A stretch of 64,000 nucleotides of DNA, taken from the NCBI GenBank assembly GCA_035289105.1, contig DATDYF010000037.1, positions 6,418-70,417 of the forward strand, given 5' to 3'. The notes beneath the pieces were generated by a model. That model was not told where the DNA came from. It ran no database searches and was given only the letters and a program-made list of their open reading frames with translations. The stretch is from Candidatus Nanoarchaeia archaeon. GTDB lineage: Archaea; Nanobdellota; Nanobdellia; Woesearchaeales; JACQSR01. Position 1 is the stretch's first letter; each line of letters starts with the position of its first letter. The position numbers and the translations under genes were made by a program. Positions 1-64,000 of the stretch are shown here, piece after piece.

Positions 1-1
1 C

Positions 2-889
2 GTCTCGGTTGTTGTAATAGACAGCTATGGGGCAACTGACAGCCAGATACTAACAATTACAGTATTGGAATCAGGAAATCATGACCCAGTGCTTAATCCA
101 ATTGCAAATATAACTGTCACAGAGGGCGAGACTGCAATAATACAGCCAAGCGGCTCTGATTCAGACGGAGATTCGCTGACATTTAGCTATACATCGCCAT
201 TCAACTCTCAGGGAAGATGGTCTACAGATTACACAGACGCAGGGGGATATATGACAATCGTGAGTGTAACGGACGGCAAGGGTGGATTTGACAGCCAGGA
301 AGTGTTCGTTACCGTCCTTGAGTCTGGAAACCATGCTCCAACATTGGAGGTTGACGACATAGACGGCTTTGCTGGTGACTTAATAGAAGTAAACCCTGCT
401 GTAAGCGACCCAGATGGAGATTCTGTTACAGTAACAATTTCAGAGCCTGTAGGAAATGATGGCGTGTGGCAGACTGCTGATGGAGATGAGGGCCAATACA
501 CTGTTATAGTTACTGCTTCAGACGGCCAGCTTCAGGTAAGCAGGACAATCACAATTACACTCGAAGAGAAGAAGCTGAACAGGCTGCACATAAGCAGGAT
601 TAAGTTCAGCAGCGAGATTGTAAGGCCCGGAGAGCCTCTTGATGTCTACGTAACTGTAGAGAACGACGGAAGCATAACAGAGAAAGACCTCCGAGTTTCA
701 TTGTTGATGCCGGACATCGGGGAATGGGCAAAATCAAGAAGCTTTGACCTTAAGCCCGGAAGGGAAGCAACACAGAAAGTTACGGTTGAAATTCCGCCTG
801 ACATTGAACAGGGAGAATACGATGTCAGGGTAGTCATAAGCAACGACCGAAACAGAAGGGTTAAGGTAAGGCCGGTAGTTATCGAGTAA
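2..889 (+). CDS. Cell-surface protein, C-terminal portion (5' end upstream of window). Tandem cadherin/Ig-like repeats plus a CARDB-like domain.
   Basis: The reading frame is open from the first bases of the window. Repeated modules 'SGSDSDGDS..TDGKGGFDSQEVFVTV' and 'SDPDGDSVTV..ASDGQLQVSRTITITL' are present. The C-terminal 'DVYVTVENDGS..YDVRVVISNDRNRRV' resembles the CARDB adhesion fold. Confidence 0.55.
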   Translation, partial: VSVVVIDSYGATDSQILTITVLESGNHDPVLNPIANITVTEGETAIIQPSGSDSDGDSLTFSYTSPFNSQGRWSTDYTDAGGYMTIVSVTDGKGGFDSQEVFVTVLESGNHAPTLEVDDIDGFAGDLIEVNPAVSDPDGDSVTVTISEPVGNDGVWQTADGDEGQYTVIVTASDGQLQVSRTITITLEEKKLNRLHISRIKFSSEIVRPGEPLDVYVTVENDGSITEKDLRVSLLMPDIGEWAKSRSFDLKPGREATQKVTVEIPPDIEQGEYDVRVVISNDRNRRVKVRPVVIE

Positions 890-891
890 GG

Positions 892-899
892 TTTATATA
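892..899 (+). promoter_or_regulatory. TATA box (tttatata) about 24 nt upstream of the polB ATG. Implies a leaderless transcript.
   Basis: AT-rich octamer at the spacing expected for archaeal promoters. Confidence 0.35.
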
Positions 900-922
900 G
901 AATACCCCTTATTCTCTACCCA

Positions 923-3355
923 ATGGTAAGGATACGCTTTTTTCCCTTCGATGTAACATACAGGATTGTGGACGACAAGGCAGTAATACACCTGTACGGC
1001 CGAACTGCAGATGGAAATGACATCTGCATTATTGACGACAATTTCAGGCCATATTTTTATGTTTTTTCTGGAGATTTGGAGAAGGCAAAGTTAAAAATCG
1101 AGCAATTGAAGGTTGAGCGGGAGAGGATTGTAGCATTTGTTACCGGCTCCGAAATTGTTAAAAAGAGATATATGGGAAAGGATGTTAAGGCTCTAAAGGT
1201 TTACACAAATATTCCGGGAGCTGTTCCAATCATTAAAGATACTGTAAGGCAATGGAGTTTTATCGACTCTGTTCATGAATACGACATTCTTTTTGGGCGC
1301 AGGTATCTCATTGACAAGGGGATAATCCCTTTTTTATCCTATGAAGTTGAGGGTGACTTTGCTGCGGTTAAGTCGAAAGTGCCTGTTTTCAGGGCTGAGA
1401 GCATAGAGCAGCGCAGCGAGGATGTTCTTGAGGGGCCAAGGATTCTTTCATTCGACATAGAAACGTATTACAGCGAACGCGAGATAATGCCTGAGAAATT
1501 CCCGATTATCATGCTTGCATTTTACGGCCAGAATTTTAGGAAAGTCTTCACATGGAAAAGGTTTAGCACATCCGACGATAGCATAGAATTTGTTGAATCG
1601 GAAGCCGAGCTGCTTGAAAAGTTCAGGGAAACTATAGAGCATTACAAGCCCGAAATCATCACAGGATACTTTTCCGATGGATTTGATTTCCCGTACATTG
1701 AAAGCCGGGCTAGAAAATACAAGATAAAGCTGGATTTGGGTTTGGATTACAGCGAGCTTAGAATTAACAGAAAAGGGGATGTAGATGCAAAGATAACTGG
1801 AATCAACCACGTTGATGTATTCCGGTACATTCAGCGTATTATGGGGAGGTCTTTGGAGACAGACTCTTACAGCCTTGATGCCGTTTCATTCGAGCTTCTT
1901 GGCGAGAAAAAGCTGGATGTTAATCTCGACGAGATGTCGAAGGCTTGGGACGAGGGCAGCCAAGAGATAGAGAAATACTGCCGCTACAATCTTCATGATG
2001 CAAAGCTAACCTATGAGCTATGCAACAAGCTTCTGCCGAATATGGTAGAGCTTGTCAAAATAATTGGGCTCCCAATCGACGATGTCATCAGGATGGGCTT
2101 TTCTCAGCTTGTTGAATTGTATCTTTTAAGGCAGGCACCCAGGTTCAACGAGATTGCTCCAAACAGGCCGGAGCACGAGGATATAAACAGGCGCAGGGAA
2201 GACACATACAAGGGGGCATTTGTGTTTGAGCCAAAGCCGGGCTTATACAAAAATATTGCGGTGTTTGATTTCAGAAGCCTTTATCCAAGCATAATAAGCT
2301 CCCACAACATTTCATCTGCTACTTTGAATTGCAGTTGCTGCGGGGATGAGAAAGTTCCGTTGGAGGGGAAAGAATACTGGTTTTGCAGGAAGGAAAAGGG
2401 TTTCCTGCCATCGGTAATTGGCGACCTTATCGAGCACAGGGTGCGGATAAAAGAAATGGTAAGAAAGCAGAAAGATGTGCTCCTCACGGCAAGGGAGAAT
2501 GTGCTTAAATTGCTGGCAAACTCGTTTTACGGCTACTTTGGGTTTTTCGGAGCTCGATGGTATTCACTCGAGTCTGCACAGTCAACAACTGCATATGGCA
2601 GATTTTATATACATAAGGTAATTGACAAAGCAGAAAAGGAGGGCTTTACGGTTTTGTATTCTGACACAGATTCGATATTTTTGCTTCTCGACAGGAAAAC
2701 AAAAGTTGACGCAGAAAAATTCATGGAGTCTATAAACCTCGAGCTTCCGGGGCTGATGGAGCTTGAATATGAAGGTTTATATCCTTCCGGAATATTTGTG
2801 CCGACAAAGGAAGGGACCGCGGGCGCAAAAAAGAAATATGCGATGATTTCTGAGAATGGAATTTTGAAAATCCGCGGGTTCGAGACGGTAAGGAGAAACT
2901 GGAGCCTTGTTGCAAAGGAGCTTCAGGAAAATGTGCTAAGGGTCATTCTTCAGGAAGGAGATATAGATAAGGCATACAATCTGGCAAAGCAGACGATAAG
3001 AGATTTGCGGGAGAAGAAAATTGCCATGGAGAAAGTCATCATCAAAACGCAAATAACAAAGGAAGTTGGGAGCTACGAGGCAATAGGGCCCCATGTCGCA
3101 ATTGCACAAAGGCTTGAGATGCAGGGCAAGAAGGTTGAGCCGGGCTCCATAATTAGTTACATAGTTACTGAATATGGAGCTAAAATTAGGGACAAGGCGA
3201 AGCTTCCAGAGGAGGTTAAAGAAGGAGAATATGATGCTGAGTATTATATTAATAATCAGGTGATACCGGCCATTGAGAAGATTTTTGAGGTTCTTGGGTA
3301 TTCAAAGGGGGCCATTGAGGGCAGGGAACAGGGCACCTTGGGAAGATTTTTTTAA
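923..3355 (+). CDS. polB: Family B DNA polymerase (archaeal PolB)
   Basis: Exo I motif FDIET. Motif A DFRSLYPSII. Motif B KLLANSFYGYFG. Motif C LYSDTDS. Length 810 aa. Confidence 0.93.
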   Translation: MVRIRFFPFDVTYRIVDDKAVIHLYGRTADGNDICIIDDNFRPYFYVFSGDLEKAKLKIEQLKVERERIVAFVTGSEIVKKRYMGKDVKALKVYTNIPGAVPIIKDTVRQWSFIDSVHEYDILFGRRYLIDKGIIPFLSYEVEGDFAAVKSKVPVFRAESIEQRSEDVLEGPRILSFDIETYYSEREIMPEKFPIIMLAFYGQNFRKVFTWKRFSTSDDSIEFVESEAELLEKFRETIEHYKPEIITGYFSDGFDFPYIESRARKYKIKLDLGLDYSELRINRKGDVDAKITGINHVDVFRYIQRIMGRSLETDSYSLDAVSFELLGEKKLDVNLDEMSKAWDEGSQEIEKYCRYNLHDAKLTYELCNKLLPNMVELVKIIGLPIDDVIRMGFSQLVELYLLRQAPRFNEIAPNRPEHEDINRRREDTYKGAFVFEPKPGLYKNIAVFDFRSLYPSIISSHNISSATLNCSCCGDEKVPLEGKEYWFCRKEKGFLPSVIGDLIEHRVRIKEMVRKQKDVLLTARENVLKLLANSFYGYFGFFGARWYSLESAQSTTAYGRFYIHKVIDKAEKEGFTVLYSDTDSIFLLLDRKTKVDAEKFMESINLELPGLMELEYEGLYPSGIFVPTKEGTAGAKKKYAMISENGILKIRGFETVRRNWSLVAKELQENVLRVILQEGDIDKAYNLAKQTIRDLREKKIAMEKVIIKTQITKEVGSYEAIGPHVAIAQRLEMQGKKVEPGSIISYIVTEYGAKIRDKAKLPEEVKEGEYDAEYYINNQVIPAIEKIFEVLGYSKGAIEGREQGTLGRFF

Positions 3356-3396
3356 GGCAAGCTTAATAAATCAAATATCTACCTCCTTATCTGAAT

Positions 3397-3602
3397 GTGC
3401 CTGTAGCGCAGCCTGGATTTAATACAGAAAGCGCGGCTGCCTCCTAATGAACGCAGAGTTCAAAAGAAAGCAGCAGGTCCGGGGTTCGAACGCAAGGGAC
3501 TGCACCCTTCGCACACCTGCAGTCAAGTGGCATCTACGATGCCACGAACTTTTGGTGATGAGAGAAATATGCAATCCCTTAACGAAAGTCCTCGCAGGCA
3601 CG
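3397..3602 (+). tRNA. tRNA-Arg(CCU) with multiple introns. Includes a canonical 37/38-region intron (about 22 nt) and a non-canonical T-loop (59/60) intron of about 98 nt. The D-loop region is unusually long.
   Basis: Acceptor stem GTGCCTG/CAGGCAC (7 bp perfect). U8 A9 present, D-stem GCGC with 'AGCCTGG' D-loop. Anticodon stem GCTGC (3436-40) pairs with GCAGC (3470-74). Loop is C-U-CCU-A. Variable loop AGGTC. T-stem CGGGG/CCTCG with TTCGAA...T loop split by the intron at 3491-3588. Discriminator G, then TTTTTTT (3603-3609). Confidence 0.55.
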
Positions 3603-3649
3603 TTTTTTTCTCCCAAACAATTAAAAACCAGAACATATTCCCCTTCTTT

Positions 3650-3985
3650 ATGGAAGAGAAGAAATCAGATATTTTAATCGCGCTTCATAGGATTTTTGAG
3701 GGAAAGCCGGATGCTTACTTAAGTACGAAAGAGGCGGGTATTCACTTATACATTTTTCCTTATAGACATGAGGTAGTTGTTGGAGGGGTAAAAATAGACC
3801 TTCAAGAGACGTTCCAGTTAAATGATAATTATGCATTTGTTGTTATGGGCGGTGATAAAATGATTATGGGGGGGCATCTGGAGATGGACCCAACTAACAT
3901 CGAAGGGTACGCAAAAAGAGTAGAAGCGGAGTTATTGGGGGAAGGATTTAACGGAATTGAAGTAATTCTGCAAAAACCGGATTGA
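3650..3985 (+). CDS. Hypothetical protein (112 aa)
   Basis: Start moved to an internal ATG because the upstream part of ORF 3527.. overlaps the tRNA intron. No recognisable family. Confidence 0.45.
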   Translation: MEEKKSDILIALHRIFEGKPDAYLSTKEAGIHLYIFPYRHEVVVGGVKIDLQETFQLNDNYAFVVMGGDKMIMGGHLEMDPTNIEGYAKRVEAELLGEGFNGIEVILQKPD

Positions 3986-3989
3986 AATT

Positions 3990-4784
3990 CTATGCAATTC
4001 CCTTCAGCAAAAACCCAACCAGATAAGCAACTCCTGCCGCAAGTCCGCCTACAATCAGCATCTCCAATCCCGATTTCCACCATTCTATGTGCGTTACGTA
4101 AGAGCGGAATGCCCCGACAATGAATAAGACAATGAAAGTTAAGATTATTGAGGTAATGAAAGCGTAAGCAAGGAAAGAAGGGAATGCTATTGACAGGACA
4201 AAGGGAAGCAAAGGGGTAAAGCCTGCAATAACAAATGCAAAAAAGGTTGAAGATGCGCTCTTGATGGGAGTTTTTGTCTCTTCGATTAATCCAAGCTCCT
4301 CGCTCATCATTGTGTCCAGCCAGACCTTCTTGTTTGAGGTGATGATTTTAACAAGCCTGTCTAAGTTCTTTCCCTTGAATCCTTTCTTGGCATAGACTCC
4401 GCGGATTTCCGCTATTTCGCCTTTGGGGTAATTTTCAACCTCCCATTCTTCCCTGCTTCTTTCCCTCTTGTAGAAATCAGACTCTGATTTTGTGCTTAGG
4501 TAATTTCCAATCGCCATTGATATGCCGTCGCCAAAGAGGTTTGCAAATCCCAAAATGAGAACAATTGCAGATGAGAGAGAAGCGCCTGCCACTCCAGAAA
4601 CAACTGCAAAAGTAGTAATAATGCCATCTAACGCCCCATAAACCAAATCCCCAATATATCTGCCGCCTCTCCTGTGCTCCTCGAGATGCCTTTTAATTGC
4701 GGCTTCTGTATGCGCAGATTTTGCCTCCCGGATATCCTTCTTCAGAAACGCCTCTCTTGCCTTTTCAAGCCTTTCGGTGAGCAT
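3990..4784 (-). CDS. VIT1/CCC1-family iron/manganese transporter
   Basis: Motif 'GALDGIITTFAVVSG'. C-terminal polytopic TM region. Length 264 aa. Confidence 0.85.
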   Translation of the reverse strand: MLTERLEKAREAFLKKDIREAKSAHTEAAIKRHLEEHRRGGRYIGDLVYGALDGIITTFAVVSGVAGASLSSAIVLILGFANLFGDGISMAIGNYLSTKSESDFYKRERSREEWEVENYPKGEIAEIRGVYAKKGFKGKNLDRLVKIITSNKKVWLDTMMSEELGLIEETKTPIKSASSTFFAFVIAGFTPLLPFVLSIAFPSFLAYAFITSIILTFIVLFIVGAFRSYVTHIEWWKSGLEMLIVGGLAAGVAYLVGFLLKGIA

Positions 4785-4827
4785 GGAGTATTATCTATTT
4801 TAGTGTATTTAAAGGTTAACTAAGAAA

Positions 4828-5238
4828 TCAGGAAATCATCATAACAGGTTTTCTCTTGGGCCTAATCTGCTCCCACGGAAACAAAAGGCTGGCTTCATAG
4901 TCTTTTAGGTGTTGAGCAAGCCTCCTATGGTAATTCTCCAAAGCTCCAAGCAATTCTATAATCGGACCTTCTGTAATTTCTAAGCCAATAAAATTGTTTT
5001 CCCACCTATTTATCCCAAACTCGTCTGCTTTGCAAATGATACCTTCCAGTTCCGTTTCAATCTCATCCGGAACGGGTATCCCCCAGTATTTAATGTCTCC
5101 TAACGGGGATCTCAATCCAAAGCGGTCGATATGCTGAAAATCAAAAGCTTCGACTTTTCCACCATGGAGGTATTTTTCTCTTATCCCCTTAAAATCCTGC
5201 GCCAGTTTTAATGCTCCAGCAACGTAATCAGCTACCAT
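4828..5238 (-). CDS. Hypothetical protein
   Basis: 136-aa ORF with no recognisable motif. Confidence 0.45.
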   Translation of the reverse strand: MVADYVAGALKLAQDFKGIREKYLHGGKVEAFDFQHIDRFGLRSPLGDIKYWGIPVPDEIETELEGIICKADEFGINRWENNFIGLEITEGPIIELLGALENYHRRLAQHLKDYEASLLFPWEQIRPKRKPVMMIS

Positions 5239-5366
5239 GTAAATGGGGAATGATTTTAGGTTTATAATCTTTTTGGTAAATTTTATTTATTTTCTTTTAT
5301 CACAGCCTGTGCTGCCAGTGGCAGAACAACAACCTATTTAAAATCAAGCTTATAGCAGAGTATATT

Positions 5367-5735
5367 GTGAAGGATATAACTTACCCAACAGTCGAGAGAA
5401 TAATCGAGTATAACTATCTTGCGCTTACATTAATCAAGGTGAAAAGAGCGGATGAACCGAAGGTGCTGGACAGGGGGAAACTGATTGATGTTTTAGCTCG
5501 ATGCCAGGATGCCGAAGGCGATATTTATGATAAGGCCGTGTGCTTGCTGACGGGGCTTGTGCAAAAACACCCTTTTGCAAGCGGAAATCGAAGGACTGCG
5601 TTCATTGCAGCGAAGGGTTTTTTGGTGGGCAATGGCGCCCCATTTCGAATCAAGGATGAGCCAAAAATGGCGAAAGTGCTGCTTGGCATCAGAGAGGGTT
5701 ATTATTCCAATAATGAGGTTAAGGAGTTGGCTTAA
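5367..5735 (+). CDS. Fic/Doc-family toxin (death-on-curing-like)
   Basis: Fic/Doc motif 'HPFASGNRRTAF' matching HxFx(D/S)GNxR. GTG start. 122 aa. Confidence 0.8.
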   Translation: MKDITYPTVERIIEYNYLALTLIKVKRADEPKVLDRGKLIDVLARCQDAEGDIYDKAVCLLTGLVQKHPFASGNRRTAFIAAKGFLVGNGAPFRIKDEPKMAKVLLGIREGYYSNNEVKELA

Positions 5736-5737
5736 AA

Positions 5738-5860
5738 ATGGTAAAATCAGAGAGTTTAAGCGATAGGGAAAGACTGGAGATTTTGTCTGAAGAGTTGGAG
5801 AAGTTCGAGAATTTAATCAGGGGTCACAGGAAACTTCTTAAAGCAATAGGCGAACTTTAG
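5738..5860 (+). CDS. Small ORF (40 aa) directly downstream of doc. Possible antitoxin-like partner.
   Basis: ATG 3 nt after the doc stop. Encodes MVKSESLSDRERLEILSEELEKFENLIRGHRKLLKAIGEL. Overlaps the ppdK 3' end by 4 nt. Below the 60-aa ORF-track cutoff. Confidence 0.3.
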   Translation: MVKSESLSDRERLEILSEELEKFENLIRGHRKLLKAIGEL

Positions 5861-8472
5861 AGCCCCTTCAGCACAGCCTGGGCAGCAGCAAGCCTAGCTA
5901 TTGGCACACGATAAGGAGAACAGCTTACATAGTCCAACCCTATTTCGTGGCAGAATTCAACGCTGTTTGGGTCTCCGCCGTGCTCTCCGCAGATTCCGAA
6001 TTCCATAGGCTTTACCTTTCTTGCCTTCTCGACGCAGAGCTTCATCAGTGAGCCAATGCCAAACCTGTCAATTTCCTGGAACGGGTCTTTTTCAAAGATT
6101 CCTGCCTCGATGTATTTTGGGATAAACTTGCCTGCATCATCCCTTGAAAAGCCATAAGTAGTTTGTGTGAGGTCGTTAGTTCCGAAAGACATAAATTCAA
6201 CATGAGGAGCAATTTCATCTGCCGTAACGCATGCCCTTGGCAGCTCTATCATTGTGCCAATCTTGTAATGGACCTTTACGCCTGACTGCTTGATTAGCTT
6301 TTCTGCCGTATTTACAATAATGTCCTTTAGGATTTCAATTTCCTTTGAGTTTGCAACAACCGGGATTTCAATCTCCGGCAAGGCTTTCTTTCCTGATTTA
6401 TTGACATCAATTGCGGCCTCTATTATTGCAGTTGTCTGCATCTCGGCAATTTCAGGGTAAACTAATGCCAATCTGCATCCCCTGAAGCCAAGCATAGGGT
6501 TGAATTCAAACAGGTTTGCGATGGTTGACTTTAATTTTTCCACCGGAACTTTCATTTCCCTTGCCAGTTCGTTTATTTCCTTCTCTTCCTTTGGCAGGAA
6601 TTCGTGAAGTGGGGGGTCAAGCAGCCTAATCGTAACAGGCAATCCACTCATCACCTTGAAAATTCCTATAAAATCTGATTTCTGGTAAGGCAAAATCTTT
6701 GCAAGTGCCTTTTTCCTTCCGGCCTCATCATCCGCAAGAATCATCTCCCTTACTGCTTTAATCCTTTCACCCTCGAAGAACATGTGCTCCGTCCTTGTAA
6801 GCCCGATTCCTTCAGCACCGAATTTTAATGCAACTTCAGCGTCTTTGGGCGTATCAGCATTTGTCCTTACCTTTAATTTTCTCTTTTCATCTGCCCATTT
6901 CATTAAGGTCTGGAAGTAGCCTGAGATTTCAGGATCCTTGACTGGAACTTGTCCCAGATAAACCTCTCCTTCGGAGCCATCAAGGGTAATCCAATCAAGC
7001 TCGTTAACTTTAACTCCATTTGCCATGAAGTATTTTTCCTTTTCATTGATTGCAATATCTCCGCATCCTGCAACACAGCATTTTCCCATTCCTCTTGCTA
7101 CAACTGCTGCATGAGATGTCATTCCTCCTCTCGCGGTTAAAATCCCCTGTGCTGCATTCATTCCCTCTATGTCTTCTGGGGAAGTTTCAGTTCTTACAAG
7201 AATTATTTTATTGCCTTCATTTGCCAATTCCTTAGCCCTTTCTGCTGTGAATGCGACCTGACCAACTGCTCCTCCCGGGGATGCAGGAAGGCCTTTTCCG
7301 ATTATCTTTGCCTTTGATTTTGCAATCGGGTCGAGCTGCTTATGCAATAACTGGTTTAATTGATTTGGGTCAACGCGAAGCAACGCAGTATCCCTGTCTA
7401 TCAATCCTTCCTTATCCATCTCGACTGCAATCCTTATGGCAGCCAATGCAGTCCTTTTTCCAGTTCTCGTCTGGAGCATGAATAATTTCCCTTCCTGGAT
7501 TGTGAATTCTATGTCCTGCATATCTTTGTAATGGTGCTCAAGTCTCTTGTAGATAGATTCAAGCTTCTTGTAGGCTTCCGGCATCTTTTCCTTAAGCTTT
7601 GAGATTGGCTCCGGAGTTCTTATTCCTGCAACTACATCCTCACCCTGGGCATTGATGAGGAATTCGCCATAAAATTTGTTCTCGCCAGTTGAAGGGTCTC
7701 TGGTAAATGCGACTCCTGTAGCTGAAGTGTTTCCCATGTTGCCGAAAACCATAGTTTGAACGTTAACTGCGGTGCCGAGCAGCCCTTTAATGTCATGGAT
7801 TCTTCTGTATGCAACTGCGCGCTTTCCCATCCAAGAATTGAAGACAGCGTCAATTGCCATCTGAAGCTGTTTTTTCGGGTCGTCGGGGAATGAAGTTCCT
7901 GTATGCTTTTTGATTATTTTTTTGTATTCCTCAACAACTTTTTTAAGGTCGGAAGCGTCAAGCTCTGTATCATAAGCAACCCCTTTTGTTTCCTTGATTT
8001 TATCCAGAACCTCCTCAAAGTGCTTATGCTCAACCCCCATGACAACATCGCCGAACATATTGATGAATCTCCTGTAGGAATCGTAAGCGAAGCGCTCATT
8101 GCCTGTTTTTTTTATTAAACCCCGGATTGTTTCATCATTTAATCCTAAATTTAGAACAGTGTCCATCATGCCCGGCATTGAAACCTTTGCTCCTGAACGA
8201 ACGGAAACAAGCAAAGGGTTTTCCTCGTCGCCAAAACCTGCCTTCATGTCCTTTTCAAGGCGCTCTAGATTTTTATGAACTTGATCGAGAACCTCTTTTG
8301 GATAAGTCTTGTTGTTTTTATTGTAAATGTCACAAACCTCAGTTGTTATTACAAATCCAGACGGCACCGGTATCCCTAAAGAAACCATCTCTGCCAGATT
8401 CGCCCCTTTGCCGCCAAGCAAGTCCTTCATCTGGCCATTGCCTTCGTCGAAATAATAGACATACTTTTTCAT
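5857..8472 (-). CDS. ppdK: Pyruvate, phosphate dikinase
   Basis: N-terminus 'YVYYFDEGNGQMKDLLGGKGANLAEM'. Central phospho-His region 'GGMTSHAAVVARGMGK'. C-terminal PEP-utilising barrel 'CGEHGGDP'. 871 aa. Confidence 0.93.
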   Translation of the reverse strand: MKKYVYYFDEGNGQMKDLLGGKGANLAEMVSLGIPVPSGFVITTEVCDIYNKNNKTYPKEVLDQVHKNLERLEKDMKAGFGDEENPLLVSVRSGAKVSMPGMMDTVLNLGLNDETIRGLIKKTGNERFAYDSYRRFINMFGDVVMGVEHKHFEEVLDKIKETKGVAYDTELDASDLKKVVEEYKKIIKKHTGTSFPDDPKKQLQMAIDAVFNSWMGKRAVAYRRIHDIKGLLGTAVNVQTMVFGNMGNTSATGVAFTRDPSTGENKFYGEFLINAQGEDVVAGIRTPEPISKLKEKMPEAYKKLESIYKRLEHHYKDMQDIEFTIQEGKLFMLQTRTGKRTALAAIRIAVEMDKEGLIDRDTALLRVDPNQLNQLLHKQLDPIAKSKAKIIGKGLPASPGGAVGQVAFTAERAKELANEGNKIILVRTETSPEDIEGMNAAQGILTARGGMTSHAAVVARGMGKCCVAGCGDIAINEKEKYFMANGVKVNELDWITLDGSEGEVYLGQVPVKDPEISGYFQTLMKWADEKRKLKVRTNADTPKDAEVALKFGAEGIGLTRTEHMFFEGERIKAVREMILADDEAGRKKALAKILPYQKSDFIGIFKVMSGLPVTIRLLDPPLHEFLPKEEKEINELAREMKVPVEKLKSTIANLFEFNPMLGFRGCRLALVYPEIAEMQTTAIIEAAIDVNKSGKKALPEIEIPVVANSKEIEILKDIIVNTAEKLIKQSGVKVHYKIGTMIELPRACVTADEIAPHVEFMSFGTNDLTQTTYGFSRDDAGKFIPKYIEAGIFEKDPFQEIDRFGIGSLMKLCVEKARKVKPMEFGICGEHGGDPNSVEFCHEIGLDYVSCSPYRVPIARLAAAQAVLKGL

Positions 8473-8495
8473 TTTGACATTGGAGAAGGGGGGTG

Positions 8496-8503
8496 TTTAT
8501 AAA
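8496..8503 (-). promoter_or_regulatory. TATA box (tttataaa) about 25 nt upstream of the ppdK start
   Basis: Position relative to the ATG at 8472. Confidence 0.35.
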
Positions 8504-8514
8504 TGTTAACCTAC

Positions 8515-8592
8515 TTATTTAGAATACTTCTTCACCAATTCCATCGCAGTTTTGCCGTCAATTTTTTCCTTGGAACTGCATTAGCAAGGATG
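8515..8592 (-). pseudogene. Diverged copy of the gatE 3' end (encodes ..IDGKTAMELVKKYSK*). att-like remnant.
   Basis: Runs of identity to the gatE 3' end at 10362-10440 with about 70 percent identity over about 70 nt. Begins with the shared agaatacttcttcac. Confidence 0.6.
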
Positions 8593-8597
8593 GACAA

Positions 8598-8768
8598 TTA
8601 CCCCAATGTTTTCAAGTCCTCTTCCAGGTCTTTAATGGAGTATTCAGATTTGAAGCCCTGCTCGACCAGATATGATTGCATTTCCCAAACAGTTAAGTTG
8701 GCAATCTTTGCGGCTTTGCTTAGTGAAATCTTTCCCGCAATATAATCGTCCTTTGCTTTCTTCTTCAT
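8598..8768 (-). CDS. UPF0175-family small protein (antitoxin-like partner of PIN/DUF3368 toxins). No adjacent toxin, so orphan.
   Basis: 56-aa ORF MKKKAKDDYIAGKISLSKAAKIANLTVWEMQSYLVEQG.. with the UPF0175-like 'LSxAAxxAxxxxxEF' pattern. Below the ORF-track cutoff. Confidence 0.5.
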   Translation of the reverse strand: MKKKAKDDYIAGKISLSKAAKIANLTVWEMQSYLVEQGFKSEYSIKDLEEDLKTLG

Positions 8769-8983
8769 GAAATCGCCATATCCAAGGCTTAACAGCTTTC
8801 TATACTCGCGGACAAGATTAATTGAGCGATTGTTGTCCGCTCGTAATAAGCAAAGAGCATTGTTTATTGCTCAATTGTTTACACTCTTTGCTATAAGCAT
8901 GGTGAACCTGTCAAGGGTTTCCTCTCTGCTTAATTTAAATGTTTCGGTTGAGAGTGTTGAATTTCTTAGAAGGCGGTTCCGAC

Positions 8984-9035
8984 TCAGGAAGGATACCTCT
9001 TCACCAATTCCATCGCCTTTCTGCCGTTGGAATGG
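8984..9035 (-). pseudogene. Second diverged gatE 3'-end fragment (encodes ..NGRKAMELVKRYPS*)
   Basis: Shares 'cttcaccaattccatcgcc' with the 8521 fragment and 'ccatcgcctt' with the gatE 3' end at 10390-10399. Confidence 0.55.
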
Positions 9036-9097
9036 AAAGATTTATAAATTCTATGATTATTCTAATTAACACAGATTTAAATGTAGGTTAAACTGAA

Positions 9098-10357
9098 ATG
9101 ACACAGATTAAGGATGCCCTGAGGGAGTTTAATCCCTGGTGGGAAGGCAAGTTTAAGGTTGAGTTCAAGGAGAGAGAAATACTTTCCAAAATGGAGAAAT
9201 TCCTCAAGCTGCCCCAAATTATTGCGCTAACCGGATTAAGGAGGGTTGGAAAGACTACCCTTATGCTGAAGATTGGAGAAGAGTTCGTAAACAAGGGCCT
9301 TGAGCCAAGGAGGGTACTGTACTTTTCCTTTGATGAATTTAGAAAAACAGGCCTAAGGGAGGTTATTCAGGCATATGAAGAGATGATGGAAGCAAATGTC
9401 AGGGACGGCAAATTTTTGTTATTGCTGGATGAGGTTCAGAAACTGGATGGATGGGAGGACCAAATTAAAGGCATTTATGACTTGTACGGCAAAGGAATGA
9501 AAATCATCATATCCGGTTCGGAATCACTTTTCATCAAGAGAAAAACGAATGAAACTCTTGCGGGCAGGATATTCTCATTTAAGGTTGGTCTCCTGACGTT
9601 TAGGGAGTTCCTAATCTTTCGGGGGGCCAGATTAGAGCCAGTAGGGCTCTACGAGAGAGAGCTAAATAGGCTCCTAGAAGATTACATCATTACCCTCGGA
9701 CTCCCGGAATTAGTCCATGTTAGGGATAAGGAGATTATAAAAAAATATGTCAAGGAGGGCATTATAGACAAAGTTGTTTACAGGGATATGCAGCAGATGT
9801 TTAGAATAAAAGACATATCAAAAATAGATTCTATTCTAAATATGCTTCTTGAAGAACCGGGCCAGCTGTGGGATCTTTCTGAACTTGCAAGCGAGCTTGG
9901 AATATCACGGCAAACACTTTCCACATACCTAACTTACCTTGAGGAGTCCTTTCTTGTTAAAAAGCTATACAACTACTCAAAAAACAGGAGAAAGGTTGAA
10001 AGGAAACTAAAAAAATATTATCCAACCATAATCTCGCCTGACCTCTTATTCAGGGATGACAGCTTTTCCAAATCAAAGGTGTTTGAATGGCTGATTGTCA
10101 TGCAACTCGACCCTGATTTCTTCTGGAGGGACACATTCAAGAACGAAGTTGATATAGTCATGTTTGACAAAGAAAAAGCCATGCCGGTTGAGGTAAAATA
10201 CGGAAAAATAGAACATGGGGGGCTTTTGGCATTTGCGAAGAAGTTCAGTGTAAGTGAGGGAAAAATTGTCTCCAGGAGTTCAGAGGAAAAAAGGAAAGTC
10301 AATGGCATGGTTGTTAATGTAGTCCCGGCAGTTAAATTCTTACTTAGAAAAACCTGA
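9098..10357 (+). CDS. AAA+ superfamily ATPase (COG1373 / AAA_14-DUF4143 type)
   Basis: N-terminus 'NPWW' with Walker A 'GLRRVGKTT'. Walker B 'LLLDEVQ'. C-terminal DUF4143-like region. 419 aa. Confidence 0.8.
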   Translation: MTQIKDALREFNPWWEGKFKVEFKEREILSKMEKFLKLPQIIALTGLRRVGKTTLMLKIGEEFVNKGLEPRRVLYFSFDEFRKTGLREVIQAYEEMMEANVRDGKFLLLLDEVQKLDGWEDQIKGIYDLYGKGMKIIISGSESLFIKRKTNETLAGRIFSFKVGLLTFREFLIFRGARLEPVGLYERELNRLLEDYIITLGLPELVHVRDKEIIKKYVKEGIIDKVVYRDMQQMFRIKDISKIDSILNMLLEEPGQLWDLSELASELGISRQTLSTYLTYLEESFLVKKLYNYSKNRRKVERKLKKYYPTIISPDLLFRDDSFSKSKVFEWLIVMQLDPDFFWRDTFKNEVDIVMFDKEKAMPVEVKYGKIEHGGLLAFAKKFSVSEGKIVSRSSEEKRKVNGMVVNVVPAVKFLLRKT

Positions 10358-10361
10358 CACG

Positions 10362-11789
10362 TCATCCAGAATACTTCTTCACAACCTCCATCGCCTTCTT
10401 TCCGTCAATCTTTCCCCTGAATTTCTGCATTACAATGCCCATTAATGCGCCCTGGGATGCGCCTTTGTTTTCATCGCAGATTTTCTTTATTTCTTTCTCT
10501 ATGTCTTCTCCTGATTCCTTTGCGTATCTGCCAATGTCGAATTCTCCTTTGGCATAATCGATAAGAACATCAAATACAACGTCTTTTGAGATTTTTCCCT
10601 CATTGAGGTAGGAGAAAATTTCTTCGTATTCTTTGTCAGCAAGGCGGTTTATCTCAATTTCAAATTTCCTCTTTATTTCCTTCGGGGCAGAGATTAATGT
10701 CTCAACGATAAATGCAGGCTTTACATTCTTGTTCTTTTTTGCGATAGAGGCAAACAAGGCGAGCTTTCCAGACTTTGCAAGCAACTGCGCAAGGTCTTTT
10801 CTTATGCCAAATTCCTTCTCTATATTTTCAGCGGATTCTGCCAATGAAACGGGCTTTTCAACTTCAATCATTTCCTTTGTTACCTGAATTGGAGGAATGT
10901 CTGTTTCCGGGTACATTCGAGCAGCACCAGGCATCGGCCTCAAGAAAGATGTTGTGAAATCCGGCTCTGCCTTCCTCACTTCGTTTTGAATGCTCTTTTT
11001 TTCCCTGAGCAGTTTCTGCTGCCTCTCAACCTCAAAATCGATAACCTTTGGAATCGACCTTAAATCCTGAAATCCCTTTATTTCTGTTCTTGCGCCGCCT
11101 TTTATTGAGATATTCACGTCCTGCCTTATTGTTCCAAGGCCGCGCTTTACATTTGGGACAGAACGCAAGATCATGCCAATTGCCGATGCTGTTTCCTTTG
11201 CGTGCTCCGGGTCGACAATATCAGTTTCTGTTGCAATTTCCAGCAGAGGAATTCCAAGCCTGTCCAAGCGGTATTTTGTGAAATCTTTTGCATCCTCGAT
11301 TTTTTTAGCCGCCTCTTCTTCTAAGCATAACGATGCCACCCTCACATTGCCTTTTGATGTTTTAATATACCCATTTCTTCCGACAAGCGCAGTCCTTTGA
11401 AATGCGGATGTGTTTGAGCCGTCTATTACTATTTTTCTCATGAAGTGTATTTCATCCTCAACTTTGCAGTTCAGAAGCTTAGCGATTACCAATGCCGTGC
11501 GCAATGCCTCGGGGTTAACATTATGGGGAGGCTCTTCGTCAAACTCCACAAGGCAGGTATCTTCAGAATGGGAGTCATAAACAAATCCCTTGCCTTTTTT
11601 CATTTCATACAGTGCTGCAACATCAATTTCGCCTGTTTCTCCAGCGGACGCCCTGAGATAGCGCTCGAAACGAGTGTTAGCCTCTCTGGAGCTGTTAAGT
11701 GTATTGCAATTGCAGAATAACTTTTTTCCTTCAAGTTGCTGGTGAATTTCAAGGCCGCAACGGAAGCCGAGCTCTTTGTAGTCTTTCAT
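10362..11789 (-). CDS. gatE: Glu-tRNA(Gln) amidotransferase subunit E, compact form
   Basis: 'GLEIHQQL..KLFCNC' N-terminus. YqeY-like tail 'IDGKKAMEVVKKYSG'. Translationally coupled to gatD by a 4-nt overlap. Only 475 aa, shorter than the typical 620 aa. Confidence 0.72.
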   Translation of the reverse strand: MKDYKELGFRCGLEIHQQLEGKKLFCNCNTLNSSREANTRFERYLRASAGETGEIDVAALYEMKKGKGFVYDSHSEDTCLVEFDEEPPHNVNPEALRTALVIAKLLNCKVEDEIHFMRKIVIDGSNTSAFQRTALVGRNGYIKTSKGNVRVASLCLEEEAAKKIEDAKDFTKYRLDRLGIPLLEIATETDIVDPEHAKETASAIGMILRSVPNVKRGLGTIRQDVNISIKGGARTEIKGFQDLRSIPKVIDFEVERQQKLLREKKSIQNEVRKAEPDFTTSFLRPMPGAARMYPETDIPPIQVTKEMIEVEKPVSLAESAENIEKEFGIRKDLAQLLAKSGKLALFASIAKKNKNVKPAFIVETLISAPKEIKRKFEIEINRLADKEYEEIFSYLNEGKISKDVVFDVLIDYAKGEFDIGRYAKESGEDIEKEIKKICDENKGASQGALMGIVMQKFRGKIDGKKAMEVVKKYSG

Positions 11790-13036
11790 TCCGCACTTCT
11801 ATCTGAGATTTCTCCCCTAAGATTTTCTGCCATCAATGACGCCGCCTCTTTTTTCTTGTAATTCCCCAGAAGCCAGGCAAGCTTGATGAATGCCGTTTCA
11901 GGGAGCGTGTCTTCGCAGTATATCACGCCAGCATTAGCCAACTTCACGGCATTTGAATAAACATGCGAGTGGGTTCTGCCGTATATGCATTGGGAAGTCA
12001 TCGCAACCAAAGTGCCTGATTTTATTAAATCAATTATTCCTTCCATTATAGGCTTATTGACTTCAAGCCCAACCGGAGCGTGGCCCAGCCCTGTGCCCTC
12101 TATTACTAATCCTTTGTAGCCCTGATAGACATCAAACTGCTCCCTTTTCATGTTTGTGTGTATCTTGATTAATGCAATCTTGTCCTCCATCTTTGGATTT
12201 ATCCGCCATGCCTCAGCAGACCTTTTTTTATGCTCCCTTAGAAACTCTATCTTTCTTGTTTTGTAGTTTATCCTTGCAATGGGAATGTCGTTTACGGCCT
12301 TGAATGCGTCCCTTCTTGAGGCATGCATTTTCCTGGTCTTTGTTGGGGGCAAAATAACACAATTATTATCATCCATATTTTCATGCATGCAAATTGCAAT
12401 GCCGGCAAAATCTGTCTTTGCGACAAACTCTGCTGCGCAGATAAGATTCATTGCAGCATCCGAAGAGCCACGGTCAGAAGAGCGCTGGGCTCCGACTAAA
12501 ATTACAGGTATTGGGATTTCACACATAAATGCAAGGGCTGCTGCTGAATACCCCAAAGTATCCGTGCCATGGGTTATTATTATGCCGTCAACATTCTTTT
12601 TCAGCTCTTCCTCAACAGCATGCGCCATCTTCTGGTAATGCTCAAAGCGCATGTCATCAGACCACATCTGCGCAATAAGCTTGGAGTCCACGTTTGCAAT
12701 ATCCTTCAGCTCCGGAAACATGGAAATTATCTCTTCCGGGCTGAACCTCGCAATTACTGCGCCTGTTTCATAGTCCACCTTAGATGCAATTGTGCCGCCT
12801 GTATGGAGGATTGTTATGCTCTTTTTCGACTTTTCTCTTGCAATATGCCTTGCCTTCTCTTCAGAAACAGCTAAATGCTTTGACAGCAAGGAAATCTTCT
12901 TGATTCTGTCCTTTGATATGCCGATGTTGTAGCCGGATTTGAGCTTAAGGACAACGTTGCCCTCGCTTGGCATAAGTGTGCCTTCGATAGTTTCATCTGA
13001 TGTTTCAACCAACACCCTGTCTCCAGCCTCATGCAT
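11786..13036 (-). CDS. gatD: Glu-tRNA(Gln) amidotransferase subunit D (asparaginase-like)
   Basis: Asparaginase motif 'HTGGTIAS' and 'ITHGTDT'. 416 aa. Operon with gatE. Confidence 0.85.
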   Translation of the reverse strand: MHEAGDRVLVETSDETIEGTLMPSEGNVVLKLKSGYNIGISKDRIKKISLLSKHLAVSEEKARHIAREKSKKSITILHTGGTIASKVDYETGAVIARFSPEEIISMFPELKDIANVDSKLIAQMWSDDMRFEHYQKMAHAVEEELKKNVDGIIITHGTDTLGYSAAALAFMCEIPIPVILVGAQRSSDRGSSDAAMNLICAAEFVAKTDFAGIAICMHENMDDNNCVILPPTKTRKMHASRRDAFKAVNDIPIARINYKTRKIEFLREHKKRSAEAWRINPKMEDKIALIKIHTNMKREQFDVYQGYKGLVIEGTGLGHAPVGLEVNKPIMEGIIDLIKSGTLVAMTSQCIYGRTHSHVYSNAVKLANAGVIYCEDTLPETAFIKLAWLLGNYKKKEAASLMAENLRGEISDRSAE

Positions 13037-13384
13037 GGTTTTACCGCATGGCTGTGTTTATATAAATGTTTTGTCATTTGTCCTCAAACTCTGATGACGG
13101 ATCAGCAAAGTTTATCAGTTCCAGGCGTTCAAGCCAGTCTTCATTCTTTTTGTTCATTTTAATCACCTCGTTAAAATTTCCTAGAAACTTAGAGTTTCAG
13201 TGTGGAACAATATTTGGTCAGTGAGCAGACTATCAACAACAAGAAGCGGTATGAATCACAATCTTATTATCTGCCATGGAATAGGGTAATGTATATCTGG
13301 TATATAAACATTTGTATAGTGAAGTATTATAAGTAATGAAGGCAAGTATCGATAAATAATTTAAAGTTAGTGTAGGTTATCGTA

Positions 13385-14008
13385 TTGATGGGAGAAAAAT
13401 ACAAAAAGACTAAGGAAAATTATGATAAGGGGATAGATTGGCATATCCAAAAGAGCCTTTCTTATAGCTGGGTTACTCAAATCGATAGGTTTGTCAAGAA
13501 ATTGAAGGGGAATAGGGTATTAGATGCAGGTTGTGGTGGTGGAAGGGACATTAAAGAATTTATTAAGAGGGGCATAAAAGTTGACGGCATTGATTATTCC
13601 AGGGAAACAATTAAAAGGTGCAGAAAGGTGTTCCCTCAAGTGAAATTCTATGTTGGCGATTTAAGAAAGATGAATTTACCAAACAGAGAATACGATGGTG
13701 TTTGGGCATGCGCTTCCATCTTAAATCTTAAGAAAAAAGACATCCCTAAAGCCCTGTCTGAATTTAAGAGGGTCTTAAAGAAAGGTGGCAAATTGTTTGT
13801 TTCTGTTAAGGGGGGAAAAGGAGAAAGGCTGATAAGAGACCAGGCAGGAGAGAGATTCTTTAGTTTTTTCTCAAGCGGTGAAATAAAGGGGTTATTAGAA
13901 AAATCGGGCTTTAAGGTCGCTTATCTTGAAATTATTTCTGATGCCAAATTAAAAATGTTTGACCCCCTTAAGCCAAATTGGATATGCTTATATGCGGAGA
14001 GTTCTTAG
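13385..14008 (+). CDS. Class I SAM-dependent methyltransferase
   Basis: Motif I 'VLDAGCGGGRD'. 207 aa. Confidence 0.75.
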   Translation: MMGEKYKKTKENYDKGIDWHIQKSLSYSWVTQIDRFVKKLKGNRVLDAGCGGGRDIKEFIKRGIKVDGIDYSRETIKRCRKVFPQVKFYVGDLRKMNLPNREYDGVWACASILNLKKKDIPKALSEFKRVLKKGGKLFVSVKGGKGERLIRDQAGERFFSFFSSGEIKGLLEKSGFKVAYLEIISDAKLKMFDPLKPNWICLYAESS

Positions 14009-14011
14009 ATT

Positions 14012-15142
14012 ATGGTTTCGGTTAACAAATATTACTCATATACTGTAGGCAATCTCCCCATAGGATGCAGGCATTGCGTTAGAGGCGAAAAGCTTGTGCT
14101 TTTTGTAACCGGAAAATGCCCGAGAAGGTGCTATTTCTGCCCTGTTTCGGACAAGAAGTTCGGGCAGGATTTTGTGTTTGCGAATGAAAGGATTGCAGAA
14201 TCAGAAGGGGATGTATTGCTTGAAGCCGAGCTGATGAACGCAAAAGGCGCTGGAATTACAGGTGGAGACCCCCTGATGAGGATTGAGAGGACATTGTCTT
14301 TAATAAAGAGGCTGAAGAAGAAATACGGCAGAAAATTCCATATCCACCTTTATACGTCATTAAACCTTGTTTCCGGGGATTCATTAAAACAACTGCATAA
14401 TGCCGGACTGGATGAGATAAGGTTTCATCTTGACCTTGATTCGGATAGACTATGGCAAAGAATTCTGCTGGCAAAAAAATTTGACTGGGATGTGGGGGTA
14501 GAGCTTCCGATTGTTCCCGGCAAGGAAAAAGAGCTGAAAAGGGTTATTGATTTTATACATGATAAGGCTGATTTTTTAAACCTTAATGAGCTTGAGGTTG
14601 CAGACAACAGGCAGTCAAATCTTCTTGAAATGGGATTTATCCCAAAGGACAGATTAAGCTATGCAGTCAAGGATTCCCTGCAACTTGGGCTGAAGCTGTT
14701 AAGGTATGCAAAGAAATATGATATGAAAGTCCATCTCTGCACCGCCAAATTAAAGGATGCTGTCCAGCTGAGCAGGAGAATAAAAAGGGAATCGAAGGGT
14801 GTAAGAAGGAAGTTTGACATTGTGGACAGGGAAGGGATTCTGACAAGGGGCGCATTGTACCTGAAAGAGCTTTGCCCTGGGTTTGATTACAGGAAAAGGC
14901 TGGAGAGCATAAACAAGAAAAGACTTATCGGAAAATTAAAACCGAAACTGCAGGGCATTAAGAAAAGGCTGGGACTGAAGGATTCGGAAATACATTTGGA
15001 CGAGATAAAGCCAAGGATCTTATTATCATCAAAAAATGCAAAAAAACACAAAAGCTATCTCATGAAGCTTGGGCTTCTTCCCGCAATTGTGAAAGAATAC
15101 CCTACAGCAGACCAGCTTGAGGTCGAGGTTGAGTTTTTGTGA
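14012..15142 (+). CDS. Radical SAM domain protein
   Basis: CxxxCxxC cluster motif 'CPRRCYFC'. 376 aa. Confidence 0.75.
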   Translation: MVSVNKYYSYTVGNLPIGCRHCVRGEKLVLFVTGKCPRRCYFCPVSDKKFGQDFVFANERIAESEGDVLLEAELMNAKGAGITGGDPLMRIERTLSLIKRLKKKYGRKFHIHLYTSLNLVSGDSLKQLHNAGLDEIRFHLDLDSDRLWQRILLAKKFDWDVGVELPIVPGKEKELKRVIDFIHDKADFLNLNELEVADNRQSNLLEMGFIPKDRLSYAVKDSLQLGLKLLRYAKKYDMKVHLCTAKLKDAVQLSRRIKRESKGVRRKFDIVDREGILTRGALYLKELCPGFDYRKRLESINKKRLIGKLKPKLQGIKKRLGLKDSEIHLDEIKPRILLSSKNAKKHKSYLMKLGLLPAIVKEYPTADQLEVEVEFL

Positions 15143-15175
15143 AGCTTTTTAAGCCCAAATAAATCCGCTTATTTC

Positions 15176-16393
15176 ATGCCTGAGAATAAATCATGGGTGA
15201 ATGTGCTTCTGCTTGAGAATATTCATCCTGCCGCAATTGCTTTGTTCAGGAAAGAAGGCTACAAAATAGAAGTGGTTTCGAAAAGCCTGGACGAGGAAGA
15301 ATTAAGCAGAAGGATAAAGGATGTTTCGGTATTAGGCATAAGGTCAAAGACAGAGATTACAAAGAAAATTCTTGAGAATGCCAATAACCTCATGGCGATA
15401 GGGGCATTCTGCATAGGCACAAACCAGCTAGATTTGGATAGCTGCTCGAAAAAAGGGGTGGCTGTGTTTAATGCGCCCTACAGCAACACCAGAAGCGTCG
15501 TTGAGCTTGCAATTTCAGAGATTATAATGCTGATGAGGGGGGCCTTTGACAAAAGTGTTAAACTTCATCACGGCGTTTGGGACAAGTCAGCAGAGAACTG
15601 CCATGAAATTCGGGGAAAAAAGCTGGGGATAATCGGTTACGGCAATATTGGCACACAACTTTCAGTTCTTGCAGAATCGCTTGGCATGGAGGTTTATTAT
15701 TATGATGTTGTCGAGAAGCTTGCATTGGGAAACGCAAAGAAATGCAGCTCGATGCATGAGTTGATGAAGAAGGCGGATATTGTTACCGTGCATGTGGACG
15801 GGAGGAAAAGCAACACCAATCTGATTGGGGAAAAAGAATTCAAGCTGATGAAAGATGGCGTTATATTCCTTAATCTGAGCAGGGGCTTTGTGGTCGACAT
15901 TAAATCTCTTGCAAAACACATTAGGGACGGAAAGGTTGCAGGGGCTGCAATTGACGTTTTTCCCCATGAGCCGAAGAGCAATTCTGAGATTTTTGAATCC
16001 GAGCTGAGAGGGCTGCCAAACGTAATCCTGACGCCGCACATCGGCGGAAGCACGGAAGAGGCGCAGCACAACATAGGGGATTTTGTCGCATCAAAGGCAA
16101 TAGATTTTTTGAATAACGGGAATACTGTGTTGAGCGTCAATTTTCCCAACATACAGCTCCCGATGCTTCAGGACGCCCACCGCCTGATTCACATCCACGA
16201 TAATGTTCCCGGGGTTCTTTCCGAGATTAACGGGATGCTTGCGAAGAACAACATCAACATTCTCGGGCAATACCTTAAAACAAACGAGCAGATAGGCTAT
16301 GTCATAACCGATGTCAGCAAGGAATACGACAAAAAGGTGATCCACGACCTCAAAAATGTCAAGCACACAATAAAGTTCAGAGTTCTCTATTAA
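15176..16393 (+). CDS. serA: D-3-phosphoglycerate dehydrogenase
   Basis: 2-hydroxyacid DH NAD-binding motif 'GIIGYGNIGTQ'. Catalytic 'TPHIGGST'. C-terminal ACT-like extension. 405 aa. Confidence 0.82.
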   Translation: MPENKSWVNVLLLENIHPAAIALFRKEGYKIEVVSKSLDEEELSRRIKDVSVLGIRSKTEITKKILENANNLMAIGAFCIGTNQLDLDSCSKKGVAVFNAPYSNTRSVVELAISEIIMLMRGAFDKSVKLHHGVWDKSAENCHEIRGKKLGIIGYGNIGTQLSVLAESLGMEVYYYDVVEKLALGNAKKCSSMHELMKKADIVTVHVDGRKSNTNLIGEKEFKLMKDGVIFLNLSRGFVVDIKSLAKHIRDGKVAGAAIDVFPHEPKSNSEIFESELRGLPNVILTPHIGGSTEEAQHNIGDFVASKAIDFLNNGNTVLSVNFPNIQLPMLQDAHRLIHIHDNVPGVLSEINGMLAKNNINILGQYLKTNEQIGYVITDVSKEYDKKVIHDLKNVKHTIKFRVLY

Positions 16394-16394
16394 G

Positions 16395-17468
16395 ATGAAA
16401 AAGATATTTTTCACTCCAGGGCCAACTCAGCTTTATGATTTTGTCCCGGAAATGATTGAGGATGCCATTAGGAAAAATATTCCTTCACTCTCCCACCGAG
16501 GAAAAGAATTTGAGGAGATATTCAGGCATACTACTTCCTCCATAAAGCATTTGCTAGGCATCCCTGACAATTTTCACATTTTCTTCCTAAGCTCAGGCAC
16601 CGAGGCAATGGAAAGGGTGATTGAAAACTGCGCGGAGAAATGCAGCTTCCATTTTGTTAACGGGGCATTTTCGGAGAGGTTTTACCAGACTGCATTGGAG
16701 TTGAGAAAATCAGCAGTAAAAATTGAAGCCAAAGCTGGAAAGGGATTTGATTTTTTGAGTGTAAAGATACCTGATGAAACAGAGCTAATCTGCTTTACGC
16801 ATAATGAAACCAGCACAGGCGTTGCTATAAATATGGATGGTGTTTATAGGATTAAAAGAAAAAACCCTGAAAAGATTATTGCAGTTGATATTGTATCCTC
16901 TGCTCCTTACGTTAATATCGATTATTCCCTCATTGACTGCGCTTTTTTTTCTGTTCAGAAGGGATTTGGGATGCCTGCCGGATTAGGCGTTATTATTGTG
17001 AATGGCAGATGTATTGATAAATCCAGATGCTTAATGGAAAAAGGATGCAATATCGGGAGCTACCACAGTTTTGTTTCCCTTCTAAAGCACGCAGAGAAAA
17101 ACCAGACTCCGGAGACGCCGAACGTTCTTGGAATTTACCTGCTTGGCAAGGTTTGTGATGAGCTGAATAAGATTGGCATTGAAAAGACAAGGAAGGAAAC
17201 AGAAAAAAAGGCGGAAATGGTTTATGATTTCTTTGACAACCATCCAAAATACAAGCCTTTTGTTGAAGACGAACATCTGAGGTCAAAGACTGTGATTGCA
17301 ATAAGCACCGCAAACAGCAGCGAAGTTATAAAAACCCTTTCCAAGCAAGGTTTTATTGTGGGCTCTGGATACAAAGATTTCAAGGAAAAGCAGATAAGGA
17401 TTGCGAATTTTCCGATGCACAAGATTGAGGATGTTAATGGGTTGCTAAAGGTTCTTGGTACAATTTAG
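16395..17468 (+). CDS. serC: Class V aminotransferase, phosphoserine aminotransferase-like
   Basis: 'FTPGPT' N-terminus typical of SerC/AGXT family. Starts 2 nt after the serA stop. Confidence 0.68.
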   Translation: MKKIFFTPGPTQLYDFVPEMIEDAIRKNIPSLSHRGKEFEEIFRHTTSSIKHLLGIPDNFHIFFLSSGTEAMERVIENCAEKCSFHFVNGAFSERFYQTALELRKSAVKIEAKAGKGFDFLSVKIPDETELICFTHNETSTGVAINMDGVYRIKRKNPEKIIAVDIVSSAPYVNIDYSLIDCAFFSVQKGFGMPAGLGVIIVNGRCIDKSRCLMEKGCNIGSYHSFVSLLKHAEKNQTPETPNVLGIYLLGKVCDELNKIGIEKTRKETEKKAEMVYDFFDNHPKYKPFVEDEHLRSKTVIAISTANSSEVIKTLSKQGFIVGSGYKDFKEKQIRIANFPMHKIEDVNGLLKVLGTI

Positions 17469-17802
17469 AATATAAACTCAGCTTTGCGAAGCAAACATAA
17501 TCACGGGTGTCTCCATACTCTGCATCGGGGAAATAAGGCCCATCCGAAACCTCGACAGACCTGAAATCTTCAAACCTCCTAATTAAGTTTATATACGCCC
17601 TTAATGCCTTCAGATGAGATATGTAAGATTCCCTCAAATCTTCATGCTCTCCCGGATTAAACGAAAGCATATGCAAAACGCTAAGAAGGTCGCTTGTTAT
17701 CCCCTTAAAATTCGACTTTCCATCTACCCTATACTCTGCTTGTATCCGCTTTACAAGGTTTAAGTATCTCTTGTTCATTTTCTCAAGGATTTCATGCTGC
17801 AT
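17434..17802 (-). CDS. Hypothetical protein
   Basis: 122-aa ORF convergent with serC. No motif recognised. Confidence 0.4.
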   Translation of the reverse strand: MQHEILEKMNKRYLNLVKRIQAEYRVDGKSNFKGITSDLLSVLHMLSFNPGEHEDLRESYISHLKALRAYINLIRRFEDFRSVEVSDGPYFPDAEYGDTRDYVCFAKLSLYSKLYQEPLATH

Positions 17803-18316
17803 TTCTTGCCCTTCTTATTCTTTGATAATGCTGCCTGATTCTGTTTGCCGCGCCGCCCACAGCGCCCATGAGAAATCCTGTTGAGCGCGTTTCATGAATG
17901 TTTGTCCATTTGTTTGCAGCGTAAGTGTGAAATGAATTATAGCCATTTTTTACGGTATTTAGGAAATGGTTTCCGCCATTATATTCAACAATCTTGTCTG
18001 CCAAATCCCAGCCGACAACAGCAGCGACTGCAACCTGAATAATGCTTCTCATTGTTTCGCTTTGAACGACTTGGTTATTCTGCGCCTGCCTTCCAGCATA
18101 AACCCCTGCTACAACTGGAGCTGCCATTTCAACCATAGATTCCAACTCAGAAGATTTAGCACCAACTATTTCGGCAGCAACCCTCATGCCACCATACATC
18201 ATAGCGGTATTTGCAACAGCCCTTACCCTTGCATTATTTTGATACTGGCCTCTGCAGTATTCTGCTCCCCTTACCGCATAATCAACGCCGTGGGCAATTA
18301 ATTCTAGTATTGGCAT
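17792..18316 (-). CDS. Hypothetical protein
   Basis: 174-aa ORF. Ala/Gly-rich. No family recognised. Confidence 0.42.
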   Translation of the reverse strand: MPILELIAHGVDYAVRGAEYCRGQYQNNARVRAVANTAMMYGGMRVAAEIVGAKSSELESMVEMAAPVVAGVYAGRQAQNNQVVQSETMRSIIQVAVAAVVGWDLADKIVEYNGGNHFLNTVKNGYNSFHTYAANKWTNIHETRSTGFLMGAVGGAANRIRQHYQRIRRARNAA

Positions 18317-18426
18317 ATCTCAGGAGAAGAAGTTGCAGTTTTTAAATCTTTATATTTTAACTTCTTTATAGTGGTTACAATATATTTTAAGCATAAAGAA
18401 TAAAATTAACAAAAGAGGTGATTTGG

Positions 18427-18699
18427 ATGAAAATAACACTCAACAAGAACCAGTCCGGATTGACCCTGGGTATATTGTTCGGAGCAGGGCATTTGCTTTG
18501 GGCCATTGGCGTAGGGGCCGGCGTTGCGCAGGGTTTAGTAAACTACTGGCACAATGTTCACTTTTTGACAGACATGCACACCCTAGGGGGATTCAGTTTA
18601 GCTACATTGGCGATTGGCACAATAGGCGCGTTCATCTCAGGCTGTATAATCGGCTGGATTTTTGGGGCGCTGTGGAACTGGGTTGGGAAGAAGGTTTAG
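18427..18699 (+). CDS. Small Gly-rich integral membrane protein
   Basis: Two predicted TM helices (GILFGAGHLLWAIGVGAGVA.. and LATLAIGTIGAFISGCIIGWIFGALW). SD-like 'aagaggtga' upstream. Confidence 0.45.
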   Translation: MKITLNKNQSGLTLGILFGAGHLLWAIGVGAGVAQGLVNYWHNVHFLTDMHTLGGFSLATLAIGTIGAFISGCIIGWIFGALWNWVGKKV

Positions 18700-18758
18700 G
18701 GTCAGGATACAGAATTAAAAGAAGCAATCGTAAATTAAGTAAATAATTGCAAGTAAAA

Positions 18759-21185
18759 TCATCCAAAATAATTAGGCAGTTCCTTTTCCATCTGCTTTGC
18801 CTTTGCGGCTGAGAAATGGTCTCGGATGTCTTGGTATACTTTCTCGATTTCCTTGTCAACAGATGGCCTTACTTTATCTAATGACCTTTCGAAATGCTTT
18901 TTCTGGACTTCCTTGGCGTTTATGTTTTCCCTCAATGCGATTATTGCCGCTTCCCTGCAAACTGCTTCTATGTCAGCTCCGACGTAACCCTCTGTATTTT
19001 CTGCGAGGTAATATAAGAATTTATCAGGTCCGCTCAGTTCTTTTATTGGTCTCTTTTTCTTTGTACTAGATACTGCCCTTTCTGAGACCGGTTCATCTGC
19101 TGCCATTTTACTTAGAATATTATTTAAGATACCTTCATTGATTTGAGGTTTATAGTCTTCCGGTAGGCTATTAAAATCGATGGGCATCCCTTTAATGTGT
19201 ACCCTAAATATTTCCATCCGGGTATTAATGTCAGGCGCAGGCGTCAGTATAATCCTGTCAAATCTCCCGGGCCTCAATAATGCAGGGTCAACTATGTCAG
19301 GCCTGTTTGTTGCCGCAATTATAACAACATCGTGCATTTCCTCGAGACCATCAATTTCCGTAAGAAGCTGGTTGACAACTCTTTCTGTAACATGGGAGTC
19401 AGATGCTATTCCCCTTCTTGGCGCCAATGAGTCTATTTCATCAAAGAAGATTATGCATGGTGATACCTGCCTTGCTTTTTTGAACACTTCCCTAACTGCT
19501 TTTTCCGATTCTCCAACCCATTTTGACAACAATTCTGGCCCCTTAACCAAAATAAAGTTTGCCTCTGATTCATTTGCAACCGCTTTTGCCAATAATGTCT
19601 TTCCTGTTCCGGGAGCTCCATACAGCAAAATTCCCTTTGGCGGCCTCACACCCAGCCTCTTGAAAGCCTCTGGATTCTTTAGCGGCCATTCAACTGCCTC
19701 CTTTAATTCCTGCTTTACATCCTCAAGGCCCCCAATATCATTCCATTTGATGTTTGGAATTTCAACAAGCACTTCGCGCAATGCAGAGGGCCTTACAACT
19801 TTTAATGCGTCCATGAAATCACGCTGGGTTATCTTTAGCTTTTCAAGCAATTCTGCAGATATAGGCTCATCTTCCTTCAGCTTAAGCTCCGAGTAATTGT
19901 TCCTTAGCACAATCATTGCAGATTCCTTGGCCAGAGCTGACAAATCAGCACCAACAAATCCATGAGTGATTGCCGCTAAGTCCTTAAGGTTTACAGTTTT
20001 TGTAAGGGGCATGTTTCTAGTGTGAATCTTCAGTATGTTTAGCCTGCCCTCCTTGTCCGGAACGCCTATCTCAATTTCCCTGTCAAATCTTCCCGGCCTT
20101 CTTAATGCAGGGTCTAGTATGTTTGGCTGGTTGGTTGCTGCAATAACAACTACTTTTCCTCTTGACTGCAATCCATCCATTGATGCAAGAAGCTGCGCAA
20201 CAACGCGCCTTTCAACCTCGCCCCTTGTATCTTCACGCTTTGAGGCTATCGCATCTATCTCGTCAATGAAAATTATCGATGGGGCATTCTTCTGTGCTTC
20301 CTCGAATTTTTTCCTAATGTTTTCTTCAGACTGACCATAATATTTACTCATTACTTCGGGACCATTTATCAGCAAGAAATGCGAATTCGTCTCGGAAGAT
20401 ACAGCTTTTGCCAGCAATGTTTTTCCTGTTCCGGGCGGCCCGTGCAGTAAAACGCCTTTTGGAGCTTCAATTCCCAAACGCTCAAATATCTCTGGATGCT
20501 TTAATGGCAGCTCAACCATCTCGCGAATCTTCTTGATTTCTTCCTGCAGGCCGCCAATGTCTTCATAAGAAACTTCAGGAACAGCCTCTTCCTTGATTTC
20601 AACCGCCTCCGGGTTGAAGATAACTTCTGTCTGGTTTGTTATTATGGCTGCCTGTTTCGGGTTGGTGTCAGAAACAACAAACTTAATGTCGCCAAATCCG
20701 AATCCCATTAGGTTTTCATCAAAAAGGTTGAAGACATCGTCAAAGAAAGGCGATTCTGACATCGTGGTTCTTCGCCTTTTTGCCCCGCCCAACGAGATTA
20801 TGTCCCCTTTTACAACAGCCCTGCCAAGCAATCCCTGCTTGAAAAGCTCAGGAGATGCCCTTATGACAATGCCCTTTCTTGCAGGGGCTATGACTACACG
20901 CTTGCATTCCTTTACATCCGCCTTTTTTACGGTGACGACCTCGCCAATTCCTGTCGTTGCATTCTTCCTTATGATGCCGTCCATCCTTACAATGCGCAAG
21001 CCTATATCTCCGGGGTATGCACGGTCCGCGATTGCAACCGTAGAACGCTCCCCTTTTATGTCAACTATATCGCCGGGGTGGATGCTTATCTCATTCATCA
21101 GGGCTGAATCTATCCTGACTATGCCCTTGTTTACGTCATCCTGTATTGCTTCTGCTACCTTTAGTTTTATGTCTTTAATCACCAT
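18759..21185 (-). CDS. cdc48: CDC48/VCP-type AAA+ ATPase (two AAA domains)
   Basis: Two Walker A '[14 protein letters not shown]' sites, two Walker B 'IIFIDEID'/'IIFFDEID' sites, N-terminal CDC48 double-psi barrel region. 808 aa. Confidence 0.93.
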
Positions 21186-21277
21186 TTTCTCGGCTAGAGA
21201 GACCCGAATACCACTTTTAAAGGTTTCGAATCGGTAACCGATAACCTTAAATATCAGTCGATATTATATATTATCAA

Positions 21278-21817
21278 ATGAAAAGAAGAAATATCAACAT
21301 CAAGGAAAAAATAAAAGCGCATTTTTATCTTTACCCCACTGCTAAGCTTAGGGTAAGGCAGATAGAGAAAGAACTTAAGCTCCCTTTGCCTTCAGTTATT
21401 CGCTATGTGAAAGAATTAACCGATGAGGGATTCCTGAAAAAGTCAAGAATAGGCAATGTCGTCTTTTATTCTGCTGACAGAACTGCAAAAGCATTCCTTT
21501 TGGAGAAAAGATTGTTTAATATTAAGTCGTTGCATAACTCTGGCTTGGTTGATTTCTTAGTTGAGGAGCTTAGCAATCCCGCAGTAGTACTCTTCGGATC
21601 ATATTCTAAAGGGGAAGATATAGAAAGTAGCGATATTGACTTATATGTAGAGACCCCATCTAAAAAAGAGGTTAATCTTGAAGAATTTGAGAAGGTATTA
21701 AAAAGAAAGATAGAGGTTTTGGTCTACAAATCAATTGACGAAATAAAAAACAAGGATTTAACAAATAACATAATAAACGGGATTATGGTAAATGGTTTTG
21801 TTGAGGCAATAAAATGA
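21278..21817 (+). CDS. Minimal nucleotidyltransferase (MNT) with N-terminal wHTH
   Basis: Motif 'GSYSKGEDIESSDIDLYV'. Stop overlaps the start of the downstream HEPN gene. Confidence 0.8.
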   Translation: MKRRNINIKEKIKAHFYLYPTAKLRVRQIEKELKLPLPSVIRYVKELTDEGFLKKSRIGNVVFYSADRTAKAFLLEKRLFNIKSLHNSGLVDFLVEELSNPAVVLFGSYSKGEDIESSDIDLYVETPSKKEVNLEEFEKVLKRKIEVLVYKSIDEIKNKDLTNNIINGIMVNGFVEAIK

Positions 21818-22236
21818 AAGAGTCAACGTGGGATGAATGTTTGTCAGAAAACTCCGCCACCCCTTCAACCAGGGACCGAAAAAAAGCCGAATCTCTTCTG
21901 AGAACCTCGGAAGGAAGGGTTAGGTTTTTTGAAATGCAAAGCATCGAGCCGGGAACTGCGAATTATGTTTTTGAAGGGTTGTACAGCTCAGTGCTTGAAA
22001 TGCTGCATGCATTTCTCATTAATGAGGGCTATAAAGTATCGAACCGCATATGTTTGGGATATTACTTAAGGGACAAGTTAAAAAGAGATGATTTATTTAG
22101 GGCTTTTGATGATTTAAGGTACAAGAGAAACTCCCTTGTTTATTACGGCAGGGAAATGGACTTTGAAACGGCAAAACAAGCGATACAAAATTGCAAAAAA
22201 ATGATAAGGGAAGTTAAAGCTTTTGTGAAAATATGA
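21814..22236 (+). CDS. HEPN domain protein (partner of MNT)
   Basis: Translationally coupled to the NTase. 'RYKRNSLVYYG' region homologous to the HEPN at 40916-41368. Confidence 0.7.
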   Translation: MKESTWDECLSENSATPSTRDRKKAESLLRTSEGRVRFFEMQSIEPGTANYVFEGLYSSVLEMLHAFLINEGYKVSNRICLGYYLRDKLKRDDLFRAFDDLRYKRNSLVYYGREMDFETAKQAIQNCKKMIREVKAFVKI

Positions 22237-22284
22237 ATGCTTGGTGCTGCTTTTCATTCCCAATTTCGAGGCTTAACAAGCCTA

Positions 22285-22400
22285 TTATCCCCGAATCATA
22301 GATTTTTTCCAGGTTATGTGCCATTTTTTTGCGAGAAAATTTGGTTTTTCTAGGTTAGGCGTAATTTCAACAATATGTTTCTTAAGAAAGGACAACTATT
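22285..22400 (-). pseudogene. Frameshifted remnant of a third MNT-type nucleotidyltransferase
   Basis: About 100 nt (22285-22385) is about 85 percent identical to 41597-41698 inside the intact NTase gene. The reverse translation 'KKHIVEITPNLEKPNFLAKK' then shifts frame at an A-run and stops. Confidence 0.5.
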
Positions 22401-22460
22401 GCTCATTTATTTTTGCCCGTGAGTATAGGATGAATTGTTAGGACCTTAAAAATGTCAGAA

Positions 22461-22608
22461 TTTTCCACTAGTCTGGGACTAGTGGCAAGCATTGCTTCAT
22501 CATAATTCGAGAGCTGAAAATTCTGAGCATGCTCAAGAACCACCGGTCTTGCAAGGGAGTAATTGCGTTCGCAACATTCCACCGGTCTATGACCGGTGGT
22601 TCTTGACA
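22461..22608. mobile_element. MITE/PATE-like palindromic element, copy 1. Hairpin CCACTAGTC-tgg-GACTAGTGG at the left. Internal box CAAGAACCACCGGTC. Hairpin CCACCGGTC-tat-GACCGGTGG plus GGTTCTTGACA at the right.
   Basis: Same architecture and near-identical right end as the approximately 140-bp insertion at 53812-53953 that disrupts relE. Confidence 0.42.
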
Positions 22609-22661
22609 GAAGTGCAGATTCTGCCACAAATCTTTTTAAACAATCAACGAACAAACTAAGC

Positions 22662-23312
22662 ATGGCCGTTGCACTTTTTGATGTTGATGATACAATAGTA
22701 GATGGGGCTTGTGCAATTATTTATGCCAAATATCTATATAAAAAGAAGGCATTAAACTTGAGTTTTTTGGTAAAAGTCCATTTATACCTTTTGTACTATA
22801 TGCTTTTAGCCAGGCTCAACAGGCTTAATATAAAAAAGATTGAAGAAAAATGGTTTAAAGAACTAAGCAGCAAAATATCTGTTGATGAGGCATTGCATTT
22901 AGGCAGGCAATGTTTTGAAGAAGAAATAAAACCAAAGATATACAGGGAAGTCTTGCCCATAATAAAAAAGCATGCTGAACGCGGAGATAGGATAGTTCTT
23001 ATTTCCAATAGTCCAAAGTTCCTAATTGAGCAGCTGGCTAATCACTTGAATATCAAGGAATTTTATGGAACAGATTTTGTATGTGAAAATAATAGGTTCA
23101 AATCAATAAAACAGCCATATTGCTTTGGGGAAGGGAAGGCTAAAATTATAAAAAAATCAAGTTTAGATTTGAAAAATAGCTATGCATACTCTGACAGCAT
23201 TCATGACCTGCCGCTTCTTGAAATGATTAAATATCCCAATGTCGTAAATCCAGACAGGAGATTGAGGAATATAGCTTTAAAAAGGGAGTGGCCTATCCAC
23301 AATTTCAGGTGA
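22662..23312 (+). CDS. HAD-IB family hydrolase
   Basis: Motif I 'ALFDVDDTI'. Motif IV 'SDSIHDLPLLE'. Start placed at the internal ATG after the palindromic element. Confidence 0.72.
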   Translation: MAVALFDVDDTIVDGACAIIYAKYLYKKKALNLSFLVKVHLYLLYYMLLARLNRLNIKKIEEKWFKELSSKISVDEALHLGRQCFEEEIKPKIYREVLPIIKKHAERGDRIVLISNSPKFLIEQLANHLNIKEFYGTDFVCENNRFKSIKQPYCFGEGKAKIIKKSSLDLKNSYAYSDSIHDLPLLEMIKYPNVVNPDRRLRNIALKREWPIHNFR

Positions 23313-23380
23313 AAGTAAGAGAGCCATCGGAAAAATAGATAAAGGGGCAAATAAAGAAATTAAACACCCTCTAAAATCTC

Positions 23381-24868
23381 CTATAGCAAATAAACCAAAA
23401 CGAAGCCAGCAATAACCAAGGCTATAAACAAACAAGTTTGAGGCTTTTTAAATTTCCAAAGAAACCATGGGAGCCCATGCTTAAAGGAAAATTGTATAAA
23501 ACTTAATGTGCTCGGCACAAAAGCTTTATTGAGATGCATTCTTGCTAATTTCAAAAGATTGTAGGTCTTACTATATAATTTTACATACAATTTTTCGAAT
23601 TTCTTCTTAGGCAGCTTTGTTGGTAGGATAATATTCACGTTATTATAGAGATCATAATTCTTGGTTGTGATTTTGTTTTTTTGTTCTTGATAAAGATCCG
23701 AACCAGGTAATGGGGTGAGTATAGAAAACATTGGATAAAATAAGTGACTATTTTCTTTGTCGAGTTTTTTAACATAATTTAGTAAGGCTTTGAAATCGTT
23801 TTCTTCAAACTCAGGAAGAATAATAAATGATCCAAAAGTTATGATCCCATTATCCGCAAGAATTTTTGTTGCTTTCTCATTATTTTCAATAGTGTTTCTT
23901 TTATTCATCTTGTTGAGAGCTTCAGAACTGATGGCTTCAAAGCCAACAAACACTTCCAAAAGTCCTATTTCCCTCCATTTTCTAATAAGGTCAGGATTTC
24001 TGGCTATCGTATCTGATCTGGCGATAAAATAATATTTCTTTTGTATCCCTTTTTCTTTTATAAGCTGATATATTTTTTCTGCTCTTGTTGTATTTTCAAG
24101 AAAATTATTATCGCAAAAGACTATATATTTTTCAGGCATTTGTTCCAGTTCATTGACGACTTTCTCGGGGCTTTTCACTCTGTATTTTTGCTGGCTAAAT
24201 TTCCATACCGAACAAAAATTACAGTTATAGGGACAACCCCTTGTCGTATCAATGGTGCCAACTGAACGCCAATAGAAACTACTGTATTTTTTTCTATACT
24301 TGTCAACTAGGTGTCGTGCAGGTGCTTTTAACTCTTCCAATGGCATTAAGTCTCTGACCGGGTTATGGATTTCTTTGCCATCCTTCACAAAAGAAATATT
24401 TTTTACTTGTGACACCTCCCCTCCTTTAACCAATACACCAACAAGTTCTTGAAACGCTAACTCACCATCGCCTCTAACAACAAAATCAACTTCAGATTCG
24501 CTTAAGAACTCATGAGCAAGGAAGGTTGCTACGTGGCCTCCTACAACCACTTTTATTCCACTATCAAATTTCTTTATTTCTGTAATTAGATCTTTAATTA
24601 AATTCACATTAGTGGTATAATTGCAGCTTGTTCCAATAATCTCTGGTTTGAATTTTTTGATTGCTTTTGTGAGATTTCCATCAATTCTCATATCGAGAAT
24701 ATCAACTTCATGACCATGATCTAAGAGATAAGCAGCGAGATACTCTAAACCCAAAGGTTCAAGAACATTTGACTCATCAAATCCAGGAACTAAACTTTTT
24801 TTAGAAGTTACGCAATCCGGCTGCACAAGTAGGACTCTCAAAATAACACCTCTTAATATGCAGCTCAA
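23381..24868 (-). CDS. B12-binding domain radical SAM protein
   Basis: N-terminal cobalamin-binding fold (VLLVQPD..LGLEYLAAYL). Radical SAM 'GCPYNCNFC'. 495 aa. Confidence 0.83.
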   Translation of the reverse strand: MSCILRGVILRVLLVQPDCVTSKKSLVPGFDESNVLEPLGLEYLAAYLLDHGHEVDILDMRIDGNLTKAIKKFKPEIIGTSCNYTTNVNLIKDLITEIKKFDSGIKVVVGGHVATFLAHEFLSESEVDFVVRGDGELAFQELVGVLVKGGEVSQVKNISFVKDGKEIHNPVRDLMPLEELKAPARHLVDKYRKKYSSFYWRSVGTIDTTRGCPYNCNFCSVWKFSQQKYRVKSPEKVVNELEQMPEKYIVFCDNNFLENTTRAEKIYQLIKEKGIQKKYYFIARSDTIARNPDLIRKWREIGLLEVFVGFEAISSEALNKMNKRNTIENNEKATKILADNGIITFGSFIILPEFEENDFKALLNYVKKLDKENSHLFYPMFSILTPLPGSDLYQEQKNKITTKNYDLYNNVNIILPTKLPKKKFEKLYVKLYSKTYNLLKLARMHLNKAFVPSTLSFIQFSFKHGLPWFLWKFKKPQTCLFIALVIAGFVLVYLL

Positions 24869-25017
24869 CTACCCTTTATATATTTTTCCCTGTGAGGAGT
24901 TTTAGGATTTAATATCTATTACGGTTCGGAGATGCTGGATAAAACCGAAATCTTTATATAGAAAAAAATTGATAGCGGTATTTTAACGGCCCAATTAGGG
25001 ATAAAAAGGGGAGAATA

Positions 25018-25158
25018 ATGAAAAAAGTGTGTTCCGTCCTACTGATTTCTGTTCTTATGATTCTCTCTGCGCTGGCCGTCACTGCGAAAGACTGTGAATG
25101 TGATACTGTTGTTACAAATATTGCAATACCCTCCGATCTAATTTCAAAAAGACACTAA
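25018..25158 (+). CDS. Small secreted ORF (46 aa) paralogous to the N-terminus of the giant protein. Possibly a 5' cassette or gene remnant.
   Basis: Signal peptide then 'AKDCECDTVVTNIAIPSDLI', compared with giant protein 'IKDCECGDTVVADYTFSSDLV'. SD 'aaaggggag' precedes the ATG. TATA 'ctttatata' about 60 nt upstream. Confidence 0.4.
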   Translation: MKKVCSVLLISVLMILSALAVTAKDCECDTVVTNIAIPSDLISKRH

Positions 25159-25161
25159 AAA

Positions 25162-25437
25162 ATGGCACGAAAAAACGATTATGACTGGATAAAAATAGTT
25201 GCCTTGTTCATATCGGTTGTTGTGGTGCTAATCATAGCAATAAGCATACGGAATGGGCTAACATCGGATAATATACTTTCAGGGGCAATTACCTTTAAGG
25301 GGCCCAACCCCCATTTATATACTGGACCTAATCCTTTCGGGGAACCTGTTGATATGGAAGCAGCTGTTGCTAGTTATTGTGGCAAAGGTATCTTAGATGC
25401 GGCCCTTGAGGCAAATATTTGTGGAGTGCCACAATGA
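25162..25437 (+). CDS. Small membrane-anchored protein (91 aa). Overlaps the start of the giant gene.
   Basis: Starts 'MARK' within 'aaaatggcacgaaaaa'. The same start context 'aaaatggcacggaaaa' recurs at the giant gene. One TM helix. Confidence 0.42.
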   Translation: MARKNDYDWIKIVALFISVVVVLIIAISIRNGLTSDNILSGAITFKGPNPHLYTGPNPFGEPVDMEAAVASYCGKGILDAALEANICGVPQ

Positions 25438-28400
25438 AAATGGCACGGAAAATAAGGATTTTGTTGCTCGTTTCTTTGATTACCATCATTTCGGCATTTA
25501 GCGCATCAGCAGCAGACTGCGGAAATGGCATCAAGGATTGCGAATGCGGGGATACTGTTGTAGCAGATTATACGTTTAGCTCTGACCTTGTCTGCGACGG
25601 CTCTTCAGGCCCTGTTAGCGGCCTTGTTGTGGGGAGCGATGTGCAGTTGAGCTGTGCTCCTGATGTTAAGATTGAGTGTGCTCCTGGAGTCAAGGATGGA
25701 GGGTCTTGCGAAACTGGAATTTCTATTTCTGCCAGCAACGATATAAGCATAACAGGCTGCACAATCATCGGATGGGATCGCGGAGTAAGGATAGGCAGCG
25801 GCTCTAGCAACATCAATATTACCCTAAACAAAATCTTGCACAACATTCAAGGCATTTTGGTTACGGGAGCCGGAAATAACATCACAATCAGTTATAACAC
25901 TGTATCAGGAAATGGGGTTGAATCTTCCCCTGGGGAAGGAGGGGTTTTGGGAAATTGCGGCGATGGAATAGACAATGATGCAGACACACAAGTGGATTGC
26001 GCGGACAGCGAATGCTCTTTTGATGTCCTGTGCGGAGGGCCTGGGCAGGGATACTTCGGCGGCAGCATCATGGTCTTGACTGTCCACGGCCAGGACAATA
26101 TCCAAATCATCGGGAACACAATTAACGACACTTTTGTATTCGAAAACAGGGGCGCCATTCATATCGGAGGCAGTAATGGCAATATTTCCAATCTTGTAAT
26201 CAGCAACAACACTATATATAATGTTCCCCTCTTCCCGGGAATATCTTTCTCCTTTGTCGGGATTATCAATTTGACGATAAGCAACAACTCGTTAACCAAT
26301 GTCGGAATAGGACTTGGATTTGGTTTTGCTGCGCCAGTTGAAAATGGCATCATCTCGGGAAACAGCGTGACCTGTTCAGGATTGAGTGCTACTCTTGGAG
26401 ATATCGGCATGATGGTAGCGGGAACAGCGGATGTCACCGGTAATATGGTTAATGACTGCGACATAGGCATATTTGCTACATTCGCAGGTCTTGCCCCGGG
26501 ATTTGTGCCCTCTCCAATATCCATTGACGCAAACACAGTAACTTCAAATTTCGGCACTGGAATCTGCACAGACATAGCCTTTGCCACTCTTGAAAACAAC
26601 GTGATATCCAATGGCATTATTGGAATTGCAGACCTCCTTGAGGAGTTTGACCCCGGCAACTGGCAGTCTGGAATAACAATACTCTTTAACTCTTATGCCG
26701 CTGTCCAGAAGGAAATATGCCGGGTTAGATCGCCTCTTGTTGGAGGATGCTTGCAGTTTGCAGAAGACGCATTGGCCGGAACGGTTAATCTGGATGCTTT
26801 GTGCGGTACAGGAGAGCCGCCGTTCTTTTGCCCTATTCAATTTAATTTCATTGTTGGCGGGCAGTTGTATGATGCTCCGGGAGGGGTTGTATATGTTTTC
26901 AAAGAATCAGAAGCCCAGGCTTGCGGCATAGACACCAGCGACGGTGTCCAGGATTATGAGTCGGGTTTGCCTTTCGGCTGTCAGGCTATAACTCAGACTT
27001 GGACTTGCAATGGAATTGCTGGTGGAACATGCAGCATAACGTTAGGTGATCCAGGGCCGGCAGGATATGTTGCGATTGCTTTCGATCATCCTCCAGGCTC
27101 ACAACCGCCGCCTAGTGTAGCTGGTGCTGCCGTATTCGGCGAATCATTATGCGGGGGCCAAGTTGATATCAATGAATTTGGCGGGGAAACCAACTGCGGA
27201 GACGGCATAGACAACGACAATGATGGAAGAATTGATTGCCAGGATGGTGATTGCCAGGGGTCTCCAAGTTGCCCAGGCTGTGTAGTTACCATGAACTGGG
27301 TTGACGAAAACCAACAGCCAGTTAATGCGCCATATGGGAATATTTTATTGCTTTCCTACGATGAAATTAACAATGATTGCGGTATCGACCTCAGTCAGGG
27401 AGTTACTACGGACATCTTCCAGGTATTCGGAAACCCATGTATTACCCAGGTACAAATTTGCGGATTATTCAGCGGAGAATCATTGTCAGACGGGCAATGC
27501 GTCAGCCAGGTTAACATAGCCGCTGGCGACCAAATTGTTGCAGTTGCAATTGGCTCTTTTGGCGCTGAGGAAATCCAGAGTGTGCAGGATTCATGCGAAA
27601 ACGGCTTGGATGATGACGGCAATAACCTTGTAGATTGTGCTGACCCGGCTTGCGCCCCTGCAAGGAATTGCGGACCTTCAAACTCCTTGGTTGGAGGGGG
27701 AATATTTGGGCCACAGGCATGCGGAGGCTCAGCAACAATCGGTCCCCTTGGAGGTCCAGAAGGGTGCCCTCTCACGTTTACTGCATTTGGTGAAAACAAC
27801 AACCCAGTTCCTGACGGTTCGTATATATTTACCTTGGAAACAGCTGTTATTAGCACCATTCCCTACGAATCACCTCAAGGATCGGGCAATTTTATCCTGA
27901 TAGATCCTTCAGATGGCATCGACTTTGATGAATGGTTTGGATTGCTCATCGCAGCTCAAAATGGGCCTCCGCCTGGATTAGACGGTGGGTGTATCTCGCC
28001 CCAAGGCCAGCCAATCCCAACCAGTGGCGGAACCTGTCAGGGAAGTTTAGGGGAACTTTTCCCCGGGAATCCTAATGCACCACACACCGTGGTTGTGCTC
28101 TACGATGACTTTATGAATCCAACACAAATAATTTCACAGAACTATAACTTCCTTACTTGTGGTGGACAGGTTATTATTGGAGAAAGCGGTCCTGAAGTTG
28201 GCGATTGTACAATTACCTATAGCTTTGTCGATGGCCAATCGCAGCCTATCGATGCTCCGAATGGAGGGGTTGTCATATTTAGCCAGAACGCGCTGCAGGC
28301 ATGCGTTGGTACATTTCCGCCCCCGGAGCCAGGAGAAGAGGATTGCAATGCTATCTTTAATCCGTCAGATGGGGTCATGGGCGGTGAAATTAGATGCGCC

Positions 28401-31400
28401 TTTACCTGCCCCGGTGCAAATGTAGGTACCTGTCCCATTAATCTATTTCAGGGAACTCCTGGAATTCCAGGTGGAAGCTGTACCTCCACTATTCTTGGTT
28501 CAGCAAGTCCCGATTACATGATAGCAATTGCTTTGGATACATTTAGTGGGCCGCCTAGCCTTTTTGGCACAGCAACCTTTACAGATGCTGAGTGCGGAAC
28601 AGAGATAATTCCTGGCCAGGTTACGATAGTGGCCGTAGGCGGACCCCCTCCAGGTGCGCTTCAGGTGCTTGTCCTGGAAGGTTCAAACCCCCCAGTAAGC
28701 CCGCCAGGTGCAATAGTCCTTGCCTTTGACGCCACTCAGCTTGAGGCCTTTTTGGGAACTGCTGTTCCTTATGATTTGTCTCCCACGCAGATGCAGAATT
28801 TATTTGCAGATTTAGACCTTGGGCCGGGAGCCGGACAATCTGGCTTTATAGGCGGATGTTTCGGCGAACAGGGGCCTTCACCAACAGGTGCAAATGGCAT
28901 GTGTGATTTGTCATTATTCTTCGGAGATCCAACAGGCCCTGTTGTTGTATTGGCATTCTTGAATTTAGATTTTCAGGCGCCAGATCCTAATTTTATTAAG
29001 ACAAGAGGAGTATACATCGATGGGCCGCCGCCCTCTCCAATCACCATCATCTTCCCCGCCCTTAACCTTTTTGTAGAGAGCGTTACTGCTGCCTCGCCAA
29101 TGGTCTCAGTTACTGCAGGGGCAACAGATGACACAATTGCATACCTTACCCTTTTCGATGGAAGTCCATTCGCCGGTGCAATCCGTATTGAAACAAGGGC
29201 AGTTGCCTTAAGGGTAAATGCTCCAATAACGGAAGTATTTGAAGTGCCGGACAGCCCCTCCACAACCGGAGGAAGCCTTCATGCATTCTTTGCGCAGGTT
29301 TCACCGATTAACGACCTCTTCCCGCAGGATAATGTAAAAGCAGAGGTAAGGCCAAGCATCCTGGCATCTGTAACTAGCAGCAGCAGCACAAAATCCAACT
29401 CTGTCCGTGATTTCTCCTTCACAACAAGTGTTGATGATTACGTTCCTTCCGCAGCCGATTCATTGGTTATCATCGTTCCTGATTTCGGCAAGAGCAAAGC
29501 AGATTATAGCGCCATTGCAGAAAAGCTTGCGCAATCAGAAAAACGGGTATTTGTCATTGACCCTGTTGGGTATAAGGGAACAACCAGTACGGTAACCACC
29601 AGCGACCCCCTCTTCAAAGGGAACAACCTCCGAAAATGGAAAGAGAAGGACCGATTATTGCCTATTTCTGCACAGTTGTGCGCTCTTATTCCTCAATTGA
29701 AGGCCGAAACTGGCCTTGCCAGTGCAACAATCATCGGGGATGGCATGGGCGGGGCAATAGTTAACACCCCGGAATTGGTCTGTTCAGCGCAGGCAAATGC
29801 TTTGGTTTCTACGGGGGCTTACTGCAAGCCGGTCACTTTCAGCGAAGGCGGCCCAAAATCCGCTGTTCCGTATTTCAATCTTAAGGACGGAAAAACCCCA
29901 TGTGAACTGCCCCCTTCATCAGTGCCCTCTTTGGTTTTGCAAGGTGATGAAGAGAAGCCGCAGGGGGATTTGTGGTTCTTCAAGTTCAAGAACAAGAAGC
30001 CAGTTACCTACGGCCTTATCCAGGGCGCCCAAGATTCATTCATAACAAACAGTTTCGCCGGAACACCGGAGTTTGATAATGCAGAGATATACATCAAATC
30101 CTTTATCGAAAAGGAGACAGGCGGTGCATATACTCAGTTGGAGAACGACCTTAACTTGAGGCCGGAGCTTGTCCATCTTTTATTGGAAGATGTCAGGGCA
30201 AATGATGATGCGGTAAAGCCCAAAGACACTCTTGTTTCCAATGATGGCTTCAATCTTTTCGCCATTGAAAGCGCAGACTTAAGCAGCACCCCCACAGGAT
30301 GGGCTGTTGGCTCTGTTGTGGATATCGAAGATGTCAAGGACGACTTTGCCAACTTCATGACCAACGCCCTGAAAATCAGCGCAGGCGAAGCAACTCAAAA
30401 GGTATTTGTTAAGGGAAGCTTTGAAAATCCCGATTCAGGCCAGCTTGTTTTGAACTACAAGGTTCTTGCCCCAAGCACCAACCCGGTTGACAGCTCCGCA
30501 AAACTAAGGCTGGACTTCAAAGACATGCAAGGCAACTCGCTTGCCTGCATTGAATTCCATTCCACAAACCTTCCGGTAAGTTCCACATGCAGCTTTGCCA
30601 TTGCGGTCTCCTCAGGAAACGACGGCAGGATACAGGAGATAAGCAACATCCCAGTCTCCGAGATACTAAAGTCTGTTGGGGCCTTCACAACCAAGATATT
30701 CTCAGTTGACATCGAAATCAGTTCTGACAGTCCCTTTTATTATGATGATGTCGAACTCCTGCTTGAAGAAGATGTTTTGGAGGTGAATGAAGCAGACTTT
30801 TTGGATTTAACTTCTCACACAGCCACCTTCACATCGCCAATTATAAACATAAATGCGGGAGAGCAATTAACATCCATCCTGCCCCTGTTCGTGGCAGAAG
30901 ATGGCGCATCAATTACCGCTGATGTTCTTGATGAATTTGATATTCCCATAATTTCAGGAATTGAGCTTAATTCTGCAGCTAATCTTATGGCATTCCACGA
31001 AACGCTCAAGGGGCTGGATTCATTAAAAGTGCGGTTCAACCTTGATCCGGGAGTTACGCTGTACAAATACTATGTTGTTGCCAAGCCTGTTGATGTGTTT
31101 GATACAAACATTAATGGGGTGGAGGTAAACTCGCTCTTGCTTGACGAGCAGGGCTCCCATTCCGATTACAGCGTTGCATTTAACCTGAACAACCCTGGTG
31201 ACTTTGACTTAATTTCAGCCGGGGAAACATTAAGCTCCGATGCCATCTCATTCGGTGTTGGTGAAATCTACAATCGCGTGGTAAAAACGGATAATTCAAT
31301 CACAAGGAGCGATGCTAATAATGGAATCACTGAAACCGATGTTAGTAGCTCATCAGGCACTGTTGATTCATTTATAACCTTGTTTGATTCGAGTGTCGAT

Positions 31401-34400
31401 ACGATAACCCAGGATATTAACTTTGGGGCTGGGTGCCATGTTGAGGTGGATGATGTCGTAATGACATCGGCTTTCACAACCAACAAGCTTATAGATATTG
31501 TATGCCCTAATGAAGAATTTACACTGACGCCCTTTTACGGCGCTTCAAATATAGAGTTGAATGAAGTAAAGGTAGACCCTGTCGATGCTACAAAAGACAC
31601 TGTAGGGGATTTGGACAAGCTGGAGGTAAGGGATGACAGCGCACTTACGAAAACAGCCGGAGAGTCTGTTCTTGAGGAAGGATATGACTTTTCCTTGCTC
31701 CAGGACTTCCTGCAAAATGACATTTATCAGTTCCTCCTGGATAACGGAATAAACGATTCGCTTACCCAGTTTTTCAAAAATCAGCTGGATAAGTCAGCAG
31801 ATGGTGTACTCAAGAGAGACCAGGTTTTAGAAACTGCATTCCTTGGCTTGTTGGGCGGGGATAATAATTTCTCAACAATAATGGATACTGAAGTGCAGTT
31901 CACGGCTACAGGCATCAGGCTTATCACAAGGACACAGGGAAATTCAATATTGTCCAGAACCATTGGCATTTCAAGCTCATTAAACTCAGACAGGTTTTCA
32001 ATAAAGGGGCCTGGATTGGCAGAAGGCAAATGCACCTCAACAAGGGCAATCGTCCTGGAATCTAGCCTGATTACGCCTAAAGGCCTTTCTGTCTCGGATT
32101 GCGTTGATATTTTTGTAAGGGGAGAATCAAAGGACCTGGCACAGGACGTTAACAGCATTGACCAGCTTGCAAAAGAAGCCGTTAGCCCAAGGCTTGATAA
32201 GGAAATGGTTGATACTGTGCTTGATTCAGCCAAAGATAACGTAACGCCCAGGCGCGGCGTTATCTCAATAGGCGGCAGCTTTGACATGAGGGATTCAACA
32301 ATATCCGCCTTGGATGACTTGGGCTTTATTGGAATCTCTGTTGCCGGAAACAGCTTTGTTGAAAACTCTGAAGTTTTGGACTTCCAATACTTTCAAAGTT
32401 CAGCGGGATGCAATTTCATTGGCTCAGTATTTGAAAGCAGCGCAATTGACCTTCTTGAGGAGGAAAATAGGAATGCGGCAGAGAACAGAAACAGCGAACA
32501 GCTGGACTTCGCCAGGCAATTCCACGGCGTTTCATGCTCAAGTGTTGATACCGGGCCTGCCAATGCCTTGGACCAAAGCCCCTCAGGCAATTATAAGCCT
32601 TCAGATGTTGCCACAAGCAGCGTAGCTGAGGCCACGCTGAAGATATTTGAGATGGACGACCCTTGTGTTTTGAGTGTGGCAGAGGGAGGCAGTGTTTGCG
32701 ATAAAGTCCTTGCTGACTTGAATGCAAGGGATGTGCCGATAACCATAAGGTCATTTGGCGAGGCAGCAGACCAGCTTAACTTGGCAGATATTGCATTTAA
32801 CCAGGATCTTACTAATATCAAGGTGTCCGAAATTGGAAAAATCCCAAGTTCATTATCCTCCATTACATTCAAGGGCATACCATTAGACCAGATTATGGCA
32901 ACAGACATTCTTGACGAAATAAACAACAATCAAAAAATTGACGAGGTTAACGCCATAAGGACTAATATAGAAAACACAGGGATAGACAATAACGCTGATG
33001 AATTGCTGACGGAGGGCGAGGAGATAGCGCAGCCCGGCCTGCTCGATGCAAATTTAGCTCCAGTCTCGTACAGCGGCTTAATGGTTGAAACACCGGTAGA
33101 AGACCTTGATGTTTGCCTGTTAAGCCTGCCTGACGGAACCGGCATATGCGATGTCCGCATAGACCAGGACACCATAATTGAGGATTTGGGCATAACCTTG
33201 TGCGGCCTGAAAAGAAATGGAGTCAGCATATGCAATATTATAACTGATGACCTGAATGATAACCCCACTTTAGATACAGTGGGATATGAGGCAGAGTACC
33301 AGGTTTCAAAGAACGGCGATGTTGACGTATCAGAGCTTTCATTGGGGGATTTGGCTATCGGCGACAGGGGCGATTCTGTGCCGTTTACTGCATTGGACAC
33401 CTCAATCAATAATGTAAAGTTCTGTGACCTCCAGCTTGAAGGGGTCTCCGTTTGCAATGTAGTTGCAGGCAAAACAGCTGTGGAGCAGGCAACTGACTTT
33501 ACAGGATTGGATGCCTTCGACATTATTCAGAAGCTGGAAAATATTCCCGACATCAGGGAATCTGATTACACTGGCTCCTTTGATTACCTTATGGAGAATC
33601 TTAACTTCTGCGCAAATTATGCTGGTTATATTGACGCTGAATTAAGGAAAGAGAATAATCTCGATTACCTGAGGGTTGATAAGTCATTTAAGTTCGGAAA
33701 TGTGGCCAAGCTCCACATCGATGGCATGTGCAGTGTTCAGTTGGACCAAACAAGCCTGTGCGATTTGGAAGGAAACGATGTATACGGGCCCGTCATACAA
33801 AATTCAGCGGCCATAAGCGATTCCTGCAATAATGCTGCTGGAGACTTTGGGTCATGCGTAACAAACCTCAAGGAGCTTAATTCATGCCAGCTGACAATAG
33901 GCGGAGTTTCGGTATGCAGCGTGGAGGTTTCAAAAGGGCTCATTAACGACCAAACTGTTTATGCCGGATTTAACATAACCAAGCTGCAAATTAATGGGCT
34001 TTGCGCGCTGGCTTACAAGGGAATAAGCATTTGCGACACTTCAATAGATAAGGTGTTCAACTTTACAGAATCCCAGGGCACGCTTGAAGCAGCTACCGGC
34101 GAAGAATTGATATCTGCGTGCGACCTGACCTTTAACGGCATTAACCTGTGTTCTGGCCATCAATTTGATGATGAGTTCTGCGACCAGGCAAAAATAGACG
34201 GCGTAAGCGTATGCAACAGCAGATGGGACAACAGGCTTGTTGATGATGAACTAATCACCGAAGCTGCGCAGGGCCAGGTATTTAATGATGCCCGAGATGG
34301 AGGAACATTCGGCGATGAGCAAAAACAAAGGCTTCTAAGGCCGAGCGTTTGCGACTTGGAGATAAATGGCACCACATTGTGCGATGCCGTTGCTCTAGTA

Positions 34401-37400
34401 ACATTTACCAACACAGTGCTGCCTGGCGAATCACCTGCAGACTTTGTATTGGACCACACCGTACTTGAGTTTGTTAGTATGGATGAAACCAAGGTTAACC
34501 TTCTATTGATAGAGCTCGGGGAGAAATGCAATGAGCTGTTTATCAATGTAACTGATATCATCAACAAAACAATACCTAACATAGAGCATAAGGGAGTTCC
34601 GCTGTCAGAAATGACTTTATGCGATGATGTTGAAATCAATGGCTTAAGCCTGTGCGATGCCAATTTAGTATTGATAAACGATAGCGACATCCTTGATGTG
34701 GTGCTAAATGGGGATGTTGTAGGCCAGATGGATTTAAGGGCCCTCCTCACAAACCTCGTCTTTGCCTTAACTTATGATGTAGGTGGAGAAACATTCAATG
34801 ATGCGACTGGAACAATAGGGGACATATTGGACCTGAGGGAAGTAAGGCTTGGCTCTTCCAACCTTCTCGATAACGTGCTCCTTTCTTCCAATTCCATAAG
34901 GAATAGCGAAGTTGATGTGCTGACAAGGCTATTTATGGATTACTCAATAGGCACCCTCTCGAAACCGCAAAGGACTCTAACATTCGACAATAAGAAGGCA
35001 ATTGAAGTGTTGGATATAACATTAAACTCTTATGACCAATTCAACCTGGATTGCGCTATAGCGAAGGAGATTCAGAGCAAGGTAGATTTGGAGGGCACTG
35101 AAATTGATTCTCCGATAAGCAAGGTTGAGTTGTGCGATGTGTTTGGCATTCCTACACCCTTAAGCAATGCGCAATTTGGAATCAGCTCCTACTCACCGCC
35201 TATTGGAAGTCTTAAGGAGGGCAGCCTAACGGTTAATCTTAACAGCGTAGAGTTTAGCGATTTCACTCTTGAAACGCTGTATAACCTTACTGAGTTCGAT
35301 TCAGAAACATGTGATATTCACAACAATGAATTTACGGATGCAGCTGTATCAATCAATTGCGAATTAAGCGCAACGGGAAATAACTTCTTTGGCAAGGACC
35401 TTAGCGATGGCGGTGACTTAATCCTTGGGTCGCCTGGCGCATTAGTAGTAGCTGTACCGGATGATGACGATAAAGTTGAAATATCCGGAAACAGGTTTAA
35501 TTTCAACCACATGGGAGGCCCTGGATTGGTGGGCGCAGCAGAAGTTGATGTATCTAAAAACGATTTCGTGGACCCATTGTTTAACGCACAATACATAACT
35601 GATTCCAGGAATTATCTGGAGCAGTTCATTGTAAAAGAGAACCTCGACACTGTAGATATAAACGACAACGTGCTTGTTGATAGAGTTGAAAGCAGGATAA
35701 GCAGGGATGAAGCCAAGGAGCTCGCTAATACCGCTGACAAATACAATCTTGTTGACGACAGGTATGCGGATTTAGCTTCGGATAGGTCAGAAATAGCAGA
35801 GCTTAATAGGGCATTAAGCCAGCTTAATGATATAGACATTGAAAGCATCCAGCTGACAAATGAAATTGCCGATATGTTTGGCATAGATATATCGAGAGTT
35901 GAAACATTGCTTAATAGGGAATTAACACCGATAGATATTTCAAACCTCGATGTGGATAACACCCTAAATATAGAGAGGAATTACTACAGGGGCTTTAACA
36001 GTGTTAGGGCATATTTGCCCGAGCTAATAATCCCGGGAAATCTCAACTTTGCTACAGAGACCTCAGTGTTTATTTATCCAAAGAAGCGCGTATCCTTCGT
36101 TGGCAACGCCATCGTTGACAATCCGCCTATAAAAATAAAATCAAAAGAGGCGATTGACATCTCTAAGGTATTATTGCTGAATAACTTCAGGGCTGGCTGT
36201 GAAATTGATGATGCAGCCGGCATGAGAAACTGCGCCGATGTTGAGTTATCAACCATGGCGGAACCGCCAGAGATTTCAGGTGCAACCGCTGCGTCATTGG
36301 ATAGGGATGAGGATACTGTGCCTAACCATGTTGACAACTGCCCATTCACCCCAAATACTGGCCAGGAAGACACGGACTTTGACACTTTAGGGGATATGTG
36401 CGATAACTGCGATGATTTCAACCCTGACCAGTTTGACAGGGACCTTGATGGGATTGGAGATGTATGTGATAATGATAGGGATGGCGACGGCATTGCCAAT
36501 CCGGCAGATGCCTGCCCAAATGCCTTCGATCCGGGCAATTCAGCGGAAATATGCAGTGGTTGTGTTGATTTGGATGCAGATACATTCTACGCCTTTGATG
36601 CGGATGAATGCACTGGGGGCAATGACTGTGATGACAGCAACGCAGCAGCAAACATCTTTAGATTGGAGGCATGCAATAATCTGGATGACAATTGTAACGG
36701 CCAAACTGACGAATCCGTGCTCCAGAGATGCGGTGCTAGCGATGTAGGAGAATGTACTTTTGGAGTTGAAGCTTGCTCAGCAGGAAGCTACATTGGATGC
36801 ACTGCAATATTGCCCACTGCAGAGGTTTGCGATGGCTTGGATAATGATTGCGATGCAATAGTGGATGAAGGGATTGCTCCACAGCAGTGCGAAGTTACTG
36901 ATGCTGGAGAATGCAGATTTGGATTAAGGAGCTGTGAAGGAGGCGCATTCAGTTCTTGTGTGGGCAACATTGATCCAGTAGCAGAGATATGCGATAGCCT
37001 TGACAATGATTGTGATGGGCAAGCAGATGAAAGCGCTGCAGGCGGAGACCTTACAGAGGTTTGTGGCACAGATGTAGGCGCATGCCAAACTGGCGTGAGA
37101 ACGTGCTCTGCAGGAGGATTTGGAGTATGTGTGGGAGAAATTGCTCCCGTAGGGGAGACATCCTTGGCCTGCAACAACATAGATGATAACTGCAATGGAG
37201 TAATAGACGATGGTTATGATAGGGATGATGATGGCTTTACGAGCTGTGATACGCCAAAACCAGACTGCAACGACAACGATCGGTCAATTAATCCGGATGC
37301 GCCTGAAAGATGCAACGATGGCATAGACAACAACTGTGATGGCAAAGTAGACTTTGGCGATACAGTTAACTGCCCTGCTGCCGATAAGGTATCTGTTGAG

Positions 37401-38453
37401 CTGCACACAATAGACCAGGCAAAAACTAATTATTGCGGTGCAGGAAGGGGCAGCTGCAAGGAGCCGATACAAGGTGCTAGGGTAAAAGTCTTTGACAGGG
37501 ATAACGCTGACTTCCAGAGCGCGTTCACCAAGAATCCAAGCGGCACTTTATACGATGTGGTCTATGAGTCTGACATTGGCTTGATTGGCAGCTGCATTAC
37601 TGACAGCAGCGGCAGTTGCCTTGCAGTGGAGCAAGGTGCTGGCACTTACCTAGTTATAATCAAATATGTAGACGAGGAAACAAACTCAAATATATATGTA
37701 GGCAGGCCAAAGTCCCCATCTGACTTCGTTGATGTGAATGGCGACGGCAAAAGGGATATGGCAACAAAAGAAATACAAATAATTAAAGTCCTCGAAAAGG
37801 GCGGCAGGATTACCTTTAGGGGAGGAAGCAAAATCGTTGTTACAGGCTCAGAATTAGTGGTTATTTCAGCTGATAATGTGATTTGGATGAATGACAGGGA
37901 AGTTTATCCGTTCATATTCACTTCAGATGCTGACTGGACTGTGGATGTCTGCATGCAAATACCTGCGGGCTACCGAATAGAAGGTGTGCTGGATGAGAAT
38001 GGAAACGTAGTAACTACGGCAAATTGCGCGCAAACGTTTGTATCCGGCGAGGCTAAAGTAGTTATTTTCTCAGTAGTTGAAGTAGGCAGTCCGGAGCCTA
38101 ATTTCGGATTCACATTAACTACAAAGCATAATGGAAAAACTCAAACGGCAAAGGGGACAATAAATGGCATAAGGCAAAAAACGAAAACCCAATTGCAAAA
38201 GCAAATATCAACTAAAGTTAAGGCAGCTAAACAGGAAATAGCTAATCGCCAAGCAAAAAGCCAAACAAAAGAGACAGCTTCTCCACTAACCTCCAGAGCA
38301 GTAATCTCCAGGGCAGCAATGAGTTCAGCAACAGCATCAGAGCCTGTTGCGCCAAATGGAAATCTGACTTTCATATTCGCAATTTCTTCTATAGCCCTGC
38401 TTGTGTTATTGCTGGCAGTTATATATATCTACAAGGAAAGGGCAGCAAGATAA
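25419..38453 (+). CDS. Giant secreted cell-surface protein (4344 aa). Contains signal peptide, parallel beta-helix, three CGDGIDND Cys motifs, C-x9-C repeat array, TSP3-like Ca-binding repeats, MopE-like Cys-rich repeats, CarboxypepD_reg-like domain and a C-terminal TM anchor.
   Basis: Single uninterrupted 13035-nt ORF. N-terminal 'KIRILLLVSLITIISAFSASA'. PbH1-like 'ISNNTIYNV/ISNNSLTNV/ISGNSVT'. 'NCGDGIDNDNDGRIDCQDGDC' appears three times. 'DTDFDTLGDMCDNCDDFNPDQFDRDLDGIGDVCDNDRDGDG'. 'CDGLDNDCDAIVDE/CDSLDNDCDGQADE'. 'GARVKVFD..TDSSGSC..GTYLVI'. C-terminus '..LTFIFAISSIALLVLLLAVIYIYKERAAR'. Confidence 0.9.
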   Translation: MWSATMKMARKIRILLLVSLITIISAFSASAADCGNGIKDCECGDTVVADYTFSSDLVCDGSSGPVSGLVVGSDVQLSCAPDVKIECAPGVKDGGSCETGISISASNDISITGCTIIGWDRGVRIGSGSSNINITLNKILHNIQGILVTGAGNNITISYNTVSGNGVESSPGEGGVLGNCGDGIDNDADTQVDCADSECSFDVLCGGPGQGYFGGSIMVLTVHGQDNIQIIGNTINDTFVFENRGAIHIGGSNGNISNLVISNNTIYNVPLFPGISFSFVGIINLTISNNSLTNVGIGLGFGFAAPVENGIISGNSVTCSGLSATLGDIGMMVAGTADVTGNMVNDCDIGIFATFAGLAPGFVPSPISIDANTVTSNFGTGICTDIAFATLENNVISNGIIGIADLLEEFDPGNWQSGITILFNSYAAVQKEICRVRSPLVGGCLQFAEDALAGTVNLDALCGTGEPPFFCPIQFNFIVGGQLYDAPGGVVYVFKESEAQACGIDTSDGVQDYESGLPFGCQAITQTWTCNGIAGGTCSITLGDPGPAGYVAIAFDHPPGSQPPPSVAGAAVFGESLCGGQVDINEFGGETNCGDGIDNDNDGRIDCQDGDCQGSPSCPGCVVTMNWVDENQQPVNAPYGNILLLSYDEINNDCGIDLSQGVTTDIFQVFGNPCITQVQICGLFSGESLSDGQCVSQVNIAAGDQIVAVAIGSFGAEEIQSVQDSCENGLDDDGNNLVDCADPACAPARNCGPSNSLVGGGIFGPQACGGSATIGPLGGPEGCPLTFTAFGENNNPVPDGSYIFTLETAVISTIPYESPQGSGNFILIDPSDGIDFDEWFGLLIAAQNGPPPGLDGGCISPQGQPIPTSGGTCQGSLGELFPGNPNAPHTVVVLYDDFMNPTQIISQNYNFLTCGGQVIIGESGPEVGDCTITYSFVDGQSQPIDAPNGGVVIFSQNALQACVGTFPPPEPGEEDCNAIFNPSDGVMGGEIRCAFTCPGANVGTCPINLFQGTPGIPGGSCTSTILGSASPDYMIAIALDTFSGPPSLFGTATFTDAECGTEIIPGQVTIVAVGGPPPGALQVLVLEGSNPPVSPPGAIVLAFDATQLEAFLGTAVPYDLSPTQMQNLFADLDLGPGAGQSGFIGGCFGEQGPSPTGANGMCDLSLFFGDPTGPVVVLAFLNLDFQAPDPNFIKTRGVYIDGPPPSPITIIFPALNLFVESVTAASPMVSVTAGATDDTIAYLTLFDGSPFAGAIRIETRAVALRVNAPITEVFEVPDSPSTTGGSLHAFFAQVSPINDLFPQDNVKAEVRPSILASVTSSSSTKSNSVRDFSFTTSVDDYVPSAADSLVIIVPDFGKSKADYSAIAEKLAQSEKRVFVIDPVGYKGTTSTVTTSDPLFKGNNLRKWKEKDRLLPISAQLCALIPQLKAETGLASATIIGDGMGGAIVNTPELVCSAQANALVSTGAYCKPVTFSEGGPKSAVPYFNLKDGKTPCELPPSSVPSLVLQGDEEKPQGDLWFFKFKNKKPVTYGLIQGAQDSFITNSFAGTPEFDNAEIYIKSFIEKETGGAYTQLENDLNLRPELVHLLLEDVRANDDAVKPKDTLVSNDGFNLFAIESADLSSTPTGWAVGSVVDIEDVKDDFANFMTNALKISAGEATQKVFVKGSFENPDSGQLVLNYKVLAPSTNPVDSSAKLRLDFKDMQGNSLACIEFHSTNLPVSSTCSFAIAVSSGNDGRIQEISNIPVSEILKSVGAFTTKIFSVDIEISSDSPFYYDDVELLLEEDVLEVNEADFLDLTSHTATFTSPIININAGEQLTSILPLFVAEDGASITADVLDEFDIPIISGIELNSAANLMAFHETLKGLDSLKVRFNLDPGVTLYKYYVVAKPVDVFDTNINGVEVNSLLLDEQGSHSDYSVAFNLNNPGDFDLISAGETLSSDAISFGVGEIYNRVVKTDNSITRSDANNGITETDVSSSSGTVDSFITLFDSSVDTITQDINFGAGCHVEVDDVVMTSAFTTNKLIDIVCPNEEFTLTPFYGASNIELNEVKVDPVDATKDTVGDLDKLEVRDDSALTKTAGESVLEEGYDFSLLQDFLQNDIYQFLLDNGINDSLTQFFKNQLDKSADGVLKRDQVLETAFLGLLGGDNNFSTIMDTEVQFTATGIRLITRTQGNSILSRTIGISSSLNSDRFSIKGPGLAEGKCTSTRAIVLESSLITPKGLSVSDCVDIFVRGESKDLAQDVNSIDQLAKEAVSPRLDKEMVDTVLDSAKDNVTPRRGVISIGGSFDMRDSTISALDDLGFIGISVAGNSFVENSEVLDFQYFQSSAGCNFIGSVFESSAIDLLEEENRNAAENRNSEQLDFARQFHGVSCSSVDTGPANALDQSPSGNYKPSDVATSSVAEATLKIFEMDDPCVLSVAEGGSVCDKVLADLNARDVPITIRSFGEAADQLNLADIAFNQDLTNIKVSEIGKIPSSLSSITFKGIPLDQIMATDILDEINNNQKIDEVNAIRTNIENTGIDNNADELLTEGEEIAQPGLLDANLAPVSYSGLMVETPVEDLDVCLLSLPDGTGICDVRIDQDTIIEDLGITLCGLKRNGVSICNIITDDLNDNPTLDTVGYEAEYQVSKNGDVDVSELSLGDLAIGDRGDSVPFTALDTSINNVKFCDLQLEGVSVCNVVAGKTAVEQATDFTGLDAFDIIQKLENIPDIRESDYTGSFDYLMENLNFCANYAGYIDAELRKENNLDYLRVDKSFKFGNVAKLHIDGMCSVQLDQTSLCDLEGNDVYGPVIQNSAAISDSCNNAAGDFGSCVTNLKELNSCQLTIGGVSVCSVEVSKGLINDQTVYAGFNITKLQINGLCALAYKGISICDTSIDKVFNFTESQGTLEAATGEELISACDLTFNGINLCSGHQFDDEFCDQAKIDGVSVCNSRWDNRLVDDELITEAAQGQVFNDARDGGTFGDEQKQRLLRPSVCDLEINGTTLCDAVALVTFTNTVLPGESPADFVLDHTVLEFVSMDETKVNLLLIELGEKCNELFINVTDIINKTIPNIEHKGVPLSEMTLCDDVEINGLSLCDANLVLINDSDILDVVLNGDVVGQMDLRALLTNLVFALTYDVGGETFNDATGTIGDILDLREVRLGSSNLLDNVLLSSNSIRNSEVDVLTRLFMDYSIGTLSKPQRTLTFDNKKAIEVLDITLNSYDQFNLDCAIAKEIQSKVDLEGTEIDSPISKVELCDVFGIPTPLSNAQFGISSYSPPIGSLKEGSLTVNLNSVEFSDFTLETLYNLTEFDSETCDIHNNEFTDAAVSINCELSATGNNFFGKDLSDGGDLILGSPGALVVAVPDDDDKVEISGNRFNFNHMGGPGLVGAAEVDVSKNDFVDPLFNAQYITDSRNYLEQFIVKENLDTVDINDNVLVDRVESRISRDEAKELANTADKYNLVDDRYADLASDRSEIAELNRALSQLNDIDIESIQLTNEIADMFGIDISRVETLLNRELTPIDISNLDVDNTLNIERNYYRGFNSVRAYLPELIIPGNLNFATETSVFIYPKKRVSFVGNAIVDNPPIKIKSKEAIDISKVLLLNNFRAGCEIDDAAGMRNCADVELSTMAEPPEISGATAASLDRDEDTVPNHVDNCPFTPNTGQEDTDFDTLGDMCDNCDDFNPDQFDRDLDGIGDVCDNDRDGDGIANPADACPNAFDPGNSAEICSGCVDLDADTFYAFDADECTGGNDCDDSNAAANIFRLEACNNLDDNCNGQTDESVLQRCGASDVGECTFGVEACSAGSYIGCTAILPTAEVCDGLDNDCDAIVDEGIAPQQCEVTDAGECRFGLRSCEGGAFSSCVGNIDPVAEICDSLDNDCDGQADESAAGGDLTEVCGTDVGACQTGVRTCSAGGFGVCVGEIAPVGETSLACNNIDDNCNGVIDDGYDRDDDGFTSCDTPKPDCNDNDRSINPDAPERCNDGIDNNCDGKVDFGDTVNCPAADKVSVELHTIDQAKTNYCGAGRGSCKEPIQGARVKVFDRDNADFQSAFTKNPSGTLYDVVYESDIGLIGSCITDSSGSCLAVEQGAGTYLVIIKYVDEETNSNIYVGRPKSPSDFVDVNGDGKRDMATKEIQIIKVLEKGGRITFRGGSKIVVTGSELVVISADNVIWMNDREVYPFIFTSDADWTVDVCMQIPAGYRIEGVLDENGNVVTTANCAQTFVSGEAKVVIFSVVEVGSPEPNFGFTLTTKHNGKTQTAKGTINGIRQKTKTQLQKQISTKVKAAKQEIANRQAKSQTKETASPLTSRAVISRAAMSSATASEPVAPNGNLTFIFAISSIALLVLLLAVIYIYKERAAR
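33108..34670 (+). repeat. Array of about 11 degenerate C-x9-C repeats (consensus C-D-L-x-h-x-G-h-S-h-C-D/N) inside the giant protein
   Basis: VCLLSLPDGTGICD, LCGLKRNGVSICN, FCDLQLEGVSVCN, MCSVQLDQTSLCD, SCQLTIGGVSVCS, LCALAYKGISICD, ACDLTFNGINLCS, FCDQAKIDGVSVCN, VCDLEINGTTLCD, LCDDVEINGLSLCD. Confidence 0.6.
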
Positions 38454-38488
38454 GCATTTTATGCAGCACAATCGATGAATAACAACCC

Positions 38489-38497
38489 TTTTAAATA
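38489..38497 (+). promoter_or_regulatory. TATA box (ttttaaata) about 25 nt upstream of the MMPL gene ATG
   Basis: Supports ATG 38519 rather than TTG 38504 as a leaderless start. Confidence 0.35.
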
Positions 38498-38518
38498 CGC
38501 AGATTGAGACTCTTAGCA

Positions 38519-40897
38519 ATGCTGGAGAGATACGTCAGATTTGTTGAGAAGCATGCAAAATTATTGCTTTTCTTAGTCTTTCTTGTAACTTTGTTCTTCA
38601 TTTTCAGCCTTAAGGATTTGTCTTTTGACTCGGGTTCTGAAAGATTTGTGCCGCCTGACGTTCTGGAAAAACATAAGGAAATCATGGATGCATTCAACAT
38701 GAGCAGCAGGCCTTTCTATGTGTTGGTTACAGGAAAAAACATAAGTGTGCTCTCACTAGAAGCACTAAAAGAGGAATATACTCTTTCAAAAGCATTGGAA
38801 TCCGAATTTGGCATTAAAATAATTAACATTGCCTACTTATTCGACTTTCTTTTAAGGCAGGAAAAAAACGAGACCCTGCTCCAGCAGGAAAGCTGGGTAA
38901 ATGTGAGCCAGACTTTTAAGAGCGCTTTGGACGAAGTCAGAAGCATCAAGCCCTTAAAGCAGCAATTCAAGGAATTCTCATATCAGCTTTTGTCAAACGA
39001 CCTGGATAAAAGGGAGCTATTTTCTCCTGCAATTCTAAGAAGAACCCTCTCTGCAAACAAAACATTGTTCATTGTGTTGCCTGAAGAAGTTTATGATGAG
39101 AAAGAGATGCTGCAATTGAGCCTGAATATGCGGGATTTTCTCTCTGGCAAAAGCTTTGATTATATTGATGCAAAGGCATTCTCAGATCTGTACCTTATTT
39201 ACGAATCAGACTCGTATATGCGGAACGAAGCCTTTTACCTCGGAATCTTAATGTTTCTGATAATCGCTTTTATTTTGTTTCTCTACCTCAGGCGTATTTC
39301 TTATGTCATGATTCCGTTGATTATCATAGGGGTCTCTCTGGTTTGGACTTTTGGCACTGCAGCCTTTTTAGGAATAGAGCTTACGTTTCTTGGGACTCTT
39401 ATCGCCCCTGTATTAATTGGAGCCGGAGTGGATTACTCTGTGCACTTTATTAGAAGGTATACCGAAGAAAGGAAAACAAAGGAAAGCACTCAGGCATTTA
39501 GCATTACTCTGGCGCACACCGGAAAAGCCACATTCATGACCGCCGTTATAACAGCTATTTCTTTTGGGTCAAACTTTTTCTCCACACTTCCTCCGCTGAA
39601 AGATTTTGGCATAATTACCGCTGTTGGAATTCTATATGCGTTTATTTTAACCATAGTTCTTCAGCAAGCGCTAATGAGCCTTGTCGAAAGGCCAAAAGAG
39701 CTTGTGTTTGCAGCAAGGGAAAATCCGTGGTCAAAGAATATTCTAAAATTTACCTTGGAGCATTATAAGGGAATATTGCTTGTTACTGTTTTAATTAGCC
39801 TTGTCAGCGGATATTATGCCCTGCAGATAAACAGCTATTTTGACTTTGAAGCTTCGATATCGCAGGAAATTGAATCAAGGAAAACAATCAAGGATATTCG
39901 GGATAATTTTCCCTTCGAATTGCAGATTGGGGCGCTGGTGAGAAATGCAGACGACCCTTTTCTCTTTGAGAAAATTTACAGTTTTGAAGAAGAAATGAAA
40001 AAAAGCCCTTATGTAATCCAAATAGATGGCAGCATAAAAACAGACAACATAAGGAGGGCACTGAAGATGGTATTTGGCTATAACGAAAGCCTTGCTGAAA
40101 AATTCGAATTTAACCTGGAAGGAATCCCCACAACTGTAAATCGGACTCTCGTCCTGGATTTATATCAAGATATTTATTCCAGCAATACAGCAATTAACCC
40201 CCTTTTCAACCTAAGCACCTCTAATTTAATCCATACAGTCCTGCAAAGAACAGATTCCGATAATTACAGCACAGTTATTGTAGCGAAAATGGTGATTCCA
40301 AATACGGAGGCCTTAGAAAAGGGGGTGAGTAATTTTACAAATTCCCTGGATATAGCAAAAATACAGGTGGAGGATTTTTTTGGCTGGGCTTATTATGCAT
40401 TTACAATTGATGAAAACATTGCTGAAAGCAACCAAAAATCAGTGTTTTTCTCAATCCTGACCATATTCGTGGTTCTTCTGCCAGTTTACAGAAAAGTTAG
40501 AGAAATAGTGTACCTTATGCTGCCAATCTTGATTACCATACTCTGGACCATAGGGGCATTGTCAATCCTGGGCATTGCCTTAAACCCTGCAAATGCGATG
40601 GTGGCAGTAATGATAATTGGGTTGGGCTTGGATTATAACATCCACATAGTTGAAAGATACAAAGAAGAAAGGCAGAAATTTTCAAAACTGGAAGCGTTGG
40701 AAAACACGTTAAGCCAATCCGGCTCGGCAATATTTTTTTCTGCCTTGACAACGGTTGCCGCATTTGCAGTAATAGCCATCTCCAGAATCCCAATAACAAG
40801 GGAGTTCGGCCTAATACTCCTGATAGCAATAACCGCTGGCTTTTTGTTCAGCTCCATAATCACGCCTATTTTGCTGTATAGGTGGGATCTGGAATAG
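38519..40897 (+). CDS. RND-superfamily / MMPL-type exporter with two 6-TM bundles and sterol-sensing-like domain
   Basis: Duplicated 'GAGVDYSVHFIRRYTEER' and 'GLGLDYNIHIVERYKEER' motifs following TM bundles. Large periplasmic-type loops. About 790 aa. Confidence 0.82.
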   Translation: MLERYVRFVEKHAKLLLFLVFLVTLFFIFSLKDLSFDSGSERFVPPDVLEKHKEIMDAFNMSSRPFYVLVTGKNISVLSLEALKEEYTLSKALESEFGIKIINIAYLFDFLLRQEKNETLLQQESWVNVSQTFKSALDEVRSIKPLKQQFKEFSYQLLSNDLDKRELFSPAILRRTLSANKTLFIVLPEEVYDEKEMLQLSLNMRDFLSGKSFDYIDAKAFSDLYLIYESDSYMRNEAFYLGILMFLIIAFILFLYLRRISYVMIPLIIIGVSLVWTFGTAAFLGIELTFLGTLIAPVLIGAGVDYSVHFIRRYTEERKTKESTQAFSITLAHTGKATFMTAVITAISFGSNFFSTLPPLKDFGIITAVGILYAFILTIVLQQALMSLVERPKELVFAARENPWSKNILKFTLEHYKGILLVTVLISLVSGYYALQINSYFDFEASISQEIESRKTIKDIRDNFPFELQIGALVRNADDPFLFEKIYSFEEEMKKSPYVIQIDGSIKTDNIRRALKMVFGYNESLAEKFEFNLEGIPTTVNRTLVLDLYQDIYSSNTAINPLFNLSTSNLIHTVLQRTDSDNYSTVIVAKMVIPNTEALEKGVSNFTNSLDIAKIQVEDFFGWAYYAFTIDENIAESNQKSVFFSILTIFVVLLPVYRKVREIVYLMLPILITILWTIGALSILGIALNPANAMVAVMIIGLGLDYNIHIVERYKEERQKFSKLEALENTLSQSGSAIFFSALTTVAAFAVIAISRIPITREFGLILLIAITAGFLFSSIITPILLYRWDLE

Positions 40898-40915
40898 TGC
40901 TGTTTTGTCAAAGAA

Positions 40916-41368
40916 TCAGGGAGACAATCCTTTTTCCTTTATTATTCTATCAATCTTTTTGATGATGCCGTTATGGAAATCCAATATTTCCTTGGCTTCC
41001 TCGACGCTGACGGTTTGGCCGTAATACTTTGAGCCGTTTCTTTTGTATCTGAACCTATCGAGCGTTTCCAGCATTTGTATATTAAAATTGAATTTTGCAA
41101 GATAGGCAAACGAAGCCTGATGGGAGTAGGATTTATAACCTTCTATTGCTAAAACTGCGTCTGCAAAATCCCTAAGCGCGTCATAGACATTCTCAAAGAC
41201 GATTTTTGGGTAGTTCTGGGTCAACAGTGACTTCGAGTCCTTGATTCTGCTATTCATATCCCTAACAAGTGATTTTGCTAAAGCTAAATCGGGCGCTGCC
41301 TTTTTTACTTCGCCAATCTCAAGGTAATAGTCAAAAGGTTTCATAATCAAGGTAACCAAACAGTACAA
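40916..41368 (-). CDS. HEPN domain protein (partner of MNT)
   Basis: 'FRYKRNGSKYYGQ' paralogous to 21814-22236. Overlaps the upstream NTase gene by 38 nt. Confidence 0.7.
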   Translation of the reverse strand: MYCLVTLIMKPFDYYLEIGEVKKAAPDLALAKSLVRDMNSRIKDSKSLLTQNYPKIVFENVYDALRDFADAVLAIEGYKSYSHQASFAYLAKFNFNIQMLETLDRFRYKRNGSKYYGQTVSVEEAKEILDFHNGIIKKIDRIIKEKGLSP

Positions 41369-41861
41369 CCCCGTTTATTAGGTTGGTATAGAGCTCTTTT
41401 GGAATCTTTCCGTTCTGAACCAGCAGGATATGAATGCCCCTATTTAACATTTTCTCAAATATTTTCGTACTAACCGAATATTTTTCGGAAGTTACTACTG
41501 CAATATCTATGTCGCTTTTCAAGACATCCTCTCCTCGAGAGTAACTTCCAAATAGGATTATGGCTTTCGGGTTGTAGTGCTTTCTCAAAAAGTCTATTAC
41601 CCCGGAATCATAGACTTTTTCCAAGTTATGCAACCTTTTTTTTGCGAGAAAATGCGGGTTTTCTAGGTTTGGCGTAATTTCCACAATATGCTTCTTAACT
41701 TCCCTTTTAACCAGGCTTTCCTTTTCCAGCTCCTCAAGGGCATTAAGGACGCTGTTAGGGTTTACATGGATTTCCCTTGCAAGCTCCCTTATATAGAATT
41801 TCCTGGAGGGATTGTCAAAAATCCTTGAGATTATTTTCTGTTTTACATTCATTTTATACAA
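41331..41861 (-). CDS. Minimal nucleotidyltransferase (MNT) with wHTH
   Basis: Motif 'GSYSRGEDVLKSDIDIAVV'. Paralog of 21278-21817. Confidence 0.8.
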   Translation of the reverse strand: MYKMNVKQKIISRIFDNPSRKFYIRELAREIHVNPNSVLNALEELEKESLVKREVKKHIVEITPNLENPHFLAKKRLHNLEKVYDSGVIDFLRKHYNPKAIILFGSYSRGEDVLKSDIDIAVVTSEKYSVSTKIFEKMLNRGIHILLVQNGKIPKELYTNLINGVVLFGYLDYETF

Positions 41862-41899
41862 TTGTATAATATTTTATACAATTGTATATTTAAATGTTT

Positions 41900-42490
41900 C
41901 TATTTCCCAAACCTGAACACATAATAAGTCATAAGGCCAAGATGGGCTTTTTTCTTGCTTGCCTGCTTGAATTTGAAGCCTGCTGACTCGACCATTTTCT
42001 TCCATTCATTGTAAGTTTGGAAAGTAAAGTAAAGATGTGGCTTCTGCTTCCAGAAATTATGCGCAATGTCATTCAGGCTTAGCATAATTCTTCCCAGTCC
42101 TGTCACATATGTCTCCTCTGAAAGAATAAATTCTCCTCCGCCTTTTGTCACGCGATAGATTTCGTTTAATTGAGATGGAACGTCATTGTTGTGGTGCAAT
42201 GCGCCAATTGCAAAGACATAATCGAAAACGTTGTCATGGAAGGGCAATTTTAAGACGTCGCCCTGAACAAAATCAGAGTTGTTTTGGGTAATTATCCTAT
42301 CAATCCCTACAATTTTGGCATCAGGATTTCTTTCTGAGATAACCTCTCCAACTCTTAAATCACCACACCCAAAATCAAGTATTAGCCCTGAAACATCACC
42401 CGGAAAAACATCAGACGCCCTTCTGTCTGCTTTACTTTCCCTTATGCGGAGATAAAAGGGGTTTGAAGCTACTAAACTGTACAGGCTCAT
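41900..42490 (-). CDS. Class I SAM-dependent methyltransferase
   Basis: Motif I 'ILDFGCGDL'. 'AIGALHH' motif. 196 aa. Confidence 0.72.
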   Translation of the reverse strand: MSLYSLVASNPFYLRIRESKADRRASDVFPGDVSGLILDFGCGDLRVGEVISERNPDAKIVGIDRIITQNNSDFVQGDVLKLPFHDNVFDYVFAIGALHHNNDVPSQLNEIYRVTKGGGEFILSEETYVTGLGRIMLSLNDIAHNFWKQKPHLYFTFQTYNEWKKMVESAGFKFKQASKKKAHLGLMTYYVFRFGK

Positions 42491-42521
42491 TAGAAAAGGT
42501 AATTGAAATTAAGCTAAAAAG

Positions 42522-42944
42522 CTATTCCTTCGGCGCTTCCGGCCTTATCTTGGGCAACGGTATTGGCGGAGGCAGATTTACATCCTGGCTTAGGATTAAT
42601 GCCTGAACATTGCATTTTGTAAGAACCGTGTTAAGAATTTCCGTCATTATCTCCTTAGGCACTCTCTTGTCTTTCTTCCAGCCCTCCATTATTTCTTTGG
42701 AGCGCTTAGGGTCGGACATGAACATTGTTGAGCCGCCAAGCATAATGCTTCCAATCTCGGGGTCGTATTTTGAGGTGAATTCAAAAGAAAATTTCAGCGT
42801 ATTCTGCTTTTCCTTTCCAAATGTGACATCCTGCGGCTCTATGTTCACAATGGAAACATTGTTGCTTATGTTAATCTTTCCGCCCTTTCCGATATCCGAT
42901 TTAGTGACATTGATTTTGTTGAATCCAAACCCGACTACTGCCAT
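42522..42944 (-). CDS. Hypothetical protein
   Basis: 140-aa ORF with no recognised family. Confidence 0.45.
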   Translation of the reverse strand: MAVVGFGFNKINVTKSDIGKGGKINISNNVSIVNIEPQDVTFGKEKQNTLKFSFEFTSKYDPEIGSIMLGGSTMFMSDPKRSKEIMEGWKKDKRVPKEIMTEILNTVLTKCNVQALILSQDVNLPPPIPLPKIRPEAPKE

Positions 42945-43009
42945 GAAACCACCTCTGATGCAGGTAATTAGCGTTGTTTAAAAAGATTTGTGTGGTAGGA
43001 TGCAAGAGC

Positions 43010-43264
43010 TTATTTCATTTCAATATTCAAAACACTCCTATTTGCCTCACTTTGGACTACCTTCTCAAAGTCCGAAAATTCTACAGTTGTTGCGAGAAAA
43101 ACCCTGCCAAATAAGTCAGTGTTAGCATACTTATAGGCGCAACTCTCATTACCATTTTCAGCATGAGCATATTTTCGTTGGCCATTCACGATAACCAGAG
43201 CAACTTTGCCATGAGTTATTGGATCATCGCAATATTCGCAAGGGTGATACATTTTTTCTGCCAT
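43010..43264 (-). CDS. Small Cys-containing (zinc-ribbon-like) hypothetical protein
   Basis: 'HPCEYCDD' ... 'ESCAYKY'. 84 aa. Confidence 0.4.
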   Translation of the reverse strand: MAEKMYHPCEYCDDPITHGKVALVIVNGQRKYAHAENGNESCAYKYANTDLFGRVFLATTVEFSDFEKVVQSEANRSVLNIEMK

Positions 43265-43314
43265 TTTTTGTGTGTTGCCAAGCCTTCTTTTTAAAGATTT
43301 CGTTATTCATTAAT

Positions 43315-43863
43315 TTAAAACTTGTATATGCATTTCACAACAGCCTCCCCATTCCTCTTAAGGCTGGAACTTATAGCTAAAAATTCAAGAGTCGGGGCAG
43401 AAGCACACTCCGAAGGCTCGCCACGTTTTGCACAATACATAACGGAAGATAGCTTCATAGCACCTTGCGAGATGACCTTATATTCACGAAACCCTTTAAC
43501 CACATCTTCTATCCCTTTTGCAATCTCCTCATCAATTGTAAAAGAAAGAACTTCAAATTCACCTCCTCCTTTTGTAACCATGTGCCATAGCATATCTCTT
43601 AATACAGGTTCACACATGTCCAAATCGTCTAAGTTTGCCAAGCCCGAGTAATTTTTGGCCTTTTCACCGACAAGAACTCCAAAATATGGGGGGAGTATCT
43701 TTGTGAATAGCTTACCATACTTATCATGGTCGTTTATTACAGCGTAGCACCTTGGCGGAATTACCAAAGCCCCGCGAAAAGTCCACAAATCTTTTTGATA
43801 CGGGACCTCAATTAACTTAAGACCACCACTTTGATTCGCTTCTAAATTTACAGTATCTTCCAT
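43315..43863 (-). CDS. Hypothetical protein
   Basis: 182-aa ORF with no recognised family. Confidence 0.45.
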   Translation of the reverse strand: MEDTVNLEANQSGGLKLIEVPYQKDLWTFRGALVIPPRCYAVINDHDKYGKLFTKILPPYFGVLVGEKAKNYSGLANLDDLDMCEPVLRDMLWHMVTKGGGEFEVLSFTIDEEIAKGIEDVVKGFREYKVISQGAMKLSSVMYCAKRGEPSECASAPTLEFLAISSSLKRNGEAVVKCIYKF

Positions 43864-43972
43864 TCAGTGAGGTGGCGACTTAGTGTTTATAAACATTCCC
43901 TCAAGATTGTGTTTCGGAAATATGCATTGTTCGGAATAATGTATTTAAATAAACTTAAATCTCATACCCCCC

Positions 43973-46243
43973 ATGGAGCCCGCACGCAGCCTAAAAAACG
44001 TGGAATTGGAGGATATTCGCAGAAGGCTAAGCTATATGGGCGATGACCCGGAAACTATCGAAGACAAGATAAGGGAAGCGGAAAGAGCGGAAACATTGTA
44101 TAATGAGGCTTTTAGGTTAAGGCACGGGGAGAACGGCTTAAGTATTGGTAAAATAAGCAAAAGGTTAAACGTTTCATATGGAACAGTTTGGGGCTGGTTG
44201 TATGGCGGAGCGAAACCTGCCGGATTAAAGGGGGTAACCCCAACTTTCAATATTCCTCAAGGCAAATCTGCGGAGTTTGCATATGTCTTGGGGGTATACG
44301 CTGCTGTTGCCCAATGCGGAAAGGATTGCGGATATTTTAAGAGCAAAAAAAGCGGAGGTTTTTTGGTGCACAGCAAAACTGAGGCGCACCTGCACCCTTT
44401 AAAGGAGTCTCTTGAATCCATATTAAACAGCAAGGCGGATATTAAAGAAGAACAAAGGAAGGGTGGCAATTATAGGTTTCTGCGTTTCCCTTATGAGCTC
44501 CGGAGATATTTGAGCTTTATGTCCGATAAAAACCAGAATGTTATATGGGAACACCTTTTTTCGGATGAAGAAAAGATTTCTTTTATTAACGGATTTTTGG
44601 ATTACCGTGGAGAATTTCGCGAAAAACCCGCCCCATTTGTATTAATAGAAAAGCAGAATGGTTATTCTTTAATTGAGGATATTGGCCTGCTCTTTTCATC
44701 GCTTGGCATAATACCCTCCATTCATTATAAAACGATGCTTTGCATCCTGGATAGTGGCGATATTCATAAGCTGGTTAAATACAGGCCAGCCGATGCAAGG
44801 GCTCAAAAGTTAGGGGACATCACCCCTGCACCAACCCCGGAACAAGATGCTATCGGGGTTTTCTCAAGATTTCAAGAGCTCCATGGAGCTAATGGCAAGA
44901 TGCCTTTGTATAGGATTGCAAAATTACTGGACGTCAATTATAGCACTATAGCAAACTGGAACAAGGGTGCCCTGCCACATAGGGTCCGCAATTATCGAAG
45001 ATTATTGGAAATAAGAAAAAGTAGGGGGGATGTTGATGTAATTGGCTTTGTTTATAGGAATATCAAACAGGATTCAGAATTTGCAAGGGATGTGGCATTA
45101 AGAAGAAGCCATAATGAAGTACTCAACAGCTACAATCAGATTCTAAGGGATGCTGAGCCAAGGGCCCACCCAGAACTGATATATTTAGGGGGTGAAAAAT
45201 TGAAGAAGGCAATAACTCAATTAAAACGGCAAAAAGCAGTTGCCAAAATAGAAGCAGTACAAGAAGATAAAGTTGATAAAACCGAAGCAAGGCGCTATGA
45301 AGGTGGAGCAGATGAAACCCAGGGCAGGCTAAAACTCATAAGAGAAGCTCACCAAAAGTACTTGTTAAATAAAGCATCCCGGGAGCAGTCCCAAGTTTCA
45401 TTAGGCCCGCCCTTAAAAAGCGATGAAATACTTGCATATGCTAAAGTTATTGCAGGGGATGGGTTAAGGGTTTCTTCAAACGGGGGAGATAGGCTTAACG
45501 AAGTCATAAACACATACATCCGTTCCAATGATTATTTTACTCCAAACGAGGCTTATTTGTTTGTGTCAGAATTGTTATGCATTAGGACAAGGAATGGTAG
45601 CCATAAAGACATAAAAACAGGCATGAAATCGCTAGAGGCAGTAATGAACAGGAAAGAATTTGATAGTTATTTTTATCGCAACGGAAATGGAGTGTACTAT
45701 GAGAAACTTGCAAAAGGGGAAATATTGTCAAAACTTTCAGGGCTTCTCTCAAATTCAGATAATGGTTCAAAAATATATGGCATTAACAATCCAAATTCCG
45801 ATTATACATTCGCTGAGGGGGGAATAGAACTTTTTGCTGATGACGAATCAGATGGCGCATCTTTATTGGGCGCTGCCGATGGAAAAGACAAATTAGCCGA
45901 TGCCAATGTTAGGCAGGAAGATAGGGGAAATCGAAAATTATACTGGGCAGCAATACGGGAAAAAGACGAGGGACCGCCAGGAAATAACGAATTTTATGCC
46001 ACTCCCGGAGAGGAGGCGAAAGGAATTAATAAACTGTTAGGCCATCTTCTAATGTACGCTGTAAGAGAACTGGATGGAGATAACTTAACTAAAAGGGAAG
46101 ATGCACGTGAATGGTTTGAGAGTACTGATGAAAAATTTCTTTTTTCGTTCTTGAATATTTGCGATTACCTAGACCTTAACCCTGATTACGTTAAGAAGCA
46201 AATATATAGCCCTTCGAGGGGAAACCTCCGTTTTGTAGATTAG
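43973..46243 (+). CDS. Large hypothetical protein with HTH motifs and degenerate LAGLIDADG-like dodecapeptide pair
   Basis: 'AEFAYVLGVYAAVAQCG' and 'KISFINGFLDYRGEF' resemble the two LAGLIDADG motifs. HTH-like 'LSIGKISKRLNVSYGTVWGW' and 'LYRIAKLLDVNYSTIANW'. 756 aa. Confidence 0.55.
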   Translation: MEPARSLKNVELEDIRRRLSYMGDDPETIEDKIREAERAETLYNEAFRLRHGENGLSIGKISKRLNVSYGTVWGWLYGGAKPAGLKGVTPTFNIPQGKSAEFAYVLGVYAAVAQCGKDCGYFKSKKSGGFLVHSKTEAHLHPLKESLESILNSKADIKEEQRKGGNYRFLRFPYELRRYLSFMSDKNQNVIWEHLFSDEEKISFINGFLDYRGEFREKPAPFVLIEKQNGYSLIEDIGLLFSSLGIIPSIHYKTMLCILDSGDIHKLVKYRPADARAQKLGDITPAPTPEQDAIGVFSRFQELHGANGKMPLYRIAKLLDVNYSTIANWNKGALPHRVRNYRRLLEIRKSRGDVDVIGFVYRNIKQDSEFARDVALRRSHNEVLNSYNQILRDAEPRAHPELIYLGGEKLKKAITQLKRQKAVAKIEAVQEDKVDKTEARRYEGGADETQGRLKLIREAHQKYLLNKASREQSQVSLGPPLKSDEILAYAKVIAGDGLRVSSNGGDRLNEVINTYIRSNDYFTPNEAYLFVSELLCIRTRNGSHKDIKTGMKSLEAVMNRKEFDSYFYRNGNGVYYEKLAKGEILSKLSGLLSNSDNGSKIYGINNPNSDYTFAEGGIELFADDESDGASLLGAADGKDKLADANVRQEDRGNRKLYWAAIREKDEGPPGNNEFYATPGEEAKGINKLLGHLLMYAVRELDGDNLTKREDAREWFESTDEKFLFSFLNICDYLDLNPDYVKKQIYSPSRGNLRFVD

Positions 46244-46295
46244 AAGGTTTTTCCAGGCAAACATTAAAAAATACGCTTTATTACTCCATCTTCCC

Positions 46296-46448
46296 ATGAA
46301 ATACAAACTCGTCTGCTTTGATGTTGACGGCACGCTAATAGACGGAGTTGAATTCAGCTGGACTCATCTACATAATTACTTCAATGTCGATATTAAAGAT
46401 TTGCGAATCGCCATAAATCGAATTAAGTCTAAATCTTTATATACTTAA
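46296..46448 (+). pseudogene. Duplicated 5' fragment (50 codons) of the HAD hydrolase gene at 47299
   Basis: 46292-46400 is about 90 percent identical to 47295-47403, including the 5 nt upstream of the ATG. Encodes MKYKLVCFDVDGTLIDGVEFSWTHLHNYF.. then diverges and stops. Confidence 0.5.
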
Positions 46449-46496
46449 AACTACTACCTAACAGTAAGGAAATCCTTTTGGAAATCCCATGTCAAA

Positions 46497-47267
46497 ATGA
46501 TTGATTCTGCAAGAAAACATCTGGAAGAGGGCATTTCTAGAATTATTAATACTGATTCCATTGACAAAAAAATCGAAGATACTGCATCGTTATATGTCGA
46601 ATGCTTTGAAATGGAATTAGAGAAAATCAAGAAATTCGGGCAGCAGGAGAGGGTCTCTTATATTACCGGGCTAAGAAATGGGAGGCTTCAGGGCACAGAC
46701 AAAGGATTAAGGGAGGCTAGAAAAAGGACAAATGAAAAAGTTTCTTCTTTGCTTAATGCGCTGTACGATGGTGCAAAAAATATGGAAGAGGAACCGAAGC
46801 GAGAGATTTATGCACCAGTCAATAAAATAAGGGGGATGCTGATGCTGCGCGAATCCATCACAGGAGGGAAGGAAAGCCCTATTGAGAAAGACCTGGAGAA
46901 ACGCATTCCTGAGATTTCGGTAAAATCACAGGGAAAACATGCCGATGTCAGATACCTCACTGATTTGTACACAGCGTGCTATTCAGACTGCTTTGGCAAT
47001 GCAATAGAAAGCATCAGGGCCATGGCTGAAGTAAACCAAAAAGCCGTTTATGACATAGGCGAATCATTCGGCCGGGTACAATATTTCTTCAAAGAGAGGA
47101 ATAGTGCAATGCTAAGCTTATCTGAACAGATAAAACAATTGCTCACCGAAGTTGATGTCGCAGTCAGAAACCTTCAGCCTGAACAAAAACAAAAAATTTA
47201 CATGGCGACAAACAGCATCAGGCTAGCCCTAAGCCCTGATAAATATTGGCCGGTAAGCAGACAATAA
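46497..47267 (+). CDS. Hypothetical protein (cargo between the duplicated HAD 5' ends)
   Basis: 256-aa ORF with no recognised family. Confidence 0.5.
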   Translation: MIDSARKHLEEGISRIINTDSIDKKIEDTASLYVECFEMELEKIKKFGQQERVSYITGLRNGRLQGTDKGLREARKRTNEKVSSLLNALYDGAKNMEEEPKREIYAPVNKIRGMLMLRESITGGKESPIEKDLEKRIPEISVKSQGKHADVRYLTDLYTACYSDCFGNAIESIRAMAEVNQKAVYDIGESFGRVQYFFKERNSAMLSLSEQIKQLLTEVDVAVRNLQPEQKQKIYMATNSIRLALSPDKYWPVSRQ

Positions 47268-47298
47268 GGCTTAAAAGCCAAACGCCTATTCATTTCCC

Positions 47299-47952
47299 AT
47301 GAAATACAAACTCGTCTGCTTTGATGTTGACGGCACGCTAATAGGCGGAGTTGAATTCAGCTGGACCCACCTCCATAATTATTTTAGGGTTGATTTGAGG
47401 GAACGTGAAGACTGGAAGGAAAGATTCTATAAGGGGAAGATAACCTACCTTGAGTGGGCACTGCATGACATAGGAATGTGGATTGAGAAGGGAGCAAAGA
47501 AGGGGGATTTTCTAAAGGCAATCTCTGTATTCAGTTTAATGCCTGGCGCCAGGGAGACTCTTACCGAGCTGAAGAAAAAAGGCGTAAAGCTTGCAATTAT
47601 ATCCGGCTCTCTTGACTTTATCTTGGAGCATTTCATACCAGACTACAAAGAGATATTTGATGATGTTTTCATAAGCAGGCTTATTTTCGGAAAAGACGGC
47701 AAAATAAAAGAGGTCAAGGCAACGCAGTATGACCAGGACAGGAAGGCAGACGCTTTAAGGCTTGTTGCAAAGAAGCATGGCTTTTCATTGAAGGAATGCG
47801 CATTTGTGGGCGACCATGAGAATGACATCGAGATAATGAAAATTGTGGGCAAGGGAATTGCGTTTGACTGCAAATCAGATGAGCTGAGAAAGATAGCGGA
47901 TGTTGTTGTTAAGAAGAAGGATTTGAGGGAGGTGCTGAAGCATTTGAGCTAA
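47299..47952 (+). CDS. HAD-IB hydrolase, phosphoserine phosphatase-like
   Basis: Motif I 'CFDVDGTL'. 'GDHENDIEIM' motif IV. 217 aa. Confidence 0.7.
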   Translation: MKYKLVCFDVDGTLIGGVEFSWTHLHNYFRVDLREREDWKERFYKGKITYLEWALHDIGMWIEKGAKKGDFLKAISVFSLMPGARETLTELKKKGVKLAIISGSLDFILEHFIPDYKEIFDDVFISRLIFGKDGKIKEVKATQYDQDRKADALRLVAKKHGFSLKECAFVGDHENDIEIMKIVGKGIAFDCKSDELRKIADVVVKKKDLREVLKHLS

Positions 47953-48007
47953 ATTCGTGTATGATTTTTTGGAAAAATTTATATAAACTAACTGTTATGC
48001 GGGTTTT

Positions 48008-48514
48008 ATGCTGAAAGTTATATTTGACACAAACATTTATGGGTTCTTGCTTAAAGAGGTGGATGCTACTGAGATTGAAAGAAAAATAAGCCAGGATAAG
48101 GAATTTGTTGTATATGGCTATCCATTGATAAGGAAGGAGATTCGAGACATACCAAAAGTCACTAAGCTCAGCAAAAAGACTAGAATTCTTTTGTTGGGCC
48201 TTTACGACAGAATAACTGGCAACCATTTTCTTGAACATTCCATAAGGATTACCAGTCTAGCTAGAAAATACTACGATTACTACAGAAAACTTGGGGGAGT
48301 CTATGGGTGGGATACATCTGTTCGAGTTGATTTTATGATAGTTGCATGTGCAAGTTTTCATGGGCTTGATATTGTATACTCTGCAGATAGCAAAACACTT
48401 CTTGGAAAGCATGCTTTGAAAGCTTATAAGCACATAAACCTAAGGGAGAATTGCAGAACACCCAATTTTCTGGAATATGAAGACCTGCTTGGAAAACTCA
48501 GAAGCCTAGTTTAA
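48008..48514 (+). CDS. PIN domain protein (VapC-like nuclease)
   Basis: 'VIFDTNIY' N-terminal acidic motif. Later conserved D residues. 168 aa. Confidence 0.65.
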   Translation: MLKVIFDTNIYGFLLKEVDATEIERKISQDKEFVVYGYPLIRKEIRDIPKVTKLSKKTRILLLGLYDRITGNHFLEHSIRITSLARKYYDYYRKLGGVYGWDTSVRVDFMIVACASFHGLDIVYSADSKTLLGKHALKAYKHINLRENCRTPNFLEYEDLLGKLRSLV

Positions 48515-48749
48515 TTTATGAACAGAAGTTGATGCTTTAATGAACCTGTTGATTTCCCTAACAAAATCCGGGTCTTTCTGGGCCTCCATTATAGCATCCA
48601 ACAATTCTTTCTGCGTCATACGGGGTATAGAAGATATGCCCCTATTTAAAATTTTGCCTGCTAAGGATAGATTTGAGGGAGGTGCTTGGGCACTTGGGCT
48701 GATGGGTTCGCAAAGATTTAAATGCAACCCCTATTGAAAAAGGTAAGGG

Positions 48750-49106
48750 ATGACAAACAAAATCATAAAAACCATTCAAATTATAAGGGATGCAATTCTT
48801 GTTCTCTTTTGCACCCTCGCAGTTTTTGTAATACCAACCACTACAAAAGGTGCACCTATGGGAGATGCTCAAAAAATGATAGTTATCCTATTTGGAGCCA
48901 TAGCCTTTCTTCTGCTTTTGGATTTAATCTTTGCCATAATCAAGAAAGCATTTTGGTTTCAGAAAACAATTAACGGCTTAACACTCATCCCCATGTTTAT
49001 TATAACTGGATTTGGGATTGGCGGGGGAAACATAGCGGTGATTGTCATTGGGTCGCTGTTTATGTTGCTTAGCATTGTAATGCTAATCGGAGTTAAAAAA
49101 CAGTAA
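48750..49106 (+). CDS. Hypothetical integral membrane protein
   Basis: Three or four hydrophobic helices. 118 aa. Confidence 0.5.
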   Translation: MTNKIIKTIQIIRDAILVLFCTLAVFVIPTTTKGAPMGDAQKMIVILFGAIAFLLLLDLIFAIIKKAFWFQKTINGLTLIPMFIITGFGIGGGNIAVIVIGSLFMLLSIVMLIGVKKQ

Positions 49107-49139
49107 ATATTTTAAAGCCAGTTTCGCTACCCTTCAATC

Positions 49140-49715
49140 ATGGAAATAGCAAATTTACAGCAAAGGGTAAGGGAAAACTTCTACCTCAGCGGAACCAGGA
49201 TTGCAGGAGTAATGGAAGGGCGGGAGCCGTACGAATGCAAAGTCAAGAACGCTTGCTCTGAAATCGAGATTGAAGGGGATTTGGCACTGCACCACCGGCT
49301 TTCCATCGGACCCGACCACGTTCTTGTCTGCAAGACACCTCTTCCTGCAGAGGTTTTAAATGGCATTAATGGGCTCCTGTATAGCCAAGCAGGCAATCTT
49401 ACAAATCAAGGGATAGAAGAGCTTAAGGCCATGGCTGGACTTACTGCAACTACTTATATTCTAATTTATCAAACTTCGCAAAGGACAAGCATAGTAATGT
49501 CTTATTCGCCTGTCACAAGGGCGCATAAAAATCTCGAAAAGGTTGCAGGATTCAAAAGCTACGAAGCCGTTTCAGTCCATCCGGTTGAAAGGAAAAAGGA
49601 GGACGATGATGTGCTCCGCGCCCTTATCGATTCCGTAGCTTCAAAGCCATTTTTTTCCGTGGCAAAAGAAGTTAAAAAAAGAAAAGGAATTCTAGAAAAG
49701 CGTCTTGGGGATTAA
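49140..49715 (+). CDS. Hypothetical protein
   Basis: 191-aa ORF with no recognised family. Confidence 0.45.
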   Translation: MEIANLQQRVRENFYLSGTRIAGVMEGREPYECKVKNACSEIEIEGDLALHHRLSIGPDHVLVCKTPLPAEVLNGINGLLYSQAGNLTNQGIEELKAMAGLTATTYILIYQTSQRTSIVMSYSPVTRAHKNLEKVAGFKSYEAVSVHPVERKKEDDDVLRALIDSVASKPFFSVAKEVKKRKGILEKRLGD

Positions 49716-49745
49716 CTTTAAATAATGGGCTGCTAATCCATTCAT

Positions 49746-50489
49746 ATGGCATTTTTAATAGATGTTCACTGCCATCTTGACCTTTGCGAAGATATAGATA
49801 GTGCTGTGGAAAGGGCAAAGGAAGCTGGAGTTTGCGCAATTATAGCAAACGGAACTAATCCTGAAAGCAATCTGAGAGTTCTTGAGCTTGCGAAGAAGTA
49901 TGATATTGTCAAGGCAGCTTTGGGTATTTATCCCTTGGAAGGTCTGGAGTTAAGCGAGAATGCATTTGATGATTTGCTGAAGTTTATAGAAAAGCACAAA
50001 GACCAGATTATTGCCCTTGGAGAGGTTGGGGTCGATTACCACACCATAAAAGACAAAAACGAAGAGCAAAAGGAGAATTTCCTCAAGATAATACGGCTTT
50101 CAGAGAAGATAAAAAAGCCCATGATAGTTCACAGCAGAAAGGCAGAATCAGATGTTTTGGATATCCTTGAGAGCTCAAACGTGAAGAAGGCTGTAATGCA
50201 CTGCTTTAATGGCAACATGAAGCTTGTCAAGAGGGCTGAAGATTTGGGGTATTATTTTTCCATACCAACAAATATTGTCTCTCTAAAGCATTTTCAGGAG
50301 GTTGTTGAGAGGGTGCAGATGGAAAGGATACTTACAGAAACTGATGCTCCATGGCTTTCCCCATTTAAGGGCGGGAAGAATGAGCCTGCTTTCGTGGCGG
50401 AAAGCATAAAAAAGATTGCAGAGACCAAGAAAATGACCCATGAAGAGATTGCAAACGTAGTGTACATGAATTATCAGAGGGTGTTCTAG
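49746..50489 (+). CDS. tatD: TatD-family metal-dependent hydrolase
   Basis: 'IDVHCHLD' and 'HCFNG' motifs. 247 aa. Confidence 0.88.
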   Translation: MAFLIDVHCHLDLCEDIDSAVERAKEAGVCAIIANGTNPESNLRVLELAKKYDIVKAALGIYPLEGLELSENAFDDLLKFIEKHKDQIIALGEVGVDYHTIKDKNEEQKENFLKIIRLSEKIKKPMIVHSRKAESDVLDILESSNVKKAVMHCFNGNMKLVKRAEDLGYYFSIPTNIVSLKHFQEVVERVQMERILTETDAPWLSPFKGGKNEPAFVAESIKKIAETKKMTHEEIANVVYMNYQRVF

Positions 50490-50492
50490 GGC

Positions 50493-50517
50493 AGCTCCGG
50501 AAATCTTCCGGTTTTTT
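50493..50517 (+). terminator. Conserved hairpin AGCTCCGGAAATCTTCCGG (CCGGAA-atc-TTCCGG) plus T6, copy 1
   Basis: Begins 4 nt after the tatD stop. The same 17-mer recurs at 53375 and 54146. Confidence 0.5.
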
Positions 50518-50556
50518 CTGGGAAGAGTTTATATTTATGAAAGTATAACCAACCTT

Positions 50557-51057
50557 ATGAGCGAAATGATCTATGTTTTGATGGATACAGACACGTACAT
50601 TGAGAGCTGTCTAAGCTCAGGCAATCCTTATAAGTTCAAGCATACCCAAGAAACCACTTTTGGAAAGCGTATTGACTTAGGCCTTTGGAAGGAAAAAACT
50701 TTTAGAGAGTTATTTGAGTATCTAACTGATCCAGCCCCCGATACTCTAAACCCTAGAGGTTATAGCGACCTAGAGTCTAAATGCATATTGGAGGTAAAAA
50801 GAAAGGTAGAAGATCTCCTTTCACACAGGGATGATGATTACTTCTTTCCGTTCTGTTTCTATTTTTCCCATATAAAAGAAACAGAAAAGGGGATACAATA
50901 TTTCCACCATTGCGTGGAATTTGACGATAAAGTCAAGAAGTATTTTCCTGATGTTTTAGTCTCTAAGGATTTCGAGGTGGAAGAAAAGGGCGGAGGCCTA
51001 TCACGTGTAAATGCAAAATACGCCAGGCTGGGACTGACACTGAAAATTCTAGGGTAA
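50557..51057 (+). CDS. Hypothetical protein
   Basis: 166-aa ORF with no recognised family. Confidence 0.45.
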   Translation: MSEMIYVLMDTDTYIESCLSSGNPYKFKHTQETTFGKRIDLGLWKEKTFRELFEYLTDPAPDTLNPRGYSDLESKCILEVKRKVEDLLSHRDDDYFFPFCFYFSHIKETEKGIQYFHHCVEFDDKVKKYFPDVLVSKDFEVEEKGGGLSRVNAKYARLGLTLKILG

Positions 51058-51082
51058 ATGAGATTAGGCCATTTGTTTTCTT

Positions 51083-51898
51083 ATGTTCAAAACAAATGAA
51101 ACATTTAAATACGCTCATTGCTGTAATCTGTATATGGACCCCATTATTGAAAAAATTAAACGAGATCCAAAAGAGAGAGATATAATATGCTCGTCTATCG
51201 AAACTTGGAGAAATCATTGGTTCAAGTGCTCGCATGAAGAATCCCTCAAAGGGATAGACGGAAAAGTATACCAAGCGCATAATTGGATTTATGGGCGGGA
51301 AGTTAGGGTTTTTCGAATGGCCGAGGTTGATAAAAAGGTGGTTTCTTTTGTTGCTGCAGGAATTCAGGATTTAATCGGCCAGATAGGGTTGGGTTTCTCG
51401 GTTGCGGACTATGGCGTTGAAAGAAATGCGACTGAAGAGGTCATGCAGGCTATTCAGCCAGATGGCAGGGTCAGTGCTAGTAAACTGGGACAAATCTTAA
51501 TTGCGGAAAGGTTCAGAAACCCGCAATATGGGGGAAGGCCTCATGCAGATGTAATAATAACCGACAGGTATTTGGTAAAGGAAACTGAAACGGACGACTG
51601 GGGCCAAAGCCAATTCAGATACGGTTACATAGTTCTTGGGCTTGCTGGAGATAGGCAAAAAGGGCTTGAATTCATCAGGCGTCTTGCAAAACATGAATCA
51701 GGGCACCTATTTAAGGGAGGGCATTACCAACATCATAATGAGCCACCCCTGACTATTCCAGGTTATAGGGACGTTTCGGATTGCAATATGTTATGGCGAG
51801 CCTCAACCGAATATACCTGTGAGAGGTGCGCTGATGCTATAACCTATTTTTGGAGAGGGCTTGAGGCAAAAACTGGAGAAAAATTTTTTAAGAAATAA
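51083..51898 (+). CDS. Archaemetzincin-like zinc metalloprotease (M54-like)
   Basis: 'HESGHLFKGGHYQHH' (HExxHxxGxxH). Downstream Cys4 'SDCNM..YTCERCAD'. Confidence 0.6.
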   Translation: MFKTNETFKYAHCCNLYMDPIIEKIKRDPKERDIICSSIETWRNHWFKCSHEESLKGIDGKVYQAHNWIYGREVRVFRMAEVDKKVVSFVAAGIQDLIGQIGLGFSVADYGVERNATEEVMQAIQPDGRVSASKLGQILIAERFRNPQYGGRPHADVIITDRYLVKETETDDWGQSQFRYGYIVLGLAGDRQKGLEFIRRLAKHESGHLFKGGHYQHHNEPPLTIPGYRDVSDCNMLWRASTEYTCERCADAITYFWRGLEAKTGEKFFKK

Positions 51899-51913
51899 AT
51901 TATAGAAGAAATT

Positions 51914-52834
51914 TCACTTTACCTTGTTCAAAATCTCCCTGAGCACACCCGCAGAATTGTGCAATGCCGCCTGCTCTTCTTCGCTTAAGGGGAGCTGTAT
52001 CCTTCTTTGGATTCCGCCTTTGCCAATTGCGCAGGGAACGCTCATGCATAAGTCTCCTTCATCATAGTAGTTTTCTATAAAGGTTGAGACCGGAAATACC
52101 CTTTTCTCGTCATGAAGGATTGACTGGACAATTTCTGCGATTACGAGGGCAATTGCAAAATAGGTTGCTCCCTTTCTGGAAATTATCTCATATGCAGCAT
52201 TCTTTGTTTTCTTGAAGTCATCATCCAGCTTTGCCTTGTCATACGCCCAAGTATCTTTGATGTTTAACCCTGCTATCGTAGCTCCGCTTAAGACCGGGAA
52301 TTCCGAATCACCATGCTCACCAAGTATATATGCATGAACACTCTGGGGGCTGACATTGAAATGCTCTGCAAGGTAATACCTATATCTAGCAGTGTCAAGT
52401 GTTGTTCCAGTTCCAAAAACTCTTTCGCGCGGAAAACCTGAATACTTCAATGCAAGGTAAGTCATTATATCAACAGGGTTTGAAACAATAAGAAATATGC
52501 TGTTTGGTGAGGATTTTGCAATCTTAGGTATCATATCATTGAAAATCCCAGAATTTTTTGATACCAAATCAAGCCTCGTTTCGCCTGGATTCTGGTGGGC
52601 ACCAGCAGTTATTACCACTATTTCAGCGCCTGCACAGATGTCATAGGAATCTCCGAATGTTATTTTTACGCCAGGACTGAACTGCAGGCCGTGCTCCAAA
52701 TCCATGGCATGCCCTTCTGCCTTTTCCCTGTGGGGGTCGAATATGGCAATTTCAGAGGCAGTTCTTTTTATGAACAGTGCATAGGCAGTAGTGGAGCCTA
52801 CAAAGCCCGAACCTATGATAGCTACCTTTGACAT
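51914..52834 (-). CDS. mdh: L-lactate/malate dehydrogenase
   Basis: 'KVAIIGSGFVGSTTAY' Rossmann motif. 'GEHGDS' catalytic region. 306 aa. Confidence 0.88.
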   Translation of the reverse strand: MSKVAIIGSGFVGSTTAYALFIKRTASEIAIFDPHREKAEGHAMDLEHGLQFSPGVKITFGDSYDICAGAEIVVITAGAHQNPGETRLDLVSKNSGIFNDMIPKIAKSSPNSIFLIVSNPVDIMTYLALKYSGFPRERVFGTGTTLDTARYRYYLAEHFNVSPQSVHAYILGEHGDSEFPVLSGATIAGLNIKDTWAYDKAKLDDDFKKTKNAAYEIISRKGATYFAIALVIAEIVQSILHDEKRVFPVSTFIENYYDEGDLCMSVPCAIGKGGIQRRIQLPLSEEEQAALHNSAGVLREILNKVK

Positions 52835-52947
52835 TTTTCCTCTTTTTCTGGATTTATAGCTGCTTGTTTTTAAATCTCTTTTGGTTCCGGAAATTCTCTG
52901 GTTTTTCTCGGGTAAAATATATAAAGAGCATTTTTAACCTAACTGCC

Positions 52948-53376
52948 ATGTTAAGCGGCAAAGAGTCAGAGGTGCTTTTGTACCTCCGGGAGGATGCAAG
53001 AAAAAGCCTTGCGGAGATATCAAGGGAGTCTGGAATTCCTGTAGCAACGGTGCATGGCATTGTCAGGAGGCTGAAAAAGAGGGGAATCATAATCAAATAT
53101 GCGTCTCTCATGGATTTTCAAAGGATTGGATATAGCTTAAGGGTAATGATGGCTATAAAGACTGATAGAAAAGCTGAGGTAATGCGGCATTTGTCAAGGC
53201 ACCCAAATGTAAACTCGCTTTCCAAGGCTGCTTCCGGGTGCGATTTCTGCATTGATGCCGTTTTCAGGCATTGCGGGGAGCTGGAACTATTCAAGGAAGG
53301 GCTTCAGAAGTTCAATATAACCTATATCGGAGAGCATAACATGGTTGAGGAGATAAAGGCAGAATCCTCTGTTTAG
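52948..53376 (+). CDS. Lrp/AsnC-family transcriptional regulator
   Basis: HTH 'ARKSLAEISRESGIPVATVHGIVRRLKKRGII' plus RAM domain. Start set at an internal ATG. Confidence 0.78.
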   Translation: MLSGKESEVLLYLREDARKSLAEISRESGIPVATVHGIVRRLKKRGIIIKYASLMDFQRIGYSLRVMMAIKTDRKAEVMRHLSRHPNVNSLSKAASGCDFCIDAVFRHCGELELFKEGLQKFNITYIGEHNMVEEIKAESSV

Positions 53377-53393
53377 CTCCGGAAATCTTCCGG
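53375..53393 (+). terminator. Conserved hairpin AGCTCCGGAAATCTTCCGG, copy 2 (overlaps the TAG stop of the Lrp gene)
   Basis: 17-mer identical to copy 1. Confidence 0.45.
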
Positions 53394-53464
53394 AATTTAT
53401 GGGTTAAGGTTTTTTAAGGGGAGAAGTTTTCATTTCAGCCATGGAAAAGCCTTATACATACCTA

Positions 53465-53482
53465 AGTATACTCTTGTATACT
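53465..53482 (+). promoter_or_regulatory. Palindrome AGTATAC-tctt-GTATACT upstream of the relB-like antitoxin. Candidate autoregulatory operator.
   Basis: Perfect 7-bp inverted repeat 13 nt before the SD 'gaggtgag'. Confidence 0.3.
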
Positions 53483-53494
53483 GAGGTGAGCAAT

Positions 53495-53734
53495 ATGGCT
53501 GCAACTACGATTAAAATTTACGAAGAAACAAAACACGACTTGGACGAGTTTAGGGAATACAAAAACGAAAGTTACGACGAGGTCATTAAAAAAATCGTTT
53601 ACATCGCAAAGGCCTCAAAAAAAGAGCCTAAGCTGAGCAAAGAAGCCATGGAATCCATAGAAAAGGCCCGGGCAAGAATAAGGGCAGGCAGATTTATTAC
53701 CGAAGAGGAAGCCAGGAAGAGGCTTGGATTTTAA
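53495..53734 (+). CDS. RelB/ribbon-helix-helix-type antitoxin
   Basis: 79-aa ORF MAATTIKIYEETKHDL.. with C-terminus 'ARARIRAGRFITEEEARKRLGF'. Its stop overlaps the ATG of the relE fragment (TAATG). Confidence 0.55.
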   Translation: MAATTIKIYEETKHDLDEFREYKNESYDEVIKKIVYIAKASKKEPKLSKEAMESIEKARARIRAGRFITEEEARKRLGF

Positions 53735-54133
53735 TGTACGCGGTGTTTTTTGATGATAAGGCAATCGAATTTCTCGAAAAACTACCTAAAGAGTTAAGCA
53801 AAAGGATTTATACAATGAAATACCACCATTCTATCTGAATGGCGGTATGAGTTGTGCTCAAAAACCACCAGCTAAGGAATGGCGGTATTTCAAGTGTCAA
53901 AAACTCCGTATCGCTATATAATCATGCCACCAGTCTATTGACTGGTGGTTTTTGACAAGAAGACAGTTTCAGCCAAAGAGAATCCTTTTCATTTTTTTGA
54001 GCGGCTTGAAGGGCGGGGTGATTACAAGCTAAGAGTCGGAGACTACCGGGTAATAGCAGATATCAATCAAAAGGAAAGGATAATTGCAGTAACCCTTATA
54101 GGCCACAGGAAAAATATCTATCAGAAACTTTGA
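53734..54133 (+). pseudogene. relE: RelE/ParE-family toxin gene split by an approximately 140-bp insertion
   Basis: N-terminal fragment (53734-53838) 'MYAVFFDDKAIEFLEKLPKELSKRIY'. C-terminal fragment (53945-54133, different frame) 'ENPFHFFERLEGRGDYKLRVGDYRVIADINQKERIIAVTLIGHRKNIY'. Confidence 0.65.
53812..53953. mobile_element. MITE/PATE-like palindromic element, copy 2, inserted in relE. Hairpin TACCACCATTC-tatct-GAATGGCGGTA at the left. Internal box TCAAAAACCACCAG. Hairpin CCACCAGTC-tatt-GACTGGTGG at the right.
   Basis: Splits the relE ORF with a frame change. Shares hairpin and box consensus and the GGTTyTTGACA end with copy 1 at 22461-22608. Exact termini are uncertain. Confidence 0.45.
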
Positions 54134-54145
54134 GTTGAATTTTGT

Positions 54146-54167
54146 CTCCGGAAATCTTCCGGTTTTT
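54146..54167 (+). terminator. Conserved hairpin CTCCGGAAATCTTCCGG plus T5, copy 3
   Basis: Begins 13 nt after the relE fragment stop. Confidence 0.45.
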
Positions 54168-54202
54168 GAGGGGAAACGCTTATTAAAAGATTTTTCCTTC
54201 CT

Positions 54203-54796
54203 TTGTGCATGGATGAAGTGCCCTATATAGGAAAGCAGAAACGCGATTACAGGTTAGGCAAAGGACTGCTGATTGGTGGAACTGCACTGGCAATTATTGG
54301 CGCAATTGCTTACCATGACCTCAAGAAGGGCTATGACAGCGAAAATGCAGGCAGTTCTTCTGTTATCATAAGGGAAGCCCATGAATACAGGGAAAAGAGT
54401 CTTGACGAAAGGTTGAGGGACGCCCTGAACGAGCTTAACAGCAATCCAGAGGGCATGGAAAGGAATTATGGACTGCTTGCAGAAACCGTGGAGGGAAGAT
54501 TGGAGGGCCATCCTGAATATGCAAATAGGCTGATTGTTTCCTCTCTTTCTGTTTTAAAGGACAATATCAGCCCGGAAGCATATGTAGCGATGTTCGAAGA
54601 GATAAAAAAGAAGGTAGAGGAGAACCCCGAATTGATGGACCATTTCGGTGAGAACGCAAATTCGTACATGGAGAAAAAAATCACCGATAAGCTTTATGGG
54701 AAGATGGGAAATGCCCTGCGTGACAGTGCAACAAGGCTAAAAGAAAAGGGAAGGAATCTGCTTGATGCCCTAACCAAGCCTAGGGAGGCAAAGTAA
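54203..54796 (+). CDS. Hypothetical membrane-anchored protein
   Basis: N-terminal TM 'LLIGGTALAIIGAIAY' followed by a helical soluble domain. 197 aa. Confidence 0.45.
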   Translation: MCMDEVPYIGKQKRDYRLGKGLLIGGTALAIIGAIAYHDLKKGYDSENAGSSSVIIREAHEYREKSLDERLRDALNELNSNPEGMERNYGLLAETVEGRLEGHPEYANRLIVSSLSVLKDNISPEAYVAMFEEIKKKVEENPELMDHFGENANSYMEKKITDKLYGKMGNALRDSATRLKEKGRNLLDALTKPREAK

Positions 54797-54797
54797 A

Positions 54798-55073
54798 ATG
54801 TGCTGGGTTTATGTTAAGCGGTTTGTCTTCTATGGCGGGATTGCCGCAATAATCGCTGCGCCCATTGCTTACAAATACGGCTACAATAACGGCAAATTAG
54901 ACTGCACAGTTGCGCAGTTTAATGAATCGAAACTGGAAAAAGTCGCTGACAACCAGTTCGGGGTTACAAATCCGGATGACAATAGGAGATATACCATTGA
55001 TTTTCACAACAAGACCATAATTCCAAATCAGAAGAAACTTGAGGACATTTTCAGGAAGCAAGAGGTCAAATGA
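54798..55073 (+). CDS. Hypothetical small membrane-anchored protein
   Basis: 91-aa ORF with an N-terminal TM. Starts 2 nt after the upstream stop. Confidence 0.42.
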   Translation: MCWVYVKRFVFYGGIAAIIAAPIAYKYGYNNGKLDCTVAQFNESKLEKVADNQFGVTNPDDNRRYTIDFHNKTIIPNQKKLEDIFRKQEVK

Positions 55074-55099
55074 GGCAATGACAACCATTAACTGGGGGG

Positions 55100-56185
55100 A
55101 TGAAAATGGAAGATCCAATAATAAAAAGGATAAAAGAAGAAGGGAGAAGTAAAAGGGCAAAAGCACCAGAGCAAAGAACTTTGACTGGAAGCATAGACCA
55201 GATTTTTTTGCCGGCAAGGGAAAATTCAGGCCAGTTGCAGAAGTTATACATGATTGGCAATCCGATCCATACGCTGAACCCCGATCAAACACCTTACGGA
55301 AGGCCCGGGCTGAAGGAGCTTGAGATTGCTGTGGAGAGGGTGAATGAGGGGCAAAAACAGCTGGAGGTCATAAAAAAGATAGAACGCTCTGAACTCTACA
55401 AGGGCATGATAACACTTTCTGACGGCCTCTTGGGGTTATTTGGAAGAAGGCCTGATAGGTTTAATGACATCTATGGGCTGTTTGAGCACCAGCAGCATAA
55501 TGTCAGGGACTTAAATCACATACTGGCAGCCATGGGGCGCTCTTACGATGAGAATGTAAAGAATACAAGGGCAGACCTAGACGGCCTTTTGGTTAAGACT
55601 CAAAGGGAGATAGAAAGAAGAAAAGTTATGGAGCAGGATGAAATTCCTCCAGAGATTAGAAGATATGACAATGCCATTTCAGCCCTTAAGGACAAAGACA
55701 GGTACAAAGACCCCTCAAGTTATTTTAGCGCTTTGCAAGAGGTTATTGATGCAAAAAGGGTGAGCAGGCAGAAAAGGTTTGAGTTCATCACCACCTCGAT
55801 GGGTGAAGAGCATCATTCTCTGCAGATAGACAAATTAATGATGCAGGAGGAGCTGTTTGAGACGATGCTTTACAGGGTTATGGAAATGGCGTTCAAGACC
55901 GAGCTTTATCAGGAAACCCTTGACCGCGACATTCCGCTCTGGAGATCTACGAGAGACCTCTTCGAGGCGGTTAAGGCAGTAAGCGGCTCCATGCTAATCC
56001 TTGAGAGCTACAACAGGGACCTTAACGAGACATACCTGAGGGCAATATCTGAGATTACAAGAATGGTTGATGGCCACAGAGGCGCAAGGCTCATAGAAAG
56101 CGCAAACCAAGACATGAGAAGGATGATAACTGATGTGAATGCAAGCTTTTACAGGAATGCTTCGCAATATGAGCAGAGAAAGTGA
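55100..56185 (+). CDS. Hypothetical protein
   Basis: 361-aa charged helical protein with no recognised family. Confidence 0.5.
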   Translation: MKMEDPIIKRIKEEGRSKRAKAPEQRTLTGSIDQIFLPARENSGQLQKLYMIGNPIHTLNPDQTPYGRPGLKELEIAVERVNEGQKQLEVIKKIERSELYKGMITLSDGLLGLFGRRPDRFNDIYGLFEHQQHNVRDLNHILAAMGRSYDENVKNTRADLDGLLVKTQREIERRKVMEQDEIPPEIRRYDNAISALKDKDRYKDPSSYFSALQEVIDAKRVSRQKRFEFITTSMGEEHHSLQIDKLMMQEELFETMLYRVMEMAFKTELYQETLDRDIPLWRSTRDLFEAVKAVSGSMLILESYNRDLNETYLRAISEITRMVDGHRGARLIESANQDMRRMITDVNASFYRNASQYEQRK

Positions 56186-56910
56186 TTGACTTAATTGTTC
56201 AAAAGCTAAAGTCCAGAGGGGCGTCAAGAAACCATAATCTTAACAGCCTTATATTGCAATCGCTGAAGGCCCAGAGAAGTCCAAGGCCGGAGTTTGACGT
56301 CAGCAGGTCAATAATTTATTCATTAAAACAGCAATTTAGGCCGCCATACAATTATCCGGCTTTTCCTGCGGAAACCGCATCTCTCGCCCAAGAACTTCAG
56401 CAGGATGCAATCAGGGAGCCCTTGCTCGATGTCAGCCAGATTGTTCCCAGCTATAACGTAATTGTGAATGACGAAAGTTTGCAGAATCCATTCATCATAA
56501 GCTCCTCGCTTGTTGAAATAATCAGGGAACACACTAACAACTATCAGTCCCAAGAGGATAAAGCTAAAGCGATATATGATTGGATGGAAGACAACATCGA
56601 GTATGGAAGGGACGGAAGATACGGATACAAGAACTCCAAAGAGACATTGGAAACGAAGGAAGGAATTTGCGGTGAAATGGCATTCCTCTACATTACGATG
56701 GCAAGGTGCTGCTCGCTCAGAAGCTCGTTTGTGGATGTGGAGGTGGATTTTAAGGGAAAAAGGGTTGAACACGGCTGTGCTATTGTGGATGCAGGCTACA
56801 GAGACGTCCTTGCCGACCCTGCATACCATCAATTTGACATTCAGCATAGGAGGTTCAGGGTGCTAAGCGACAGGGAAGTTCTCGAGATGTTCAATGAGTG
56901 GAGGGGGTAA
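56182..56910 (+). CDS. Transglutaminase-like cysteine protease superfamily protein
   Basis: Cys 'GICGEMAFLY', His 'HGCAIV', Asp 'DPAY' triad spacing typical of the TGase-like core. 4-nt overlap with the upstream gene. Confidence 0.65.
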   Translation: MIDLIVQKLKSRGASRNHNLNSLILQSLKAQRSPRPEFDVSRSIIYSLKQQFRPPYNYPAFPAETASLAQELQQDAIREPLLDVSQIVPSYNVIVNDESLQNPFIISSSLVEIIREHTNNYQSQEDKAKAIYDWMEDNIEYGRDGRYGYKNSKETLETKEGICGEMAFLYITMARCCSLRSSFVDVEVDFKGKRVEHGCAIVDAGYRDVLADPAYHQFDIQHRRFRVLSDREVLEMFNEWRG

Positions 56911-56930
56911 TGCTGCAAAGGGTAAATGCA

Positions 56931-57971
56931 TTAGCCTTTAGACGATTCAATAAACCCATCAATAAGCCCAAACAGCTTTGAGTTGTCTTCCCTCTTAAAC
57001 TTTCTCAAATTTTTTCTGTAGCTCTCCAGGTTTTGCAAAAACGCAGCTAAATCCCCCATTCCAATCTTTTCCCCCGATATGCCGTAACCCAGCTTCTCGA
57101 CATAATAGCCATTGATTATCTGCTCAAACTGGTTTCCGATAACATTGCAGAATATCGGCTTCCCAAGGTAAATTGCCTCGCTTATCAATGTAAACCCGCC
57201 GTTTGTGATTACCGCCTTGCAGCTTGCAAAATCCCTGTAAAAATTCTTTTCATCAATCTGCTTGAATCTAATGTTCCCCTCTGTTGGACGTTCGCCAAGC
57301 CCGTAAACAACAAACTTTTCATCAATGCCTTTCAGCGCAGGCAGGAGTTCAATATTGCTCTGAGAAGTCTGGTAAACAAGCACGTGGCTTCCATATTTGG
57401 TCCTTAGGGCCCTTATATCATCGCGAAGTATCGGTGGCACGAAAAAAAGGTTTTTTGTTGTTATTTTGTTGAAGAAAAAGGTTGTTGCAATGTATATATC
57501 CACCCTTGGGGCAAAAAATTTAACCGCTCTCTTGGTAAAATTGAAAAACCACTTATGCCGCTTTTCTACTTCAATATTTGTGCCTATTAATGCATGCTGG
57601 TTGTCAATGCTTATTGTGGGAATTCTAAATATATTCGCCCAGTAGGTTATGCTCCCCTCAAAATCCGAAATTGCAATATCCGGCCTGTCCTTTATCATGT
57701 AATATGCAATCTTTGAGTTGTATAAGCTCATAAATGGAGTATGCAAAAAACCTAAAAGGAGGGAAAGAAAATGATTTGCCCTGTTGCGCAGGTAAATAAA
57801 ATGGTAATACTGAAGATGATGCAAATCGTATTTTCCTTTAAAAAACTTATAGGCCTTTCCTCCTGCAAAAACCCTGACATCGTGCTTCTTCGACAGATGC
57901 TCCAAAATAGGCTTGCTCCTGATTGCATGCCCCATCCCCTCTCCGTTAATCCCGTAAAAAATCTTTGCCAT
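56931..57971 (-). CDS. Glycosyltransferase (GT1/GT28, MGT/UDP-glucuronosyltransferase-like)
   Basis: N-terminal 'GINGEGMGHAIRSKPI'. C-terminal nucleotide-sugar binding region 'ITNGGFTLISEAI'. 346 aa. Confidence 0.78.
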   Translation of the reverse strand: MAKIFYGINGEGMGHAIRSKPILEHLSKKHDVRVFAGGKAYKFFKGKYDLHHLQYYHFIYLRNRANHFLSLLLGFLHTPFMSLYNSKIAYYMIKDRPDIAISDFEGSITYWANIFRIPTISIDNQHALIGTNIEVEKRHKWFFNFTKRAVKFFAPRVDIYIATTFFFNKITTKNLFFVPPILRDDIRALRTKYGSHVLVYQTSQSNIELLPALKGIDEKFVVYGLGERPTEGNIRFKQIDEKNFYRDFASCKAVITNGGFTLISEAIYLGKPIFCNVIGNQFEQIINGYYVEKLGYGISGEKIGMGDLAAFLQNLESYRKNLRKFKREDNSKLFGLIDGFIESSKG

Positions 57972-57974
57972 GTT

Positions 57975-58631
57975 TCAAAACTTGAGAAAGTTCATTGTCT
58001 TTGCAACGTCTTTCGAGTCAACAACAAATAATGTGTCAGTCCAGCAGGATAAAAGCTCTATGATGTTAACATTGTTCTCCGAAAAAAGGGAAGTTAAGAA
58101 AGCCATCGTGCCCGGCGTGTTTTCAATCTCTTTAGTCGTTTTTATTGTAATAAGTGCAAGATTCTTAGTTTCTTTAATGATGTGCGAAATAAAAAAGTTT
58201 TTCACAAGCTCGCTGTACTTCTCCTGTATGAGGAGCGTATAATTATTTGAACCTTCTATAAGATAGAACTTATCCCTTTCCTTCATCACTTTTGACTGCA
58301 ACGTGCCGACTTTCTCAAATCCTATCTCCTTGTCGAGAACATACACAATTATCCTGTTTTTAATCTCAAGCTCGGATTTTGACAAAAGGTCGCGTATTTT
58401 GTTTTCATGCGAAATCTCTTTCTCCAGCTTCTGGCTTAACCTCCGTGCAGCCACAAGGATAGCTTCCACAGAAGTCTTTTTCTCAATCTTCAGCTCCTTT
58501 GAAATCAGCCTTGCAAGAGAGGAGTAATTAATCAGCCCCTTCTTCAGGCAGCTTTTAACATCGTGGTGCTCCATTACGTACTTGTTCGTCAGCTCTGCTG
58601 TTGTTTCTGCCATGGAGGGAGGTATTAACAA
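57975..58631 (-). CDS. Hypothetical regulatory protein, possibly with ACT-like C-terminal domain
   Basis: 218-aa ORF. Weak resemblance to COG2150-type ACT regulators. Confidence 0.4.
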   Translation of the reverse strand: MLIPPSMAETTAELTNKYVMEHHDVKSCLKKGLINYSSLARLISKELKIEKKTSVEAILVAARRLSQKLEKEISHENKIRDLLSKSELEIKNRIIVYVLDKEIGFEKVGTLQSKVMKERDKFYLIEGSNNYTLLIQEKYSELVKNFFISHIIKETKNLALITIKTTKEIENTPGTMAFLTSLFSENNVNIIELLSCWTDTLFVVDSKDVAKTMNFLKF

Positions 58632-58694
58632 AGAATATATAAATATTACTAAAATGTCCTAAAAAAGACAGATATGTTTAAATGTATTATGATA

Positions 58695-58852
58695 TGCACC
58701 GGCTGGGACTTTCGACATATGAGCGATTTGGGGGATACGAGCGAAGCGAAGTATCCTCCGATTCTCTTTGCTCATTTCTCGGATACGAGAAATGTTTCGA
58801 ACCCAGGCCAAAAGCTTGGAAGGCTTCTATCCTACCGCTAGACTACCGGTGC
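58695..58852 (-). tRNA. tRNA-Gly(UCC) with an 87-nt non-canonical intron in the T-loop (59/60)
   Basis: Minus-strand read is GCACCGG-TA-GTCT-AGCGGTA-GGAT-A-GAAGC-CTTCCAA-GCTTT-TGGC-CTGGG-TTCGAA-[intron 58709-58795]-T-CCCAG-CCGGTGC-A. Acceptor and T stems are perfect. U33 and A37 are present. Anticodon is UCC. Confidence 0.65.
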
Positions 58853-59110
58853 ATGAAGGGAAAGAAAAAGGGGCGATTTAAAAAGCAATCGATTTTAACT
58901 AACTTAGACAACTATTTACTCTAAACTATATACTCTAGAATAGATTTATTTATACGCCTCTTTCTTTACTGAAAGGATGCATGGGAAGAAAAAGGATTTT
59001 AACCGAAACAGACGAGCAAGTCAAAGAAACGCTGGAAAGGATTGACGAGTTAATCGAAAGAAACAAGAGATTACCCCTTCTATTTTGATTTTTTACAGAA
59101 ACAAGGCAGA

Positions 59111-60133
59111 CTACATTAAAAAACTCCTCAAATTCCCCAAAAACCTCCCAAAATCCTCTGCCTTGACATTGGCTCCGCATGCATTCTCATGCCCTCCCCC
59201 ATAGCCCTCTATTCCAACAAGCGATTTCTGGAGAGCATTAAGTATCGGCTTGCTGCTTCTCAGGCTCATTCTTATTTCGCCGCTCTTCTCCCTTCCGACG
59301 ATAACAATTTTTTTGGGATATCTGTACAGCAACTCATTCGACAATTCGCTGGTAAAGCTCCATTTGTCCGCCTGATAGGTAAAGACAATAAATTTGTCCT
59401 TTCCAGCCTTCTTTTTCGCTTCCTGAAGCAGATCTTCATATTTCTTTTCAATATCTTCATATCTATTCTTTAAGAACTTAGACTGTGCGGTATTCGCCTC
59501 CAAAATCTCCTCAGGCCCGGAAATCCTTGAAAGCACTTTCACAGAGACCATGACATCTTTTGTTGGCCCCTTCAGAAGAAAAGAAAATATCCTTGCTATC
59601 CTCCCAATTTTAGTGTCGAACAATGCCTTTCCCGGACTAATCTTTCCAATTTTGAAATCTGGATATTCTTTGTTAAATTCCACAATAAAGTTAGGTATAT
59701 GCCAGTCCCCTACTGTTCCTACAGCCCCAATCCACGCATCCTGCTTTACTGCATTATAGCAAATGCTTGATGTCGGGTCATTCGAAGCAGGGCTTTTAAT
59801 CATGGGATTGATGCATGTTACCCTATTCAGCTCAATAGGCTGATGATGGTCAATCCATACAATTGGGACATTTACCCTCTCAACAAACTCCTCAAGCACA
59901 ACTGCAACATCCAGAACAAACACCTTGTCAGGCCCGTATTCCTCCACTCTCTCGGCAAATTTCGCATCAAGCCTCGGCACAGTCTTGACTACAATTCCCC
60001 TTCCCTCTTTTTTATATCTGTAAAGCAACAGGAAAGAGCACAGCCCGTCAGGATCATCGTCAAAGAAAAATAAGGGCTTTGAGCATTCATCAAGCTCTTT
60101 TCTTATTCTCTCATAATCCTTCTCTGTCAGCAT
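59111..60133 (-). CDS. DHH-family phosphoesterase (NrnA/RecJ-like)
   Basis: 'FFFDDDPDGLCS' (DHH motif I-II region). 'WIDHHQP' motif. 340 aa. Confidence 0.78.
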   Translation of the reverse strand: MLTEKDYERIRKELDECSKPLFFFDDDPDGLCSFLLLYRYKKEGRGIVVKTVPRLDAKFAERVEEYGPDKVFVLDVAVVLEEFVERVNVPIVWIDHHQPIELNRVTCINPMIKSPASNDPTSSICYNAVKQDAWIGAVGTVGDWHIPNFIVEFNKEYPDFKIGKISPGKALFDTKIGRIARIFSFLLKGPTKDVMVSVKVLSRISGPEEILEANTAQSKFLKNRYEDIEKKYEDLLQEAKKKAGKDKFIVFTYQADKWSFTSELSNELLYRYPKKIVIVGREKSGEIRMSLRSSKPILNALQKSLVGIEGYGGGHENACGANVKAEDFGRFLGNLRSFLM

Positions 60134-60134
60134 T

Positions 60135-60392
60135 TTAGATTTCGTCTTTTCCTGTCTGGAGGTTCTTTATGTGGATGGCATTCACTGGGCATGATTTGGC
60201 AGCCTCAAGGTTCTTCTCAAAGTCCTTTTCCTCAATAACTATTGTCTGGATTTTATTGCCATTCTCCCTTGCCCCGCCTATGATGTCCACTTTGCTGTCA
60301 TCCACAAGCTTCCAGAAGTCCTCGGCGCAAGCAACACAGCTTGCAGCCCCAATGCAGGTTTCCCTGCCAAGGGTAATTTTGTATTTTGCCAT
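60135..60392 (-). CDS. fdx: Ferredoxin (single 4Fe-4S cluster type)
   Basis: 'CIGAASCVACAED' ... 'CPVNAI'. 85 aa. Start abuts the stop of the upstream DHH gene. Confidence 0.72.
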   Translation of the reverse strand: MAKYKITLGRETCIGAASCVACAEDFWKLVDDSKVDIIGGARENGNKIQTIVIEEKDFEKNLEAAKSCPVNAIHIKNLQTGKDEI

Positions 60393-60517
60393 TAAACCCC
60401 CAAAAGAAACGCCCCTTTTTAAATATTCTTCTCCCTTTTAAAACCCTTTTAAGGCAATTTGTAACCACCTTTAAATAGTGAAAAAACGAAAGGTTTAAAT
60501 ACCCTAATTACCTTATT

Positions 60518-61699
60518 TTGCCTATGGCCAAGAGGGCAAAGGATAAGGGGGGTTTGGAAGGATTAGTAGCTGGAATAGACAGGGCTAAGCGGGCTTTTGA
60601 GCCAGGTCTCGATAAATTCCTTCTCTGGGGAACGGCTAACGCAGGCGTTGTTTATGGCGCTGCTGAACTTATCGACAGATCCGACCTTTCGGATTCCACC
60701 AACGCTCTTATCATGATGGGCACGGGATTCTTGATTGGAGCAGGTAATTATATTGCGCTCAAATCCAAAAGGACATCACTATTAAGAAAGGTTTTAGGCA
60801 GGGCCAACTCCGCTCTGGATAAAATCAGGCCTTTGTCTTGGATAAAGACTGGAGTTTTTGCCGCTTTATTGTATCATTGTGGTTCTCATTTGGGCCCCTA
60901 CGTTAGTGAGGTTGCTGAAGACATCAATTCAAGAATAAATAGGCAGGCGCATGTTGAGATGGTCAGCAGGTTGCCAACAAGTCAGCCTGGAAAAGGAAGG
61001 CCAGATGTGTACAACAACTTAGATTACAATTCTCTTATCGAGTATGATTTTAGCAGAGTAAAGCTTGCCGATAAGAATTCAACCATCGGGAGAATTCAGA
61101 GAACTTTGAGATGGTTGCCAATATCTAGAGCCGTCGAACAAAAATATGGGATCCCTAAAGATGTGTTGGCTGGCATGATAATGCAAGAGAGCTATGGCGA
61201 CCCTGTCCAGCCTAATGCGGGCAACGACGGAGGCCTAGGTGTCGTTCATATACAGGGAAATGTCGCGAAGATATACGGACTGGATATTCATGGAGATTCA
61301 CACAAGCCAAACGACCCAAGCCACGGCAAGCAGCTAAAAAAAATGTTGGAGCAATGCCGTTACGATCCTAGCCGCATCCAGAAATATGATGAAAGGGGGC
61401 ATTTGATAAAAGTGCTGGATGCAGCCGCACGCATAGTTGCAGAGGGAGCATCAAAACACGGCAACTGGACCTATGGCGTTGAATACTATCGCGGTCCCGG
61501 TCATGTTGGAAAAAATACTGGCTGGAGATATTATCATGCAGTTGAAAAATGGAGGAAAGCCATAAACAACCCAAAAAGCTTGGGCATGGCTGTTGCAGAT
61601 TTCGAGAAGAGAAATGGATATGCTTTGGACGATTATGTGGCTAAATGGAATGCCATGAACAATAATTGGGGGCTAGCAACCTATAAAGGTTCAGGTTAA
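60518..61699 (+). CDS. Lytic transglycosylase (SLT/lysozyme-like) domain protein
   Basis: SLT-like 'AGMIMQESYGDPVQPNAGNDGGLGVVHIQ'. N-terminal hydrophobic segment. 393 aa. Confidence 0.58.
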   Translation: MPMAKRAKDKGGLEGLVAGIDRAKRAFEPGLDKFLLWGTANAGVVYGAAELIDRSDLSDSTNALIMMGTGFLIGAGNYIALKSKRTSLLRKVLGRANSALDKIRPLSWIKTGVFAALLYHCGSHLGPYVSEVAEDINSRINRQAHVEMVSRLPTSQPGKGRPDVYNNLDYNSLIEYDFSRVKLADKNSTIGRIQRTLRWLPISRAVEQKYGIPKDVLAGMIMQESYGDPVQPNAGNDGGLGVVHIQGNVAKIYGLDIHGDSHKPNDPSHGKQLKKMLEQCRYDPSRIQKYDERGHLIKVLDAAARIVAEGASKHGNWTYGVEYYRGPGHVGKNTGWRYYHAVEKWRKAINNPKSLGMAVADFEKRNGYALDDYVAKWNAMNNNWGLATYKGSG

Positions 61700-61700
61700 T

Positions 61701-63554
61701 ATGAACAGCACAATAAGCCAAGGATTGGGAGAGCCTATTCATAGAATGCCTTTTCCTAGCCAAAGCTATATTGCAGGCCAACCACGCAGAATGTACTTAG
61801 GCACTGCAGGGTTGGGCAGCAAAGAGTCTGGCAATCAAAGTTTGGAAAGAATTGCCCTAGTAGCAGCTGCTTCGCTTTTGCCGCCTGCTGCATTTGCGCA
61901 GGAAGTAGCTGTTGTTGAGAATATCCCTGACGATCATGCCTCGATAAGTGGACAGGAAAGCCTTATCGAAAGAATGATAGAAAAAGCAGAGATAAGCGTG
62001 GCAGAAAAAAACCTTCTCGTAAATCTCCGCGAGCCATACATGTCCGTAATGAAGAGGGTCCATAATACCTCGGACGCTATGGAGGTATTGGCAGTCATGA
62101 TGGCCGATTCTAACATAAATTTTGCAACTGAAGAGCGAAAAGACTTCATAGCAATGTTAAGGGGCTATTACAAGGAAAAAGGCGAGAAACTTCTTGATAC
62201 ATACCACCAATTCAAGAAAGATTTGAATTTTTCACCGCTTCAGACTTTCATAGCAGCAGATACAGAAATCCACGGCCACAATGAAAACACCCTTTCGAGG
62301 TCAAAAAATTTCGACTCCACCCTTATTCAATTAGGAAAAATAGAATCCAAGTTTGAAATGCTCTATCGTGGAATCTCAGAGCCGAAGATGACCATTACAC
62401 AGGAAGAGGAAAGCGTCGCCACAGTTAAACCCAGTTATTTCTATATTCAGGTTGCAGCGTATGACGAAAATAAGGCGGAAGATGGGCTTAAACTCCTTCA
62501 TAAGGGAGTTTACAATGGCACCCTTAAATCAAAAAGCCAGATTTACAAGAATGGAGACAATAAGGTTGTTTCCCTAATTGGGCCTTTCATAAAAACAGAC
62601 GAAAAAACAGAAGATAGTGACCTTGCAAAGGCGGTTGAAGAAATATTCAAGTCTGACGAAAAACTGGGCATTGAAACTCTCTGGGTTGTTGAATTCTCCC
62701 CGGATGGAGACCCCCAAAAAAAACACTGGAGATTAAGGTTTGACAGGAAAGATTACCAAGAATCCGAAAATGATGTCTCCGAAAAGCCCGAAACTAAAAA
62801 TCCTGTAGTGTATAAAGACGCTTTAACATGGCAGGAACTTGAAAAACGCGCTATGCAGGAAAAAGCTCAAGACGGAAGGACTATTTTGGACGTAGTTATC
62901 GAAAAATCAAACAAGCACGAGATTGACCCTCTTTTAGTATTATCTTTAATTCAGGTGGAATCAGGATTCAACTATAATGCCACGGGGTACAAATTAAGGA
63001 AAGTTGGCGCTTCAAAATCAGGAAAGCCAATTTTTGCTTATGTTGTTGATGAAAAAGGGGATAGGATTAAGACAGCAATGGGTTACATGCAGATAACACC
63101 CGATACGCTTTATGAGACTTTAGGCATAAAATATGACGGTAGCCTCAAGGCAGAAAAAAAGGTCCGCTCAATTGAGACAAATATCGAAGCAGGGATAATG
63201 TCTTTAAGGTCTATGTACAATAAAATACCGGTAATTGCAGGCGTTACTTCGAAGGGTCTGCTTTTGCATAACGAGCATGGAAATCATTCACCTGACGATA
63301 TTGAAAAAATAGCAATTGCCGCCTACAACTGCGGTGCAGGAAATACAAAAAGAAGAACAGGCGTCTATGGCGCCATCTACAGGGCGCATGCTGAAACAGG
63401 AATAAACCCGAAATTAGGAAAAACATTAAAGGTAAAAACAGATGATATTCTTAACAATTTGCCTCCAGAATCAAAGAGGCACGTGGATAAGGTATTTGCA
63501 CAATACGAACTTCTAAAGGAAACCGCACCTAATAAATACCTCACATCCCGTTAA
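61701..63554 (+). CDS. Lytic transglycosylase (SLT) domain protein
   Basis: 'LSLIQVESGFN' and 'MGYMQITPDTL' and 'AAYNCGAGN' are the three SLT motifs. Starts 2 nt after the upstream gene. 617 aa. Confidence 0.68.
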   Translation: MNSTISQGLGEPIHRMPFPSQSYIAGQPRRMYLGTAGLGSKESGNQSLERIALVAAASLLPPAAFAQEVAVVENIPDDHASISGQESLIERMIEKAEISVAEKNLLVNLREPYMSVMKRVHNTSDAMEVLAVMMADSNINFATEERKDFIAMLRGYYKEKGEKLLDTYHQFKKDLNFSPLQTFIAADTEIHGHNENTLSRSKNFDSTLIQLGKIESKFEMLYRGISEPKMTITQEEESVATVKPSYFYIQVAAYDENKAEDGLKLLHKGVYNGTLKSKSQIYKNGDNKVVSLIGPFIKTDEKTEDSDLAKAVEEIFKSDEKLGIETLWVVEFSPDGDPQKKHWRLRFDRKDYQESENDVSEKPETKNPVVYKDALTWQELEKRAMQEKAQDGRTILDVVIEKSNKHEIDPLLVLSLIQVESGFNYNATGYKLRKVGASKSGKPIFAYVVDEKGDRIKTAMGYMQITPDTLYETLGIKYDGSLKAEKKVRSIETNIEAGIMSLRSMYNKIPVIAGVTSKGLLLHNEHGNHSPDDIEKIAIAAYNCGAGNTKRRTGVYGAIYRAHAETGINPKLGKTLKVKTDDILNNLPPESKRHVDKVFAQYELLKETAPNKYLTSR

Positions 63555-63590
63555 CAACATTTTAATACCCGGAATCTTTACCTTCATTAA

Positions 63591-64000
63591 TGCCCGCCTG
63601 CCTTATCTGCAAGTCTGAAGTTCCTCATTATCTTGAAGACAGGAGGCTTTGCCAAAAGCACGCAAAGCAGGAGAATGTGCTGAATCTGAAAAATCAATTA
63701 TCCGACAAGGATTTCCATTCATCCTCGGGCTCTGTGTTTGTGGGGAGATTCAACTATCCGAACATCAATGTCGGCATCCTTGCGCCTCCAGTCCTTTCAG
63801 AAAACAACTGGCTTCACGATGCTCCGGATTACTGGTCTTCCCGTAATTTTACTATCTCGAGCATTGTTGACTTGCGCTCATCCCTATTAAATAACCGCTT
63901 TCAGTCAAATGTCCTTGATGCAAGAAAATCATCTAAACTACTCTCCCTCTCCCAGGAAATTTCCATGGTGGAAAAGCCTGCAGAAATTGAAGTCAGCTTG
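63591..64000 (+). CDS. Hypothetical protein with N-terminal zinc-ribbon (CxxC..C..H). 3' end beyond the window.
   Basis: ATG at 63591. Frame stays open to the window end. 'MPACLICKSEVPHYLEDRRLCQKH'. Missing from the ORF track because it has no stop. Confidence 0.45.

Follow-up and report, generated by a model that had tools for sequence, protein, structure and literature searches.

Two unrelated GH23-type proteins, predicted to be membrane-anchored and exported respectively, encoded side by side in a Woesearchaeota-type archaeal genome

The locus described here lies in a stretch of 64,000 nucleotides of DNA (hereafter the window) which carries the NCBI source label 'Candidatus Nanoarchaeia archaeon'. 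An earlier, sequence-only reading placed a pair of lytic-transglycosylase (SLT) genes in an archaeal genome, and that placement is borne out by the label and by genes of the window encoding GatD/GatE, a family-B polymerase (PolB), Cdc48 and Nre. The host is a tiny, probably symbiotic DPANN archaeon of the Woesearchaeota type. GC content at the gene pair is unremarkable, Rfam and tRNA scans gave no match relevant to the locus, and no further SLT paralogues are present within the window. The giant 4344-residue protein of the window was rejected as a counterpart of the published 'large SLT protein', having no SLT domain. Fermentative enzymes are also encoded, namely PPDK, lactate/malate dehydrogenase and 2-hydroxyacid dehydrogenase. 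The features of the locus and its flanks are as follows.

59111-60133, minus strand: DHH/DHHA1 (RecJ-like) gene; divergent upstream flank, context outside the unit
60135-60392, minus strand: small 4Fe-4S ferredoxin gene; divergent upstream flank, context outside the unit
60494-60501, plus strand: TATA-box-like element TTTAAATA, read from sequence, 23 nt 5' of ATG 60524
60524-61699, plus strand: ORF-A, 391 aa, ATG as in the NCBI call; 'hypothetical protein VJI46_04220'
60617-60904, plus strand: predicted N-terminal anchor of ORF-A, three Gly/Ala-rich hydrophobic helices
61070-61696, plus strand: lysozyme-like (GH23) catalytic domain of ORF-A
61701-63554, plus strand: ORF-B, 617 aa; NCBI HLC65302.1, 'transglycosylase SLT domain-containing protein'
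61842-61898, plus strand: predicted hydrophobic export segment of ORF-B (hydropathy), LERIALVAAASLLPPAAFA followed by QE (AxA-type cleavage motif)
62436-62735, plus strand: SPOR-like module of ORF-B, aa 246-345, from a leave-one-out HMM (profile of its relatives)
62892-63524, plus strand: SLT catalytic domain of ORF-B, aa 398-608
63590-64000, plus strand: start of nre (archaeal Nre family; Pfam Nre_N, E=1.6e-17), which runs out of the window

ORF-A and ORF-B, both on the plus strand, are separated by a single nucleotide (TAA-T-ATG), not by the two reported earlier, and so small a gap makes co-transcription plausible, as well as the coupled translation that had been suggested. An alternative TTG start at 60518 would lengthen ORF-A to 393 residues, but ATG 60524 is likelier. 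The TATA-box-like TTTAAATA, of which a second copy lies at 60470-60477, is a putative archaeal promoter for a leaderless ORF-A/ORF-B transcript. The ferredoxin and DHH/DHHA1 genes, which the pair had been said to follow, are divergent, on the opposite strand, and therefore outside the operon; they have no functional link to ORF-A/ORF-B. Tandem or recent paralogy of the two genes was rejected, since BLASTP shows no similarity between their products. A conserved pairing is likewise unsupported: at none of the 21 other ORF-A loci is there a B-like or SPOR neighbour, and the two are seen together in this genome only.

Both proteins have a lysozyme-like α-helical fold with the catalytic Glu in an E-S motif, in agreement with the SLT identity first proposed for them, and fold comparison gives murein lytic transglycosylases as the best structural matches of each. 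Profile searching with Pfam SLT (PF01464; gathering score 21.3 bits), the check suggested by the sequence-only reading, separates them: ORF-B is significant (51.1 bits, E=1.2e-13), ORF-A falls below cut-off (12.7 bits, E=0.098). The set of SLT motifs attributed to both proteins is similarly complete in ORF-B alone. There, Glu420 (codon 62958-62960) and Ser421 are invariant in seven sequences, motifs II and III are the canonical GYMQI and AAYNCG, and a β-hairpin insertion of roughly 25 residues, common to its relatives, lies between E-S and GYMQ. Outside this SLT core the predicted structure is poor, with a mean pLDDT of 55. In ORF-A the E-S is present, but motif II reads GLGVVHIQ in place of GLMQ and motif III EYYRGPG in place of AYNxG, and of the canonical residues just Gln, Tyr and one Gly remain; all three are invariant in the family.

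Since the profile match of ORF-A is not significant, its identification needs the structure model together with the evidence of its family. The E-S (61187-61192) lies in the context MIMQ-E-S-YGDPVQPNAGNDGGLGVVHIQ and aligns with the E-S of EmtA; the Glu codon (61187-61189) specifies E222 in the 391-residue numbering or E224 in the 393-residue numbering. All 41 homologues keep E-S and D237-G-G; 13 of them match Pfam SLT at E<=0.01 (best 6e-6) and eight carry a C-terminal LysM. A family profile finds EmtA and goose lysozyme among PDB sequences at marginal significance (E about 0.08-0.13), and it was on account of such marginal matches that fold comparison was required. Taken with the model, these observations suggest that ORF-A is a divergent, membrane-anchored GH23/SLT-fold protein and a putative glycan-cleaving enzyme.

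The proposed anchor comprises helices at residues 32-50, 59-81 and 107-127, placed by hydropathy in a region where the AF2 model is helical. Net charge in the family (K+R/D+E, 41 homologues) is +3.3 for the N-terminus, -1.7 for loop 1, +4.7 for loop 2 and -1.2 after the third helix, a pattern from which the N-terminus appears to lie inside and the C-terminus, with the catalytic domain, outside. The best 19-residue Kyte-Doolittle window scores 1.57, the helices being just moderately hydrophobic, so that membrane insertion is not certain. Found across many Woese-/Pacearchaeota in a housekeeping-like chromosomal context, the family is mostly annotated 'hypothetical'; three-helix-anchored and distinct, it is a previously unannotated membrane-anchored GH23 family and, as such, a small addition made here.

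ORF-B is predicted to be exported, although in the annotated protein the hydrophobic segment does not begin until residue 50, an unusual position for a signal peptide. Initiation at an alternative TTG, 61842, would yield a classical signal peptide; a twin-arginine motif, QPRRMYLG (residues 27-34), lies upstream of the hydrophobic segment and apart from it. N-terminal signal or anchor segments are present in all six relatives. On hydropathy and charge statistics both proteins of the locus have N-terminal membrane or export features, and the lack of any secretion signal, which the sequence-only reading had named as evidence against itself, is not what is observed.

A helical spacer of about 180 residues separates this N-terminal signal from the SPOR-like module, whose topology in a low-confidence model is β-α-β-β-α-β(-β) over residues 246-348 and whose Gln250, in the sequence Y-I-Q-V, is invariant. 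Residues 234-360 of ORF-B give no match to Pfam SPOR (PF05036) at E<=1, a profile passed by four of the six relatives (P0064, P0067, P0068 and P0069). Against a leave-one-out HMM of the module in the relatives, however, the module scores 25.2 bits, compared with 9.1 for the best of 5000 shuffles, and the family profile of the module matches solved SPOR domains (CwlC, E=2e-7; DedD, 1e-4; DamX and FtsN). These figures point to homology with the SPOR domains of the relatives. Bacterial SPOR modules bind peptide-stripped glycan strands, as at division septa, and the module of ORF-B may similarly bind denuded murein glycan. ORF-B is thus best described as a predicted exported SPOR-like plus SLT lytic transglycosylase.

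Relatives of ORF-B are few. An exhaustive HMMER search of 1.84 billion representatives produced six weak matches, word-indexed searches with ORF-B, alone or as a seven-sequence profile, returned essentially ORF-B itself only, and phmmer against PDB sequences gave no match. The best of the six (E=1.4e-12, residues 236-607) is MBN2052948.1 (P0064) of Woesearchaeales SM23-78 (GCA_016932315.1), which is listed as a 'SPOR+SLT' archaeal peptidoglycan hydrolase, with export scored 'Tat', in S2 Table of 'Archaea produce peptidoglycan hydrolases that kill bacteria' (PLoS Biol 2025, PMC12352652). It shares with ORF-B the order signal, SPOR, SLT, the insertion between E-S and GLMQ, and a position directly upstream of nre with DHH upstream. 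The identity is just 28-31%, and ORF-B differs further in being longer by 128 residues, in its long helical N-terminal region and in the gap between its twin-arginine motif and its hydrophobic segment. In that survey a modular hydrolase has at least one Pfam catalytic domain and at least one Pfam cell-wall-binding domain. ORF-B has its SLT domain only above threshold and ORF-A neither domain, so that the two, though resembling archaeal modular peptidoglycan hydrolases in sequence features, escape the formal definition; with its SPOR module below the Pfam threshold, ORF-B would have been missed as such. Domain-threshold surveys therefore undercount enzymes of this kind, because the ORF-A family is mostly 'hypothetical' and the SPOR module of ORF-B sub-threshold.

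Sequence identity to the family-1 lytic transglycosylases of E. coli and Pseudomonas (MltC, MltE/EmtA, MltF, MltD and Slt70) is 10-24%; those enzymes, whether lipoproteins or periplasmic, work on the sacculus of their own cell, whereas the present host is without murein. ORF-A departs from them in having GLGVVHIQ for GLMQ, EYYRxPG for AYNxG and an invariant D-G-G after E-S. Nearer to ORF-A are membrane-anchored SLT-like proteins of Prolixibacteraceae/Sunxiuqinia (Bacteroidota; loci L016 and L017), which are 42-44% identical to it over about 145 residues of the catalytic domain and have the MQESYGNP…NDGG motif in common with it. Their layout is also the same, with three N-terminal TM segments, clearly hydrophobic and in the same place as the ORF-A helices, a basic loop and a C-terminal catalytic domain. 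Their N-terminal regions, however, show no detectable sequence similarity to that of ORF-A, they retain canonical GLMMFQ and AYNRG, and they lack a C-terminal helical extension of roughly 60 residues found in the archaeal family. As in ORF-B, a SPOR module accompanies a glycan-cleaving or cell-wall domain in RlpA, FtsN, DamX, DedD and CwlC, but these act at the septum of their own bacterial cell. RlpA is a SPOR-domain lytic transglycosylase with a catalytic domain of DPBB fold, not SLT.

The nre gene is the conserved downstream flank of the slot that the pair occupies. At loci L002, L007, L022 and L023 of other genomes the slot between DHH and nre holds ORF-A-type or SPOR-SLT-type genes, DHH again lying upstream of it in L002 and L022. 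Hydrolase cassettes have been swapped there between closely related genomes with near-identical flanks, a second small addition made here. From L002 it seemed that ORF-B had recently been inserted between an ORF-A gene and nre, but in L022 and L023 SPOR-SLT orthologues immediately precede nre, and the idea was rejected. The upstream neighbour of MBN2052948.1 in L022, a gene for an unrelated 488-residue protein, was also rejected as an ORF-A homologue.

We consider it reasonably probable that the two genes encode unrelated, extracytoplasmic, family-1 lytic-transglycosylase-like enzymes of the GH23 type, which work on the outside of the archaeon and cleave the glycan backbone of bacterial peptidoglycan. 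Gene structure, fold, catalytic motifs, conservation in the families, synteny and the archaeal host are shown; membrane topology and export, glycan binding of the SPOR type, the peptidoglycan substrate, the cleavage chemistry and the ecological role are inferred. A GH23 fold with intact Glu, export features and SPOR or LysM modules together make foreign peptidoglycan the most economical reading of the substrate. ORF-A and ORF-B would probably be co-produced from the one putative TATA-like promoter. Three helices at its N-terminus would tether ORF-A to the archaeal membrane, catalytic domain outward, and, so held, it could attack only a wall that the archaeon touches; ORF-B would be exported via its N-terminal signal and its SLT domain would use Glu420 as acid/base. 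Lytic-transglycosylase rather than lysozyme chemistry is expected of both. Together they might open or erode the bacterial sacculus at the contact site, and the gain could be attachment, host access, killing or a harvest of muropeptides.

Action on foreign peptidoglycan, the suggestion with which this work began, is accordingly plausible, but it is also already in print. Discussion of GH23 murein-like lytic transglycosylases in Woese-/Pacearchaeota goes back to 2013-2015 (Rinke 2013; Castelle 2015; both cited in Castelle 2021, PMC8204110), SLT/GH23 proteins of the two groups are also treated by Vigneron 2022 (PMC9723730), and the reading of their owners as episymbionts or predators of bacteria is published. 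The published cases resemble the present one in that SLT/GH23 proteins of murein-less DPANN are predicted to act extracellularly on bacterial walls; those papers stress huge proteins (up to ~3000 aa), whereas ours have 391 and 617 residues. The general picture is unchanged. Murein-degrading enzymes in organisms without murein are nonetheless among the few sequence clues to DPANN archaea living or preying on bacteria rather than archaea, and the locus provides two candidates of compact size whose catalytic residues are clear targets for mutation, together with a putative SPOR-type module for targeting and a possibly membrane-tethered variant that would imply action on contact.

The same enzymes and substrate might instead serve scavenging, free peptidoglycan debris (necromass) being digested as a source of amino sugars and peptides, independently of any specific host. 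DPANN genomes have been described as recyclers of cellular compounds, a secreted SPOR-SLT protein could act on shed or denuded glycan fragments, and the fermentative enzymes of the window would fit. We think this unlikely, however, as a membrane-tethered ORF-A better suits contact-dependent action than a dispersed polymer, no MurNAc/GlcNAc uptake or catabolic genes were seen adjoining the pair, and cassette swaps between near-identical flanks look more like arms-race dynamics. Somewhat more doubtful still is a substrate other than murein, such as chitin or another GlcNAc-rich glycan (chito-oligosaccharides, or a glycan on the surface of the cell itself or of a host archaeon), the pair then being GH23 chitinase- or lysozyme-like hydrolases. 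Against this stand the murein lytic transglycosylases that best match both structures, the combination of canonical SLT motifs and a SPOR-type module in ORF-B (SPOR being known solely as a murein-glycan binder) and the fact that outside the Archaea ORF-A has its nearest relatives among membrane proteins of Bacteroidota, which bear peptidoglycan.

Conservation of the ORF-A family in many Woese-/Pacearchaeota, in its housekeeping-like context, and a membrane-anchored architecture like that of bacterial relatives, where such enzymes act on their own wall, would also suit an autolysin remodelling a murein- or pseudomurein-like wall polymer of the archaeon. We regard this as very improbable. Mur-ligase, MraY and PBP-type genes are absent within the 64-kb window, and the patchy distribution, with slot content swapped between close relatives, is unlike that of an essential autolysin. 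The pseudomurein-like substrate once envisaged finds no support: GH23, SPOR and LysM are murein or GlcNAc-glycan modules, and the β-1,3 linkages of pseudomurein are not known to be substrates of GH23 enzymes. In two papers on pseudomurein biosynthesis no link to DPANN appears, and just two of the archaeal peptidoglycan-hydrolase homologues in a large published survey come from pseudomurein-synthesizing classes.

A tblastn search of 50,697 phage records gave no match, and PHROG 669 gives a generic match to the SLT region of ORF-B (E=1.4e-6) and none to ORF-A; a phage endolysin origin found no support, given the lack of a match among the phage records and the cellular archaeal genes at the flanks. 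SLT domains belong mostly to bacteria and phages, and this, the weak PHROG match and the near absence of relatives of ORF-B might suggest passengers that no longer have a function (acquired recently from a bacterium or virus, left over from an endolysin or mis-binned from a bacterium), but we give the idea scarcely any credence given archaeal genes on both sides on one contig, an archaeal-type TATA box, unremarkable GC, no phage match, positional orthologues in other Woesearchaeota and catalytic residues invariant in 41 ORF-A homologues and seven ORF-B-type proteins.

A bolder proposal, which we offer as speculation and think rather unlikely to hold, is that the interval from the DHH/RecJ-like gene to nre is, in Woesearchaeales, a dedicated, exchangeable 'wall-breaching' slot, here filled by a contact-dependent A/B pair used in docking on a bacterial host, with host range turning over by cassette exchange. 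Were this so, the membrane-tethered ORF-A would cleave the wall where it meets the archaeon and the SPOR-guided ORF-B would home to peptide-free glycan, for example at division septa, which would set how and where a DPANN archaeon docks on a bacterium and provide a mechanism of cross-domain episymbiosis. Exchange of cassettes at one fixed slot is the pattern expected for host-interface proteins.

The cassettes seen in the slot are three-TM-anchored GH23 proteins with or without LysM, SPOR+SLT proteins and the 488-residue protein of unknown kind.

The locus does hold two SLT-type genes, as the sequence-only reading had claimed, and small corrections to its layout sufficed. ORF-A and ORF-B, the two adjacent genes in question, lie among the following features.

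59111-60133, minus strand, DHH/DHHA1 gene
60135-60392, minus strand, ferredoxin gene
60494-60501, plus strand, TTTAAATA box, 23 nt upstream of ATG 60524
60518..61699, plus strand, ORF-A, 393 aa if started at TTG
61701..63554, plus strand, ORF-B, 617 aa
63590 onwards, plus strand, nre, starting 35 nt past ORF-B (Pfam Nre_N, E=1.6e-17)

The most likely start of ORF-A is the ATG at 60524, giving 391 aa; the identical NCBI protein HLC65301.1 ('hypothetical protein VJI46_04220 [Candidatus Nanoarchaeia archaeon]') begins there. The TTTAAATA box is a candidate archaeal promoter, its spacing being that expected for a leaderless transcript. The ORF-A stop codon TAA occupies 61697-61699 and the ORF-B ATG lies at 61701, so that the intergenic gap is 1 nt, not the 2 nt first given. 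Adjacency to the ferredoxin/DHH pair holds, but these genes, being on the minus strand, are divergent neighbours of ORF-A and not operon partners.

GC around the pair is unremarkable, and the ORF-B protein matches HLC65302.1 exactly, an entry from the MAG of a 'Candidatus Nanoarchaeia archaeon'. Archaeal genes in the window include those for GatD and GatE-type amidotransferase subunits, family-B DNA polymerase, Cdc48 and Nre, and their presence on both sides of the SLT genes argues that the pair is not a mis-binned bacterial fragment. A few kb upstream lie a transglutaminase-core protein (56182-56910, plus strand) and a PF13528 (Glyco_trans_1_3) glycosyltransferase (56931-57971, minus strand); the former type also occurs near the ORF-A homologue at another locus, L003 (7898-9643), which may be coincidence. 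The sole tRNA of the 64-kb window is tRNA-Gly(TCC) (58781-58852, minus strand), and an Rfam scan of the whole window yielded no family at threshold.

Profile comparison bore out the SLT assignment for ORF-B (Pfam SLT at aa 398-552, E=1.2e-13, 51.1 bits, cut-off 21.3 bits), where the motifs E420-S421, G-Y-M-Q-I and A-A-Y-N-C-G are found, but not for ORF-A alone, whose match was not significant (E=0.098). Homologues of ORF-A number 62, with identities of 31-57%. The majority have no source name; those with one come from Pace-/Woesearchaeota or unclassified-archaeon MAGs. Alignment of 41 of them reveals a nearly invariant core, MIMQ-E-S-YGDPVQPN..DGGLG..H.QG, and of these 13 match Pfam SLT and eight carry a C-terminal LysM domain. 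In the family profile the invariant E-S aligns with that of EmtA/MltE, and a family-based AlphaFold model of ORF-A is confident (pLDDT 88). An invariant Asp follows the catalytic Glu by 13 residues, a spacing that we take to recall goose lysozyme. Three hydrophobic helices rich in Gly and Ala make up the N-terminal 130 residues, and the net charges of the flanking segments in the 41 sequences (+3.3, -1.7, +4.7, -1.2) fit the positive-inside rule with a predicted N-in/C-out topology. BLASTP detects no sequence similarity between ORF-A and ORF-B, which are therefore regarded as independent GH23 lineages.

A scan of GTDB species genomes for ORF-A relatives gave 17 loci, mostly in DPANN MAGs, with two in Bacteroidota (Sunxiuqinia and Prolixibacteraceae) and one weak match in Anaerolineaceae. 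Contigs of four loci with ORF-A homologues (L007, L009, L012 and L013) are labelled 'uncultured Methanosarcinales archaeon', a label treated as unreliable since these homologues are 37-50% identical to ORF-A and the Nre of L007 is 78% identical to that of the Woesearchaeota locus L022. The ORF-A catalytic domain is 42-44% identical to the two Bacteroidota proteins, both of which have three unambiguous TM segments and a highly basic loop arranged as in ORF-A. Identity and layout together support the prediction that the family comprises membrane-anchored, outward-facing enzymes with a bacterial connection. In the Prolixibacteraceae locus (L017) an 866-aa ABC-ATPase/FtsX-like permease fusion (1904-4504, plus strand) directly precedes the ORF-A cousin (4518-5555, plus strand), an order that calls to mind how FtsEX-type systems control wall hydrolases. 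In two other genomes a gene of about 254 aa directly precedes the ORF-A homologue (L001, 5186-5950, plus strand; the JGI contig of relative P0010, 4195-4956). In the L001 protein a signal-peptide-like N-terminus is combined with a HEIGGH zinc-peptidase-like motif (weak Peptidase_Mx1 match, E=0.01), while its counterpart gives a faint SleB-type Hydrolase_2 match; both may be companion wall-degrading enzymes.

In ORF-B a single stretch is strongly hydrophobic (aa 50-66; IALVAAASLLPPAAFA, then QE), and it looks like the h-region of a signal peptide with an AxA site behind it. It is preceded, at a distance of 20 residues, by a twin-arginine motif, QPRRMYLG, and an alternative start at TTG 61842 would yield a textbook signal peptide. 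Searched exhaustively with HMMER, 1.84 billion representatives yielded just six weak relatives, two being named Woesearchaeota/Nanoarchaeota SLT proteins. All six have N-terminal signal or anchor segments and four pass Pfam SPOR, N-terminal to the SLT domain. Pfam SPOR gives no match on the corresponding module of ORF-B itself (aa 246-345). With an HMM made from the modules of the relatives, in a leave-one-out test, the ORF-B module scores 25.2 bits, compared with 9.1 for the best of 5000 shuffles; the family profile matches solved SPOR domains (CwlC, E=2e-7; DedD, 1e-4; DamX; FtsN); the strand-1 Gln is invariant; and the topology is predicted, in a low-confidence model, as beta-alpha-beta-beta-alpha-beta(-beta). 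On these grounds ORF-B is treated as signal – helical spacer – divergent SPOR – SLT. Bacterial SPOR modules recognise peptide-free glycan strands at septa, as Yahashiri et al. 2015 and Alcorlo et al. 2019 reportedly describe.

The best-supported reading is that ORF-A and ORF-B would be two extracytoplasmic glycan-strand-cleaving enzymes, probably co-expressed, ORF-A predicted to be tethered to the archaeal membrane and ORF-B to be exported and targeted by its SPOR-type module. The sequences would fit lytic transglycosylation or hydrolysis alike. Bacterial murein is the predicted substrate of both, judging from the LysM and SPOR modules found alongside the catalytic domains and from the relatives in bacteria. 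The initial interpretation as a whole is upheld in part. Necromass scavenging would be a rival role for such enzymes. Chitin or another GlcNAc glycan might instead be the substrate, as GH23 also holds chitinases and g-type lysozymes, both of them among the structural matches. The archaeon's own wall is a further rival reading; the pseudomurein-like glycan originally suggested gained no support, the pseudomurein literature consulted offering none for its presence in DPANN. As to the pair being a non-functional passenger, a search of phage genomes found no match, and PHROG gave just a generic SLT-region match, for ORF-B.

Comparison with other genomes places the pair in a recurring position upstream of nre.

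Gene orders upstream of nre; (-) marks minus-strand genes.
Window: DHH(-) – ferredoxin(-) – ORF-A – ORF-B – Nre
L022 (Woesearchaeales SM23-78, GCA_016932315.1): DHH(-) – ThiF(-) – 488-aa protein (3538-5004, plus strand) – SPOR-SLT (P0064, 4-nt overlap with the preceding gene) – Nre
L023: SPOR-SLT (P0069) – Nre
L002: DHH(-) – ThiF(-) – ORF-A homologue with LysM – Nre
L007: ORF-A homologue – Nre

The place before nre is thus a conserved slot of this clade, filled by either hydrolase type or by both; in it ORF-B is the positional orthologue of P0064 and P0069. L002 and L022 come from close Woesearchaeal relatives: their flanks are 78-82% identical in DNA (protein identity 83% for DHH, 89% for Nre), whereas between the flanks (L002 5971-7545, L022 3551-6520) there is no detectable similarity: between ThiF and nre, 1.6 kb of ORF-A-LysM in the one stands against 3.0 kb of 488-aa protein plus SPOR-SLT in the other. 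One cassette cleanly replaces the other, with gene boundaries as the limits. Divergence of the SPOR-SLT orthologues outpaces that of the adjoining genes: L022 and L023 share 50% identity in Nre and 23% in SPOR-SLT, and the window and L022 share 42% in DHH and 36% in Nre but 28% in ORF-B. Outside the window's clade the ORF-A family occupies varied genomic contexts, and none of 21 other ORF-A loci has an ORF-B-like or SPOR gene. The 488-aa protein holds the position of ORF-A in L022; Pfam gives no match for it, inspection by eye shows no obvious hydrophobic segment, and comparison ruled it out as an ORF-A homologue. About 2 kb downstream of the slot L022 carries a reverse-transcriptase (RVT_1) gene (8807-9928, minus strand), absent from the matching position of L002.

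SLT/GH23 proteins of Woese-/Pacearchaeota, with inferred binding to or attack on bacterial walls, have been described before (Rinke 2013 and Castelle 2015, as cited in Castelle 2021, PMC8204110; Vigneron 2022, PMC9723730; an oxygen-deficient-zone DPANN study, PMC10936187). According to a 2025 survey (PMC12352652), about 5% of archaeal genomes encode modular peptidoglycan hydrolases, those of Nanoarchaeota most prominently; its title reports killing of bacteria, and its detailed follow-up centres on halobacterial zoocin-A homologues. Its S2 table lists many Woesearchaeales LysM+SLT proteins and gives the ORF-B orthologue MBN2052948.1 (P0064) as 'SPOR+SLT, Tat'. ORF-A and ORF-B would escape the definition used in that survey because their domains are sub-threshold, and are cryptic relatives of already known archaeal peptidoglycan hydrolases. 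The foreign-murein interpretation is thus already in the literature, to which we add only modest points: a divergent SPOR module in ORF-B, whose homology we infer; the placing of ORF-A in a conserved GH23 family that has a predicted three-helix anchor and cousins among the Bacteroidota; and the cassette-swapping hydrolase slot upstream of nre.

Elsewhere in the window a giant ORF of 4344 aa (25419-38453, plus strand), with GC of up to 0.49 within it, combines N-terminal right-handed beta-helix/NosD-like repeats with thrombospondin type-3 and MopE-like metal-binding motifs in its C-terminal part. The ORF, which lacks an SLT domain, probably codes for one of those huge surface or adhesion proteins that have been noted in DPANN genomes, and is directly followed by an MMPL/RND-type transporter gene (38504-40897, plus strand).
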